From contig CAWAJR010000001.1 of the NCBI GenBank assembly GCA_963782465.1, positions 205,153 to 237,152 of the forward strand: a DNA stretch of 32,000 nt. Reading direction: 5' to 3'. Below are positions 1 to 32,000 of the stretch, piece after piece. A program made the translations under genes and the position numbers. Each line of letters starts with the position of its first letter. Positions within the stretch are counted from its first letter, which is position 1. The notes below the pieces were generated by a model that made no database searches, was not told the origin of the DNA, and saw only the letters and a list, made by a program, of their open reading frames with translations. The DNA is from an uncultured Actinomycetes bacterium. GTDB taxonomy: Bacteria > Actinomycetota > Acidimicrobiia > IMCC26256 > PALSA-610.

Positions 1-1574
1 TCGAGTTGTGCTTTCGGGAGCCCGTTCACCGCGATGCGCTGTGTCGTTGTGGAGTAGAGCGCACGGCGGTTCGCGTCGATCGCTTCGGCGGCGGCCCCGA
101 GATCGGGTTTTCCCTGCGCGATGCCGAGCGAACGCAACACGCCCGCGTGCTGGGTGAGCAAGGTTTGCACCGCGTCGGTGCGACCCTGGTCGATGTCGTG
201 GGCGCGCCGCGCGAACTCCCCGCTGTCGACGTAGTCGATGTAGACGGGGTGCGCGAACGACGCCTGGTGCTCGCGCTCGACGAATTGGACGAGCAGGCTG
301 ACCCGGTTGTCCCACGTCGCCGGGAACGAAACGCTCGGCCCCGACGGTCCCGACTTCCGGTTGAGCAGCACCGCGCCGACGCCGACGGCCGCCGCGATGA
401 TGGCGGCCACGAGGATGATCGCGGTGAGCCGGCGCGCCCTTGAAGGCCCGGGTTCCGGCCCGGCCGGGAAGAACAGTTCACGCGGCCGATCGGTCGGCGG
501 TGGGCCGGGAGGTGGCGCGGCTCGGGGTGGCGCGGGTTGCGGTGGCGCGGGTTGCGGTGGCGCGGGTTGTGGTGGCGCGGCTTGCGGTGGCGCGGGTTGG
601 GGTGGCGGGGCGGCCGGCAGGGGAGGGAGCGGCGCGGCGGGAGCCGGTGCCGGCGGTGCGGGTGGTTCGGGTGCGGGTGGGGGAACGGGCGGGGCCTCCA
701 GGATGTCGGGGACCGGCGAAGGGGTCGGGGCCGGCGCCGTCAGGTCTTGGAGCCCCTCGTAGGGGGCGGCGCTGCGGTATTCATCGAGCCATCCCTCGCC
801 GGTCTCGCCTGCCCGCGTCCGGGGGAGCAACTTCTCGGCCGCGTCGTCGAGGTCGGGGAGTGGCCCGAACGGGCCGGGGTCGTTGCGCGCCTTCTCCCGC
901 CGCTCCGCCCGGCGGTCGAATCGTCGCTCCCTCCACGACCGTGCTGGGAGCGGCGCGGGCATCACGACGGGCGTCGCCGGGGCCGGCGCGGGAGGCGGCG
1001 GGGTTGGTGCGGCGGCCGGTGGCGATGGTGCCGGAGCGCTGGGCGGCGTGGGCGGCGCGGGGGCCACCGGCGCGGCCGGCAGGGGCGGTGCGACCACTGC
1101 CGGTGCTGGCGCCGGTGCTGGTGCTGGTGCCGGGGCCGGCGCTGGTGCTGGTGCCGGTGCCGAGGGGGCGGGCGGCGCGGGTGGCGCGGGTGGCTGCGCC
1201 GGCGCGGCCGGAGGAGTGGGCGCGGGTGTGGGTGGTGGCGCGACCTGCGGTGGCGCGGTGGGCGCCGGCCCGGGCGCCGGTGGTGCGGCGGGCGGGATTC
1301 CCGCGTGAGCAGGCGGCGCGCTCGCGGGCGCGCCGTTCGGGGCCGCGGCGGCGGCCGGCGCCGGGTCGCCGAGGTGCAACGCCCACGCGCCGCTCCGGAC
1401 CAGATAGTGCGCGCTCGGGTACCGCAGCGCGGTGTTCGGGTCGACTGCGGGCTGGGGACCGGGATCGACGTAGTCGTCGTCGCCGAGCGCGACGAAACGT
1501 TCCTTGTCGTGGTCCCAATAGACGGCCGGGCCGCGACCGACCCTGTACGGAGCGCCGTCGGTTGGTGTCGTCAC
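1..1574 (-). CDS. Pro/Ala-rich single-pass membrane protein with an extracytoplasmic C-terminal domain (3' end outside the window)
   Basis: Absent from the ORF track because it has no stop inside the window. The minus frame (codon first bases = 2 mod 3) is open from an in-frame TGA at 1671-1673 down to base 1. GTG at 1574 follows GGAAGG by 7 nt. My translation: VTTPTDGAPYRVGRGPAVYWDHDKERFVALGDDDYVDPGP..., then a long P/A-rich stretch including (AP)n and (PAPPQ)n, then RARRLTAIILVAAIIAAAVGVGAVLLNRK (TM helix, about 363-428), then SVSFPATWDNRVSLLVQFVEREHQASFAHPVYIDYVDSGEF... GC3 is high outside the repeats. The alternative frames give Arg-rich junk. Confidence 0.6.
   Translation of the reverse strand, partial: MTTPTDGAPYRVGRGPAVYWDHDKERFVALGDDDYVDPGPQPAVDPNTALRYPSAHYLVRSGAWALHLGDPAPAAAAAPNGAPASAPPAHAGIPPAAPPAPGPAPTAPPQVAPPPTPAPTPPAAPAQPPAPPAPPAPSAPAPAPAPAPAPAPAPAPAPAVVAPPLPAAPVAPAPPTPPSAPAPSPPAAAPTPPPPAPAPATPVVMPAPLPARSWRERRFDRRAERREKARNDPGPFGPLPDLDDAAEKLLPRTRAGETGEGWLDEYRSAAPYEGLQDLTAPAPTPSPVPDILEAPPVPPPAPEPPAPPAPAPAAPLPPLPAAPPPQPAPPQAAPPQPAPPQPAPPQPAPPRAAPPPGPPPTDRPRELFFPAGPEPGPSRARRLTAIILVAAIIAAAVGVGAVLLNRKSGPSGPSVSFPATWDNRVSLLVQFVEREHQASFAHPVYIDYVDSGEFARRAHDIDQGRTDAVQTLLTQHAGVLRSLGIAQGKPDLGAAAEAIDANRRALYSTTTQRIAVNGLPKAQL
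511..610. repeat. 15-bp tandem repeat, about 6.5 copies of ggtggcgcgggttgc and variants
   Basis: Units read directly at 511, 526, 541, 556, 571, 586 and 601, with point variants. The period is a multiple of 3 and encodes (PAPPQ)n in the minus-strand gene. Confidence 0.9.
1101..1162. repeat. Hexanucleotide (GGTGCY/GGCGCY)n microsatellite-like tract encoding (AP)n on the minus strand
   Basis: cggtgctggcgccggtgctggtgctggtgccggggccggcgctggtgctggtgccggtgcc. Translating the minus frame of the Pro-rich gene gives alternating Ala-Pro. Confidence 0.75.
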
Positions 1575-1660
1575 CCTCGAACCTTCCACCGCTTGGGCGC
1601 GGGAATGGTAACCAGCGTGGTCTGCGCCGCGCCCGTGGGCAATTCGACACCCCGCGCCCC

Positions 1661-1712
1661 CGAACCTGCGTCAGTTTCGGCCCCGCACAAGGCCAAAACT
1701 GACGCACGTTCG
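1661..1712 (-). terminator. Long intergenic hairpin (22-bp stem with 2 mismatches, 8-nt loop); probable mrp terminator
   Basis: The left arm cgaacctgcgtcagtttcggcc (1661-1682) pairs with ggccaaaactgacgcacgttcg (1691-1712). There is no U-tract. It lies between the inferred mrp stop (1742) and the Pro-rich gene start (1574). Confidence 0.5.
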
Positions 1713-1741
1713 GGCGAGGGGGGAGTGTGGTCGAGCGCGGA

Positions 1742-2997
1742 TCACGGCGCGGGCGCGGAACCTCGCCGGCGCTCGCCGCCGCGATCTCGAAGATCCGGGC
1801 GGTGCAGCCGGCCATCTCGACGGGCGGGAGCAATTCGTCGACGATGCGCTTGGCGATGGCTTCGAAGGCGAGCGCGGCGGGCGCGTCGGCCGCGCCGAGC
1901 ACGACGGGCGTGCCCTCGTCGCCGCCGTTCGACACTGCCGGTTCGATCGGGATCTCACCGACGAGTGGCGCACCGGTGAGGACCGCGAGGCGGTTCCCGC
2001 CGCCGTGACCGAAGATCGCGTGGCGTGACCCGTCGGGTGCGACGAACTCGCTCATGTTCTCGACGATGCCGAGCACCTTGAGATAGCTGCGGCGAGCCAT
2101 GTCGGCGACGCGTGAAGCGACCTTCTGTGCCCCTTTGGCCGGAGTGGTCACGACGAGCATCTCGGTTTGGGGCAGTAGCCGCGCCAGCGCCATCTGGATG
2201 TCGCCGGTGCCCGGGGGCATGTCGATCAGGAGGTAGTCGAGGTCGCCCCAGTCGACGTCGGTCAGGAATTGCTCGAGGGCTTTGGCGAGGATCAGGCCAC
2301 GCCACATGAGCGCGGTGTCCTCGTCGTCGACGAGCAGGCCCATCGACACGACGCGCAGCACGCCTTGCGGGCCGCCGTGCGGTGACCGCACGGGGAGATC
2401 TTGCGGGACGATCTTGCCCCGGCCGAGCTCGTTCTTGGTCCCGGCGAGGCGGCCCCTCGCGCCGAGCATGCGGGGGATCGAAAAGCCCCAGATGTCGGCA
2501 TCGAGCACGCCGACGGTGAGGCCGCGCGCCGCGAGCGCGGCGGCCAGGTTCGCGGTCACCGACGACTTGCCGACGCCGCCCTTCCCCGAGCCGATCGCGA
2601 TGACTCGCGTCGTCGCGGGTACGGCCGTGCTGGGCGCGTTCTGCGAGGCGTGGAGACGGACCCGCTGCATGAGCGCCGAGCGCTCCTGCTGGGTCATTTC
2701 ACCGTATTCGACCTGGACGTCGGACACGCCCGGCAGGCCGCGCACCTTCGATCGCACGTCGGTGGAGATCTGGCCCCGCAGCGGGCATCCCGCGGTGGTG
2801 AGCGCGACCTTCACCTTGACGACGCCGTCGGCGCCGACGTCGATGCCCTTCACCATCCCGAGTTCGGTGATGGCCAGGTGCAGTTCGGGGTCGAGTACAC
2901 CCGCGAGCACGCCGCGGACGTCGTCGGGCGTGGGCGGCGGGAAGGTCGTGGAGTCGGGGGGAGCGTCCATGGGTGCCTTCGTCGGCGGGGCGGGCAA
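1742..2997 (-). CDS. mrp: Mrp/ApbC/NBP35-family Fe-S cluster carrier ATPase (N-terminal DUF59-like domain plus P-loop). As assembled, the ORF reads on to 781.
   Basis: VIAIGSGKGGVGKSS deviant Walker A, DYLLIDMPPGTGD, VENMS and PPVEMAGCTARIFE match the Mrp family. Family-like sequence ends near 1765. The formal ORF (781-2997, 738 aa) continues as Arg-rich text through the hairpin and across the Pro-rich gene in another frame. A 1-nt deletion near 1745-1770 would place TGA at 1742-1744 (1256+1 nt = 419 codons). The start could instead be the internal Met at 2970. Confidence 0.85.
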
Positions 2998-3123
2998 GCG
3001 AGCGGTGGAACGGGTCGATCGGGACGAACGGGTCGATCGGATGGCGGAGCACGGTCCGACGAATAAAACACACCGAGACCTTGAAAATATGCCCGACCCC
3101 CGGTACCGTCAAGACCAGTTCCC

Positions 3124-3807
3124 ATGGACGTCCTGTCGATGCTCAAGGCGCTCGCGGACGAGACCCGGTACGCGATGTACCACGAGCTCGCCACTTCGAC
3201 GCAGCCACTCACGGCCACCGAGCTGGCCGACCGGCTCAACCTGCACGCGAACACGGTGCGCCTGCACCTCGAGCGGATGCGCGACGCCGGGCTGGTCGAC
3301 GTCGAACCGGTCCACCGGGGCACCGTGGGCCGCCCGCAACACGTCTACACGCTCGCGGCCGGCGCTCCCGGCGTGGCGTTCGACCCCCCGTCGCACGCGC
3401 TGCTCGCCGGGCTGCTCGCGGCGCTCGCGGAGCGGGTCGGCGCCGACCCGGGCGACGCCGAAGCGATCGGGCGGTCCTGGGGTGCCGAAGCCGGTCACCG
3501 CACCCGGTCGCGGAATTGCGTGACCGCGCTCACCAACGAACTCCAGCGGCTCGGCTTCGATCCCGCAGCCGAGGTCGCCACCCCGGCTGCCGACGGCGAC
3601 GACGGCGACGTCACGATCAGTTTCCTGCACTGCCCGTTCCGCGAACTGGCCGAGGCATACCCCGAGCTGGTCTGCAACCTGCACCGTGGGATCTGTCGCG
3701 GCGTCGTCGACCAGGTCGGTGGCGGAACAGTCGAGACGTTCTCCACGTTGTACGAAACCGACCCGTGCCGGGTCACCGTTTCGGTTGGATACCCTGAAGA
3801 AGCCTGA
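3124..3807 (+). CDS. ArsR/SmtB-type winged-helix transcriptional regulator with a Cys/His-containing C-terminal domain
   Basis: The N-terminal wHTH (LADETRYAMYHELA...LTATELADRLNLHANTVRLHLERMRDAGLV) is followed by FLHCPF...LVCNLHRGIC. It is divergent from mrp and upstream of the IscA-like gene. Confidence 0.75.
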   Translation: MDVLSMLKALADETRYAMYHELATSTQPLTATELADRLNLHANTVRLHLERMRDAGLVDVEPVHRGTVGRPQHVYTLAAGAPGVAFDPPSHALLAGLLAALAERVGADPGDAEAIGRSWGAEAGHRTRSRNCVTALTNELQRLGFDPAAEVATPAADGDDGDVTISFLHCPFRELAEAYPELVCNLHRGICRGVVDQVGGGTVETFSTLYETDPCRVTVSVGYPEEA

Positions 3808-3828
3808 TTTCGTCCCCGGAGGCAGCTC

Positions 3829-4149
3829 ATGATCGCCCTGACCGACACCGCGACCACGAAGGTCAAGGAACTCCTCGAGGCCGAAGCACAACCCGACCTG
3901 TTCCTGCGGGTCGCCGTGCGCCCCGGTGGCTGCTCGGGCTTGAGCTACGAGATGTTCTTCGATTCGGAACGTGCCGCCGACGACATCGAGGCCGCGTTCG
4001 GTGAAGTCAAGGTCGTCGTCGACCCGGCGAGTTCCCAGTACCTGCAGGGCGCGTCGCTCGACTACAAGGACGGCCTCCAAGGCGCCGGGTTCACGATCAA
4101 CAACCCGAATGCGGCCCGCACCTGCGGTTGCGGCCAGTCGTTCTCGTAA
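3829..4149 (+). CDS. HesB/IscA/ErpA-family iron-sulfur cluster insertion protein
   Basis: 106 aa with GGCSGLSY and a C-terminal CGCGQSF motif. GGAGG lies 6-7 nt upstream of the ATG. Confidence 0.9.
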   Translation: MIALTDTATTKVKELLEAEAQPDLFLRVAVRPGGCSGLSYEMFFDSERAADDIEAAFGEVKVVVDPASSQYLQGASLDYKDGLQGAGFTINNPNAARTCGCGQSFS

Positions 4150-4170
4150 CGCCGTCCCCTCGAAAACCGG

Positions 4171-4968
4171 TTGTCCGTGACGGCCCCGCGTGCCGGCGGG
4201 GCCGTTTCGCGCCCGCGGCTCGTCGTCGCGCTCGCGGTTGCCGTCGCGCTCGCGGCCGGCGGCTGCCACGGCAGCTCGCACCCGCGCGTCGAACCGGGCT
4301 CGACGGCCGCAACGACATCGCCGACAGTCGTGGCGACCAGTACGCGCGCCTCACGCGCGGCCGACCGGGCCGTCGCCCGGCGGGCGGTGCTGCAGCGTGC
4401 CGACGTGCCGCGAGGGTGGCGGCGGGTCGCGGTCGACGGGCAATCCGGGGACGCGCTGCTCGCGCGATTGTGCCCGTCGGTGGGCCGGGCCCGGAGGCGT
4501 CTCGCCACGCTGGAGGGCGGGGCGTTGCCGGATGCGTCGAGCGCCTTCACGCCCGGTGCCGGTGGTCTTCCCCTCGTTCGTGCTCGCGTCTACGTGCTTT
4601 CCACGGCGTCGATCGCGAACAAGCTGTTCGTGCTCACGGCGAAGGCGTCGCACGCGCGCTGCGTCGCGCGCGCGTTCGCGAAGACGTCGGGTAGCGGCGG
4701 CAGCGCGGTCACCTACGGCACGCCGACCGTTTCGCCGATCGGCGTCCCTCGCGCCGGGAGCGCGGCCACCGCGTTCGAGGTCCGTTTCGCGACGACGAGT
4801 AGCGGTGCGTCGTACGAAACGCGCCTGTACCTCGTCACGATTCTTCGCGACCGTTCCGTGGTCGTGATGTTGTTCGCCGACGCCGACCTGTTGCCGCTCG
4901 CGGCGTCGGCACGCGACGCGATCGTGCGCGCGGCCGCCGTTCGCGATCGTCAGGCCGGCAAGATTTGA
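4171..4968 (+). CDS. Hypothetical secreted lipoprotein
   Basis: The signal peptide has a lipobox (LVVALAVAVALAAGGC). The rest is unassigned. The start is TTG 4171 or GTG 4177. Confidence 0.6.
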   Translation: MSVTAPRAGGAVSRPRLVVALAVAVALAAGGCHGSSHPRVEPGSTAATTSPTVVATSTRASRAADRAVARRAVLQRADVPRGWRRVAVDGQSGDALLARLCPSVGRARRRLATLEGGALPDASSAFTPGAGGLPLVRARVYVLSTASIANKLFVLTAKASHARCVARAFAKTSGSGGSAVTYGTPTVSPIGVPRAGSAATAFEVRFATTSSGASYETRLYLVTILRDRSVVVMLFADADLLPLAASARDAIVRAAAVRDRQAGKI

Positions 4969-5830
4969 TGCAGTAACGCGTCGATCTCGTCGGACGCGAA
5001 TGCACCGTCGAGACGATCGACGATCTTGCCTTCGGGGTTCACCGCGAACAGCCACGGTTCGCTCGAGAGGTTCCACGCGTCAACGGTCGGCGACACCGTG
5101 GTGCCGGTGAGGTCGCGGTAGATCTCGACGTGCACGAAGTCGATCTGCTCCGCGTAGCGCGTTGCGAACGGTAAGAGCGTGTCGAGGATCGGGCCGCAGT
5201 ACTGCGACTGGCACAGCGCCGGGGTTGCGAAGATCACTGCGACCGGCCGGCCCTTTCCGATCAGGTCGGCCAGCGACAGCTTGTGCAACGGGCACATGGG
5301 CGTGCGCGTGCAGATCGGTTTGACCCCGAGCGGCTTCGCGAAGGTGGGCGATGCCGCCGTCGGTGCCTGGTCGCCCACCGTTGGTACGACCGGCTTCGCC
5401 TGTACCTGGAACGCGAGTTGCACCGCGCTGCCGTCGATCTTCACCGTCGCGGTGTACACGCCCGGCTTCGACAGCACCGGGTCGATCACGTACACACCGC
5501 GGTCTTTCGGCAGGCCGCTGCGGTGCAACGGCGCCGGCACGTAGGGGCCGATCGGGCTGTGCAACGGTTTGATCGCGATGCTCGCGGGCCCTTCGACGCG
5601 TACGCGCCACTCTTCGCCTTCGCGATGAACGCGAGCCGTTGCGGTTTCGGCGACGCGTACAGGTCGCTCGACATCACGAACGTGCTGATCGCGTCGTTCC
5701 CGGCATTCCCGGCGTTGGTCGTCGAGGTCGAACCGGCGGCACTCGAATTGCTGCTCCCGCACGCGGCGAGCAACGCAGCACCGCCACCGAGGGCGAGGAA
5801 CGCACGCCGGGAAAGGGGTTCGGGAGCCAC
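4950..5830 (-). pseudogene. Tat-signal lipoprotein with a thioredoxin-fold (TlpA/redoxin-like) C-terminal domain; reading frame broken by an apparent 1-nt deletion near 5586-5591
   Basis: The N-terminal part is in one frame (GTG 5830: VAPEPLSRRAFLALGGGAALLAACGSS...DLYASPKPQRLAFIAKAKSGAYASKGP). It continues in the frame of track ORF 4950-5762 (ASIAIKPLHSPIGPYV...VIFATPALCQSQYCGP...). The junction is at the gggccc run. 881+1 nt = 294 codons. Confidence 0.65.
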
Positions 5831-5858
5831 GCTCCTATTGTGCCGACTGGAGGTGCCA

Positions 5859-7580
5859 ATGTCGGATCGGGTCGCGTTCACCTGCAATAACCGACCGCTG
5901 ACGGTCGATGTCGCGGCGGGCGAATCGCTGCTGACGGTGTTGCGCGAACGGCTGGGGATCGAGTCGGTGAAGGACGGCTGCGCGCCCCAAGGGCAATGCG
6001 GGTGCTGCACCGTGCTCGTCGACGGAGAGCCGCGCGTCGCGTGCGTCACTCCCGTCGAACGGGTCGAAGGCCGTTCCGTCGCGACGGTCGAAGGGCTCGA
6101 CCCCTCGGTGCGCTCGGCGCTGAGCGACGCGTTCGTTGCCGTGGGCGGGTCGCAGTGCGGGTTCTGCACGCCGGGCATCGTGGTGCGGGCGGCGGCTTCG
6201 ATCGCGCGAGGGCGTTGCGCGCGCGCCGACCTCGATCGCGCGCTTGCCGCGCACCTGTGCCGTTGTACGGGTTGGCTCACGATCTACGACGCGATCCAGG
6301 GAGCCGCGGCCGCGGTCGACGGCGGCCCTCCGATCGCGGTGGCCGAACGTGATCTCGCCGCGGCCGGCGCACGCGCCGCGCTCGAAGGGACTGTCTCACA
6401 AGTCGTCGGCCCCGACGTCGTGCTCGGCGGCCGCCCCTTCGCCGACGATGCGGCGCCCCGAGACGCGCTCGTCGCCGTACCGCGGCCGCCGGGTGCCGAC
6501 GTGAAGGCCGTCGACGCAGCCGGATGTTCCTGGGTGCTGGGCGAGTCGTTGGCCGAGGCGCGCGCCAACGCCGGCAAGGTCCAGGGTCGGCGCACGACCG
6601 TCGCCGACGTACCTCCGATCGCGGCGGTGCCGTTACCCGCGGGCGGTGTACGGCTGGCCACGTCGTGGCTCGAACCCGCGTACCTCGAACCTGACGCGTC
6701 GTGGTGCGCGCCCGGCGGCGAACCGTTTTCGCCGCTCGCGAACGGCGGCGCGTTCGGCGGGAAGACCGAATCGATCGCGCCCCACGCCGCGCGCGACTTG
6801 GCCGACGCGACGAGGCGAACGGTGCGGGTCGTGTTCTCGCGAGAAGACGTCGTACGCCTCGGTGCAAAGCGGCCGCCCATGGCCGCATCGGCCGTCGCCG
6901 ACCTCAGCGGGCGGTCGGTGGAGATCAGTGGCGACCGAGCCGCGCCCTCCCGACCCGCGGTGTTCCCCTACACGCTCGACGTACGGCGCGATTGGCGCAC
7001 GGTGGCCGTGGCCGGCCCGCCGACCGGTGCCCTACGCGCCGCGTGGGCCGAAGAGGTCGTGCTGGTTGAAGGCGCGCTCGACGTCGCCGGCGCCGACCGG
7101 TCGGCGTTCGTGCGCGATGCACGCACCGCGTCGGTGTTGCTGCACACCTGCGCGCTCGGCCCGGAGGGCGCGCTCGCCGGCGCCGCCGTCGAGATGGGGA
7201 GCCCGGGGGCGATCGATCGCGTGCGCGTGCGGGTGGCGGCCGGCGATCCGCTCGATGCCGTGGTGTTGCGCTCGTACGTCGTCGGCGCGGTGCACATGGC
7301 ACTCGGTTGGGTTCTCACGGAGAGCATTGCCGTCGATCCGGGCACGGGTGCGGTGCACGATCTCACCATCCGGTCGTTCGGGATCATCCGGCCCCGCCAC
7401 ATGCCGCCGGTCGAGGTCACCATCGTCGACGAACCCGGCCCGCCCCTTCCGGGTGCCTCCGACGCCGCGTTCGCAGCGGTGGCCGCGGCGACGTGGAACG
7501 CTGTGGCCCGCGCCGAGGGCACCCGACCCGAATCGTTCCCCGCCCGGCACACGCACGTCGCGCAAGGGCTGCGGCGTTGA
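5859..7580 (+). CDS. Fusion of a CoxS-like [2Fe-2S] domain pair with a short, divergent xanthine dehydrogenase/aldehyde oxidase-type molybdopterin-binding region
   Basis: ATG 5859 lies 5 nt after GGAGG. CAPQGQCGCCTV, CGFCTPG and CRCTGW are the two 2Fe-2S motifs. Downstream, NGGAFGGKTES and SREDVVRLGAKRPP resemble the GGGFGGK/TREE motifs of XDH-family Mo subunits. The upstream part of the track ORF (5283-5858) is antisense to the neighbouring gene. Confidence 0.7.
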   Translation: MSDRVAFTCNNRPLTVDVAAGESLLTVLRERLGIESVKDGCAPQGQCGCCTVLVDGEPRVACVTPVERVEGRSVATVEGLDPSVRSALSDAFVAVGGSQCGFCTPGIVVRAAASIARGRCARADLDRALAAHLCRCTGWLTIYDAIQGAAAAVDGGPPIAVAERDLAAAGARAALEGTVSQVVGPDVVLGGRPFADDAAPRDALVAVPRPPGADVKAVDAAGCSWVLGESLAEARANAGKVQGRRTTVADVPPIAAVPLPAGGVRLATSWLEPAYLEPDASWCAPGGEPFSPLANGGAFGGKTESIAPHAARDLADATRRTVRVVFSREDVVRLGAKRPPMAASAVADLSGRSVEISGDRAAPSRPAVFPYTLDVRRDWRTVAVAGPPTGALRAAWAEEVVLVEGALDVAGADRSAFVRDARTASVLLHTCALGPEGALAGAAVEMGSPGAIDRVRVRVAAGDPLDAVVLRSYVVGAVHMALGWVLTESIAVDPGTGAVHDLTIRSFGIIRPRHMPPVEVTIVDEPGPPLPGASDAAFAAVAAATWNAVARAEGTRPESFPARHTHVAQGLRR

Positions 7581-7617
7581 CCACACCCGAACCTCGACCG
7601 CCGACAGGAGCCGTTGC

Positions 7618-8073
7618 ATGCCCGTCCATCCCGTGCCCACACCGAGTGCACCTCCCGTTGCCGGCCCGTACTCCCCGGCGGTGCGAGCCGGTGATTGGCT
7701 CGTCCTCGCGGGGCAGGTCGGCCTCGACCCCGCGACCGGGCGCCTCGCCGAGGGGGGCTTCGAAGCGCAGGCCCGCCAGGTCCTCGCCAACATCGCCGCG
7801 GTACTCGCCGATTGCGGCGCGACCATCTCCGACGTCGCCAAGACGACGATCTTCGTGACCGACATCAGCCACTTCCCTGCGGTCAACGCGGTGTACGCCG
7901 AAGCGTTCGGCGACCACCGGCCGGCGCGTTCGACGGTCGAGGTGAGCGCACTCCCGGGCGGGGCGCTCGTCGAGATCGAGGCTTGGCCCACCGCCCGGCC
8001 TGAACTCGTTTTCGTGAACCGAAAACGCCGAGAAGGGCACGTTCGCTACATCAAAACGAGTTCGGCGCGGTAG
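7618..8073 (+). CDS. ridA: RidA/YjgF/Endoribonuclease L-PSP family protein
   Basis: GPYSPAVRAGDWLVLAGQVGLDP...TTIFVTDISHF..VNAVYAEAFG...PARSTVEVSALPGGALVEIEA. GGAG lies 7 nt before ATG 7618. The track ORF's longer N-terminus is out of frame over the previous gene. Confidence 0.85.
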   Translation: MPVHPVPTPSAPPVAGPYSPAVRAGDWLVLAGQVGLDPATGRLAEGGFEAQARQVLANIAAVLADCGATISDVAKTTIFVTDISHFPAVNAVYAEAFGDHRPARSTVEVSALPGGALVEIEAWPTARPELVFVNRKRREGHVRYIKTSSAR

Positions 8074-8082
8074 GTTCGGGGC

Positions 8083-8226
8083 GTGCTCGGAGTGGTGCTC
8101 GTCCTCGTCGCGATGTTTGTCGTCGGACCGATCGCGCTGTTCGCGGCCGGTGTGATCTGGAGCGCCATTCTCGGTTGGGCGCTGTCCGACGATGCCGACA
8201 CCCGTTCGAGCGGGTCGCCCGCGTAA
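8083..8226 (+). CDS. Possible 47-aa small membrane protein
   Basis: GTG 8083 to TAA 8224-8226 translates as VLGVVLVLVAMFVVGPIALFAAGVIWSAILGWALSDDADTRSSGSPA, with two hydrophobic stretches. It is below the length cut-off of the ORF track, and I could not judge homology. Confidence 0.3.
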   Translation: MLGVVLVLVAMFVVGPIALFAAGVIWSAILGWALSDDADTRSSGSPA

Positions 8227-8234
8227 CTCGAGGC

Positions 8235-9056
8235 TCAGCGCCGGTCGCGCGTCGGCAGTTCGAACACTCCGCCTTGCTCGACGAACGTGGCGAGCGCGTC
8301 TTGCATCTGGTGGGCGAACGTCACCTCGAGCGCGCGCATCGCGATCGGGCGGAGGTCGGCGTACGCGCCGGTGAGCTCGTCGAGCGTGAAGGGAGCGTCG
8401 TTGCCCTCGCCGGCCGATTCGGTGAACCGGGTCACCAGGTCGCGGACGAGGGCGCCGAGATGCCGGCGCATCAGCTGCCACCCCGCCACGCAGACCTCAG
8501 GAGCGATCCCGGCGGCGAGCAGGTCGCCGGTGATTTCGAGCACCGCGACGCTCGGAACGTGGAAGCTCGCGGGGTGGGCAGTGGTTCGTTGCACGGCGTT
8601 GACCGCTTCGAGCATCTCGATCAGCGATTCGTCCGCGACCCCGACGCGTTCGAGCACTTCGAGTTCGGTCATGGTCGCGGCGCGGTCGTCGATCCACGGT
8701 TGGCGGAGTTCGTCCGACAGCTCGAGGACCAGCGCGAGCGACGACTGCGCGTTTTGCGGGTCGTCGAGGATCTTCGCAATCGCGTCGAGCCCGAAGCCGC
8801 GCTCGCGCAGGGCGATGATCGTGCGCAGCCGGTCGAGTTCCGACGGATCGTAGAAGGCGCGCCGGCCTTCCTTCCGGGGTGGGCGGACCAGCCCGTAGTG
8901 GCGGTAGAAGCGGATCGTTCGGGGCGAGGCACCACTCGCGGTGGCCAGCTCGTCGATCGAGTAGCCCTGCTCACCCGCCGTCGCCGAGCCCACGACGCCA
9001 TTCTCACCCACTGCCGGCGGGGGGACCGGCAGCAGGTTCTCGGCGGCCGTTGACAC
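8235..9056 (-). CDS. MerR-family transcriptional regulator with a C-terminal effector domain
   Basis: YSIDELATASGASPRTIRFYRHYGLV...YDPSELDRLRTIIALRERGF is a classical MerR HTH. The GTG start at 9056 sits directly below a candidate -10 (possibly leaderless); a later start is possible. Confidence 0.85.
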   Translation of the reverse strand: MSTAAENLLPVPPPAVGENGVVGSATAGEQGYSIDELATASGASPRTIRFYRHYGLVRPPRKEGRRAFYDPSELDRLRTIIALRERGFGLDAIAKILDDPQNAQSSLALVLELSDELRQPWIDDRAATMTELEVLERVGVADESLIEMLEAVNAVQRTTAHPASFHVPSVAVLEITGDLLAAGIAPEVCVAGWQLMRRHLGALVRDLVTRFTESAGEGNDAPFTLDELTGAYADLRPIAMRALEVTFAHQMQDALATFVEQGGVFELPTRDRR

Positions 9057-9066
9057 ACGCCAATAA

Positions 9067-9089
9067 TGACAGTAACAGTGTCACTGTCA
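9067..9089. promoter_or_regulatory. Nested dyad symmetries (TGACAGT-N9-ACTGTCA and ACAGTG-T-CACTGT) in the merR / secreted-protein intergenic region; candidate MerR operator
   Basis: Both were read directly from the sequence. They lie between a -35-like ATGACA (9066-9071) and a -10-like CACAAT (9088-9093) on the plus strand. TTGACA at 9050-9055 is also nearby. Confidence 0.5.
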
Positions 9090-9130
9090 CAATGGCTTGA
9101 CGGCATCCACGCCGGAGAGGGGGAGGCCAG

Positions 9131-9556
9131 ATGCGCCGAACCGTCGTTGCGCTCTTGTTGGTCGCCGGCCTGCTCGCACCGGCACTGCCGGCCCACGCCG
9201 GCACTGGGCGAAGCCCGGCGCCAGCGTCGCCGGCGGCGATGCAGGCCGAGGCGGCAGCCCTGCAGGGCCCCGCCCGCGACGCGGTGAACAATCTCATCCG
9301 TTTCGTCGTACCCCTCGTGTGCCCCGCCATTGCCCGGTTCGCCGCACCCGCCTACCAGGGCTTCGTCACCGGAGGCTGCGCATCGATCGTCAACTCGACG
9401 GACCCCATTGCCGTGGTGTTCGTCTTCCTGCCGACGATCTGTGCCGGGAGCCCACCGCTCGGGACGCAGGTGTTCCCTTCGATCGCGCCGATCATCGTGG
9501 CGACCTGCCCGCTGCTCATGAAGCTGGTCGATCTGCTCCAGCCGCTGATCGGCTGA
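9131..9556 (+). CDS. Small secreted Cys-containing hypothetical protein
   Basis: The signal peptide is MRRTVVALLLVAGLLAPALPAHA. The mature part contains 4 Cys. GGGGGAGG lies upstream of the ATG. Confidence 0.6.
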   Translation: MRRTVVALLLVAGLLAPALPAHAGTGRSPAPASPAAMQAEAAALQGPARDAVNNLIRFVVPLVCPAIARFAAPAYQGFVTGGCASIVNSTDPIAVVFVFLPTICAGSPPLGTQVFPSIAPIIVATCPLLMKLVDLLQPLIG

Positions 9557-9562
9557 CCCAGT

Positions 9563-9601
9563 CCTGCGGGCCGCTCGTGCGTGGGGCGACCGGCCCGCAG
9601 G
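9563..9601. terminator. GC-rich hairpin between convergent genes (11-bp stem)
   Basis: cctgcgggccg (9563-9573) pairs with cggcccgcagg (9591-9601). Confidence 0.5.
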
Positions 9602-9635
9602 CCCGAACCGAGACGCGGGGCAGTGCCGGCGGCGG

Positions 9636-10412
9636 TCAGGCGAGATCGGGGACGGCGCTCGGGCCGAGCTCGACGGGCGCCGCACCGGCGCCCGCCCCCG
9701 CGCGTTGTCCCGCGGCCTGACCTTCGGGCCAGCGGGTCTGACCGAAGCGGTACCCGACGGAACGCACGGTCTGGATGTAGCCCGCGTGCTCTTCACCCAA
9801 CTTGGCTCGCAGCCGGCGCACGTGGACGTCGACCGTGCGCGCGCCGCCGTAGTACTCGTACCCCCACACTCGCGACAGCAGCTGTTCGCGGGTGAACACC
9901 TTGCCCGGGTGCGTCACGAAGAACTTCAGCAGTTCGTATTCCATGTACGTGAGGTCGAGCGGGCGACCCTGGCACACCGCTTGGTAGGTGGCGAAGTTGA
10001 GGACGAGGTCGGCGTACGAAGCCGTCTCCGGGCTCGCACCGCGACCGGAGCGCCACAACAGGTGACGCATGCGCGCTTCGAGTTCGCGCGGGTGGAACGG
10101 CGCGAGGCAGAAATCGTCGAAGAGATCTTCGCGGTGCTCGAGGTCGGCGAGTTGCGCGCCGCCGACCATCAGCAGCACGCCCTCGACGCGGGCGTCGCCC
10201 TTGCGCAGCGCGCGGCACACCGCGAACGCGCCTTCCGGGTCGTCGTCGGCGCACACCACGGCGCCGGTCCAACCGTCGGCCGGTTCGTGCTGCATCGCGA
10301 TCGCCGCGTTCGCCACGGCCTTCCACGGATGGCCGGCGAGGTCGAGCGTCTGCGCGAGCAGCGCCGGCGGAGGGTCTGGGTACACCAGTAGCAAGTCGCC
10401 GATCTCCCGCAT
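9636..10412 (-). CDS. glnR: GlnR-like OmpR-family orphan response regulator (atypical receiver plus winged-helix domain)
   Basis: LDLTYMEYELLKFFVTHPGKVFTREQLLSRVWGYEYYGGARTVDVHVRRLRAKLGEEH...TVRSVGYRF closely resembles actinobacterial GlnR. ATG 10412 lies 5 nt after the glnA2-like stop. The track ORF's 159-aa N-terminal extension is out-of-frame overlap. Confidence 0.75.
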   Translation of the reverse strand: MREIGDLLLVYPDPPPALLAQTLDLAGHPWKAVANAAIAMQHEPADGWTGAVVCADDDPEGAFAVCRALRKGDARVEGVLLMVGGAQLADLEHREDLFDDFCLAPFHPRELEARMRHLLWRSGRGASPETASYADLVLNFATYQAVCQGRPLDLTYMEYELLKFFVTHPGKVFTREQLLSRVWGYEYYGGARTVDVHVRRLRAKLGEEHAGYIQTVRSVGYRFGQTRWPEGQAAGQRAGAGAGAAPVELGPSAVPDLA

Positions 10413-10417
10413 GTCGA

Positions 10418-11746
10418 TCACAAGGTCCCGAGGTACCGATCGATCTCGAACGGCGTGACGTAGGCCTTGTAGTCGGCCCATTCTTGCCGCTTGTTCGCGA
10501 TGAAGTACTCGAACACGTGCTCGCCGAGCGCCTCGGCCACCAGTTCGGAACCCTCCATCGCCTCGATCGCCTCGTGCAGCGACGTGGGCAACGACTGCAG
10601 CCCTTCGCTGTACCGCTCCTCGGTCGTGAGTTCGTAGATGTTGTTCGTCGCCTCGGGCGGAAGGTCGTAGCCCTCTTCGATGCCCTTCATGCCCGCGGCG
10701 AGGATCACGGAGTACGCCAGGTACGGGTTGCACGCGGGGTCGGGCGAACGGAACTCGATACGAGTGGAGTCGATCTTCGCCCGCTTCGGCGGCGGCACCC
10801 GGACGAGCGCCGAACGGTTGTTGCGCGCCCAGCAGATGTAGGCGGGTGCCTCGTAGCCGGGGATCAATCGCTTGTACGAGTTGACCCACTGGTTGGTCAC
10901 GGCGGTGATCTCACGCGCGTGCATCAGCAGGCCGGCGATGAAGTGCTTCGCGACTTTCGACAGCCCGTGCTCGTCGCCCGGATCGTGGAACGCGTTCACG
11001 TCGCCTTCGAAGAGCGAAAGATGCGAGTGCATGCCGGAACCGAACGCGCCCAACATCGGTTTCGGCATGAAGGTCGCGTACGCACCGTGGTCGTGCGCGA
11101 CCTCCTTGGTGATGAGCCGGAACGTCATGACGTTGTCGGCCATCGTCAGCGCGTCGGTGTAGCGCAGGTCGATCTCGTGCTGGCTCGGGCCGTTCTCGTG
11201 GAACGAGTACTCGACGGGGATGCCCATTGCCTCGAGACGCAACACGGTCTGCTTGCGCAATTGCGAACCGAGGTCGTGCGCGGTGAGGTCGAAGTAGCCG
11301 GCCTGGTCGAACGGTTCGACGCGCTCCGAATCGCGGAAGTAGAAGAACTCCATCTCCGGCCCGACGAAGAACGTGAACCCGCGCTCGCGGGCACGGTCGA
11401 GGTTGCGCTTCAAGACGCAACGCGGGTCGCCGTCGAACGGCTCACCCGCGAACGTTTGGATGTCGCAGAACATGCGCGCGACGGGTGCGTCGTCGGGTCC
11501 CTGGGTCGGCAGCAACTCGAACGTGTTCGGGTCGGGCTTCGCCAACATGTCGGACTCTTGGATGCGCGTATAGCCCTGGATCGTCGATCCGTCGAAGGTC
11601 ATGCCCTCCTCGAGTGCGACCTCGAGTTCCGCCGGCGTGATCTCGACCGACTTCAGGAAGCCGAGCACGTCGGTGAACCAGAGGCGCACGAAACGCACGC
11701 CGCGCTCTTCGACGGTGCGCAGCACGTATTCGAGTTGGCGCTCCAT
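10418..11746 (-). CDS. glnA2: Type I glutamine synthetase, short GlnA2-like paralog (442 aa)
   Basis: FVRLWFTDVLGFLKSVEITPAELE, GPEMEFFYF and SGMHSHLSLF are present, and the N-terminus resembles mycobacterial GlnA2 as I recall it. Confidence 0.9.
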   Translation of the reverse strand: MERQLEYVLRTVEERGVRFVRLWFTDVLGFLKSVEITPAELEVALEEGMTFDGSTIQGYTRIQESDMLAKPDPNTFELLPTQGPDDAPVARMFCDIQTFAGEPFDGDPRCVLKRNLDRARERGFTFFVGPEMEFFYFRDSERVEPFDQAGYFDLTAHDLGSQLRKQTVLRLEAMGIPVEYSFHENGPSQHEIDLRYTDALTMADNVMTFRLITKEVAHDHGAYATFMPKPMLGAFGSGMHSHLSLFEGDVNAFHDPGDEHGLSKVAKHFIAGLLMHAREITAVTNQWVNSYKRLIPGYEAPAYICWARNNRSALVRVPPPKRAKIDSTRIEFRSPDPACNPYLAYSVILAAGMKGIEEGYDLPPEATNNIYELTTEERYSEGLQSLPTSLHEAIEAMEGSELVAEALGEHVFEYFIANKRQEWADYKAYVTPFEIDRYLGTL

Positions 11747-11796
11747 TCAGGGCAGTTTACGGACCGGTACTCGCGCCCTCCCGAGCGGGCAAACCG

Positions 11797-11835
11797 GTTC
11801 ACAGAGCGTTTACAGTCGGGCAACGGCCGCGAAAC
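11797..11835. promoter_or_regulatory. Candidate GlnR box: four xxxAC pentamers at 11-nt spacing in the divergent glnA2/glnII promoter region
   Basis: gTTCAC-agagcg-TTTAC-agtcgg-GCAAC-ggccgc-GAAAC. This compares with the Streptomyces GlnR consensus gTnAc-n6-GaAAc-n6-GtnAC-n6-GAAAC. It is a motif match by eye only. Confidence 0.4.
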
Positions 11836-11964
11836 GGCCTACCGAAATGCTGCTCGGGCGGCGGCCGAGCCACGCGCGCGCGTGAGCCCCTTTCGACCTT
11901 GCAGCAAGCGTTGCGGTGCTCTGCCGCAGCGGATCATTCAACATCGCACCTCAGGAGTGAAACG

Positions 11965-12966
11965 GTGGCCTACAAGGCGGAGTACATCTGGCTCGACGGT
12001 ACGGAACCGACGGCGCGACTTCGATCGAAGACGAAGATCCTCGCCGACGGTGCCGACCTCCCGATCTGGGGGTTCGACGGTTCGAGTACCAACCAGGCGC
12101 CGGGGAGCAACTCCGACTGCGTGCTCAAGCCGGTGTTCTCGTGCCCCGACCCGTTGCGAGGCGGCGCGCACAAGCTCGTGCTGTGCGAAGTGCTGCTCAC
12201 CGACATGACGCCACACCCGACGAACACGCGCGCCATGCTCGCCCCGATCGCCGAGAAGTTCGCGGCCCAGGAGCCGCTGTTCGGGATCGAGCAGGAGTAC
12301 ACGTTCTTCAAGGACGAGCGTCCGTACGGCTTCCCGCTCGGTGGCGGGTTCCCGGCGCCGCAAGGCTTCTATTACTGCGGGATCGGCGCCGACGAAGTGT
12401 TCGGGCGCGACATCGTCGAAGCGCACATGGAGGCCTGCCTTGAAGCCGGCATCGGCATCTCGGGGATCAACGCCGAAGTGATGCCCGGCCAGTGGGAGTT
12501 CCAGGTCGGTCCGCTCAGCCCGCTCGACGTCTCCGACCACCTGTGGGTCGCCCGGTACCTCCTGTACCGCATCGCCGAAGAGTTCGACGTCGCCGCGACG
12601 CTCGACCCGAAGCCGGTCAAGGGCGACTGGAACGGTGCCGGCGCGCACACGAACTTCTCGACGAAGGCGATGCGCGAGTCGTACGACCCGATCATCAAGG
12701 CGTGCGAGGCGCTCGGCAAGCGGGCGAACGAGCACGTCGAGAGCTACGGCGCCGACATCGAGCACCGGCTCACCGGCTCCCACGAGACCGCCCCGTGGCA
12801 CGAGTTCAGCTACGGCGTGTCGAACCGGGGTGCATCGGTTCGTATCCCGTGGCAGGTCGAGAAAGACGGCAAGGGCTACATCGAGGACCGCCGTCCCAAC
12901 GCCAACATGGACCCCTACGTCGTGACCCGGCTCATCACCGACACGATCTGCTCGGCGTTGGCATAG
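11965..12966 (+). CDS. glnII: Type II (eukaryote-like) glutamine synthetase
   Basis: KAEYIWLDG..., GFDGSST, EQEYTFF, INAEVMPGQWEFQVGP, GAGAHTNFS and NRGASVRIP are present. GTG 11965 lies 7 nt after AGGAG. The protein is 333 aa. Confidence 0.9.
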   Translation: MAYKAEYIWLDGTEPTARLRSKTKILADGADLPIWGFDGSSTNQAPGSNSDCVLKPVFSCPDPLRGGAHKLVLCEVLLTDMTPHPTNTRAMLAPIAEKFAAQEPLFGIEQEYTFFKDERPYGFPLGGGFPAPQGFYYCGIGADEVFGRDIVEAHMEACLEAGIGISGINAEVMPGQWEFQVGPLSPLDVSDHLWVARYLLYRIAEEFDVAATLDPKPVKGDWNGAGAHTNFSTKAMRESYDPIIKACEALGKRANEHVESYGADIEHRLTGSHETAPWHEFSYGVSNRGASVRIPWQVEKDGKGYIEDRRPNANMDPYVVTRLITDTICSALA

Positions 12967-12976
12967 CCCGGAGGCT

Positions 12977-13010
12977 GAGCCCGGCGGGGGACCCCCCGCC
13001 CGCCGGGCTC
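12977..13010 (+). terminator. GC-rich hairpin after glnII
   Basis: gagcccggcgg pairs with ccgccgggctc, with an internal ggggg/ccccc pairing. It begins 11 nt after the glnII stop. Confidence 0.55.
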
Positions 13011-13134
13011 GGCGTTCGCTCGCCAATGAAGAGCCTGTGAAGCTGCCACCGCGATGTCGCCAAGAGGCGGCGCCGCGCGGCAGACTCGCGGCTGCTCACG
13101 CGCGGGTGTGAGCCGAACCGAAGGGGGTACGTGC

Positions 13135-14570
13135 GTGGAAGACCACACCGCCGGCGACGTCCTCAACCTCGTGCGGGACAGTGGGATCGAAGTCGTCGAC
13201 TTCCGGTTCTGCGACCTGCCCGGCCTGATGCAGCACTTCTCGGTGCCGGCACACGAGTTGACCGAAGACGGGTTCGAGGACGGCTACGGGTTCGACGGTT
13301 CGTCGATCCGCGGGTTCCAGGAGATCCAGGAATCCGACATGTTGCTGGTTCCCGACCCGGCGACCGCGGTCATCGACCCGTTCACGCAACACCCGACGAT
13401 CAACATCAACTGTTACGTGCGCGACCCGCTCACCGGTGAGCCGTACTCGCGCGACCCGCGCTACATCGTGTCGAAGGCGGCGTCGTACCTCGAGAGCACC
13501 GGCCTTGCCGACACCGCGTACTTCGGCCCGAAGCCGAGTTCTACATCTTCGACTCGGTGCGCTTCGACCAGAACCAGTTCTCCGGTTACTACTTCCTCGA
13601 CTCCGTCGAAGGGGTGTGGAACTCCGGGCGCGAGCGCGAGATCGACGGTTCACCCAACCTCGCGTACAAGCCTCGTTACAAAGAGGGCTACTTCCCGGTC
13701 CCGCCGATGGACCAGTTCCAGGACCTGCGTTCGGAGATGGTGCGCGTCCTCGAGTCGGTCGGCATCGAGATCGAGGTGCAACACCACGAAGTCGGCACCG
13801 CGGGCCAGGCCGAGATCGACATGCGCTTCGACACGATCACGCGCATGGCCGACAAGCTGATGCTCTACAAGTACGTCGTGAAGAACGTCGCGCGCAAAGC
13901 GGGTTACTCCGTGACGTTCATGCCGAAGCCGCTCTTCATGGACAACGGCAGCGGTATGCACGTGCACCAGTCGTTGTGGAAGGGCGGCGCGCCGCTCTTC
14001 TTCGACGAGACCGGCTACGCGGGGCTTTCCGACATGGCGCGCTGGTACATCGGCGGCCTGCTCGCGCACGCGCCGGCCATCCTCGCGTTTTCGAACCCGA
14101 CGACGAACTCGTACAAGCGGTTGGTGCCCGGATACGAAGCGCCGGTGAACCTCGTCTACTCGCAGCGCAACCGTTCCGCGTCGATCCGCATCCCGCTCTA
14201 CTCGAAGAGCCCGAAGGCGAAGCGCCTCGAGTTCCGTTGCCCCGACCCGTCGTGCAACCCGTACCTCGCGTTCTCCGCGATGTTGATGGCCGGGCTCGAC
14301 GGCATCCAGAACCGCATCGAACCGCCGACGCCGGTCGACCGCGACCTCTACGACCTGCCGCCCGAAGAGTTGGCGCAGGTCCCGCAGGTGCCGGGCTCGC
14401 TCGCCGACAGCCTCGCCGCGCTCGAGGCCGACAATGCGTTCCTCCTCAAAGGCGACGTGTTCACGCCCGACGTGATCGACACCTGGGTCTCGTACAAGAA
14501 GCTGCGCGAGATCGACCAGGTGCAACTCCGCCCGCACCCGTGGGAGTTCTACCTCTATTACGACATCTGA
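13135..14570 (+). pseudogene. glnA: Type I glutamine synthetase GlnA1-type (adenylylation-site Tyr motif present); frame broken by an apparent 1-nt deletion near 13528-13533
   Basis: Track ORFs 13054-13860 and 13557-14570 are the two halves of one gene. The sequence reads FGPKPSS where the family has [16 protein letters not shown], and restoring one g (ccg gaa gcc gag ttc) rejoins the frames. 1436+1 nt = 479 codons. GTG 13135 lies 7 nt after [16 protein letters not shown] is present. Confidence 0.85.
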
Positions 14571-14811
14571 TCGGGGTTCGCTGCTGACCACGAGCTCTCC
14601 GCGAAGACGCCGGCTGACCTGCGCAAACGCTTGTCGCCGTTTGCCGCAGGACGCCGGCGTTTCTCGTTGTCGTGTGCCATCGGGGCGCAAGTGGCCCGAT
14701 GGCGGAGCAGATCGGCAGCTATGGCGCGCATAGAACTACGTCGCTCGTCGCGAATGCTCGCGTTCGCAAGCGTCCGTGAACGGCACATCCCTGTCAGCCG
14801 TGCGTCATGTC

Positions 14812-15189
14812 CTAGGGCGTTCGACGCCCCGCGAGGCCCACGAGGTTTCCTTCGGAGTCACGGAAGAACGACATTTCCTCTGCTTCACCTGGTGGACCGA
14901 ACTGTCCCGACTCATCGACGTGGATCACGTGAGGTTCCGACTCGATGATCACGCCAGCGGTCCGGAGGCGGTCCGTCGTGGCGGCGACGTCGTCGACCCC
15001 GAGGTAGAGCAGTGAACGTGGCGCGCCCGACTCGAGAAGCAGGCGGGTTCCATCGATGCGGAAGAACGCGAGGCCGGGCGGATCGAAGCGAGCCACGAAC
15101 TCGAGCCCGATGACGTCTCGATAGAAGGCAACGGCGCGGTCCAAGTCTTCGACGCCAAGTGCGACCTGTCGGAGATGTGTGATCGACAT
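14812..15189 (-). CDS. VOC/glyoxalase-bleomycin resistance-dioxygenase family protein
   Basis: ITHLRQVALGVEDLDRAVAFYRDVIGLEF... in a 125-aa protein. Confidence 0.8.
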   Translation of the reverse strand: MSITHLRQVALGVEDLDRAVAFYRDVIGLEFVARFDPPGLAFFRIDGTRLLLESGAPRSLLYLGVDDVAATTDRLRTAGVIIESEPHVIHVDESGQFGPPGEAEEMSFFRDSEGNLVGLAGRRTP

Positions 15190-15199
15190 ATCAAAATAG

Positions 15200-15214
15200 T
15201 AGGTAGGCTACCTA
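15200..15214. promoter_or_regulatory. Perfect 7-1-7 palindrome TAGGTAG-G-CTACCTA in the 29-nt VOC/marR intergenic region; candidate MarR operator
   Basis: Read directly. It is centred between divergent starts at 15189 (minus) and 15219 (plus). Confidence 0.55.
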
Positions 15215-15218
15215 TCTA

Positions 15219-15662
15219 ATGCAACGCACCATCTCCGATGTCGCGGCCGGCCTGAACTCGGTGTCGATACACCTCGTGCGGCGTGCTCGCATCGCCGACG
15301 CGTCTCTCGGTGTTCCGCCCGGCCAGCTCTCTGCTCTCTCGGTGCTCGTGTTCGGTGGAGATCGGACCATTGCTCAGCTCGCCGATGCCGAGCAGGTCAC
15401 GAGTCCGACGATGACGCGAATCGTCGACGGGCTGGAACGAGCAGGCCTTGCCGAACGCCACAACCATCCGGACGACGGCCGAGCGACGATCGTTCGAGCT
15501 TCGAGGAAGGGTCGCCGAGTCATGGAGCGCGGGCGGCGGCAGCGCATCGATCTTCTGTCTGGGCTCCTGGCCCGGCTCGACGCCGACGAACTTCTTGCCG
15601 TCGCTCGTGCCGTCGAAGCCCTGGCCGAGACGATGAAAACGTCCGACTGGAGGCCTCGGTAG
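15219..15662 (+). CDS. MarR-family transcriptional regulator
   Basis: LSALSVLVFGGDRTIAQLADAEQVTSPTMTRIVDGLERAGLAERHNHPDDGRATIVRASRKG is a typical MarR wHTH. Confidence 0.85.
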   Translation: MQRTISDVAAGLNSVSIHLVRRARIADASLGVPPGQLSALSVLVFGGDRTIAQLADAEQVTSPTMTRIVDGLERAGLAERHNHPDDGRATIVRASRKGRRVMERGRRQRIDLLSGLLARLDADELLAVARAVEALAETMKTSDWRPR

Positions 15663-15725
15663 CCAGAACGGATCTGCCCCTGTCGCCGGGTGATGGCGTC
15701 CCAGCGGCACAGCGAGTTTGGGCGG

Positions 15726-16159
15726 TCACGCCGCTCGTCGCGTGGGCGCGCGGTTCACCTTCTCGAAGTGTCGACGCAGCCAGCGGTGACGGCGACGGAA
15801 TGTCTGGGTCACGCTCGTCCGCATCAGCGCGTCGACGAGCGTTCCTCCGGACTCGATGACCAGCCGGTCGGTGAGAATCGTCGATCCACCGGCACCGACG
15901 GTTGCGGTGCGCTCGTGACGTGCAGTCCCGTTGAGCCGGCTCGTCGAACGCTCCACGAAGCGCCCCGATTCGAGTACCTCGAATGTCGTCGTGCGACGAT
16001 CGATCGTCGCGAACGGCCACAGTTCATCGTTCGCGCACTGACTCGATCGGCGTCGACGAGAGGTTCATCGTCGGTTGCTTGGAGGAGAGTGCGGACAACC
16101 AGGCATCGGAAGATCGCGGGCGGGGTCAGAGGCCGTCGGCAGGCGACGGCAAATGTCAT
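15726..16159 (-). pseudogene. SRPBCC (START/polyketide-cyclase-like) family protein; apparent 1-nt deletion near 16030-16045
   Basis: The N-terminus is in the frame of track ORF 15824-16159 (MTFAVACRRPLTPPAIFRCL...VDADRVSAR). The rest is in the frame of 15726-15956, extended upstream (NDELWPFATIDRRTTTFEVLESGRFVERSTS...). 434+1 nt = 145 codons. Its ATG overlaps the Clp-like stop (ATGA). The family call is by pattern only. Confidence 0.45.
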
Positions 16160-18275
16160 GCGGCCGTCCAGCGGAACGCGCCCTCGTGCACGTCACCGCG
16201 ATACTTGCCGGGTTGCAGCCCGACGAGCCGACCGAGCACGTGTGATTCGATGTTCCGCTCGATGTGGCGAGCTCCATAGGTAGGGCTGTAGCCGTCCCGC
16301 GCGATCCACTCGACGGCCGCTTCGCTGAGTTCGAGGTGCCAGCCCAGCTCCGACAGCGCCGCGAACGAGCGAGCGATCTCCGATTTCGCGATGTCGGCGA
16401 TGACGTCGGGGCCGAGAGGTTCGAACACGACGATGCCGTCGAGCCGGTTCACGAACTCGGGAGGCATGGCCCGTTCGATCGACGCGCGCACGGCGGCGGT
16501 GGTGGCGGCGGTCTCGGGTTCGGCGCCGAGGAAGCCGACCGGGTTCGCAGAGAACGCCCGCGCACCGAGGTTCGAGGTCATGATGATGACGGTGTCGCCG
16601 AAGCGGGCGACCCGTCCCCTCGAGTCGGTCATGCGCCCGTCGTCGAACACCTGGAGAAAGGCGTTCCACACGAGTGGGTGTGCCTTCTCGATCTCGTCGA
16701 GCAACACGATCGACACCGGCGCGTCGATGACTTTGGTGGTGAACCATCCCTGCGGCTCGTTCGAGCCGACATAGCCCGGGTGCGGGCCGTAGAGGCGGTT
16801 CACCGACCACTCCTCGGCGTACTCGCTCATGTCGAGCCGGATCATCCGGTCCTCGGCTCCGAACAGTTCCGCCGCGAGAGCCTTCGCGAGCGCGGTCTTC
16901 CCGACGCCAGTCGGCCCCGCGAACAGGAACACGCCGTTGGGCCGGTACGGGCGAAGGTCGAGCCGCGCGCTCGTGAGCGCGAGCCGCGCGGTGAGCACAT
17001 CGATCGCACGCTCCTGGCCCTTGACCCGTTCCCGCAGCCGCGCTCCGAGGTCGTCGGGCTCGACCGCCTTCCAGGTCGAAACGGCATCACCGAGCTCGAA
17101 ATCGTCGGGCACCACCTCGCGATGCCGGCGCAGGCGCGCGCGCAACGCCGCGCGGTCGAGGCGGTCGAGCAGCAGTCCGGGGTGCGCGCGGGTCTCGCCC
17201 GGTCGCCGCGGTTGCATCGCGATCTCGCGCATCGCACTTGGGATGTCGACCCGGTGGTGCCGGGCCAATGCCGGCGCGCGGCTTCGCGCGATTTCACGGA
17301 GCTGTGCGTCGTCGAGGGCCGGCAGGCGCACCATTTCGAGCTCGGCGTAGAGCTCGGGCTCCTCGGCTTCGAGTCGGTTCCGGAAGTTCTCGTCGAGGGT
17401 CGCGACCGACAGGATGTCGGGTCGACCGAGGATCGAACGGACCACACCTCGAAGGTCGAGGTCGACGGCCGGCGACGACAGGAGCAAGAGAACTTCGAGA
17501 TCGTCGAGGACGAGGATCGCGGTGTTGGGCGCACCGCCACGGATGGCTCGCAACTCGTCGGCGCGGTGCGCGCCGAGTACCGCTTCGGCGCGCACCCGCA
17601 CGACCTGGCGGTCGGCCAGCCCGATCCGTGCTCCTTCCGTGGCGAGGCGCGTCGCCAGCGCACGGATCGCGCTCGTTCGCCCGGCACCCGGTGGTCCGAT
17701 GATGCAGGGGCTCGACGGGGTGAACCGCGCGAGCTGTTCGAGCAGCTGGTCGACGACGGCGTCGAGACCGACCAGGCCCGCTTGCGGCCCGACGACCTCG
17801 AACGTCGCGGTCGGGTCGAGCTCGCGTTCGGGTACGGCAGGGGGTACCGAACTCCAGTCGATGCCGTCACCTTCGACGGCATCCTCGCCGAAGATCGCCC
17901 GGGCCGACATCGGCTCGTCGCGCGCCGACGCCGAGCCCTGCGACGGGGGAGCCGGGAGATCGAGTTCGGCGCGCACCGCGTCGCCCAACCGCTCGAACGG
18001 GTCGCCCCCTTCGGTTGCCGACCACTTCAGCATGTCGGTGCACTGCTCCGAGAGTTTCGGGGGGCTCGGCCCCTTCTGTAGCTCGGACCCGAGCCGCGCC
18101 AACTGTTCGTGAACACCTGGTCCGAACACGCGCGCCGCGCGATCGCGGTCGACGATGAGCATCGCGCGCGCAAGATGCACTGCGGTGACGGCGGCGTCAC
18201 CGTCGCGCGTGTCGCGAGCTCATCAGCGCAGACGAGTACGTCGGTCAGGACCGGCGGGAGTTCGATCTTGCTCAC
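16156..18275 (-). pseudogene. ClpC/ClpA-like double-AAA+ ATPase with a Clp_N-like N-terminus, degenerate first NBD and intact second NBD; apparent 1-nt deletion near 18203-18210
   Basis: NBD2 has FAGPTGVGKTALAKALA, VLLDEIEKAHP, IIMTSN and GARHIERNIE. NBD1 has IIGPPGAGRTS (Walker A Lys replaced by Arg) and LVLDDLE. A VGF tripeptide lies in the loop that carries the ClpP-docking motif in ClpC. The N-terminus MSKIELPPVLTDVLVCADELATR (track ORF 18027-18275) joins DGDAAVTAVHLARAMLIVDRD in the main frame. 2120+1 nt = 707 codons. Confidence 0.75.
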
Positions 18276-18574
18276 GACACCATCGAGTCGGATCGCTGCG
18301 AACGGTGCCGGGTCTTCGGGTGCACTGCGCGTTGAGCATAGGTGCGACGCTCGTGCTTGCGCAGTTGCGCGCGCTCGTACACCCGTAGTTTTCTGGTCGG
18401 GGTGAGAAGTTCGTCGCGCGTCACGATGAGAAGCGTTGCCTTTCCATTCGCACGTCGCGTCGCCTCGACGGCGTCAATGGTCGCCGCTGTCGTCGTACCA
18501 TCTCGCGCGCGCCGCGGGCGCCATCCACGACGCGAAGAGGGCGAGTGCGTGTATGACTGGCGATGAGTCCACAA
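18272..18574 (-). CDS. Possible small basic protein upstream of the Clp-like gene (start uncertain)
   Basis: The ORF ends ...SDSMVS* and its TGA overlaps the Clp-like GTG start (GTGA), suggesting translational coupling. The most protein-like part is IDAVEATRRANGKATLLIVTRDELLTPTRKLRVYERAQLRKHE. I recognised no family. Confidence 0.25.
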   Translation of the reverse strand: MWTHRQSYTHSPSSRRGWRPRRARDGTTTAATIDAVEATRRANGKATLLIVTRDELLTPTRKLRVYERAQLRKHERRTYAQRAVHPKTRHRSQRSDSMVS

Positions 18575-18690
18575 GCGGAATCTGCCGAGGATCTCGTCGA
18601 GGGTGTCGTCGACATCTATGTAGCGAAGACGTTCTGCATCTCGGCGGCGTCGAACCGTTCTGCGACTGGCTTTGACACGGGGGCCTCTAT

Positions 18691-19638
18691 ATGCGCGAAG
18701 TCTTTTTGAGCTACTCGAGGGCCGACGCAGAATTCGTGCGCAAGCTCAGTGCTGGACTGCGCGATGGCGGCTACGACGTCTTTTACGACGAAGATCTGAC
18801 CGGCGGCCAAAGATGGTGGGACACACTGCTCGATCATGTAGAGCAGTGCGACGGGTTCATCCCGATCCTGAGCGAGAGCTATGTCGAATCCGAGCCCTGC
18901 CGGCGCGAGGCTTCCTATGCCGTGGCGCTCGGCAAGACGATGCTGCCCGTCACAACCGGAAGTTCGCAGATTCCTGGCCGCTTGCTGTTGGCGGAGATCG
19001 CCGAGGCACAGTGGGTGTCGTACGACCCACTGAAACCCGACACGATCTGGGCGCTGGTCCGGGCATTGAATCGGCTGCCCGCGCCGAGTCCGATGCCAGA
19101 GCCGTTACCGCGCAGACCCGAGGTCCCGATCTCGTATCTCGTGGAGTTCGACCAAATGATCGACTCCCAACAGGAGATGACCGCGGCCGAGCAACACGAT
19201 CTGGTCGATCGCCTCATCAGCAGTGCCGGCCGTGGCGATCCCGGCGACGTGCGACGACTTCTCCAGCGACTCCGTATGCGGCCAGACATCAGGGCGGTCG
19301 TCGCGGAGCGCATCGAAGCGTTTCTTGCGAGCCGGCTATCGAGCACTTCTGAGAAAACCCTTGAGGGCGCACCTGTGCCGGACGGAGGTGAGGCGCGCTC
19401 GACGCGAGGGGTGGATCGCATCCCGGATCCACCGCCGCACGCAGGCAAACAACTCCTCATTGAAGACGCCCGAGCTCGCGGCAGACCACTTACGTTGTGG
19501 GAACCTGTAAGGCCTCAAGAACCCGGTCCTGGCGCCATGCATTTCAATGACGCCTGGTGGGCCTGGTTGTGGTGGAACGAGAGCGCGGAGGCTTGGTACC
19601 GCTACGACGCTCACGAACACAGCTGGTTCCCACTCTGA
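18691..19638 (+). CDS. TIR-domain protein (N-terminal TIR, helical middle region, Trp-rich C-terminal tail)
   Basis: MREVFLSYSRADAEFVRKL...FIPILSESYVESEPCRREASYA. The putative catalytic Glu is E73 (gag, 18907-18909). The tail is HFNDAWWAWLWWNESAEAWYRYDAHEHSWFPL. GGGGG lies 7 nt before the ATG. G+C is modestly lower than in the flanks (33/60 at 18661-18720 by my count). Confidence 0.8.
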   Translation: MREVFLSYSRADAEFVRKLSAGLRDGGYDVFYDEDLTGGQRWWDTLLDHVEQCDGFIPILSESYVESEPCRREASYAVALGKTMLPVTTGSSQIPGRLLLAEIAEAQWVSYDPLKPDTIWALVRALNRLPAPSPMPEPLPRRPEVPISYLVEFDQMIDSQQEMTAAEQHDLVDRLISSAGRGDPGDVRRLLQRLRMRPDIRAVVAERIEAFLASRLSSTSEKTLEGAPVPDGGEARSTRGVDRIPDPPPHAGKQLLIEDARARGRPLTLWEPVRPQEPGPGAMHFNDAWWAWLWWNESAEAWYRYDAHEHSWFPL

Positions 19639-19874
19639 AATGTTCGAAGCATCGCGGCGAATTCGACGTCGCCAAGCGGGTATCCCGGCGAAACGATCGG
19701 TGTCGCTCGCGCGGCAGACCTGCGCGACCTCCTTCGGTAACTGACCGGTCTTGTCGATGAAGCGCGCCATGTAACCGCTGTGCAGTTGCGCAGTACCTGG
19801 GCGCGGCCGTAGGTTGCCGCGGGTCGTGCCGGGGTGGTTGCATTCGTCGTTCGTTCGCGCCGAGAGGCGCCGCC

Positions 19875-22173
19875 TTGCCGTCGCTCGCGGCGTTTCGAGC
19901 GCCATACAGCTGGTCCACTTACGTTTCCGGTTCGGGCGCGCGTAGGGTGCTCGGCGCGTTTCGCTATCGGCTTCTCGTCGCGCTGAGCGGGCCTGCCGGG
20001 CGCCAGGACGTCGTGCGGCGCGCTCGCTACGCCCTCATTGCGACGGTCGGCGCGCTGGCGACCGGGCTCGGGTTCTGGGGTTGGTTGCGCTATCGGACGG
20101 AGCATCCCGACCAACACCTCGACCTGATCGCGCTCGTTTACGGGACCTGGGCGCTGTTCGCGTGGGGGAGCAACATCGAACGGGTGCCGTGGCAGCTCGG
20201 TGTCGCCCGCGTACTCGCACCGCTCGTGACGGCCGGTGTGATCGTCGAGTTCGGCCTCGTCGCCGCCGCGAACCAACTGCGCAAGGCGGTGGCGAGACGC
20301 TCGATCGGGCACGTCGTCGTCGTCGGTCCGGCCGAGCGGGTACATGCGTACCTCCGTGACGACGACGGAAGGCCGCACCGGCCGCCCGTGCACGTCACCC
20401 CGACCGGCACTGCACCGGAGCCGGACACGATCGTGCTCGCGGGTGACGACGCCGCGACGTGGATCACCGAGACGAACGCCCGGCAAGCTCGAGCGCGTTG
20501 TGCTCGCTCTCGGCCGCGACGACCGCAACCTCGCCGCGCTGACGGCCGCGTTCGAGCACGACATCCCGCAACCGGGCGCCGAGCTCATCGTCGAGATCGA
20601 CGACCTCGCGCTGGCCCTGCGTCTCGCGGTGCAGCTCGTCGTGGAGCGGCCCGGAGCGTCGATCGAGGTGATCTGCGTCGACGAAGCGCGCGCCGCATTC
20701 GCGTCCGCACAGATGGTCGACGCCTTCGCTCGCGTCTTCGGCTTCCGCGACGCGCGTTCCGTTTCGATGGAGCCGGAGGCGATCGAGGCACTCGAGCGCG
20801 ATCTCTCCGATGAAGCCGCGAGCGCGAACGTTCCGGTGGTCGCCGTCGTCGGCGACGGCGTGTTGCCGCGCCTGATCGTCGAGCACCTTGCCGCCGGGCT
20901 CGGGAGCCTCGGCAGTCTTACGAGCCGAAGCCTGTTCCCGCTCGTGGTCGTGGAGCCGGATGCGAGGCGGCGAGCGGAACTCGAACGCATCATCTCCGAC
21001 CCGTCGAAGGTCGCGACTTCGTTCGCGCCAGAACATCGCGCGTTGCTGCACGAGTGGTCACCAGGCAGTTGGGAAGCCGGCACGCCGATCCTCGCGGTCG
21101 TCGACTACGTCGATCCCGGCGAGACGGCACGGCGGGCCGTCGAACTGGTGTGCACCCGGCCCCAGTCGACCGTCTGGGTCCCGGGCGAGCACGAGCTGCT
21201 GCCGGGCGACGAAGTCTCGGCCCAGGCCGGTGCGCCGCGGGGACACCTACACGTGTTGTCGCGCCGAGCGATGGAGGACGCCCGGTACCTCGTCGGGCCC
21301 TTTCACCGTGTGGCACAACTGCACAACGACGACGCCGACCTGCGCAACGAGTCGGAACGCGACCGCCTGCCCACCAGGCCGGGCGCCGGCGAGGAACGGC
21401 AACCGATCGAGCACTGGGCACCGGCACAGGTTCGGTCGGGTGTTCGCACGCTCGAACGATGCGGGTGGAACGTCGTCCCGGCGCTCGGCGTCGCGTGGAC
21501 GGCGGAGCCGCGTGTCGAAGCGCTGCTCGACGAGCACACGCGGCGCGAGCTGGCCGGCACGGCGGGCGGCGCGCTCCGCGACGGCGACCAGCTCGTGCAT
21601 TGGCTCGCCCAGGTAGGCCTCGCGGTGACACGCGCGCCAGACGACCACGATCGACGGAACGGAAGGCTCGACCGTATGGCCGACGTTGCAATGCCCGAAG
21701 ACGATGCCATCGAGGTCATGGCCAGGCTCATCCATGGCAACTACATCGAGGCCCGCAAGGCGGAAGGCGAGTTCGACGCGGAACACCCGGCGATGAAGCC
21801 GTGGGAGCAGTTGTCGGCCAAGCTCCGCGGCCAGAACCGCGACCAGGCCCGGAACAACGTGCTGAAGCTCGCGTCGATCGGTCTGCGCGTCGTGCCGGCC
21901 GCGGGGGGCGAAGCCGAACCCGTGGGGCTGACCGAAGACCAGGTGCTCGTCCTCGCGCGGCGCGAACACGAGCGCTGGGGGACGCAGAAGCGCGCGCAGG
22001 GCTACCGGTACGGTCAGGAGCGAATGGACACCGGCGACAAACAGCATCCCGATCTCGTCGCGTGGGAGGAGCTCACCGACGCCGACCGGGAGAAGGACAT
22101 CGCGCCGGTGCGCCAGATCGTCGCCGTGCTGGCCGAGGCGGGCTACACGGTCGTGCCGGCTGCCACCGAGTAG
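19875..22173 (+). pseudogene. Membrane protein: about 3 TM helices, two TrkA-N/RCK-like Rossmann-type domains and two RyR (ryanodine-receptor) domain repeats; apparent 1-nt insertion near 20478-20486
   Basis: Track ORFs 19875-20813 and 20344-22173 join at ...IVLAGDDAATWITETNA / KLERVVLALGRDDRNLAAL, a continuous TrkA_N-like pattern. Candidate TM helices: YALIATVGALATGLGFWGWL, LDLIALVYGTWALFAWG and VLAPLVTAGVIVEFGLVAAA. RyR repeat 2 is LARREHERWGTQKRAQGYRYGQERMDTGDKQHPDLVAWEELTDADREKDIAPVRQIVAVLAEAGYTV; repeat 1 is MARLIHGNYIEARKAEG...KPWEQLSAKLRGQNRDQARNNVLKLASIGLRV. The start is uncertain (TTG 19875 or GTG 19947). Confidence 0.65.
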
Positions 22174-22225
22174 CGCATCGACCGCGCGAGTCGAGTTGCT
22201 CGCGCTTCACCGATCGGGGGGGGAC

Positions 22226-24634
22226 ATGCCAAAGCGGATCTTCATCAGCCACCGAGTCGACGACGCGGGCGGGACGGCCGGGCGCATCTACGACGCACTC
22301 GTGCAGGAGTTCGGCAAGGAACGGGTGTTCTTCGATGGCGAGAGCCTTCACCGTGGCGACAACTGGAGAGAGAAGATCGAGCAGACCCTCGACGAGACCG
22401 ACGCGATGATCGTGGTGATCGGGCGAGGGTGGCTGGAGGAGTTCGACGCTCGCCGCAGCCAGGGAACGCGCGATGTGCACAAGCAAGAACTCGAAGCGGC
22501 GCTCAAGCGTCAGCTGCCAATGTTCCTGACCCTCGTGGACGGCGCGGGAATGCCCTCGAGGGACCTGCTGCCGCGGGGCCTCAAGAAGCTGAACGAGATC
22601 GAGGCGCAGCCTCTCCCGCAGAAGGGCTTCCAGCACTACGTCGAACGCCTCGTCCAGGACATCGAAGAACGGCTCCGGGAAGGCTCGGGCGGGGACGACC
22701 ACGATCCGGCGCGCCCGGTGCACGGGACCGTCACCCTGACCGTGGCGCCCTACGGGGCCGCCGACTACCTCGGCATCGCGACTGCGGCCCGAGACGCACC
22801 CGAGGGCGCAACCATCCTCGTGAAACCCGGCGTCTACCTGGAGCCGGTGGTTATCAACCGGCCACTTCAGATCGTGGCGGACGGAGACCGCGACGATGTC
22901 GTCCTGGAAGTGGAGGACGGCGCCGCGATAACGAGTACGGCGCAAACTGGCCGGGTGCTGGGGCTGAGGATCGCGTCTGCCGCGCGCCAGGACGGCGTCG
23001 GAGTCCACGTCGCTTCCGGTCGCCTGCACGTCGAGCAGTGCACGGTCTCGGGGAACTCGCGCGAAGGGTCGATCGGGGTGCTGGTCGACGGGGCCGACGC
23101 GCGCCCGGTGTTCCGCGACTGCCATGTCCACGACTGCGAGACCGGGGTGGTCGCGCGCGGCGCCGCGACACCGCGCTTCGAGTCGTGCGAGATCTCTGCG
23201 ATCGTAGGCGCCGGGGTCGAGGTGTCGGATGGAGCCGATCCCGCGTTCCACGCGTGCCGGGTCCACGACATCGGGACCAACGGCATCGCTGTCGACGGCA
23301 GCGGTACCGGGACCTACGAAGACTGCGACATCACGGCAGCAAACGGGCCCGCGGTCGCCGCCGGAGATGGTGCCGACCCCGTCTTCCGAGCGCTCACCCT
23401 GAGGGGGTTGGCGAAGAACGGTGTGTTCGTGGCGGCCGGCGGCCGCGGAACGTACGAAAACTGCCGTATCGAAGGGTGCACCACCGACAGCTACGCGGCC
23501 GTGTCGATCGCCGAGGGTGCCGAGCCGGTGTTCCGCGACCTCATGGTGGTCGGCGGTGCGTCGAACGGCGTCGAGGTTCGCCCCGGCGGCAGGGGCCTCT
23601 TCGAGCGCTCCGAGATCAGCGGAACGCAATCAACTGCGATCTCCGTCGGCGACGGTGCCGATCCTACGTTTCATACGCTCACACTCAGCGGGCTCGGTGC
23701 CAACGGGTGTGTCATCGCCGCCGGCGGACGGGGAACGGTCGAAGACTGCCGTATCGAAGGGTGCACCACCGGGGGGTACCCGGCGGTGTCGGTGGGTGAC
23801 GGTGCGGAGCCGGCGTTCCGCAACCTCGTCATTACCGGCGGCCAGTCGTACGGGGTGTGGGCGCGTGAAGGCAGCCGCGGAACGTTCGAAGACTGCCGGG
23901 TCTCCGGTTCCGGCGACGCGGGGGTCCGCATCGAGGCAGGTGCCGACCCGCGGTTCGGAACGCTTGTCCTCGCACGACTGGGCCAGAACGGGGTCGTGGT
24001 CGCGGCCAACGGGCGCGGCACGTTCGAACACTGTCGTATCGAAGGGTGCACCACCGGCAAGTACCCGGCGGTGTGGGTGGGGAACGGCGCCGACCCGGTG
24101 TTCCGGCGGCTCGTCGTCGCTGGCGGGAAGTCGAACGGGGTGTACGCCTCTGAGGGCAGCCGCGGGACGTTCGAAGACTGTGAGATCGCTGCGATCGAGG
24201 TGGCTGCGATCTGGGTCGCGGCCGCCGCGGACCCGACGTTCCGACAGGTCCGCGTCCACGACGGGCGTTTGTTCGGCGTGTTTGTCGACGGTGGGCGGGG
24301 CCGGTTCGAGCGCTGCGAGATCTTCAGAACGCTGCTGTCCGCTTTCAAGGTGACGAAGGAGGGAGACCCGACCGTCGTGGAGGCGCACATCCACGACATC
24401 GGCCCTCAGGTGGCCGCGCGGTCGGGTTCCGCCGGACGGCGGCTGACGAGGCGCGCGTTGGCGGCCGCCTTCTCCGCGCACGCCATCGCCTCGGATGGCA
24501 AGGGAACCTTCCTCGACTGCACGATTTCGGCGACGCACGACGCGCCGATCTCCCCCAAGACGGTGGCGAACGGCCAGTGCCGGATCGAGCGTTGCACGGT
24601 GGACGGTGAACTGTGGACCAGTGGTGGGACGTGA
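22226..24634 (+). CDS. TIR-domain protein fused to a long right-handed parallel beta-helix (PbH1/pectate-lyase-like) repeat region
   Basis: MPKRIFISHRVDD...DAMIVVIGRGWLE...DVHKQELEAALKRQLPMFLTLVDGAGMP is TIR_2-like, with putative catalytic E88 (gaa, 22487-22489). About 640 aa of G-A-D-P-x-F / G-R-G-T-F-E-D-C periodic repeats follow. ATG 22226 lies 2 nt after a G8 run. Confidence 0.8.
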   Translation: MPKRIFISHRVDDAGGTAGRIYDALVQEFGKERVFFDGESLHRGDNWREKIEQTLDETDAMIVVIGRGWLEEFDARRSQGTRDVHKQELEAALKRQLPMFLTLVDGAGMPSRDLLPRGLKKLNEIEAQPLPQKGFQHYVERLVQDIEERLREGSGGDDHDPARPVHGTVTLTVAPYGAADYLGIATAARDAPEGATILVKPGVYLEPVVINRPLQIVADGDRDDVVLEVEDGAAITSTAQTGRVLGLRIASAARQDGVGVHVASGRLHVEQCTVSGNSREGSIGVLVDGADARPVFRDCHVHDCETGVVARGAATPRFESCEISAIVGAGVEVSDGADPAFHACRVHDIGTNGIAVDGSGTGTYEDCDITAANGPAVAAGDGADPVFRALTLRGLAKNGVFVAAGGRGTYENCRIEGCTTDSYAAVSIAEGAEPVFRDLMVVGGASNGVEVRPGGRGLFERSEISGTQSTAISVGDGADPTFHTLTLSGLGANGCVIAAGGRGTVEDCRIEGCTTGGYPAVSVGDGAEPAFRNLVITGGQSYGVWAREGSRGTFEDCRVSGSGDAGVRIEAGADPRFGTLVLARLGQNGVVVAANGRGTFEHCRIEGCTTGKYPAVWVGNGADPVFRRLVVAGGKSNGVYASEGSRGTFEDCEIAAIEVAAIWVAAAADPTFRQVRVHDGRLFGVFVDGGRGRFERCEIFRTLLSAFKVTKEGDPTVVEAHIHDIGPQVAARSGSAGRRLTRRALAAAFSAHAIASDGKGTFLDCTISATHDAPISPKTVANGQCRIERCTVDGELWTSGGT
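23369..24223 (+). repeat. Three tandem 285-bp (95-aa) units inside the beta-helix coding region
   Basis: The units start at 23369, 23654 and 23939, each opening with ggtgccgac/t (GADP). Each contains tgccgtatcgaagggtgcaccacc (or tgtcgtatcgaagggtgcaccacc), encoding CRIEGCTT. Confidence 0.8.
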
Positions 24635-24650
24635 GCCAGGGGGCGCGCCA

Positions 24651-25766
24651 ATGAGTTACCGCGACCGTATCGACGCGCCCGGGCCGAAGCGGCTCCTCGC
24701 GATCGACGGCGGCGGGATTCGCGGGATCGTCGCGCTGGAGATTCTCGCCCGCCTCGAACGCGAGCTGCGCGTGGCGACCGGCCGGCCCGACCTCGTCCTC
24801 GCAGACGTGTTCGACTACATCGGCGGCACGAGCACAGGCGCGATCATCGCGGCCTGCCTTTCGCTCGGCTTCACGTCGCAGCGCATCCTCGACGTCTACC
24901 TCGAGCGAGGCGCGGAGATGTTCGATCGCGCCCGGCTCCTCGAGCGGCTGCACCACCAGTACGACGACGACCCGCTCGAAGCAATCTTGAAGGCCGAGCT
25001 CGGCTCCGACACCACGTTCGGCAGTGATCGGCTGCGCACCTTGCTGCTCCTCGTGCTGCGCAACGCGACGACCGACTCGCCGTGGCCACTGAGCAACAAC
25101 CCCCGGGCCGCGTTCAACGATCCCGAACTCGAAGACTGCAACCTCGACCTACCGCTGTGGCAACTGGTCCGGGCGAGCACCGCCGCCCCCACCTACTTCG
25201 CGCCCGAGACGGTTCGGCTCGGGTCTCGCGACTTCGTGTTCGTCGACGGCGCGGTCACGCCCTTCAACAACCCGGCGTTACAGCTGTTCCTGATGGCGAC
25301 CGTCGACGCCTACCGCCTCGGTTGGCCCACCGGCGAGGATCGGCTTCTTCTCGTCTCGGTCGGCACGGGCAACACCGCGCACCCGCGGCCGGATCTCGAG
25401 GAGGACGACATGCACGTCCTCTTCCACGCGAAGGCGACGCCCGCCGCGCTCATGTTCTCGACCGCCGCGCAGCAAGACATGCTCTGCCGGCTTCTCGGTA
25501 CCTGCCGGTCCGGCGAACCGCTCGATTCCGAGGTCGGCGACCTGAGGGCGAGCGCGCCGCTGCTCGCCGATCCGCTCTTCACGTACCTGCGGTACGACCT
25601 CGAGCTGACCGAACGCAACCTCGAACGGTTGGGATGTGGGAATGTGAACGTGCGCGACGTCGTAGCCATCGATTCGGTCGACCACCTCGATGATCTCTGC
25701 CGTGTGGGTCGTGCCATCGCCGAGCTGCAAGTCGACATCTCGCACCTCGACGGATTTACCGACTGA
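24651..25766 (+). CDS. Patatin-like phospholipase
   Basis: Motifs: AIDGGGIRG oxyanion hole; GGTSTG, i.e. GxSxG with Ser61 (agc, 24831-24833); and FVDGAV, the catalytic Asp. ATG 24651 lies 16 nt after the TIR-beta-helix stop, with AGGGGG 8 nt upstream. Confidence 0.9.
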   Translation: MSYRDRIDAPGPKRLLAIDGGGIRGIVALEILARLERELRVATGRPDLVLADVFDYIGGTSTGAIIAACLSLGFTSQRILDVYLERGAEMFDRARLLERLHHQYDDDPLEAILKAELGSDTTFGSDRLRTLLLLVLRNATTDSPWPLSNNPRAAFNDPELEDCNLDLPLWQLVRASTAAPTYFAPETVRLGSRDFVFVDGAVTPFNNPALQLFLMATVDAYRLGWPTGEDRLLLVSVGTGNTAHPRPDLEEDDMHVLFHAKATPAALMFSTAAQQDMLCRLLGTCRSGEPLDSEVGDLRASAPLLADPLFTYLRYDLELTERNLERLGCGNVNVRDVVAIDSVDHLDDLCRVGRAIAELQVDISHLDGFTD

Positions 25767-25780
25767 CCCCTTCACGTCGC

Positions 25781-26635
25781 TCAGTCGTACCGGTAGTCGG
25801 TGCAGTAGAGAGCCGACGCGGCCCCGACGAACACGGCGACCGCGACCGTGGCGATCGCGAACTCGGTGGCGATCGCGAGGTCCAGCCCGACCGCCGTCGC
25901 TCCTTCGCCGAACGCAGCCATCTGCAGGAAGCCCCCGACGATCGCGAGCGGCACGGCGCAGACAGCCACGATGCGAACGAACACGAGCACGGTGCGCCCC
26001 TGCACCTCCTTCCACGAGAGCACGAGGCACTGTGCCCAGCCGAGCCCGGGGATGAGGTCGTCCTCGGCCACGGCGATCGGCACGACGAAGCAGGTACGGG
26101 TGACGAGCGCGACCGCGAGGAGCTCCGCGACCACCGTCGCGGGGAGCGCGGCCCAGAACGACCACTTGTCGACGACGGTCGCGGGCACGAAGACGATCGC
26201 GAACACTGCGGCGAGCACGACGGACCAGGCGGCGAAGACGCGCGGCGCGCGGCGCAGCGCGTGCAGGAGGTTGGAGCGCGTCGGGAGCCGGTCCCCGGCG
26301 CGCCGGGAGACGGCGATCGAGAAGTACGTCTGTGCGAACGCCGTCATCGCCCCCCACGACAACAAGACCACACGCAGCTCGAACGTCCAGTTCGCGAATG
26401 TCCGGTCGACGGCTCGGTGCAGGCGGGCGCGCAGGACGTCGAACGTGCCGAACGCGCCGAGCCGGTATGCGTGGCCGATCTTCGTGACGTCGTGGGGGCT
26501 CGCCAGGTGTGGGTTGACGAACAGGTGTTTGAACACCCACCCGACCATGGCGTCCATCACGACCCAGACGACGAACGTCGCCACGAAGAGAGACGGCAGT
26601 GCACCGCACATCGCGAAGAACGCCCGCACGATCAC
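25781..26635 (-). CDS. Polytopic (about 6 TM) hypothetical membrane protein, convergent with the patatin gene
   Basis: Several long hydrophobic segments (e.g. ALPSLFVATFVVWVVMDAMVGWV, VFAAWSVVLAAVFAIVFVPA, VLVFVRIVAVCAVPLAIVGGF). The start is uncertain (GTG 26635/26629, ATG 26611). The track ORF's N-terminus up to 27028 would overlap the divergent small gene. Confidence 0.55.
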   Translation of the reverse strand: MIVRAFFAMCGALPSLFVATFVVWVVMDAMVGWVFKHLFVNPHLASPHDVTKIGHAYRLGAFGTFDVLRARLHRAVDRTFANWTFELRVVLLSWGAMTAFAQTYFSIAVSRRAGDRLPTRSNLLHALRRAPRVFAAWSVVLAAVFAIVFVPATVVDKWSFWAALPATVVAELLAVALVTRTCFVVPIAVAEDDLIPGLGWAQCLVLSWKEVQGRTVLVFVRIVAVCAVPLAIVGGFLQMAAFGEGATAVGLDLAIATEFAIATVAVAVFVGAASALYCTDYRYD

Positions 26636-26827
26636 GTGCTCGCGTGCTCGACTCCGTGCTCCGCCCGTCACGACAGTCCGATGCTTCCATCTGATCGCCG
26701 CCGACGCCAATGCGTAACGGCACCGATGAGCGTTCGGGAGTGGCGTCGGCAACGGGGCCGCCGCCCTGCGCCCTTGATGATCCGGTAGCCACGCTGGCGA
26801 AGGCGTGATGCAGCTAGCGTCGCCGGC

Positions 26828-27046
26828 ATGCCGAAACACGAGATCGAAGCCGGCCTCCCCGCGCATGAGATCGTCAACGCCGACGTGACGATCGCGGTCA
26901 AGAGCGACGGCAAGCTGCTCGGTGAACTGCTGGTCAGCCGCGGGTCGGTCGATTGGCGGCCGGCCCGCCATCAGTACTCGGTCCGGCTGAGTTGGGAGAA
27001 GTTCGCGCGGCTCATGGAACGGGTGCACGACGGCGAGATCCGTTAA
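26828..27046 (+). CDS. Small (72 aa) soluble hypothetical protein
   Basis: MPKHEIEAGLPAHEIVNADVTIAVKSDGKLLGELLVSRGSVDWRPARHQYSVRLSWEKFARLMERVHDGEIR has a balanced, protein-like composition. I am not certain of any family. Confidence 0.5.
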   Translation: MPKHEIEAGLPAHEIVNADVTIAVKSDGKLLGELLVSRGSVDWRPARHQYSVRLSWEKFARLMERVHDGEIR

Positions 27047-27100
27047 CCGGGTGATGAATCATGTCTTCGACGGCGCGCTCCAGAAGGTCACCCTGAGCGC

Positions 27101-27536
27101 CTACGTGTTGGGCGGGCAGAAGAATTCGAGTTGGATGTTGTCGGGGTCGCGGAAGACGAGCACGGACCCGTAGGGCTCGTCGGTGATGGGCGACTGGGTG
27201 AGCGGCTTGTCGGCGGTGTCGACTCGGCTGACGCCGTTGGCATCGAGATGTTCCTGCCACGCCGAAAGGTCGGCGCGCGTGGGAACGAAGAAGCCGGCGT
27301 GGTCGAGCCCGGTGGCCGTTTCGCCGAAGAGACTTCGGTCGTTGGCGTCGTGGCGGTGCAACACGATCATCAGTTCGTGAGCATCGTCGGCGAGGACTTT
27401 GCCAACGCCGCCTTCGTGGGGAACGTCCATGAGGAAATGGACGCCGAAGACGGCTTCGTACCAACGCACACTCGCGTCGAGGTCGGTGACGGTCGAGCGC
27501 GAGATGGTGGAGGTGAGGGCGGGTGACGCTGGGCAT
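27101..27536 (-). pseudogene. VOC/glyoxalase family protein; apparent 1-nt insertion near 27494
   Basis: ATG 27536 has a strong SD (GAAGGAGG, 6 nt) and gives MPSVTRPHLHHLAL. Skipping one base joins it to TVTDLDASVRWYEAVFGVHFLMDV... (track ORF 27101-27469). 436-1 nt = 145 codons. Confidence 0.7.
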
Positions 27537-27562
27537 ACTGAGCCTCCTTCGACTTCGAGATG

Positions 27563-28285
27563 TCAGGCAGCGGCCGTGAGCCGCCCGCGGTAGTCGGCGG
27601 CCAGGTCGAGCAACGCCGCCCCGCAGTCGCCGGCGAACGACGAGCCGTGCATGAGCGCCAACGTGGTGGGAGCGAGCGCGGCCAGGCGCTCGATCGTCGA
27701 CGGTGTCGAGGGTGCGAGGCTCGAGTAACCGAACAGGTCTTCGGCATCGGCGGCCGGACCGAGGATGTCGCCCTCGGTGAGCGCGGGGCCATCGCCGAGA
27801 TGGGTGAAGAGGTCACCGCACAGGAGCGTGCCTGTGGTTTCTTCGAACAGCACTCGAGCCTCCCACGCATGCGGAACGTGGGGCGTGTCGATGTGGCGCA
27901 CCCGTTTCGCGCCGAGCGCGATCGTGTCGTCGCCGGCCAGCGGCAGGGGCGGCCGGTCTGCCATCTCGCCGATCGACACCATGCACCCGAGCGCACCGTG
28001 CGCCACCTGCGCGCGTGGCGCCACCGCGAGCAGCTCGTTCATCGCTCCGCACTCATCCGACTCGACGTGACCGAACGTGATCCAGCGCAGACGCTCGACC
28101 GGCACGATGCGGTCGATGGCTTCGCGAACGCTGGTGAACATGGAGCGATGCCCGGTATGGAACAGCAGCGGCTCGTCGTCGTCGAGCAGGAACTGGTTGA
28201 ACGTGAACCCCGTCGGGCCGATGTCGGGTACGAACGTCGACAGCCGGTAGATGCGCGGGGCGATCTCGTCGACCTTGGTGGTCAT
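27563..28285 (-). CDS. MBL-fold (metallo-beta-lactamase superfamily) protein
   Basis: MTTKVDEIAPRIYRLSTFVP...LLFHTGHRSMF...ITFGHVESDECGAMN...HIDTPHVPHAW. ATG 28285 lies 5 nt after GGAGCC of AGAGGAGCC. The track ORF's N-terminal 205 aa are out-of-frame overlap with tetR. Confidence 0.7.
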   Translation of the reverse strand: MTTKVDEIAPRIYRLSTFVPDIGPTGFTFNQFLLDDDEPLLFHTGHRSMFTSVREAIDRIVPVERLRWITFGHVESDECGAMNELLAVAPRAQVAHGALGCMVSIGEMADRPPLPLAGDDTIALGAKRVRHIDTPHVPHAWEARVLFEETTGTLLCGDLFTHLGDGPALTEGDILGPAADAEDLFGYSSLAPSTPSTIERLAALAPTTLALMHGSSFAGDCGAALLDLAADYRGRLTAAA

Positions 28286-28287
28286 GA

Positions 28288-28926
28288 TCAGGCTCCTCTG
28301 GTTGGGGGCGATTTCGGTTTGGATTTCCGACGGGAAACTGCCGGTCGGCAGTGGGCCAGGAACATGGCGACGGCTTCTTCGATCAGCCGGGCCCACCTGT
28401 CGCCGCCCGGATCGTTGGACAGCTGCTGGTCGACCAGACCGGTGACCAAAGCCGTCCAGAGGTCCAGATGTCTTGGCTCGGTGATGCCGTTGCGCGCCAG
28501 CCGCTCCCGCGTGCCGTCGAGAGCCCTGACTGCGGGTGCGTACGACTCGGCCGATGGGGCGAAGCCGGGGATCGTGCGCTGGAACAGCAGCTGGTAGCGA
28601 GCGACGTCGCTGGTGCAGAAGTCGACGAAACGACGAACCGACACAACGAGGATCGCGCTTGGCTCGGCCGTGTCGAACGGCTCGGACATCCGGTCGGCGA
28701 ACTCGGTCGCGGCCCGACCGAACATGGCGTCGTAGATCGCGTTCTTCGAATCGAAGTACGCGTAGACCGTCGGGGTGGTGATGCCCGCTCGCGCCGCCAG
28801 GTCGCGCAACGACAGCCCCGACAGGCCTTGTTCCTCTACCAACTCCCAGGCGGCGTCGACGATCGCGTCCCGAGCCGACTGGCGCCTGCTCTCGCGCCAA
28901 TCGATCGCCGGACCACTCTTTGACAT
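28288..28926 (-). CDS. TetR/AcrR-family transcriptional regulator
   Basis: ARDAIVDAAWELVEEQGLSGLSLRDLAARAGITTPTVYAYFDSKNAIYDAM is a typical TetR HTH. Confidence 0.9.
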   Translation of the reverse strand: MSKSGPAIDWRESRRQSARDAIVDAAWELVEEQGLSGLSLRDLAARAGITTPTVYAYFDSKNAIYDAMFGRAATEFADRMSEPFDTAEPSAILVVSVRRFVDFCTSDVARYQLLFQRTIPGFAPSAESYAPAVRALDGTRERLARNGITEPRHLDLWTALVTGLVDQQLSNDPGGDRWARLIEEAVAMFLAHCRPAVSRRKSKPKSPPTRGA

Positions 28927-28937
28927 AGCTCGTTATC

Positions 28938-28954
28938 CTTTAACACTGTCAAAG
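28938..28954. promoter_or_regulatory. Imperfect palindrome CTTTAACA-C-TGTCAAAG upstream of tetR; candidate TetR operator
   Basis: Read directly. It begins 12 nt upstream of the tetR start. Confidence 0.4.
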
Positions 28955-28972
28955 AAAAGTCAACCGAGCCCT

Positions 28973-29677
28973 TCACTCGTCGTTTGCGCCTCCGTGCGAA
29001 CGTGATGCCTGTTCGACCAGCTCGACGGTGAGGTCGTCGAGACCGGTGACGGCGGCGTCGGCGGCCGCGACGACCTCGCGATCGGGCGGGAAGTGCGGGT
29101 TCGGGACGGCGACGAGTGCCATCTCGGCCGCCAGCGCCGCGCGCATGCCGTTGGTCGAGTCTTCGATCGCGACACAGCGCGACGGCGGCACGCCGAGACG
29201 AGCAGCGGCGGCGAGGTAGACGTCGGGCGCAGGCTTGCCGTGCTCGACTTCTTCCGACGACACGGTCGCCGTGAACGAGTCGCGCAGGCCACTCGCGTCG
29301 AGGAAATGCTCGATGATCGACCGGTTGGACGACGACGCCAAACCGATCGGCCATCGCTCGGCCACGCGCCGCACCGCGTCCTGTGCCCCGGGAAGCAAGG
29401 GGAGGCGCTCGTCGTACCGGGATGCGACATACGCCGCGACTTCGGTGGAGATGCGTCCAACCGGCAACCCGACACCGAGCTCGTCGCGCACGTACTGGGA
29501 CCATTCCCGCGAGCTCATGCCCATCATGTCGCGGGTCGCGCCATCCGACCACGAGCCGCCGAAGCGGGCGACGAGGCTGCGCCGGGCTTCGTCCCAGATG
29601 GTCTCGGAGTCGACGAGTACGCCGTCGAGATCGAACACCACCGCGCCGGTACCGGAGGTCGCAGGCTTCGCGCACAT
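28973..29677 (-). CDS. HAD-superfamily hydrolase (subfamily IA, beta-phosphoglucomutase-like)
   Basis: VVFDLDGVLVDSE (DxD motif), GLASSS, KPAPDVYL and IEDSTNGMRAA are present. The start is taken as ATG 29677; ATG 29773 is possible. Confidence 0.8.
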   Translation of the reverse strand: MCAKPATSGTGAVVFDLDGVLVDSETIWDEARRSLVARFGGSWSDGATRDMMGMSSREWSQYVRDELGVGLPVGRISTEVAAYVASRYDERLPLLPGAQDAVRRVAERWPIGLASSSNRSIIEHFLDASGLRDSFTATVSSEEVEHGKPAPDVYLAAAARLGVPPSRCVAIEDSTNGMRAALAAEMALVAVPNPHFPPDREVVAAADAAVTGLDDLTVELVEQASRSHGGANDE

Positions 29678-29844
29678 CGTCGGATGGGAACGATAGGTCG
29701 CGTCGCGCAGTCGCCCGACCGCGTTGAGATGCCGGGTCGCCGGTTGCGGCGCAGCAGTTCGCGGGGCGTTCATCTGACGGGAGCGCACGACCGCTCCGCA
29801 CTGGGCAAGATGTGCCCACCACCGGCAGATCAAGTGAGGATCGC

Positions 29845-30645
29845 ATGGCCGAAAAGACCAATCCAATCGTGTTCATCCACGGCTTGTGGCTCCACTCCAC
29901 TTCCTGGAAGGCCTGGGAAGACTTCTTCGGGACGGCTGGGTACGAGACGATGGCGCCGGGGTGGCCCGGCGACCAGGACACCGTCGAGCTCGCACGCGCC
30001 AATCCCGACAGCGTTGCGAACATCGGTGTCGACGAGGTCGTCGACCACTACGCGAAGATCATCGACGCACTGTCGAACCAGCCGATCCTCATCGGGCATT
30101 CGTTCGGCGGGTTGATCGCCGAGAAGCTGCTCGGCCAGAACCGGGGTGCGGCGGCAGTGGCGATCGACGCCGCGCAGATCAAGGGCGTGTTGCCCCTCCC
30201 GCTGTCGTCGCTACGCGCGACGTTGCCCGTGTTCAAGAACCCGGCGAACAAGCATCGCGCCGTGACACTGACAGCGGAGCAATTCCGCTATGCGTTCGGC
30301 AACGCGCTGAGCGACGACGAGTCGGCCGCGCTCTACGAACAGTGGGTCGTGTCGGCGCCGGGCCGGCCGCTCTTCGAGGCCGCTACCGCGAACTTCAAAC
30401 CGAACGCACCGACGAAGGTCGACACCGGCAACGCCGACCGTGGGCCCCTGTTGCTGATCACGGGCGGCCAGGACCACACCGTGCCGGAAGCGATCACGAA
30501 GTCGACGCTCAAGCAATACCGCCACTCGCCCGCAGTGACCGACCTGATGGAGTTCCCCGACCGGGGCCACTCCCTCACGATCGACGCCGGCTGGCGAGAG
30601 ATCGCCGAGGCATCGCTCATCTGGCTCGAGAAACAAGGCCTCTGA
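29845..30645 (+). CDS. Alpha/beta-fold hydrolase
   Basis: PIVFIHGLW, GHSFGG (nucleophile elbow) and a late DRGHSL motif are present. GAGGA lies 5 nt before ATG 29845. Confidence 0.8.
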   Translation: MAEKTNPIVFIHGLWLHSTSWKAWEDFFGTAGYETMAPGWPGDQDTVELARANPDSVANIGVDEVVDHYAKIIDALSNQPILIGHSFGGLIAEKLLGQNRGAAAVAIDAAQIKGVLPLPLSSLRATLPVFKNPANKHRAVTLTAEQFRYAFGNALSDDESAALYEQWVVSAPGRPLFEAATANFKPNAPTKVDTGNADRGPLLLITGGQDHTVPEAITKSTLKQYRHSPAVTDLMEFPDRGHSLTIDAGWREIAEASLIWLEKQGL

Positions 30646-30655
30646 CCCGGCGCGC

Positions 30656-31000
30656 TCATCGCGCCGCGCAGGCGACACAGCGGCTCGTCGCGGGGCGGGC
30701 GACGAGCCGCTCCGCTGGTATCGATGCGCCGCACACTTCGCAGACGCCGTACAGCCCGAGCCGGACGCGTTCGGAAGCGTTGTCGATCTCCGCGAGCCGG
30801 GCCCGCGCCGCGTCGAGCAACGCGGTTGCCTGCGCGCGTTCGAACCCGATCGTTGCGCCGTCGGGGTCGTGCTCGTCGTCGACCGCATCGAACTCCGTCG
30901 ACGCGACGATGGCTTCGACCTGGCGGGTGAGGTCGGCGATCAGGTCCGCCGTGCGCTCGCGTTCGCGTCGGAGGGCCGACGCCGGTTCGCGGTCGTTCAC
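30656..31000 (-). CDS. TraR/DksA-family C4 zinc-finger protein
   Basis: A coiled-coil region is followed by YGVCEVCGASIPAERLVARPATSRCVACA. Confidence 0.8.
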   Translation of the reverse strand: MNDREPASALRRERERTADLIADLTRQVEAIVASTEFDAVDDEHDPDGATIGFERAQATALLDAARARLAEIDNASERVRLGLYGVCEVCGASIPAERLVARPATSRCVACAAR

Positions 31001-31007
31001 CCGACCA

Positions 31008-32000
31008 TCATGATGCTTCGTCGACCGCTCGGTGCATCCAGGTCACGAACTCGGCGGCCGGCACCGGCCGGCTGATGAGGTAACCCTGAAGCTCGTCACA
31101 ACCGAGTTCGCGCAACGCGTGCCGTTGAGGCGGGGTTTCAACACCTTCGGCGACGATGCCGATCCCGAGCTGATGACCGAGATCGGTGATCATGCGGATC
31201 AACGAGTGATCGTGCGGGTGATGCATCTGGCTGACGAACGAACGGTCGATCTTGATCGCGTTGACCGGTAGGTGGTGGAGGTGCGCGATCGACGTGTACC
31301 CGGTACCGAAGTCGTCGATGTAGACCCGCACACCGAGACGCTGTACCGCTTCGAGTTGTGTCGCCGCGACGACGAAGTCGCGCAGCAGCACGGTCTCGGT
31401 CACTTCGAGGATCAGCCGGTGCGGGTCGGCACCGGACGCGTCGATGGCTTCGCGTACGTGCCCCTCGAGCGACTGGCTGAGCAGGTGGCGACCGGAGATG
31501 TTCACGGCGATGGTCATACCGCCGAGAACAGGATCGGCGGCCCAGGCCGCCAATTGGCGGGTTGCCGTCGCGAGCACCCAGGTGTCGACGTCGATGATGA
31601 GGTCGCTGGCTTCGGCGACGGGGATGAACTCGTCGGGCGGGACCAACCGCCCATCGCGGTTCCAGCGCACGAGCGCTTCCACTCCGGTCGTGACACCGGT
31701 CGAGGTATCGACCACCGGCTGGTAGTAGAGGACGAGATCGCCGTCGCGTTGCAGTGCCGCCCCGAGTTCCTCCTCGATCGTCGATTGATGCACGAGTTCC
31801 TGCTGCAAGGCTTCGTCGTACATCTCGATACGCGAGCGTCCGCCCTGCTTGGCGCGGTAGAGGGCGAGGTCGGAACGCGCGAGCAGCTGGCTCGCGTCGG
31901 CTTCGCCGTCGAGGGCGAGCGCCACGCCGACTGATGCACCGACACTGAAGTGGAGGTTGTTGACGGCGATCGGCTCCCTGATCGCATCGACGATGCGGCG
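31008..32000 (-). CDS. GGDEF-EAL domain protein (cyclic-di-GMP turnover), 5' end outside the window
   Basis: The EAL domain has EALVRW, DDFGTGYTS, KIDRSF and EGVET. Upstream, the same frame stays open to base 32000 and reads like the end of a GGDEF domain (HFSVGASVGVALALDGEADASQLLARSDLALYRAKQGGR). Confidence 0.85.
   Translation of the reverse strand, partial: RRIVDAIREPIAVNNLHFSVGASVGVALALDGEADASQLLARSDLALYRAKQGGRSRIEMYDEALQQELVHQSTIEEELGAALQRDGDLVLYYQPVVDTSTGVTTGVEALVRWNRDGRLVPPDEFIPVAEASDLIIDVDTWVLATATRQLAAWAADPVLGGMTIAVNISGRHLLSQSLEGHVREAIDASGADPHRLILEVTETVLLRDFVVAATQLEAVQRLGVRVYIDDFGTGYTSIAHLHHLPVNAIKIDRSFVSQMHHPHDHSLIRMITDLGHQLGIGIVAEGVETPPQRHALRELGCDELQGYLISRPVPAAEFVTWMHRAVDEAS

Follow-up and report, generated by a model that had tools for sequence, protein, structure and literature searches.

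Background

Thoeris types I-IV are established, and types V-XI, together with further predicted types, were put forward by Yirmiya et al. 2025 (10.64898/2025.12.03.692087). The same study describes several ThsB genes and two effectors within one operon, and it contains an earlier prediction of a TIR and patatin configuration, in the form of a SLOG-patatin variant, which provided no defence in E. coli. On the phage side, two anti-Thoeris proteins carry RyR domains: RyDEP, which is gp78 of mycobacteriophage DyoEdafos (PMC13232231), and RyR Tad, which is gp68 of Pectobacterium phage CB1 (10.64898/2026.06.04.730250). Phage RyR-domain proteins were found experimentally to bind or cleave 2'cADPR and 3'cADPR (PMC13232231; 10.64898/2026.06.04.730250). 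RyDEP uses residues H75, W78, H100 and D117 (PMC13232231), and RyR Tad uses H129/W132, H154 and K170/D171, with a Kd of 43 nM, and also binds canonical cADPR (10.64898/2026.06.04.730250). Repeat12 of the ryanodine receptor has in turn been linked to cADPR physiology (PMC13232231).

A four-gene locus probably related to Thoeris

The actinobacterial locus analysed here is probably an undescribed anti-phage relative of Thoeris. We regard it as a candidate Thoeris-like defence module in which TIR-based signalling acts on two membrane-directed effectors, a reading to which we give a probability of about 0.58 and which the two 2026 preprints on phage RyR-domain proteins reinforce. It lies in the window (the whole stretch of 32,000 nucleotides that was analysed) and has four genes.

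18691 to 19638, plus strand: TIR-A, 315 aa, with TIR_2 at aa 4-111 and Glu73 at the catalytic position
19947 to 22173, plus strand: gene 2, coding for a membrane protein of channel-like build that has tandem RCK domains and, at the C-terminus, a tandem RyR (Repeat12-like) module; its frame is broken here
22226 to 24634, plus strand: TIR-B, 802 aa, with an N-terminal TIR_2 (probable Glu88) fused to right-handed beta-helix repeats that span about 640 aa
24651 to 25766, plus strand: CapV-like patatin phospholipase, 371 aa

An earlier note on this DNA had described four co-directional open reading frames at these positions, with gene 2 taken from 19875, and this layout was recovered, with gaps of 236 (or 308), 52 and 16 nt. 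Its domain calls (TIR_2, RyR, TIR_2 with Beta_helix, and Patatin) were upheld by a Pfam profile search of the four proteins. Its expectation that no known-system model would span the locus was borne out with PADLOC and NCBIfam: in PADLOC gene 2 had no match and the TIR matches were weak, and the NCBIfam model of the Thoeris type III protein ThcB4 scored 26 bits against a cutoff of 220. The note's central proposal, that two TIRs feed membrane effectors in a Thoeris-like manner, withstood the in silico checks that could have refuted it; both defence and NAD-derived signalling are putative.

The locus resembles Thoeris in that one or more TIR genes adjoin effector genes, in that one effector would have a domain dedicated to an ADPR-derived ligand and the effectors are membrane-directed, and in that several TIRs and two effectors may share an operon. 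It differs in that the four proteins lack SLOG, Macro, DUF2270, DUF6650, SLATT, TPR/CMP-hydrolase and HIT domains (Pfam), that the sensor would here be an RyR Repeat12 module, that the TIRs bear large repeat domains, and that no Thoeris model attains its threshold on the window proteins (PADLOC, NCBIfam). The term RyR does not occur in the main text of Yirmiya et al. as available to us (10.64898/2025.12.03.692087). Thoeris type X, whose ThsK is compared here by description only, likewise pairs a TIR gene with a predicted ion-channel effector, but its TIRs belong to a type II-like ThsB cluster from Bacillus and Vibrio. The plasmid relatives of the type X TIR were all in macro-domain (type II) loci.

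Two TIR proteins

TIR-A matches TIR_2 with an E value of 7e-21 (75 bits against a cutoff of 28, Pfam), and Glu73, the glutamate singled out in the note, aligns in the column of the catalytic Glu of BcThsB. The C-terminal half of TIR-A (about 190 aa) has no Pfam match, and its C-terminus is closed by a Trp-rich tail. For TIR-B the TIR_2 match is weaker (E 1.2e-9, 39 bits against a cutoff of 28) and the Beta_helix match is extensive (E 3.8e-57, 5 stretches, Pfam); the repeats are presumed to be the sensor part. Glu88, named earlier as the catalytic Glu of TIR-B, is plausible in this role, but it follows a roughly 10-residue insertion and falls outside the catalytic column in the MAFFT alignment. 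In related loci the position of TIR-B is filled by TIR-WD40, TIR-PQQ or TIR-STAND-TPR proteins.

Gene 2 encodes a channel-like protein

The intact product of gene 2 has 741 aa from a GTG start at 19947, with an alternative TTG start at 19875, and is divided as follows.

19995 to 20300, plus strand: membrane module, with TM1 (aa 17-52), a short helix (60-72), a loop and TM2 (82-118)
20313 to 21258, plus strand: pair of Rossmann/RCK-like domains, at aa 123-242 and aa 297-437 in the numbering of the intact protein
20491 to 20491, plus strand: single extra G, a frame shift inside the first RCK-like domain
21298 to 21633, plus strand: extra alpha/beta domain, aa 451-562, with AF2 elements from H451-473 to E558-562
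21676 to 22170, plus strand: tandem RyR repeats, aa 577-741

Gene 2 had been read as one open reading frame. DNA alignment with the near-identical metagenomic allele L048 (protein P0277), which is intact at 741 aa and has a TIR-A orthologue upstream, instead placed one extra G at 20491 that breaks the frame (GCTCGAGCGC in the window against GCTCAGCGC in L048). Over the junction, P0002 and P0003 align colinearly with the repaired protein. Owing to this one-nucleotide insertion the copy may be inactive, or the insertion may itself be an assembly error. The gene-2 homologue of L002 is likewise split.

Membrane helices were predicted in gene 2 as proposed, but the AlphaFold model (pLDDT 86, pTM 0.82) is better described by TM1, a short re-entrant-type helix and TM2 than by three transmembrane segments. 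The membrane module is modelled with a pLDDT of 87-97 (AF2 secondary structure) and its predicted topology resembles that of a K channel, the pore assignment being that of a monomer model. L70, F71, L84, A87, R88 and P92 are invariant across the gene-2 family alignment. The proposal of two Rossmann/RCK-like domains found support in Foldseek matches to the TrkA gating ring (4j9v, E 2.8e-5; chain 4j9v_B, 404 columns) and to GsuK (4gx5, E 7e-4), and the alignments to GsuK and Slo1 also cover the membrane module. Pfam calls TrkA_N in 71 of 80 gene-2 family members and not on gene 2 itself, whose first Rossmann domain lacks GxGxxG; an ion-channel domain was called in none of the 80 relatives. The order of TM1, short helix, TM2 and then two RCK/Rossmann domains is shared with GsuK, MthK, Slo1 and the TrkA gating ring, over Foldseek alignments of 404-648 columns. 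In contrast to RCK-gated K+ channels, gene 2 lacks the TVGYG selectivity filter, the membrane module reading LFAWGSNIERVP there, and adds a C-terminal RyR module. The extra alpha/beta domain appears as an insertion in the three closest sequences of alignment A3 (columns 801-900), namely the window protein, P0002 and P0003.

The RyR module retains the residues that contact cADPR isomers

Two RyR repeats had been claimed for gene 2. Its Pfam RyR match has an E value of 1.3e-15, and on the repaired protein Pfam indeed places two stretches. In sequence, the module matches PDB entries of Repeat12 from RyR1-3 and an RyR protein of B. thetaiotaomicron; in structure, it matches RyR3 Repeat12 and a Bt-hRyR chimera with a TMt of up to 0.72, and the model also matches phage RyR-domain proteins (TMt 0.53-0.70, Foldseek). 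Repeat 2 retains the cADPR-contacting residues H674, W677, H700, K716 and D717 (positions from PMC13232231 and 10.64898/2026.06.04.730250), and repeat 1 retains H..Y only. Among 33 host homologues the ligand residues are kept in 32 (H), 31 (W), 29 (H) and 31 (D).

RyDEP and RyR Tad share with gene 2 the PF02026 domain, the fold and the ligand contacts H, W, H and K-D. They are, however, small, soluble, phage-encoded homodimers that destroy or sequester the signal, whereas the RyR part of gene 2 forms its tandem within one chain and has a single canonical pocket; it is host-encoded, fused to a membrane/RCK body and located beside TIR genes. Animal Repeat12 has homology in sequence and fold and an adenine-nucleotide pocket of the same residues; it has a regulatory role at the periphery of a 2-MDa Ca2+ channel, where cADPR binding is unproven, whereas in the small bacterial protein of gene 2 the module would serve as the primary ligand sensor.

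The RyR3 Repeat12 structures matched by the gene-2 model are ATP- or ADP-bound. Since human Repeat12 binds ATP or ADP (PDB 6uhh, 9l9b) and RyR modules elsewhere also occur in fusions with kinase and RelA/SpoT domains, the ligand could be an ordinary adenine nucleotide. These same observations also speak for a distinctly unlikely alternative, in which the TIRs would be self-contained sensor-NADases that deplete NAD+ with no second messenger, the RCK/RyR protein would tune ion flux by sensing ATP, ADP, NAD(H) or ADPR, and the patatin would act independently. In its favour, NAD(H) and ATP are classic RCK ligands (TrkA with ATP-gamma-S, 4j9v), TIRs joined to a WD40, TPR, STAND or beta-helix domain look like sensor and effector in a single protein, and standalone TIRs are regarded as NAD+ depleters by Yirmiya et al. 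(10.64898/2025.12.03.692087). However, the conserved residues are exactly the cADPR-isomer contacts of two crystal structures, and the tight, recurrent adjacency or fusion of TIRs to RyR proteins, and their adjacency to the patatin, form a signal-effector pattern.

A CapV-like patatin

The fourth protein matches Patatin with an E value of 1.2e-25 (Pfam), and its best PADLOC match is the CBASS phospholipase effector (E 3.5e-39). The motifs listed earlier are intact, with GGGIRG, GTSTG (Ser61) and D199-G-A in invariant columns of the 15-member subfamily alignment A8. It shares with CBASS CapV the patatin fold, a similar size and the catalytic Ser-Asp dyad, but scores 101 bits, under the NCBIfam CBASS_lipase cutoff of 200; no CD-NTase was seen among the window ORFs scanned, and the subfamily adjoins TIR genes instead.

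Proposed mechanism

We hypothesise that TIR-B would sense a phage cue through its beta-helix, perhaps together with TIR-A through its C-terminal region. The TIR domains would then make a signal derived from ADPR out of NAD+, a cyclic ADPR isomer being the likeliest product. This signal may dock in the canonical pocket of repeat 2 of the Repeat12-like module, whose pocket residues are conserved, and could in turn, via the tandem RCK ring, gate or remodel the K-channel-like module, so that ion gradients would collapse. Parallel activation of the patatin may degrade membrane lipid, and the infected cell would stop growing or die.

Linkage of TIR, RyR protein and patatin across loci

TIR genes are strongly enriched beside RyR-protein genes and beside the patatin subfamily of the window. 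Of the RyR-anchored genome loci, 22 had 2 kb or more on both sides; in these a TIR lay within 2.5 kb in 11 and within 400 nt in 8, compared with 0 TIR matches in 174 kb of far flank. For patatin-anchored metagenome loci the count within 2.5 kb was 11 of 21, compared with 2 matches in 96 kb of far flank. In about half of the RyR-protein loci and about half of the patatin loci with adequate flanks, a TIR is absent nearby. As the note would lead one to expect, the orthologues are co-localised elsewhere: the full triad of a TIR with a repeat sensor, an RyR protein and a patatin occurs in five independent loci (the window, L001, L010, L041 and L043). The patatin of the window is 65-73% identical to those of the other four, and the sensor domains of the TIRs differ among triad loci (beta-helix, WD40, PQQ, STAND-TPR). 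In one member of the gene-2 family a TIR is fused to the TM-TrkA_N-RyR body.

The make-up of these loci also bears on another reading, that the patatin is the sole effector and the RyR protein a host signal sink or off-switch (a sponge or RyDEP-like glycosidase), whose role would be to absorb leaky TIR activity or to reset the system, by analogy with the ring nucleases of type III CRISPR. In favour of this reading, small RyR-only genes adjoin TIR genes or patatin in L004, L025 and L010, overlapping the patatin by 4 nt in L010; patatin subfamily and TIR pairs occur in many loci without an RyR protein; and repeat 2 retains the His and Asp positions of the RyDEP catalytic dyad (PMC13232231). We consider it unlikely, as many loci consist of a TIR and a TM-TrkA_N-RyR protein with no patatin or other candidate effector seen (e.g. 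L014, L016, L029, L034), a membrane module with a double RCK ring exceeds the needs of a sink, and, of the phage homologues tested that have these residues, most bind the signal without cleaving it (PMC13232231).

The surroundings of the cluster are those of housekeeping and regulation (glutamine synthetases, MarR, glyoxalases, TetR, GGDEF-EAL), and no other clear defence gene, integrase, transposase or known defence system was found in the window. Mobile-element genes are absent from the window, and the argument that the locus sits in a defence island is not supported. Neither is the claim of a lower G+C, which is 0.63-0.65 over TIR-A only and 0.68-0.71 over the remainder, with flanks at 0.64-0.76. 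Some members of the patatin subfamily, such as that of L046, also lie amid housekeeping genes. This context, the unexceptional G+C, the frameshift in gene 2 and the split homologue in L002 would be compatible with a cluster that is not anti-phage at all, being an actinobacterial stress, developmental or programmed-cell-death module, or a decaying remnant in this strain. We hold this to be the least probable of the alternatives, since a PIN toxin, a KAP NTPase, a Schlafen-like helicase, an integrase and ISL3 are found close to related loci, the TIRs change their sensor domains between loci in a way that we read as typical of immune receptors, and phages carry RyR-domain counter-measures. Moreover, a glnA-like gene in the same window is also frameshifted, so that the indels here may be assembly errors.

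The four genes and their domains

The four co-directional genes proposed in the earlier note fill 18691-25766 with open reading frames, and all the domains it named were borne out by Pfam:

18691-19638 (+), TIR-A: TIR_2, E 7e-21, above the gathering score
19947-22173 (+), gene 2 (alternative start 19875), RCK/RyR membrane protein: RyR, E 1.3e-15, 57.9 bits against a cutoff of 27.4
22226-24634 (+), TIR-B: TIR_2, E 1.2e-9, above the gathering score; right-handed Beta_helix, E 3.8e-57
24651-25766 (+), patatin: Patatin, E 1.2e-25

TIR-A had been said to keep its glutamate, and Glu73 does fall in the same column as the catalytic Glu of BcThsB; in TIR-B, the sequence makes Glu88, which follows a stretch of about 10 inserted residues, the probable catalytic Glu. 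The motifs of the patatin were also found intact, with GGGIRG, GTSTG (Ser61) and D199-G-A in invariant columns of its subfamily. The spacer from TIR-A to the GTG start of gene 2 (19639-19946) measures 308 nt, a length equal to that in the allele on the JGI contig L048, and contains minus-strand ORFs only, which are unconvincing.

Relation to known defence systems

As the earlier note had expected, no known-system model covers the locus in PADLOC and NCBIfam profile searches. With PADLOC, gene 2 had no match, the TIR proteins had weak matches (ThsB1, 17.9 bits) and the patatin matched a CBASS phospholipase; with NCBIfam, no curated cutoff was reached by any cluster protein (CBASS_lipase on the patatin, 101 bits against a cutoff of 200; Thoeris type III ThcB4, 26 bits against 220). 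The locus shares with Thoeris a TIR-domain protein with a catalytic Glu (E73 in TIR-A, probably E88 in TIR-B), but it leaves the described type models (ThsA/ThsB, type III ThcB) unmatched, and no described sensor domain fits the cluster proteins. Similarly, the patatin shares its catalytic core with the CapV effectors of CBASS, whereas it scores below the equivalog level and lacks a CD-NTase operon here, no CD-NTase or cyclase being present among those ORFs of the window that were scanned.

Genomic surroundings and integrity of gene 2

Two claims about the setting did not hold. The lower G+C ascribed to the locus, in a window whose G+C is high overall (~0.68) and which we take to be actinobacterial, is confined to the TIR-A stretch (0.63-0.65) and is shared by the glnA genes, so the dip was rejected as an island signal. 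Nor is a defence-island setting supported: the flanks consist of housekeeping or regulatory genes, and no mobile-element genes were seen in them within the window. The neighbours include three members of the glutamine-synthetase family side by side (10418-14570):

10418-11746 (-), glutamine synthetase family
11677-12966 (+), glutamine synthetase family, weaker match
13030-14570 (+), glutamine synthetase family, split
16156-18180 (-), ClpB-like double-P-loop AAA+ protein, divergent from TIR-A
25781-27028 (-), 415-aa ORF, convergent on the patatin; its coding signature is good (GC3 0.85)

The AAA_2 domain of the ClpB-like protein matched PADLOC DolB (E 2e-25) and the candidate PDC-M37B (E 4e-28); since the DolB match is limited to this generic domain and the gene is absent beside RyR or patatin loci elsewhere, it was not counted as a part of the system. 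The 415-aa ORF, which had no Pfam, NCBIfam or PADLOC match, was left aside as well, having no counterpart in related loci.

The account of gene 2 in the earlier note stood in part: the gene exists with the domains named, and in the window it is split between two frames instead of forming one ORF. Such a split, together with housekeeping flanks, would suit an alternative that we consider unlikely, a locus that is decayed or has no role in defence. Alignment of the DNA with L048 revealed one extra G at 20491, and L048 encodes P0277, an intact 741-aa protein of the same 90%-identity cluster (whose residue numbers we use for gene 2), preceded by a TIR-A orthologue and followed by the beginning of TIR-B. 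Across the junction, the repaired gene 2 protein is colinear with two homologues, P0002 and P0003. The type I glutamine-synthetase gene at 13030-14570 (+) also carries a frameshift, near 13526-13530, which places its N-terminal beta-grasp in one frame and its catalytic domain in another, and the break, GGCCCGAAG, is probably a missing C. This split gene suggests indel errors in the assembly, so the extra G in gene 2 may likewise have arisen in assembly and need not mark a pseudogene. The closest gene 2 homologue outside its own 90%-identity cluster (locus L002, 1942-3980; 47% identity) likewise consists of two ORFs in different frames, the break separating the body from the RyR module; this could be a further frameshift or a natural division of the gene.

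Predicted architecture of gene 2

With only 8 sequences, AlphaFold gave a mediocre model (pLDDT 70); a second, a monomer model using 100 family members, is confident (pLDDT 86 overall and 87-97 over the membrane part; pTM 0.82) and is organized as follows:

aa 17-52, 60-72 and 82-118: membrane part (long helix, short helix, loop, long helix)
aa 123-242 and 297-437: two Rossmann-type domains
aa 451-562: extra alpha/beta domain
aa 585-737: two RyR repeats

The two Rossmann domains and two RyR repeats described previously are thus recovered in the model, and the "3-TM" anchor gives way to a long/short/long helix arrangement. Foldseek searches of the PDB matched human RyR3 Repeat12, among them structures with ATP or ADP/dantrolene bound, and a B. 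thetaiotaomicron/human RyR chimera (TMt up to 0.72 within this group), as well as the TrkA gating ring 4j9v (E 2.8e-5, 404 columns), Aplysia Slo1 (E 1.6e-4, 648 columns) and the GsuK channel (E 7e-4, 540 of 548 columns). Among viral models, a "potassium channel domain" protein of a phage was the top match, and RyR-domain proteins of phages came next. With caution, the model predicts a 2TM channel body plan to which a double RCK ring and a C-terminal Repeat12 module are joined. The predicted order TM1, pore helix, TM2, RCK domains is compatible, in the monomer model, with that of RCK-gated 2TM channels (GsuK/MthK/Slo), but the filter loop of gene 2 reads LFAWGSNIERVP, not TVGYG. In 80 gene 2 relatives, Pfam detected TrkA_N in 71 and RyR in 78, and ion-channel families in none (0/80). 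A K+-selective channel was therefore rejected, there being neither a filter nor a Pfam channel match. The first Rossmann domain of the gene 2 protein lacks GxGxxG. We also observed a near-invariant L-x-x-A-R-x-L-A-P at the start of TM2 across the family (P0277 aa 84-92), a motif which has a conserved arginine where the inner helix begins and which is unusual for a channel inner helix.

Predicted ligand residues of the RyR module

Two phage anti-Thoeris proteins with RyR domains, described in 2026 preprints, offer a direct comparison. RyDEP (mycobacteriophage DyoEdafos gp78) contacts cADPR isomers through H75, W78, H100 and D117, and phage proteins related to it bind these with nanomolar affinity (PMC13232231); RyR Tad (Pectobacterium phage CB1 gp68) binds 3'cADPR with a Kd of 43 nM, and 2'cADPR and canonical cADPR too, its ligand residues being H129/W132, H154/K147 and K170/D171 (10.64898/2026.06.04.730250). 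On a mapping based on the numbering of these papers and on shared RyR motifs, repeat 2 of gene 2 (EH-ER-W ... KQHP ... REKD) has the same residue identity and spacing as the phage contacts, with H674, W677, H700, K716 and D717 as counterparts. These positions are conserved in repeat 2 over the 33 host RyR proteins of related loci: 32 have the first H, 31 the W, 29 the second H and 31 the D. The degenerate repeat 1 keeps only H..Y, which points to one canonical pocket per RyR tandem. From the kept residues and the recurrent adjacency to TIR genes, we infer putative binding of cADPR isomers by the gene 2 RyR module.

The likeness to proteins that capture the signal would suit a less likely alternative, in which the RyR protein is a signal sink. 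Gene 2 has in common with RyDEP and RyR Tad the PF02026 domain, the Repeat12 fold, the His-x-x-Trp, the phosphate-binding His and the Lys-Asp; they are, however, small soluble phage dimers acting in anti-defence, whereas gene 2 encodes a host chromosomal 741-aa membrane protein with an intramolecular tandem. Searching phage genomes with the RyR module (tblastn) gave nothing at E 1e-3, and weak matches only at E up to 10.

The module is also found in other company, fused to a protein kinase and TrkA_N (P0273, P0275) or to a RelA/SpoT domain (P0276), indicating that it works as a nucleotide sensor in other kinds of signalling as well. Such a role would suit a less likely alternative in which the TIRs are plain NAD+ depleters and the RyR/RCK protein is a metabolic sensor; the pattern of linkage between RyR, patatin and TIR genes instead favours a Thoeris-like module with two effectors.

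Linkage of RyR proteins and patatins to TIR genes

The gene 2 family had appeared rare in a word-indexed protein search (5-6 relatives), a view overturned by an exhaustive HMMER search, in which 12,770 representatives matched with E up to 1e-3, and 2,610 did so with E up to 1e-30. The majority have ~560-620 aa and a TM-TrkA_N-RyR architecture. Scanning one genome per species for the RyR module yielded 37 loci, which cover many phyla and include two archaea. Where at least 2 kb was available on both sides, a TIR gene lay within 2.5 kb in 11 of 22 loci and within 400 nt in 8 of 22, and none was found in the flanks beyond 5 kb from the RyR genes, over 174 kb. Ten of these TIR calls were rechecked with Pfam and all ten were confirmed, the partners' extra domains being WD40, TPR, SIR2-like or unassigned. 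Furthermore, P0098 (753 aa) fuses an N-terminal TIR (aa 2-110) to a TM-TrkA_N-RyR body, so that one polypeptide chain joins the TIR and RyR proteins.

The patatin subfamily is very large and conserved, with 8,000 matches at E up to 1e-20, the best 120 of which are 54-100% identical and mostly of ~372 aa. A metagenome scan gave 80 patatin loci, 21 with adequate flanks; TIR genes were found within 2.5 kb in 11 of these 21, against 2 matches in 96 kb of far flank, and carry FGE-sulfatase, YARHG, CHASE2, RHS or unassigned domains. The gene orders at four related loci were:

L041: TrkA_N-RyR, then patatin, then TIR-STAND-TPR
L043: TrkA_N-RyR, patatin, TIR-PQQ
L045: TPR-S protein, then patatin
L046: 186-aa protein, then patatin

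RyR proteins occur only with the closest patatins (at least 63% identity; the window's own locus, L001, L010, L041, L043 and L049), with the more distant pair at L003 as the exception. The co-localisation of orthologues, which the earlier note had proposed to examine, was found: the triad of TIR, RyR and patatin is present in five independent loci (the window's own, L001, L010, L041 and L043).

Several neighbours deserve mention. At L045, the protein directly upstream of the patatin (6579-7898) is a TPR-S ("sensor") protein whose N-terminus is weakly TIR-like; near the triad of L043 lie a TPR-S plus guanylate-cyclase protein (13497-15293) and a KAP NTPase. L010 encodes, on top of the TM-TrkA_N-RyR gene upstream, a stand-alone RyR-only protein of 163 aa (11618-12109) with a 4-nt overlap with the patatin stop codon.

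A proposed Thoeris-like module with two membrane-directed effectors

We consider the locus to be a Thoeris-like module with two membrane-directed effectors, with a probability of roughly 0.6. Linkage to TIR genes is seen independently for the RyR/RCK protein and for the patatin, and the two occur together in one clade, as expected of two effectors answering one TIR product, an arrangement reported for Thoeris by Yirmiya et al. (10.64898/2025.12.03.692087). We hypothesise that the TIRs, with variable repeat sensors, would produce an ADPR-derived signal, that the RyR module of the channel-like protein would bind it and act on the membrane via the RCK ring, and that the CapV-like patatin would be a second, lipid-degrading effector. 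The domains, motifs, fold, residue conservation and neighbourhood statistics were observed; signal, gating, patatin activation and a function in defence are predictions.

A bolder version, which we regard as rather unlikely, is that gene 2 and its ~600-aa relatives are ion channels gated by TIR-made cADPR isomers at the RyR Repeat12, mirroring cADPR and the ryanodine receptor in animals. A prokaryotic immune effector would then be the ancestor, or a mirror image, of the animal pairing. One or more new Thoeris types would be formed by the family, spread over Actinomycetota, Chloroflexota, Desulfobacterota, Acidobacteriota and archaea, with a patatin-containing subtype co-activating the channel and a CapV-like lipase.

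If the two-effector reading is true, the locus would be the missing host side of the 2026 phage-side RyR/cADPR story, the RyR domain being the bacterial receptor of its own TIR signal and the same domain that phages use to capture or cleave it. It would provide TIR immunity with a new, widespread effector class (the 2,610 representatives) and a small, tractable bacterial model for an old, still open problem of animal physiology, namely if and in what way cADPR-type ligands act on the ryanodine-receptor Repeat12. The finding also marks out a patatin subfamily, very common and highly conserved, as a probable TIR-signal-activated lipase.

Within the literature searchable here, a RyR-domain effector of the host is undescribed. 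Host RyR-domain proteins beside TIR genes are discussed in neither PMC13232231 nor 10.64898/2026.06.04.730250, and a literature search on ryanodine and Thoeris gave nothing further bearing on them. Yirmiya et al., the source of Thoeris types V-XI, list 29 putative effector classes, among them phospholipases, a "SLOG Patatin" that did not protect E. coli, and the ion-channel effector of type X; "RyR" is absent from their main text (10.64898/2025.12.03.692087). The plasmid relatives of the type X TIR that we recovered belong to type II loci only.

Follow-up and report, generated by a model that had tools for sequence, protein, structure and literature searches.

The window, by which is meant the whole 32,000-nucleotide stretch of DNA that was analysed, and its relatives point to a host receptor built on ryanodine receptor (RyR) repeats, represented by thousands of channel-shaped membrane proteins. 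The protein from the window, referred to below as the RyR-TM protein, joins a membrane module to two RCK modules and a C-terminal pair of RyR repeats, and its gene lies between two TIR genes and close to a patatin gene (Table 1). The channel-like build, the RyR repeat, and the adjacency or fusion to TIR domains together indicate that the protein is probably a receptor/effector for TIR-made ADP-ribose signals. On the strength of these sequence features, we lean towards the RyR-TM protein being the effector that senses the signal in a Thoeris-like module of TIR immunity, and which would act through a cation leak or another compromise of the membrane. The binding of TIR signals by phage RyR-domain proteins was shown only in mid-2026 (PMC13232231; 10.64898/2026.06.04.730250), and no host receptor with an RyR repeat was described in the literature searched.

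Table 1. Features of the RyR-TM locus, in positions of the window.
Feature	Position	Strand	Remarks
TIR1, 315 aa	18691..19638	+	N-terminal TIR_2 (aa 4-111), Pfam E 7.1e-21
RyR-domain membrane protein gene	19947..22173	+	741 codons when intact; split by a 1-nt insertion at 20491
Membrane module	19992..20300	+	From AlphaFold secondary structure, hydropathy and conservation over 71-154 family members
TM1	19992-20102	+	Part of membrane module
Short helix	20124-20153	+	Between TM1 and TM2
Variable loop LFAWGSNIERVP	20154-20189	+	Between short helix and TM2
TM2	20190-20300	+	Bears family-invariant L..AR.LAP motif
Two RCK/Rossmann-like modules	20307..21282 (20307-20676, 20833-21282)	+	Glycine motifs degenerate in window subclade
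Extra G (CTC-G-AGC)	20491	+	Frame 0 to frame 1; from pairwise alignment with L007
Insert domain between RCK2 and the RyR repeats	21295..21633	+	Window subclade only; modelled as helices and hairpins
RyR repeat 1 (IHGNY ... EHPAMKPWEQL ... QNRD)	21688..21912	+	Ligand positions H, Y, H, N
RyR repeat 2	21925..22170	+	Pfam RyR 1.3e-15; full H, W, H, K-D ligand set
Repeat 2 motifs	EHERW 21964-21978; KQHPD 22039-22053; REKD 22087-22098	+	Predicted ligand residues
TIR2	22226..24634	+	N-terminal TIR_2 (Pfam 1.3e-9), then Beta_helix (4.2e-57)
CapV-like patatin phospholipase, 371 aa	24651..25766	+	Pfam Patatin 1.5e-25

Reading frame of the RyR gene and extent of its family

The RyR gene probably starts at GTG 19947 rather than at TTG 19875, and in the window it is divided between two open reading frames. 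The first-pass annotation of this DNA had treated the two halves as one gene, and this is borne out by three results. An environmental JGI contig (L007) that is 99.08% identical to the window carries the gene as a single 741-aa ORF (P0010), the more distant homologues P0002 and P0003 align colinearly across the frameshift junction, and the coding frame indicated by GC3 changes near 20480 from 0 to 1. Given the single-nucleotide insertion, the gene is therefore either inactive here or mis-assembled, and in the source assembly it is possibly inactive. A substantial though lesser chance is given to the reading that the gene at this locus is a dead pseudogene and the cassette a decaying remnant. 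The insertion cuts the membrane module off from the remaining protein, the NCBI annotation of the source assembly contains only a 557-aa C-terminal part (P0001), and a glnA-like gene at 13054-14570 in the window is also frameshifted; however, past the shift GC3 stays at 0.76-0.94 in the shifted frame with no stop codon, and, the inserted base aside, this gene and those around it show 99% identity to the intact copy in L007. In a region of 32 kb that is otherwise intact, two frameshifts are the pattern expected from an indel-prone assembly. Furthermore, inactivation would bear on the window copy only, and not on the RyR-TM family.

The size of this family was revealed by an exhaustive HMM search, which gave 3,892 clusters at 50% identity with E<=1e-30, whereas a word-indexed homologue search returned very few matches for the divergent window subclade. 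GTDB-representative contigs, which do not include the window's own genome, yielded no relatives with P0002 or with alignment A2. Nothing was found when metagenome contigs were scanned with the RyR alignment, and loci were recovered from metagenome contigs by scanning with the patatin alignment. A tblastn search of plasmids with P0002 gave no match, tblastn of phages with the RyR domain gave one weak match only, and the family alignment found no relative in IMG/VR viral contigs; the sequences of the phage proteins RyDEP and RyR Tad were taken by accession. The flanks of the window hold housekeeping genes (glnA, glyoxalase). The two flanking glyoxalase genes were considered as a duplicated island border and rejected as such, as they are not similar to each other.

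Domain architecture of the RyR-TM protein

The two C-terminal RyR repeats described in the first-pass annotation are confirmed by profile, sequence and structure comparisons. The Pfam RyR family (PF02026) matches the C-terminus with 57.9 bits, above the cut-off of 27.4 (E 1.3e-15), and is matched by all 71 of 71 relatives, while the family profile aligns with RyR1, RyR2 and RyR3 at E 1e-37. In a search of PDB sequences, the alignment to RyR repeats is strong for repeat 2 and, for repeat 1, weak but consistent, with RyR repeat 4 among the matches of repeat 1. Structural searches were made with an AlphaFold model of an intact homologue (pLDDT 78), and the last ~200 residues of this model superpose in Foldseek on the Repeat12 and Repeat34 crystal structures of RyR3 and RyR1 with E values of 1.7e-6 to 1e-4 and a TM score of up to 0.71. 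As the superposition on Repeat12 and Repeat34 extends over ~200 columns, the C-terminus is therefore a tandem two-repeat domain.

The conservation of ligand residues offers insight into what these repeats may recognize. The ligand pocket of phage RyR-domain proteins is described in 2026 preprints as a set of H, W, H and D residues, and RyDEP and RyR Tad bind or cleave 2'cADPR, 3'cADPR and cADPR, with phage homologues binding these isomers at nM affinity or cleaving them (PMC13232231; bioRxiv 10.64898/2026.06.04.730250). All of the aligned residues are present in repeat 2, both those of RyDEP (H75, W78, H100, D117) and those of RyR Tad (H129, W132, H154, K170, D171), and the PDB search with repeat 2 also matches the RyDEP structure, 35TM. 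Among 71 relatives with a mean identity of only ~20%, the His of repeat 1 is invariant, and conservation at the H and H..W positions is complete or no less than 90%. ATP/ADP-bound structures of human RyR Repeat12 (PDB 6uhh, 9l9b) are among the Foldseek matches; since animal Repeat12 binds ATP/ADP, the ligand of the window protein could also be an ordinary adenine nucleotide.

The same residues bear on a role as a brake, in which the host RyR domain, like the phage RyDEP glycosidase, would remove the TIR signal by sequestration or hydrolysis and thereby prevent autoimmunity or reset the system. The H and the D that make up the catalytic dyad of RyDEP are both found in repeat 2 (PMC13232231), and stand-alone host RyR-domain proteins of ~163 aa occur at two of the RyR-TM loci (L002:4903-5397, L008:11122-11613). 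We consider this role very improbable, as the two TM helices and the tandem RCK ring, which are conserved in thousands of members, would be superfluous in a buffer. Moreover, of the eight phage homologues that have the same residues, six bind without cleavage (PMC13232231), and the fusion of a TIR domain to its own signal-destroying domain, as in P0122, would be self-defeating.

The first-pass annotation had also recognized two Rossmann-like modules with degenerate glycine motifs, and the fold proves to be that of a tandem-RCK gating ring. The Foldseek matches of this region include the LjCASTOR gating ring (2.3e-5), the TrkA ring (8e-5) and GsuK (4e-4), as well as MthK and Slo1. The glycine motif reads HVVVVGPAERV in the window protein, compared with a family consensus of HVVVCGLGxxG; an intact GxGxxG RCK motif is kept by most relatives and has been lost in the window subclade. 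Similarly, Pfam TrkA_N matches 67 of 71 relatives but not the window protein. The insert domain that follows the second RCK module is found in alignment A3 only in P0010, P0002, P0003 and P0006.

The N-terminus had been described as having about three TM helices. The TM region is upheld and the count is not, as there are two long TM helices (residues 16-52 and 82-118), and the AlphaFold model shows a short helix and a low-confidence loop between them. The putative filter loop of the RyR-TM proteins is variable and poorly modelled. As had been stated from the sequence, there is no TVGYG motif; a motif search for the K+ filter T-[VI]-G-[YF]-G does not find it in the window protein and finds it in one of 145 representatives. 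Ion_trans_2 is not among the best 25 of 54 families reported for 71 members, a profile of the TM module gives 0 matches to PDB sequences at E<=10, and hhalign of the TM module against a K+ channel gives no match. Membership of a K+ channel family was therefore rejected at the sequence level, and only an architectural analogy is retained. The predicted 2TM pore-loop topology with RCK agrees with full-length GsuK and MthK matches in Foldseek, where TM scores are weak and the channel matches come mainly from the RCK part. In BFVD, the top match is a phage 'potassium channel domain-containing protein' (9.5e-5), with several phage RyR-domain proteins just below. The earlier statement that this is not a standard RCK-gated channel holds for the sequence, but the overall build is predicted to be of the GsuK/MthK type. 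The family loop 'LQLFvLESG', which may resemble the bacterial sodium-channel filter TLESW, was considered as a sodium-channel-like filter and rejected, since its Glu occurs in only 36% of members and is absent from the window protein. The invariance of the L..AR.LAP motif suggests a role for the TM part beyond holding the protein in the membrane.

TIR and patatin genes at the locus and across the family

The presence of TIR genes on both flanks, as first described, is borne out by TIR_2 matches with E values of 7e-21 and 1.3e-9. TIR1 retains a Glu at the catalytic position (E73), which aligns with the 'WCxxE' position against MyD88, and its C-terminal half is Trp-rich; this gene also adjoins the intact RyR gene in L007. 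In TIR2, the TIR_2 domain is followed by a long region of right-handed beta-helix repeats, a putative sensor part. The RyR, TIR2 and patatin genes are co-directional and spaced as in an operon, with 52 nt between the RyR stop and the TIR2 start and 16 nt between the TIR2 stop and the patatin start, and each of these two gaps contains a G-rich, Shine-Dalgarno-like stretch.

The linkage extends beyond the window. A survey of the neighbours of RyR-domain proteins, which had been proposed with the first-pass annotation, finds a TIR gene within ~1.5 kb of the RyR gene in six of ten informative, independent loci (window/L007, L001, L004, L006, L008 and L019/20, with L019 taken from an arbitrarily chosen distant representative) and none in the other four (L005, L010/11, L023 and L002/3, with short flanks). 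The RyR proteins of the TIR-positive loci are only 23-40% identical, and the architectures of the TIR proteins differ between loci (beta-helix, PD40, GDPD, nSTAND1-WD40, WD40, short); the catalytic Glu column is conserved in nine of nine neighbouring TIRs. Additionally, single-chain fusions of TIR_2, TM, TrkA_N and RyR are present in four cluster representatives (P0122, P0173, P0176, P0177). The earlier suggestion that the protein is a candidate receptor/effector for a TIR product is thus supported by neighbourhood, gene fusion and ligand precedent. A further point in favour of an ADPR-type signal is that in L006 a gene for LSDAT_prok (the SLOG of TRPM; an ADPR-type sensor) lies directly 3' of the RyR gene.

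A different account of this neighbourhood is that the protein is a housekeeping cation or K+ channel gated by ATP, ADP or NAD, and that its proximity to TIR genes reflects clustering in variable islands. The very large size of the family, the JGI annotation of some members as 'voltage-gated potassium channel Kch', the RCK motif kept intact by most relatives, and the ATP/ADP bound by human Repeat12 are all in keeping with this account, as are the loci without TIR (L023, L005) and the glnA and glyoxalase genes flanking the window. We nevertheless judge it quite improbable. Thoeris systems are present in only ~8% of genomes (10.64898/2025.12.03.692087), so TIR adjacency in six of ten loci, always within ~1.5 kb and with varied architectures, is far above chance, and both the four fusion representatives and the 16-52 nt co-directional spacing in the window argue against clustering.

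The patatin gene, which was absent from the earlier note, is a recurrent partner of the RyR gene and is at least as constant as TIR. Its GGGxRG, GTSTG and DGA motifs are intact, and it matches the PADLOC 'Effector phospholipase' model (5e-39) and the NCBIfam CBASS_lipase model (8e-29; 100.8 bits, under the curated cut-off of 200). Orthologues with 63-71% identity adjoin RyR genes in L001, L002/3, L008, L009, L010/11 and L014, and adjacency of RyR-TM and patatin genes is seen in these loci, in the window and in L005.

No other feature of the loci is as constant as this adjacency, which favours a reading in which the RyR-TM protein is a non-conducting, membrane-anchored receptor that, on a TIR signal, recruits or activates the patatin as the real killing enzyme. 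The patatins remain 63-71% identical where the RyR proteins have diverged to <=39%, the pair occurs without a nearby TIR in L005 and L010, and the RyR-TM protein has no channel sequence signature. We regard this reading as rather unlikely for several reasons. Three loci (L004, L006, L019) have RyR-TM and TIR genes without a patatin, the TIR fusions (P0122 and others) need no patatin, and L012 and L013 have related patatins with TIR but without RyR-TM. CapV-type patatins, as known from CBASS CapV, bind their own nucleotide signal directly, and the invariant membrane motif suggests a TM function beyond anchoring. The occurrence of patatin and TIR without the RyR protein in L012 and L013 also means that the RyR protein may be an accessory. 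Two effectors in one Thoeris operon have a precedent in ThsH and ThsI (10.64898/2025.12.03.692087).

Proposed pathway and relation to known systems

If the RyR-TM protein is the signal-sensing effector that we favour, a pathway can be proposed from the architecture of the locus. First, TIR proteins with repeat 'sensor' regions (in the window, the beta-helix) would, on infection, convert NAD+ to an ADP-ribose-derived nucleotide, for example a cADPR isomer or ADPR. Next, the RyR repeats would take up this nucleotide in a pocket lined by the conserved residues of H-x-x-W, H-P and K-D. The RCK ring would relay the binding event to the membrane module, which would then pass cations or compromise the membrane in some other way. 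The co-encoded CapV-like patatin phospholipase, once activated, may serve as a second effector that attacks membrane lipids. Finally, the infected cell would undergo growth arrest or death, and the module may thus function in phage defence.

The closest known systems are those of Thoeris (types I-XI), especially the type X ion-channel effector ThsK, the type V TM effector ThsF and the predicted 'SLOG-patatin'; the comparison of ThsK with the RyR-TM protein is by description only. As in Thoeris, a TIR gene is next to the gene of a candidate effector in which a nucleotide-sensor domain is combined with a module that targets membranes or lipids, and the TIRs keep the catalytic Glu. In contrast to Thoeris, the window-type sensor is an RyR/Repeat12 tandem domain, two TIR genes and a patatin are present, and the TIRs, unlike the short ThsB, are of the TIR_2 type, often with large repeat or STAND regions (beta-helix, WD40, PD40, nSTAND1). 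RyR is not mentioned in the text or in the searched parts of the supplements of the 29-type Thoeris catalogue, the RyR protein has no match in the PADLOC and NCBIfam defence models, and the RyR-TM family was not found in the defence-system models or in those portions of the Thoeris catalogues that were searched. It is probable that the family represents a new Thoeris-like effector class, in which an RyR-repeat sensor is placed on a GsuK-like channel scaffold.

The phage proteins RyDEP (DyoEdafos gp78, PDB 35TM) and RyR Tad (Pectobacterium phage CB1 gp68) share PF02026 with the window protein and have ligand residues at equal spacing (H-x-x-W, H-P, K/M-K-D); the fold match in BFVD likewise connects it with phage RyR-domain proteins. 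Both phage proteins are soluble homodimers of small size and act against the host signal by destroying or sequestering it. The window protein, by contrast, is encoded by the host and combines two repeats in a single chain with RCK and membrane modules, which argues for a role opposite to theirs.

The predicted order of TM1, short helix, loop, TM2 and RCK resembles that of RCK-gated 2TM channels (GsuK, MthK, CASTOR/POLLUX, Slo1), and the RCK part that of TrkA rings; Foldseek E values against RCK channels and rings range from 2e-5 to 8e-3, and GsuK likewise has two RCK domains per chain. Unlike these channels, the window protein has no TVGYG-type filter, Ion_trans_2 match or TM sequence similarity, its subclade has degenerate glycine motifs, and it carries an additional C-terminal RyR tandem. 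That tandem is homologous to the one in animal ryanodine receptors (profile E 1e-37, Foldseek 1e-6, with matches that include ATP/ADP- and dantrolene-bound RyR3 Repeat12 structures), and in both cases it is placed on a protein of the cation-channel type, as predicted for the window protein. The resemblance ends there, and the two differ in size (741 versus ~5,000 aa) and have unrelated pores and other regulatory domains. The patatin, for its part, resembles CBASS CapV in matching the cGAMP-activated phospholipase model (E 8e-29) with intact catalytic motifs, and differs from it in scoring under the NCBIfam cut-off, in having no CD-NTase nearby, and in having TIR and RyR genes as partners.

The layout of a sensor-TIR, a lipase-type protein and a putative cation channel parallels signalling in plants, where TNL proteins act through the EDS1 family on helper-NLR Ca2+ channels. 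More broadly, the RyR-TM family may tentatively be viewed as part of a widespread bacterial pathway in which a TIR-made, ADPR-derived nucleotide gates a cation channel through RyR repeats, often with a lipase as co-effector, although we hold this to be less likely than not. If true, there would be an ancient and testable prokaryotic counterpart to the direct effect of cADPR on RyR channels, which is debated. Confirmation of the proposed role would extend Thoeris-type immunity by a sensor domain and an effector class that are both new, would explain the origin of phage RyR-domain counter-defence proteins, and would make the CapV-like patatin a lipase effector that is linked to TIR rather than to a CD-NTase. 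It would also provide a small, tractable bacterial system for a decades-old question of animal physiology, namely whether an RyR repeat joined to a cation channel can be a direct target of a cADPR-type nucleotide.

The four-gene cassette and its frameshift

The RyR-domain gene lies second in a run of four consecutive plus-strand genes, TIR1, the RyR gene, TIR2 and a patatin phospholipase, in DNA of high GC content (about 0.65-0.71). The TIR genes reported on both sides of it in the first-pass annotation were recovered by Pfam TIR_2, confirming the arrangement of a RyR-domain membrane protein between TIR genes. TIR1 precedes the RyR gene by 308 nt, while only 52 nt separate the RyR gene from TIR2 and 16 nt separate TIR2 from the patatin gene; the starts of the last three genes are each preceded by a G-rich, ribosome-binding-like stretch. 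The outer genes of the window have housekeeping functions (glutamine synthetases, glyoxalases, HAD, EAL). The AAA+ gene next to TIR1, which matches the candidate defence ATPases PDC-M37B and DolB in PADLOC, is kept beside TIR1 in L007 (a JGI environmental contig with an intact RyR gene) and is absent from the other RyR loci; consequently, it could belong to another system or act as an accessory. The protein convergent with patatin has no match in Pfam, NCBIfam, or PADLOC.

Features of the window and of homologous loci (L numbers, fetched contigs)
Feature	Location	Strand	Description
glnA-like gene	window 13054-14570	+	Divided between two frames: the window's own GlnA aligns by residues 8-131 in frame 1 (13159-13533) and by 144-420 in frame 3 (13668-14501)
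ClpB/ClpA-like AAA+	window 16156-18180	-	674 aa; divergent from TIR1
TIR1	window 18691-19638	+	315 aa; Pfam TIR_2, E 7e-21
RyR-domain gene	window 19947-22173	+	Pfam RyR
Inter-TM segment	window 20124-20215		Within RyR-domain gene
Insert	window 21295-21633		Between RCK2 and RyR repeats
TIR2	window 22226-24634	+	TIR_2, E 1.3e-9, then right-handed beta-helix repeats, E 4e-57
Patatin phospholipase	window 24651-25766	+	Pfam, E 1.5e-25
Six-TM protein	window 25781-27028	-	415 aa; about six hydrophobic segments; convergent with patatin
Stand-alone RyR protein	L002:4903-5397		164 aa; two repeats; by patatin
TIR_2-TM-GDPD	L004:4204-5910	-	TIR_2 joined via a TM segment to glycerophosphodiester phosphodiesterase; convergent with RyR membrane gene
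LSDAT_prok gene	L006:6681-7352		E 1e-42; overlaps stop of TrkA_N-RyR gene
Stand-alone RyR protein	L008:11122-11613		163 aa; two repeats; by patatin
DUF4062 (TIR-like)-STAND-TPR	L008:12455-16774		1,439 aa; conflict-system gene near RyR-patatin pair
baeRF-family protein	L010:3543-4670		Conflict-system gene near RyR-patatin pair
Unannotated protein	L019:9769-10554	-	261 aa; convergent, directly after TrkA_N-RyR gene, between RyR and TIR genes
Unannotated protein	L023:8832-9578	-	248 aa; convergent, directly after TrkA_N-RyR gene; locus unrelated to L019

Codon-position GC places the coding sequence of the RyR gene in frame 0 until about 20480 and in frame 1 beyond. The 90% cluster of P0001, the 557-aa C-terminal fragment annotated at NCBI, includes the intact 741-aa JGI protein P0010, and the contig encoding it (L007) matches window 17691-22808 at 99.08% identity. 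The sole indel between the two sequences inside the RyR gene is one additional G in the window at 20491 (CTC-G-AGC), and the remoter homologues P0002 (681 aa) and P0003 are colinear over the junction. The single ORF in L007 and these colinear homologues indicate that the two ORF halves are one gene, so the frameshift noticed previously is a one-base insertion and not a boundary between separate genes. Either a mutation or faulty assembly could account for the extra G. The glnA-like gene is also frameshifted, making an indel-prone assembly plausible, and two broken genes in 32 kb suggest assembly indel errors or gene decay; the window copy of the RyR gene may be inactive or mis-assembled. Relative to L007, the window also lacks a G from a poly-G run at 22215, shortly before the start codon of TIR2, and differs by 2 nt at 18209-18210 in the ClpB-TIR1 intergenic region.

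Architecture and conservation of the RyR-domain membrane protein

AlphaFold models of P0010 (pLDDT 78, pTM 0.62) and of P0006, a natural homologue lacking the RyR part (pLDDT 79, pTM 0.76), concur on layout. In the membrane region, two long helices (residues 16-52 and 82-118) enclose a short helix (60-69) followed by a low-confidence loop (70-81). In place of the "about 3 TM helices" proposed initially, the models show two long helices and a short one. The membrane helices are followed by two Rossmann modules, a subclade-specific insert, and two RyR repeats (about 581-741), in agreement with the Rossmann-like modules and C-terminal repeats read from the sequence. The insert contains GWNVVPALG and QVGLAVTR, which resemble the C-terminal hairpins of RyR repeats, and may be a degenerate additional repeat pair.

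Sequence profiles recognise only the RyR domain in the window protein (Pfam 1.3e-15), and the family profile matches animal RyRs at E 1e-37. In Foldseek, the C-terminal ~200 residues of P0010 superpose on RyR3/RyR1 tandem-repeat crystals (E 1.7e-6 to 1e-4, TM <=0.71), including ATP-, ADP- and dantrolene-bound Repeat12. The 530 residues at the N-terminus gave structural matches to the gating ring of LjCASTOR (2.3e-5), to MthK and Slo1, to the TrkA ring, and to the GsuK channel at full length (4e-4 over about 480 columns). In a viral structure library, a phage 'potassium channel domain-containing protein' ranked first, with several phage RyR-domain proteins close behind. Taken together, the overall architecture of a RyR-domain membrane protein is almost certain. 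As the first-pass annotation had noted, the membrane part lacks a K+ filter motif, and sequence comparison revealed no resemblance to any channel; K+ channel identity is thus rejected at the sequence level. The predicted topology and domain order nevertheless suggest a channel-like protein.

A word-indexed homologue search returned few close relatives, and family size was taken from an exhaustive profile search, which yielded 3,892 cluster representatives at an E cut-off of 1e-30. More than 150 of them are matched over the full length at E below 1e-104, and most of these measure 560-800 aa. Among 71 diverse members, RyR was detected in all 71 and TrkA_N in 67; some of them are labelled 'voltage-gated potassium channel Kch' by JGI. 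Elsewhere in the family, four to six RyR repeats occur in some proteins. Mean column identity across the 71 is ~20%, with the membrane motif L..AR.L(AP), the repeat-1 His, and the repeat-2 E-H invariant, and the Trp completing the repeat-2 H-x-x-W (His +3) kept in at least 90% of members. The family consensus of the inter-TM segment is D..YrsLQLFvLESG..PvPWqLevARfLAP, and its LESG is reminiscent of TLESW, the filter in sodium channels of bacteria. At this position LFAWGSNIE stands in the window's subclade, a small divergent branch that has also lost the RCK1 GxGxxG (HVVVVGPAERV versus consensus HVVVCGLGxxG), matching the degenerate glycine motif described at the outset.

Association with TIR and patatin genes

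Flanking DNA was retrieved for every homologue with contigs, giving 10 independent loci with usable flanks (the short contigs L002/3 included). In six of these, a TIR gene is found no more than about 1.5 kb away from the RyR gene: the window/L007 locus (two TIRs), L001 (TIR-TM-PD40, 1,088 aa), L004 (a Propionibacteriaceae MAG; TIR-TM-GDPD), L006 (TIR-nSTAND1-WD40), L008 (TIR-WD40, 1,268 aa), and L019/20 (a 321-aa TIR), where the L019 representative was chosen without regard to genomic context. No TIR was found within the flanks at hand for L005, L010/11, and L023. All nine neighbouring TIR domains have Glu at the catalytic column. Furthermore, P0122, P0173, P0176, and P0177 are single polypeptides combining TIR_2, TM, TrkA_N, and RyR, and these fusions decisively tie TIR to RyR membrane proteins. 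The fusion clade spans 753-788 aa with two TM segments and 61-72% mutual identity; a cytosolic N-terminal TIR and cytosolic C-terminal RCK/RyR would fit a two-TM protein with both ends inside. A functional link between the RyR protein and TIR is very likely.

The SLOG domain of TRPM channels corresponds to LSDAT_prok, and RyR and SLOG domains are both known from eukaryotic ADPR/cADPR-linked channels. L006 is one bacterial TIR locus with both domain types: the LSDAT_prok gene directly follows the RyR gene, and the divergent TIR-nSTAND1-WD40 gene is on the opposite side.

The window patatin retains intact GGGxRG, GTSTG, and DGA motifs and is CapV-like (CBASS), matching NCBIfam CBASS_lipase (E 8e-29, under the curated cut-off) and the PADLOC effector phospholipase (E 5e-39). 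It shares 68% identity with its L001 orthologue, which adjoins a RyR gene, whereas the RyR proteins are only 39% identical. The pairing recurs in L002/3 and L005, and a metagenome search from the patatin side found adjoining RyR genes in L008, L009, L010/11, and L014, along with related patatins having a TIR neighbour and no RyR gene in L012 and L013. From these RyR-patatin, TIR-RyR, and TIR-patatin combinations, the module looks combinatorial: a sensor-TIR plus patatin and/or the RyR channel-like protein. In L002/L003, two independent contigs, the RyR part is naturally separate from the TM-RCK part. The stand-alone host RyR proteins are similar in size to phage sponge proteins.

Probable ligand recognition and relation to known systems

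Two phage proteins, each described in a 2026 preprint, offer insights into ligand recognition. RyDEP (phage DyoEdafos gp78, PDB 35TM) is a glycosidase that breaks down the TIR signal, with ligand residues H75, W78, H100, and D117, and its relatives are nanomolar sponges (PMC13232231). RyR Tad (Pectobacterium phage CB1 gp68) binds 3'cADPR, 2'cADPR, and cADPR, with binding residues H129/W132, K147/H154, and K170/D171 (10.64898/2026.06.04.730250). In an alignment, repeat 2 (EHERW ... KQHPD ... REKD) has all of these ligand residues at matching positions, with the intervening loop one residue longer, and repeat 1 has H, Y, H, and N; a PDB sequence search matched 35TM over exactly the repeat-2 ligand stretch. 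This match makes binding of some ADPR-derived nucleotide plausible, with no particular one singled out. Animal Repeat12 binds ATP/ADP, as seen in the crystal structures among the Foldseek matches, and linear ADPR is retained by RyDEP. The RyR domain probably binds a TIR-derived nucleotide.

The closest known systems are Thoeris. The December 2025 catalogue describes 29 effector configurations, including 'ion channel' (type X, ThsK) and 'SLOG-patatin', and its text and the searchable parts of its text supplements mention none of RyR, PF02026, TrkA, or RCK (10.64898/2025.12.03.692087). Host membrane RyR-domain effectors are not described in the main text of either RyR preprint (PMC13232231; 10.64898/2026.06.04.730250), no earlier prediction of such an effector was found in the open-access literature, and PADLOC and NCBIfam hold no model for the RyR membrane protein. 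The window module falls outside every described Thoeris type, differing in its sensor/effector.

The proposal that the RyR protein is a receptor/effector for a TIR product gains support from the neighbourhoods and fusions. In the best-supported reading, a nucleotide would gate ion flux via the RyR membrane protein, with the lipase as co-effector; ion conduction itself is a tentative component with somewhat less than an even chance. We class the cassette as a probable immune module that signals through TIR and employs a new sensor/effector.
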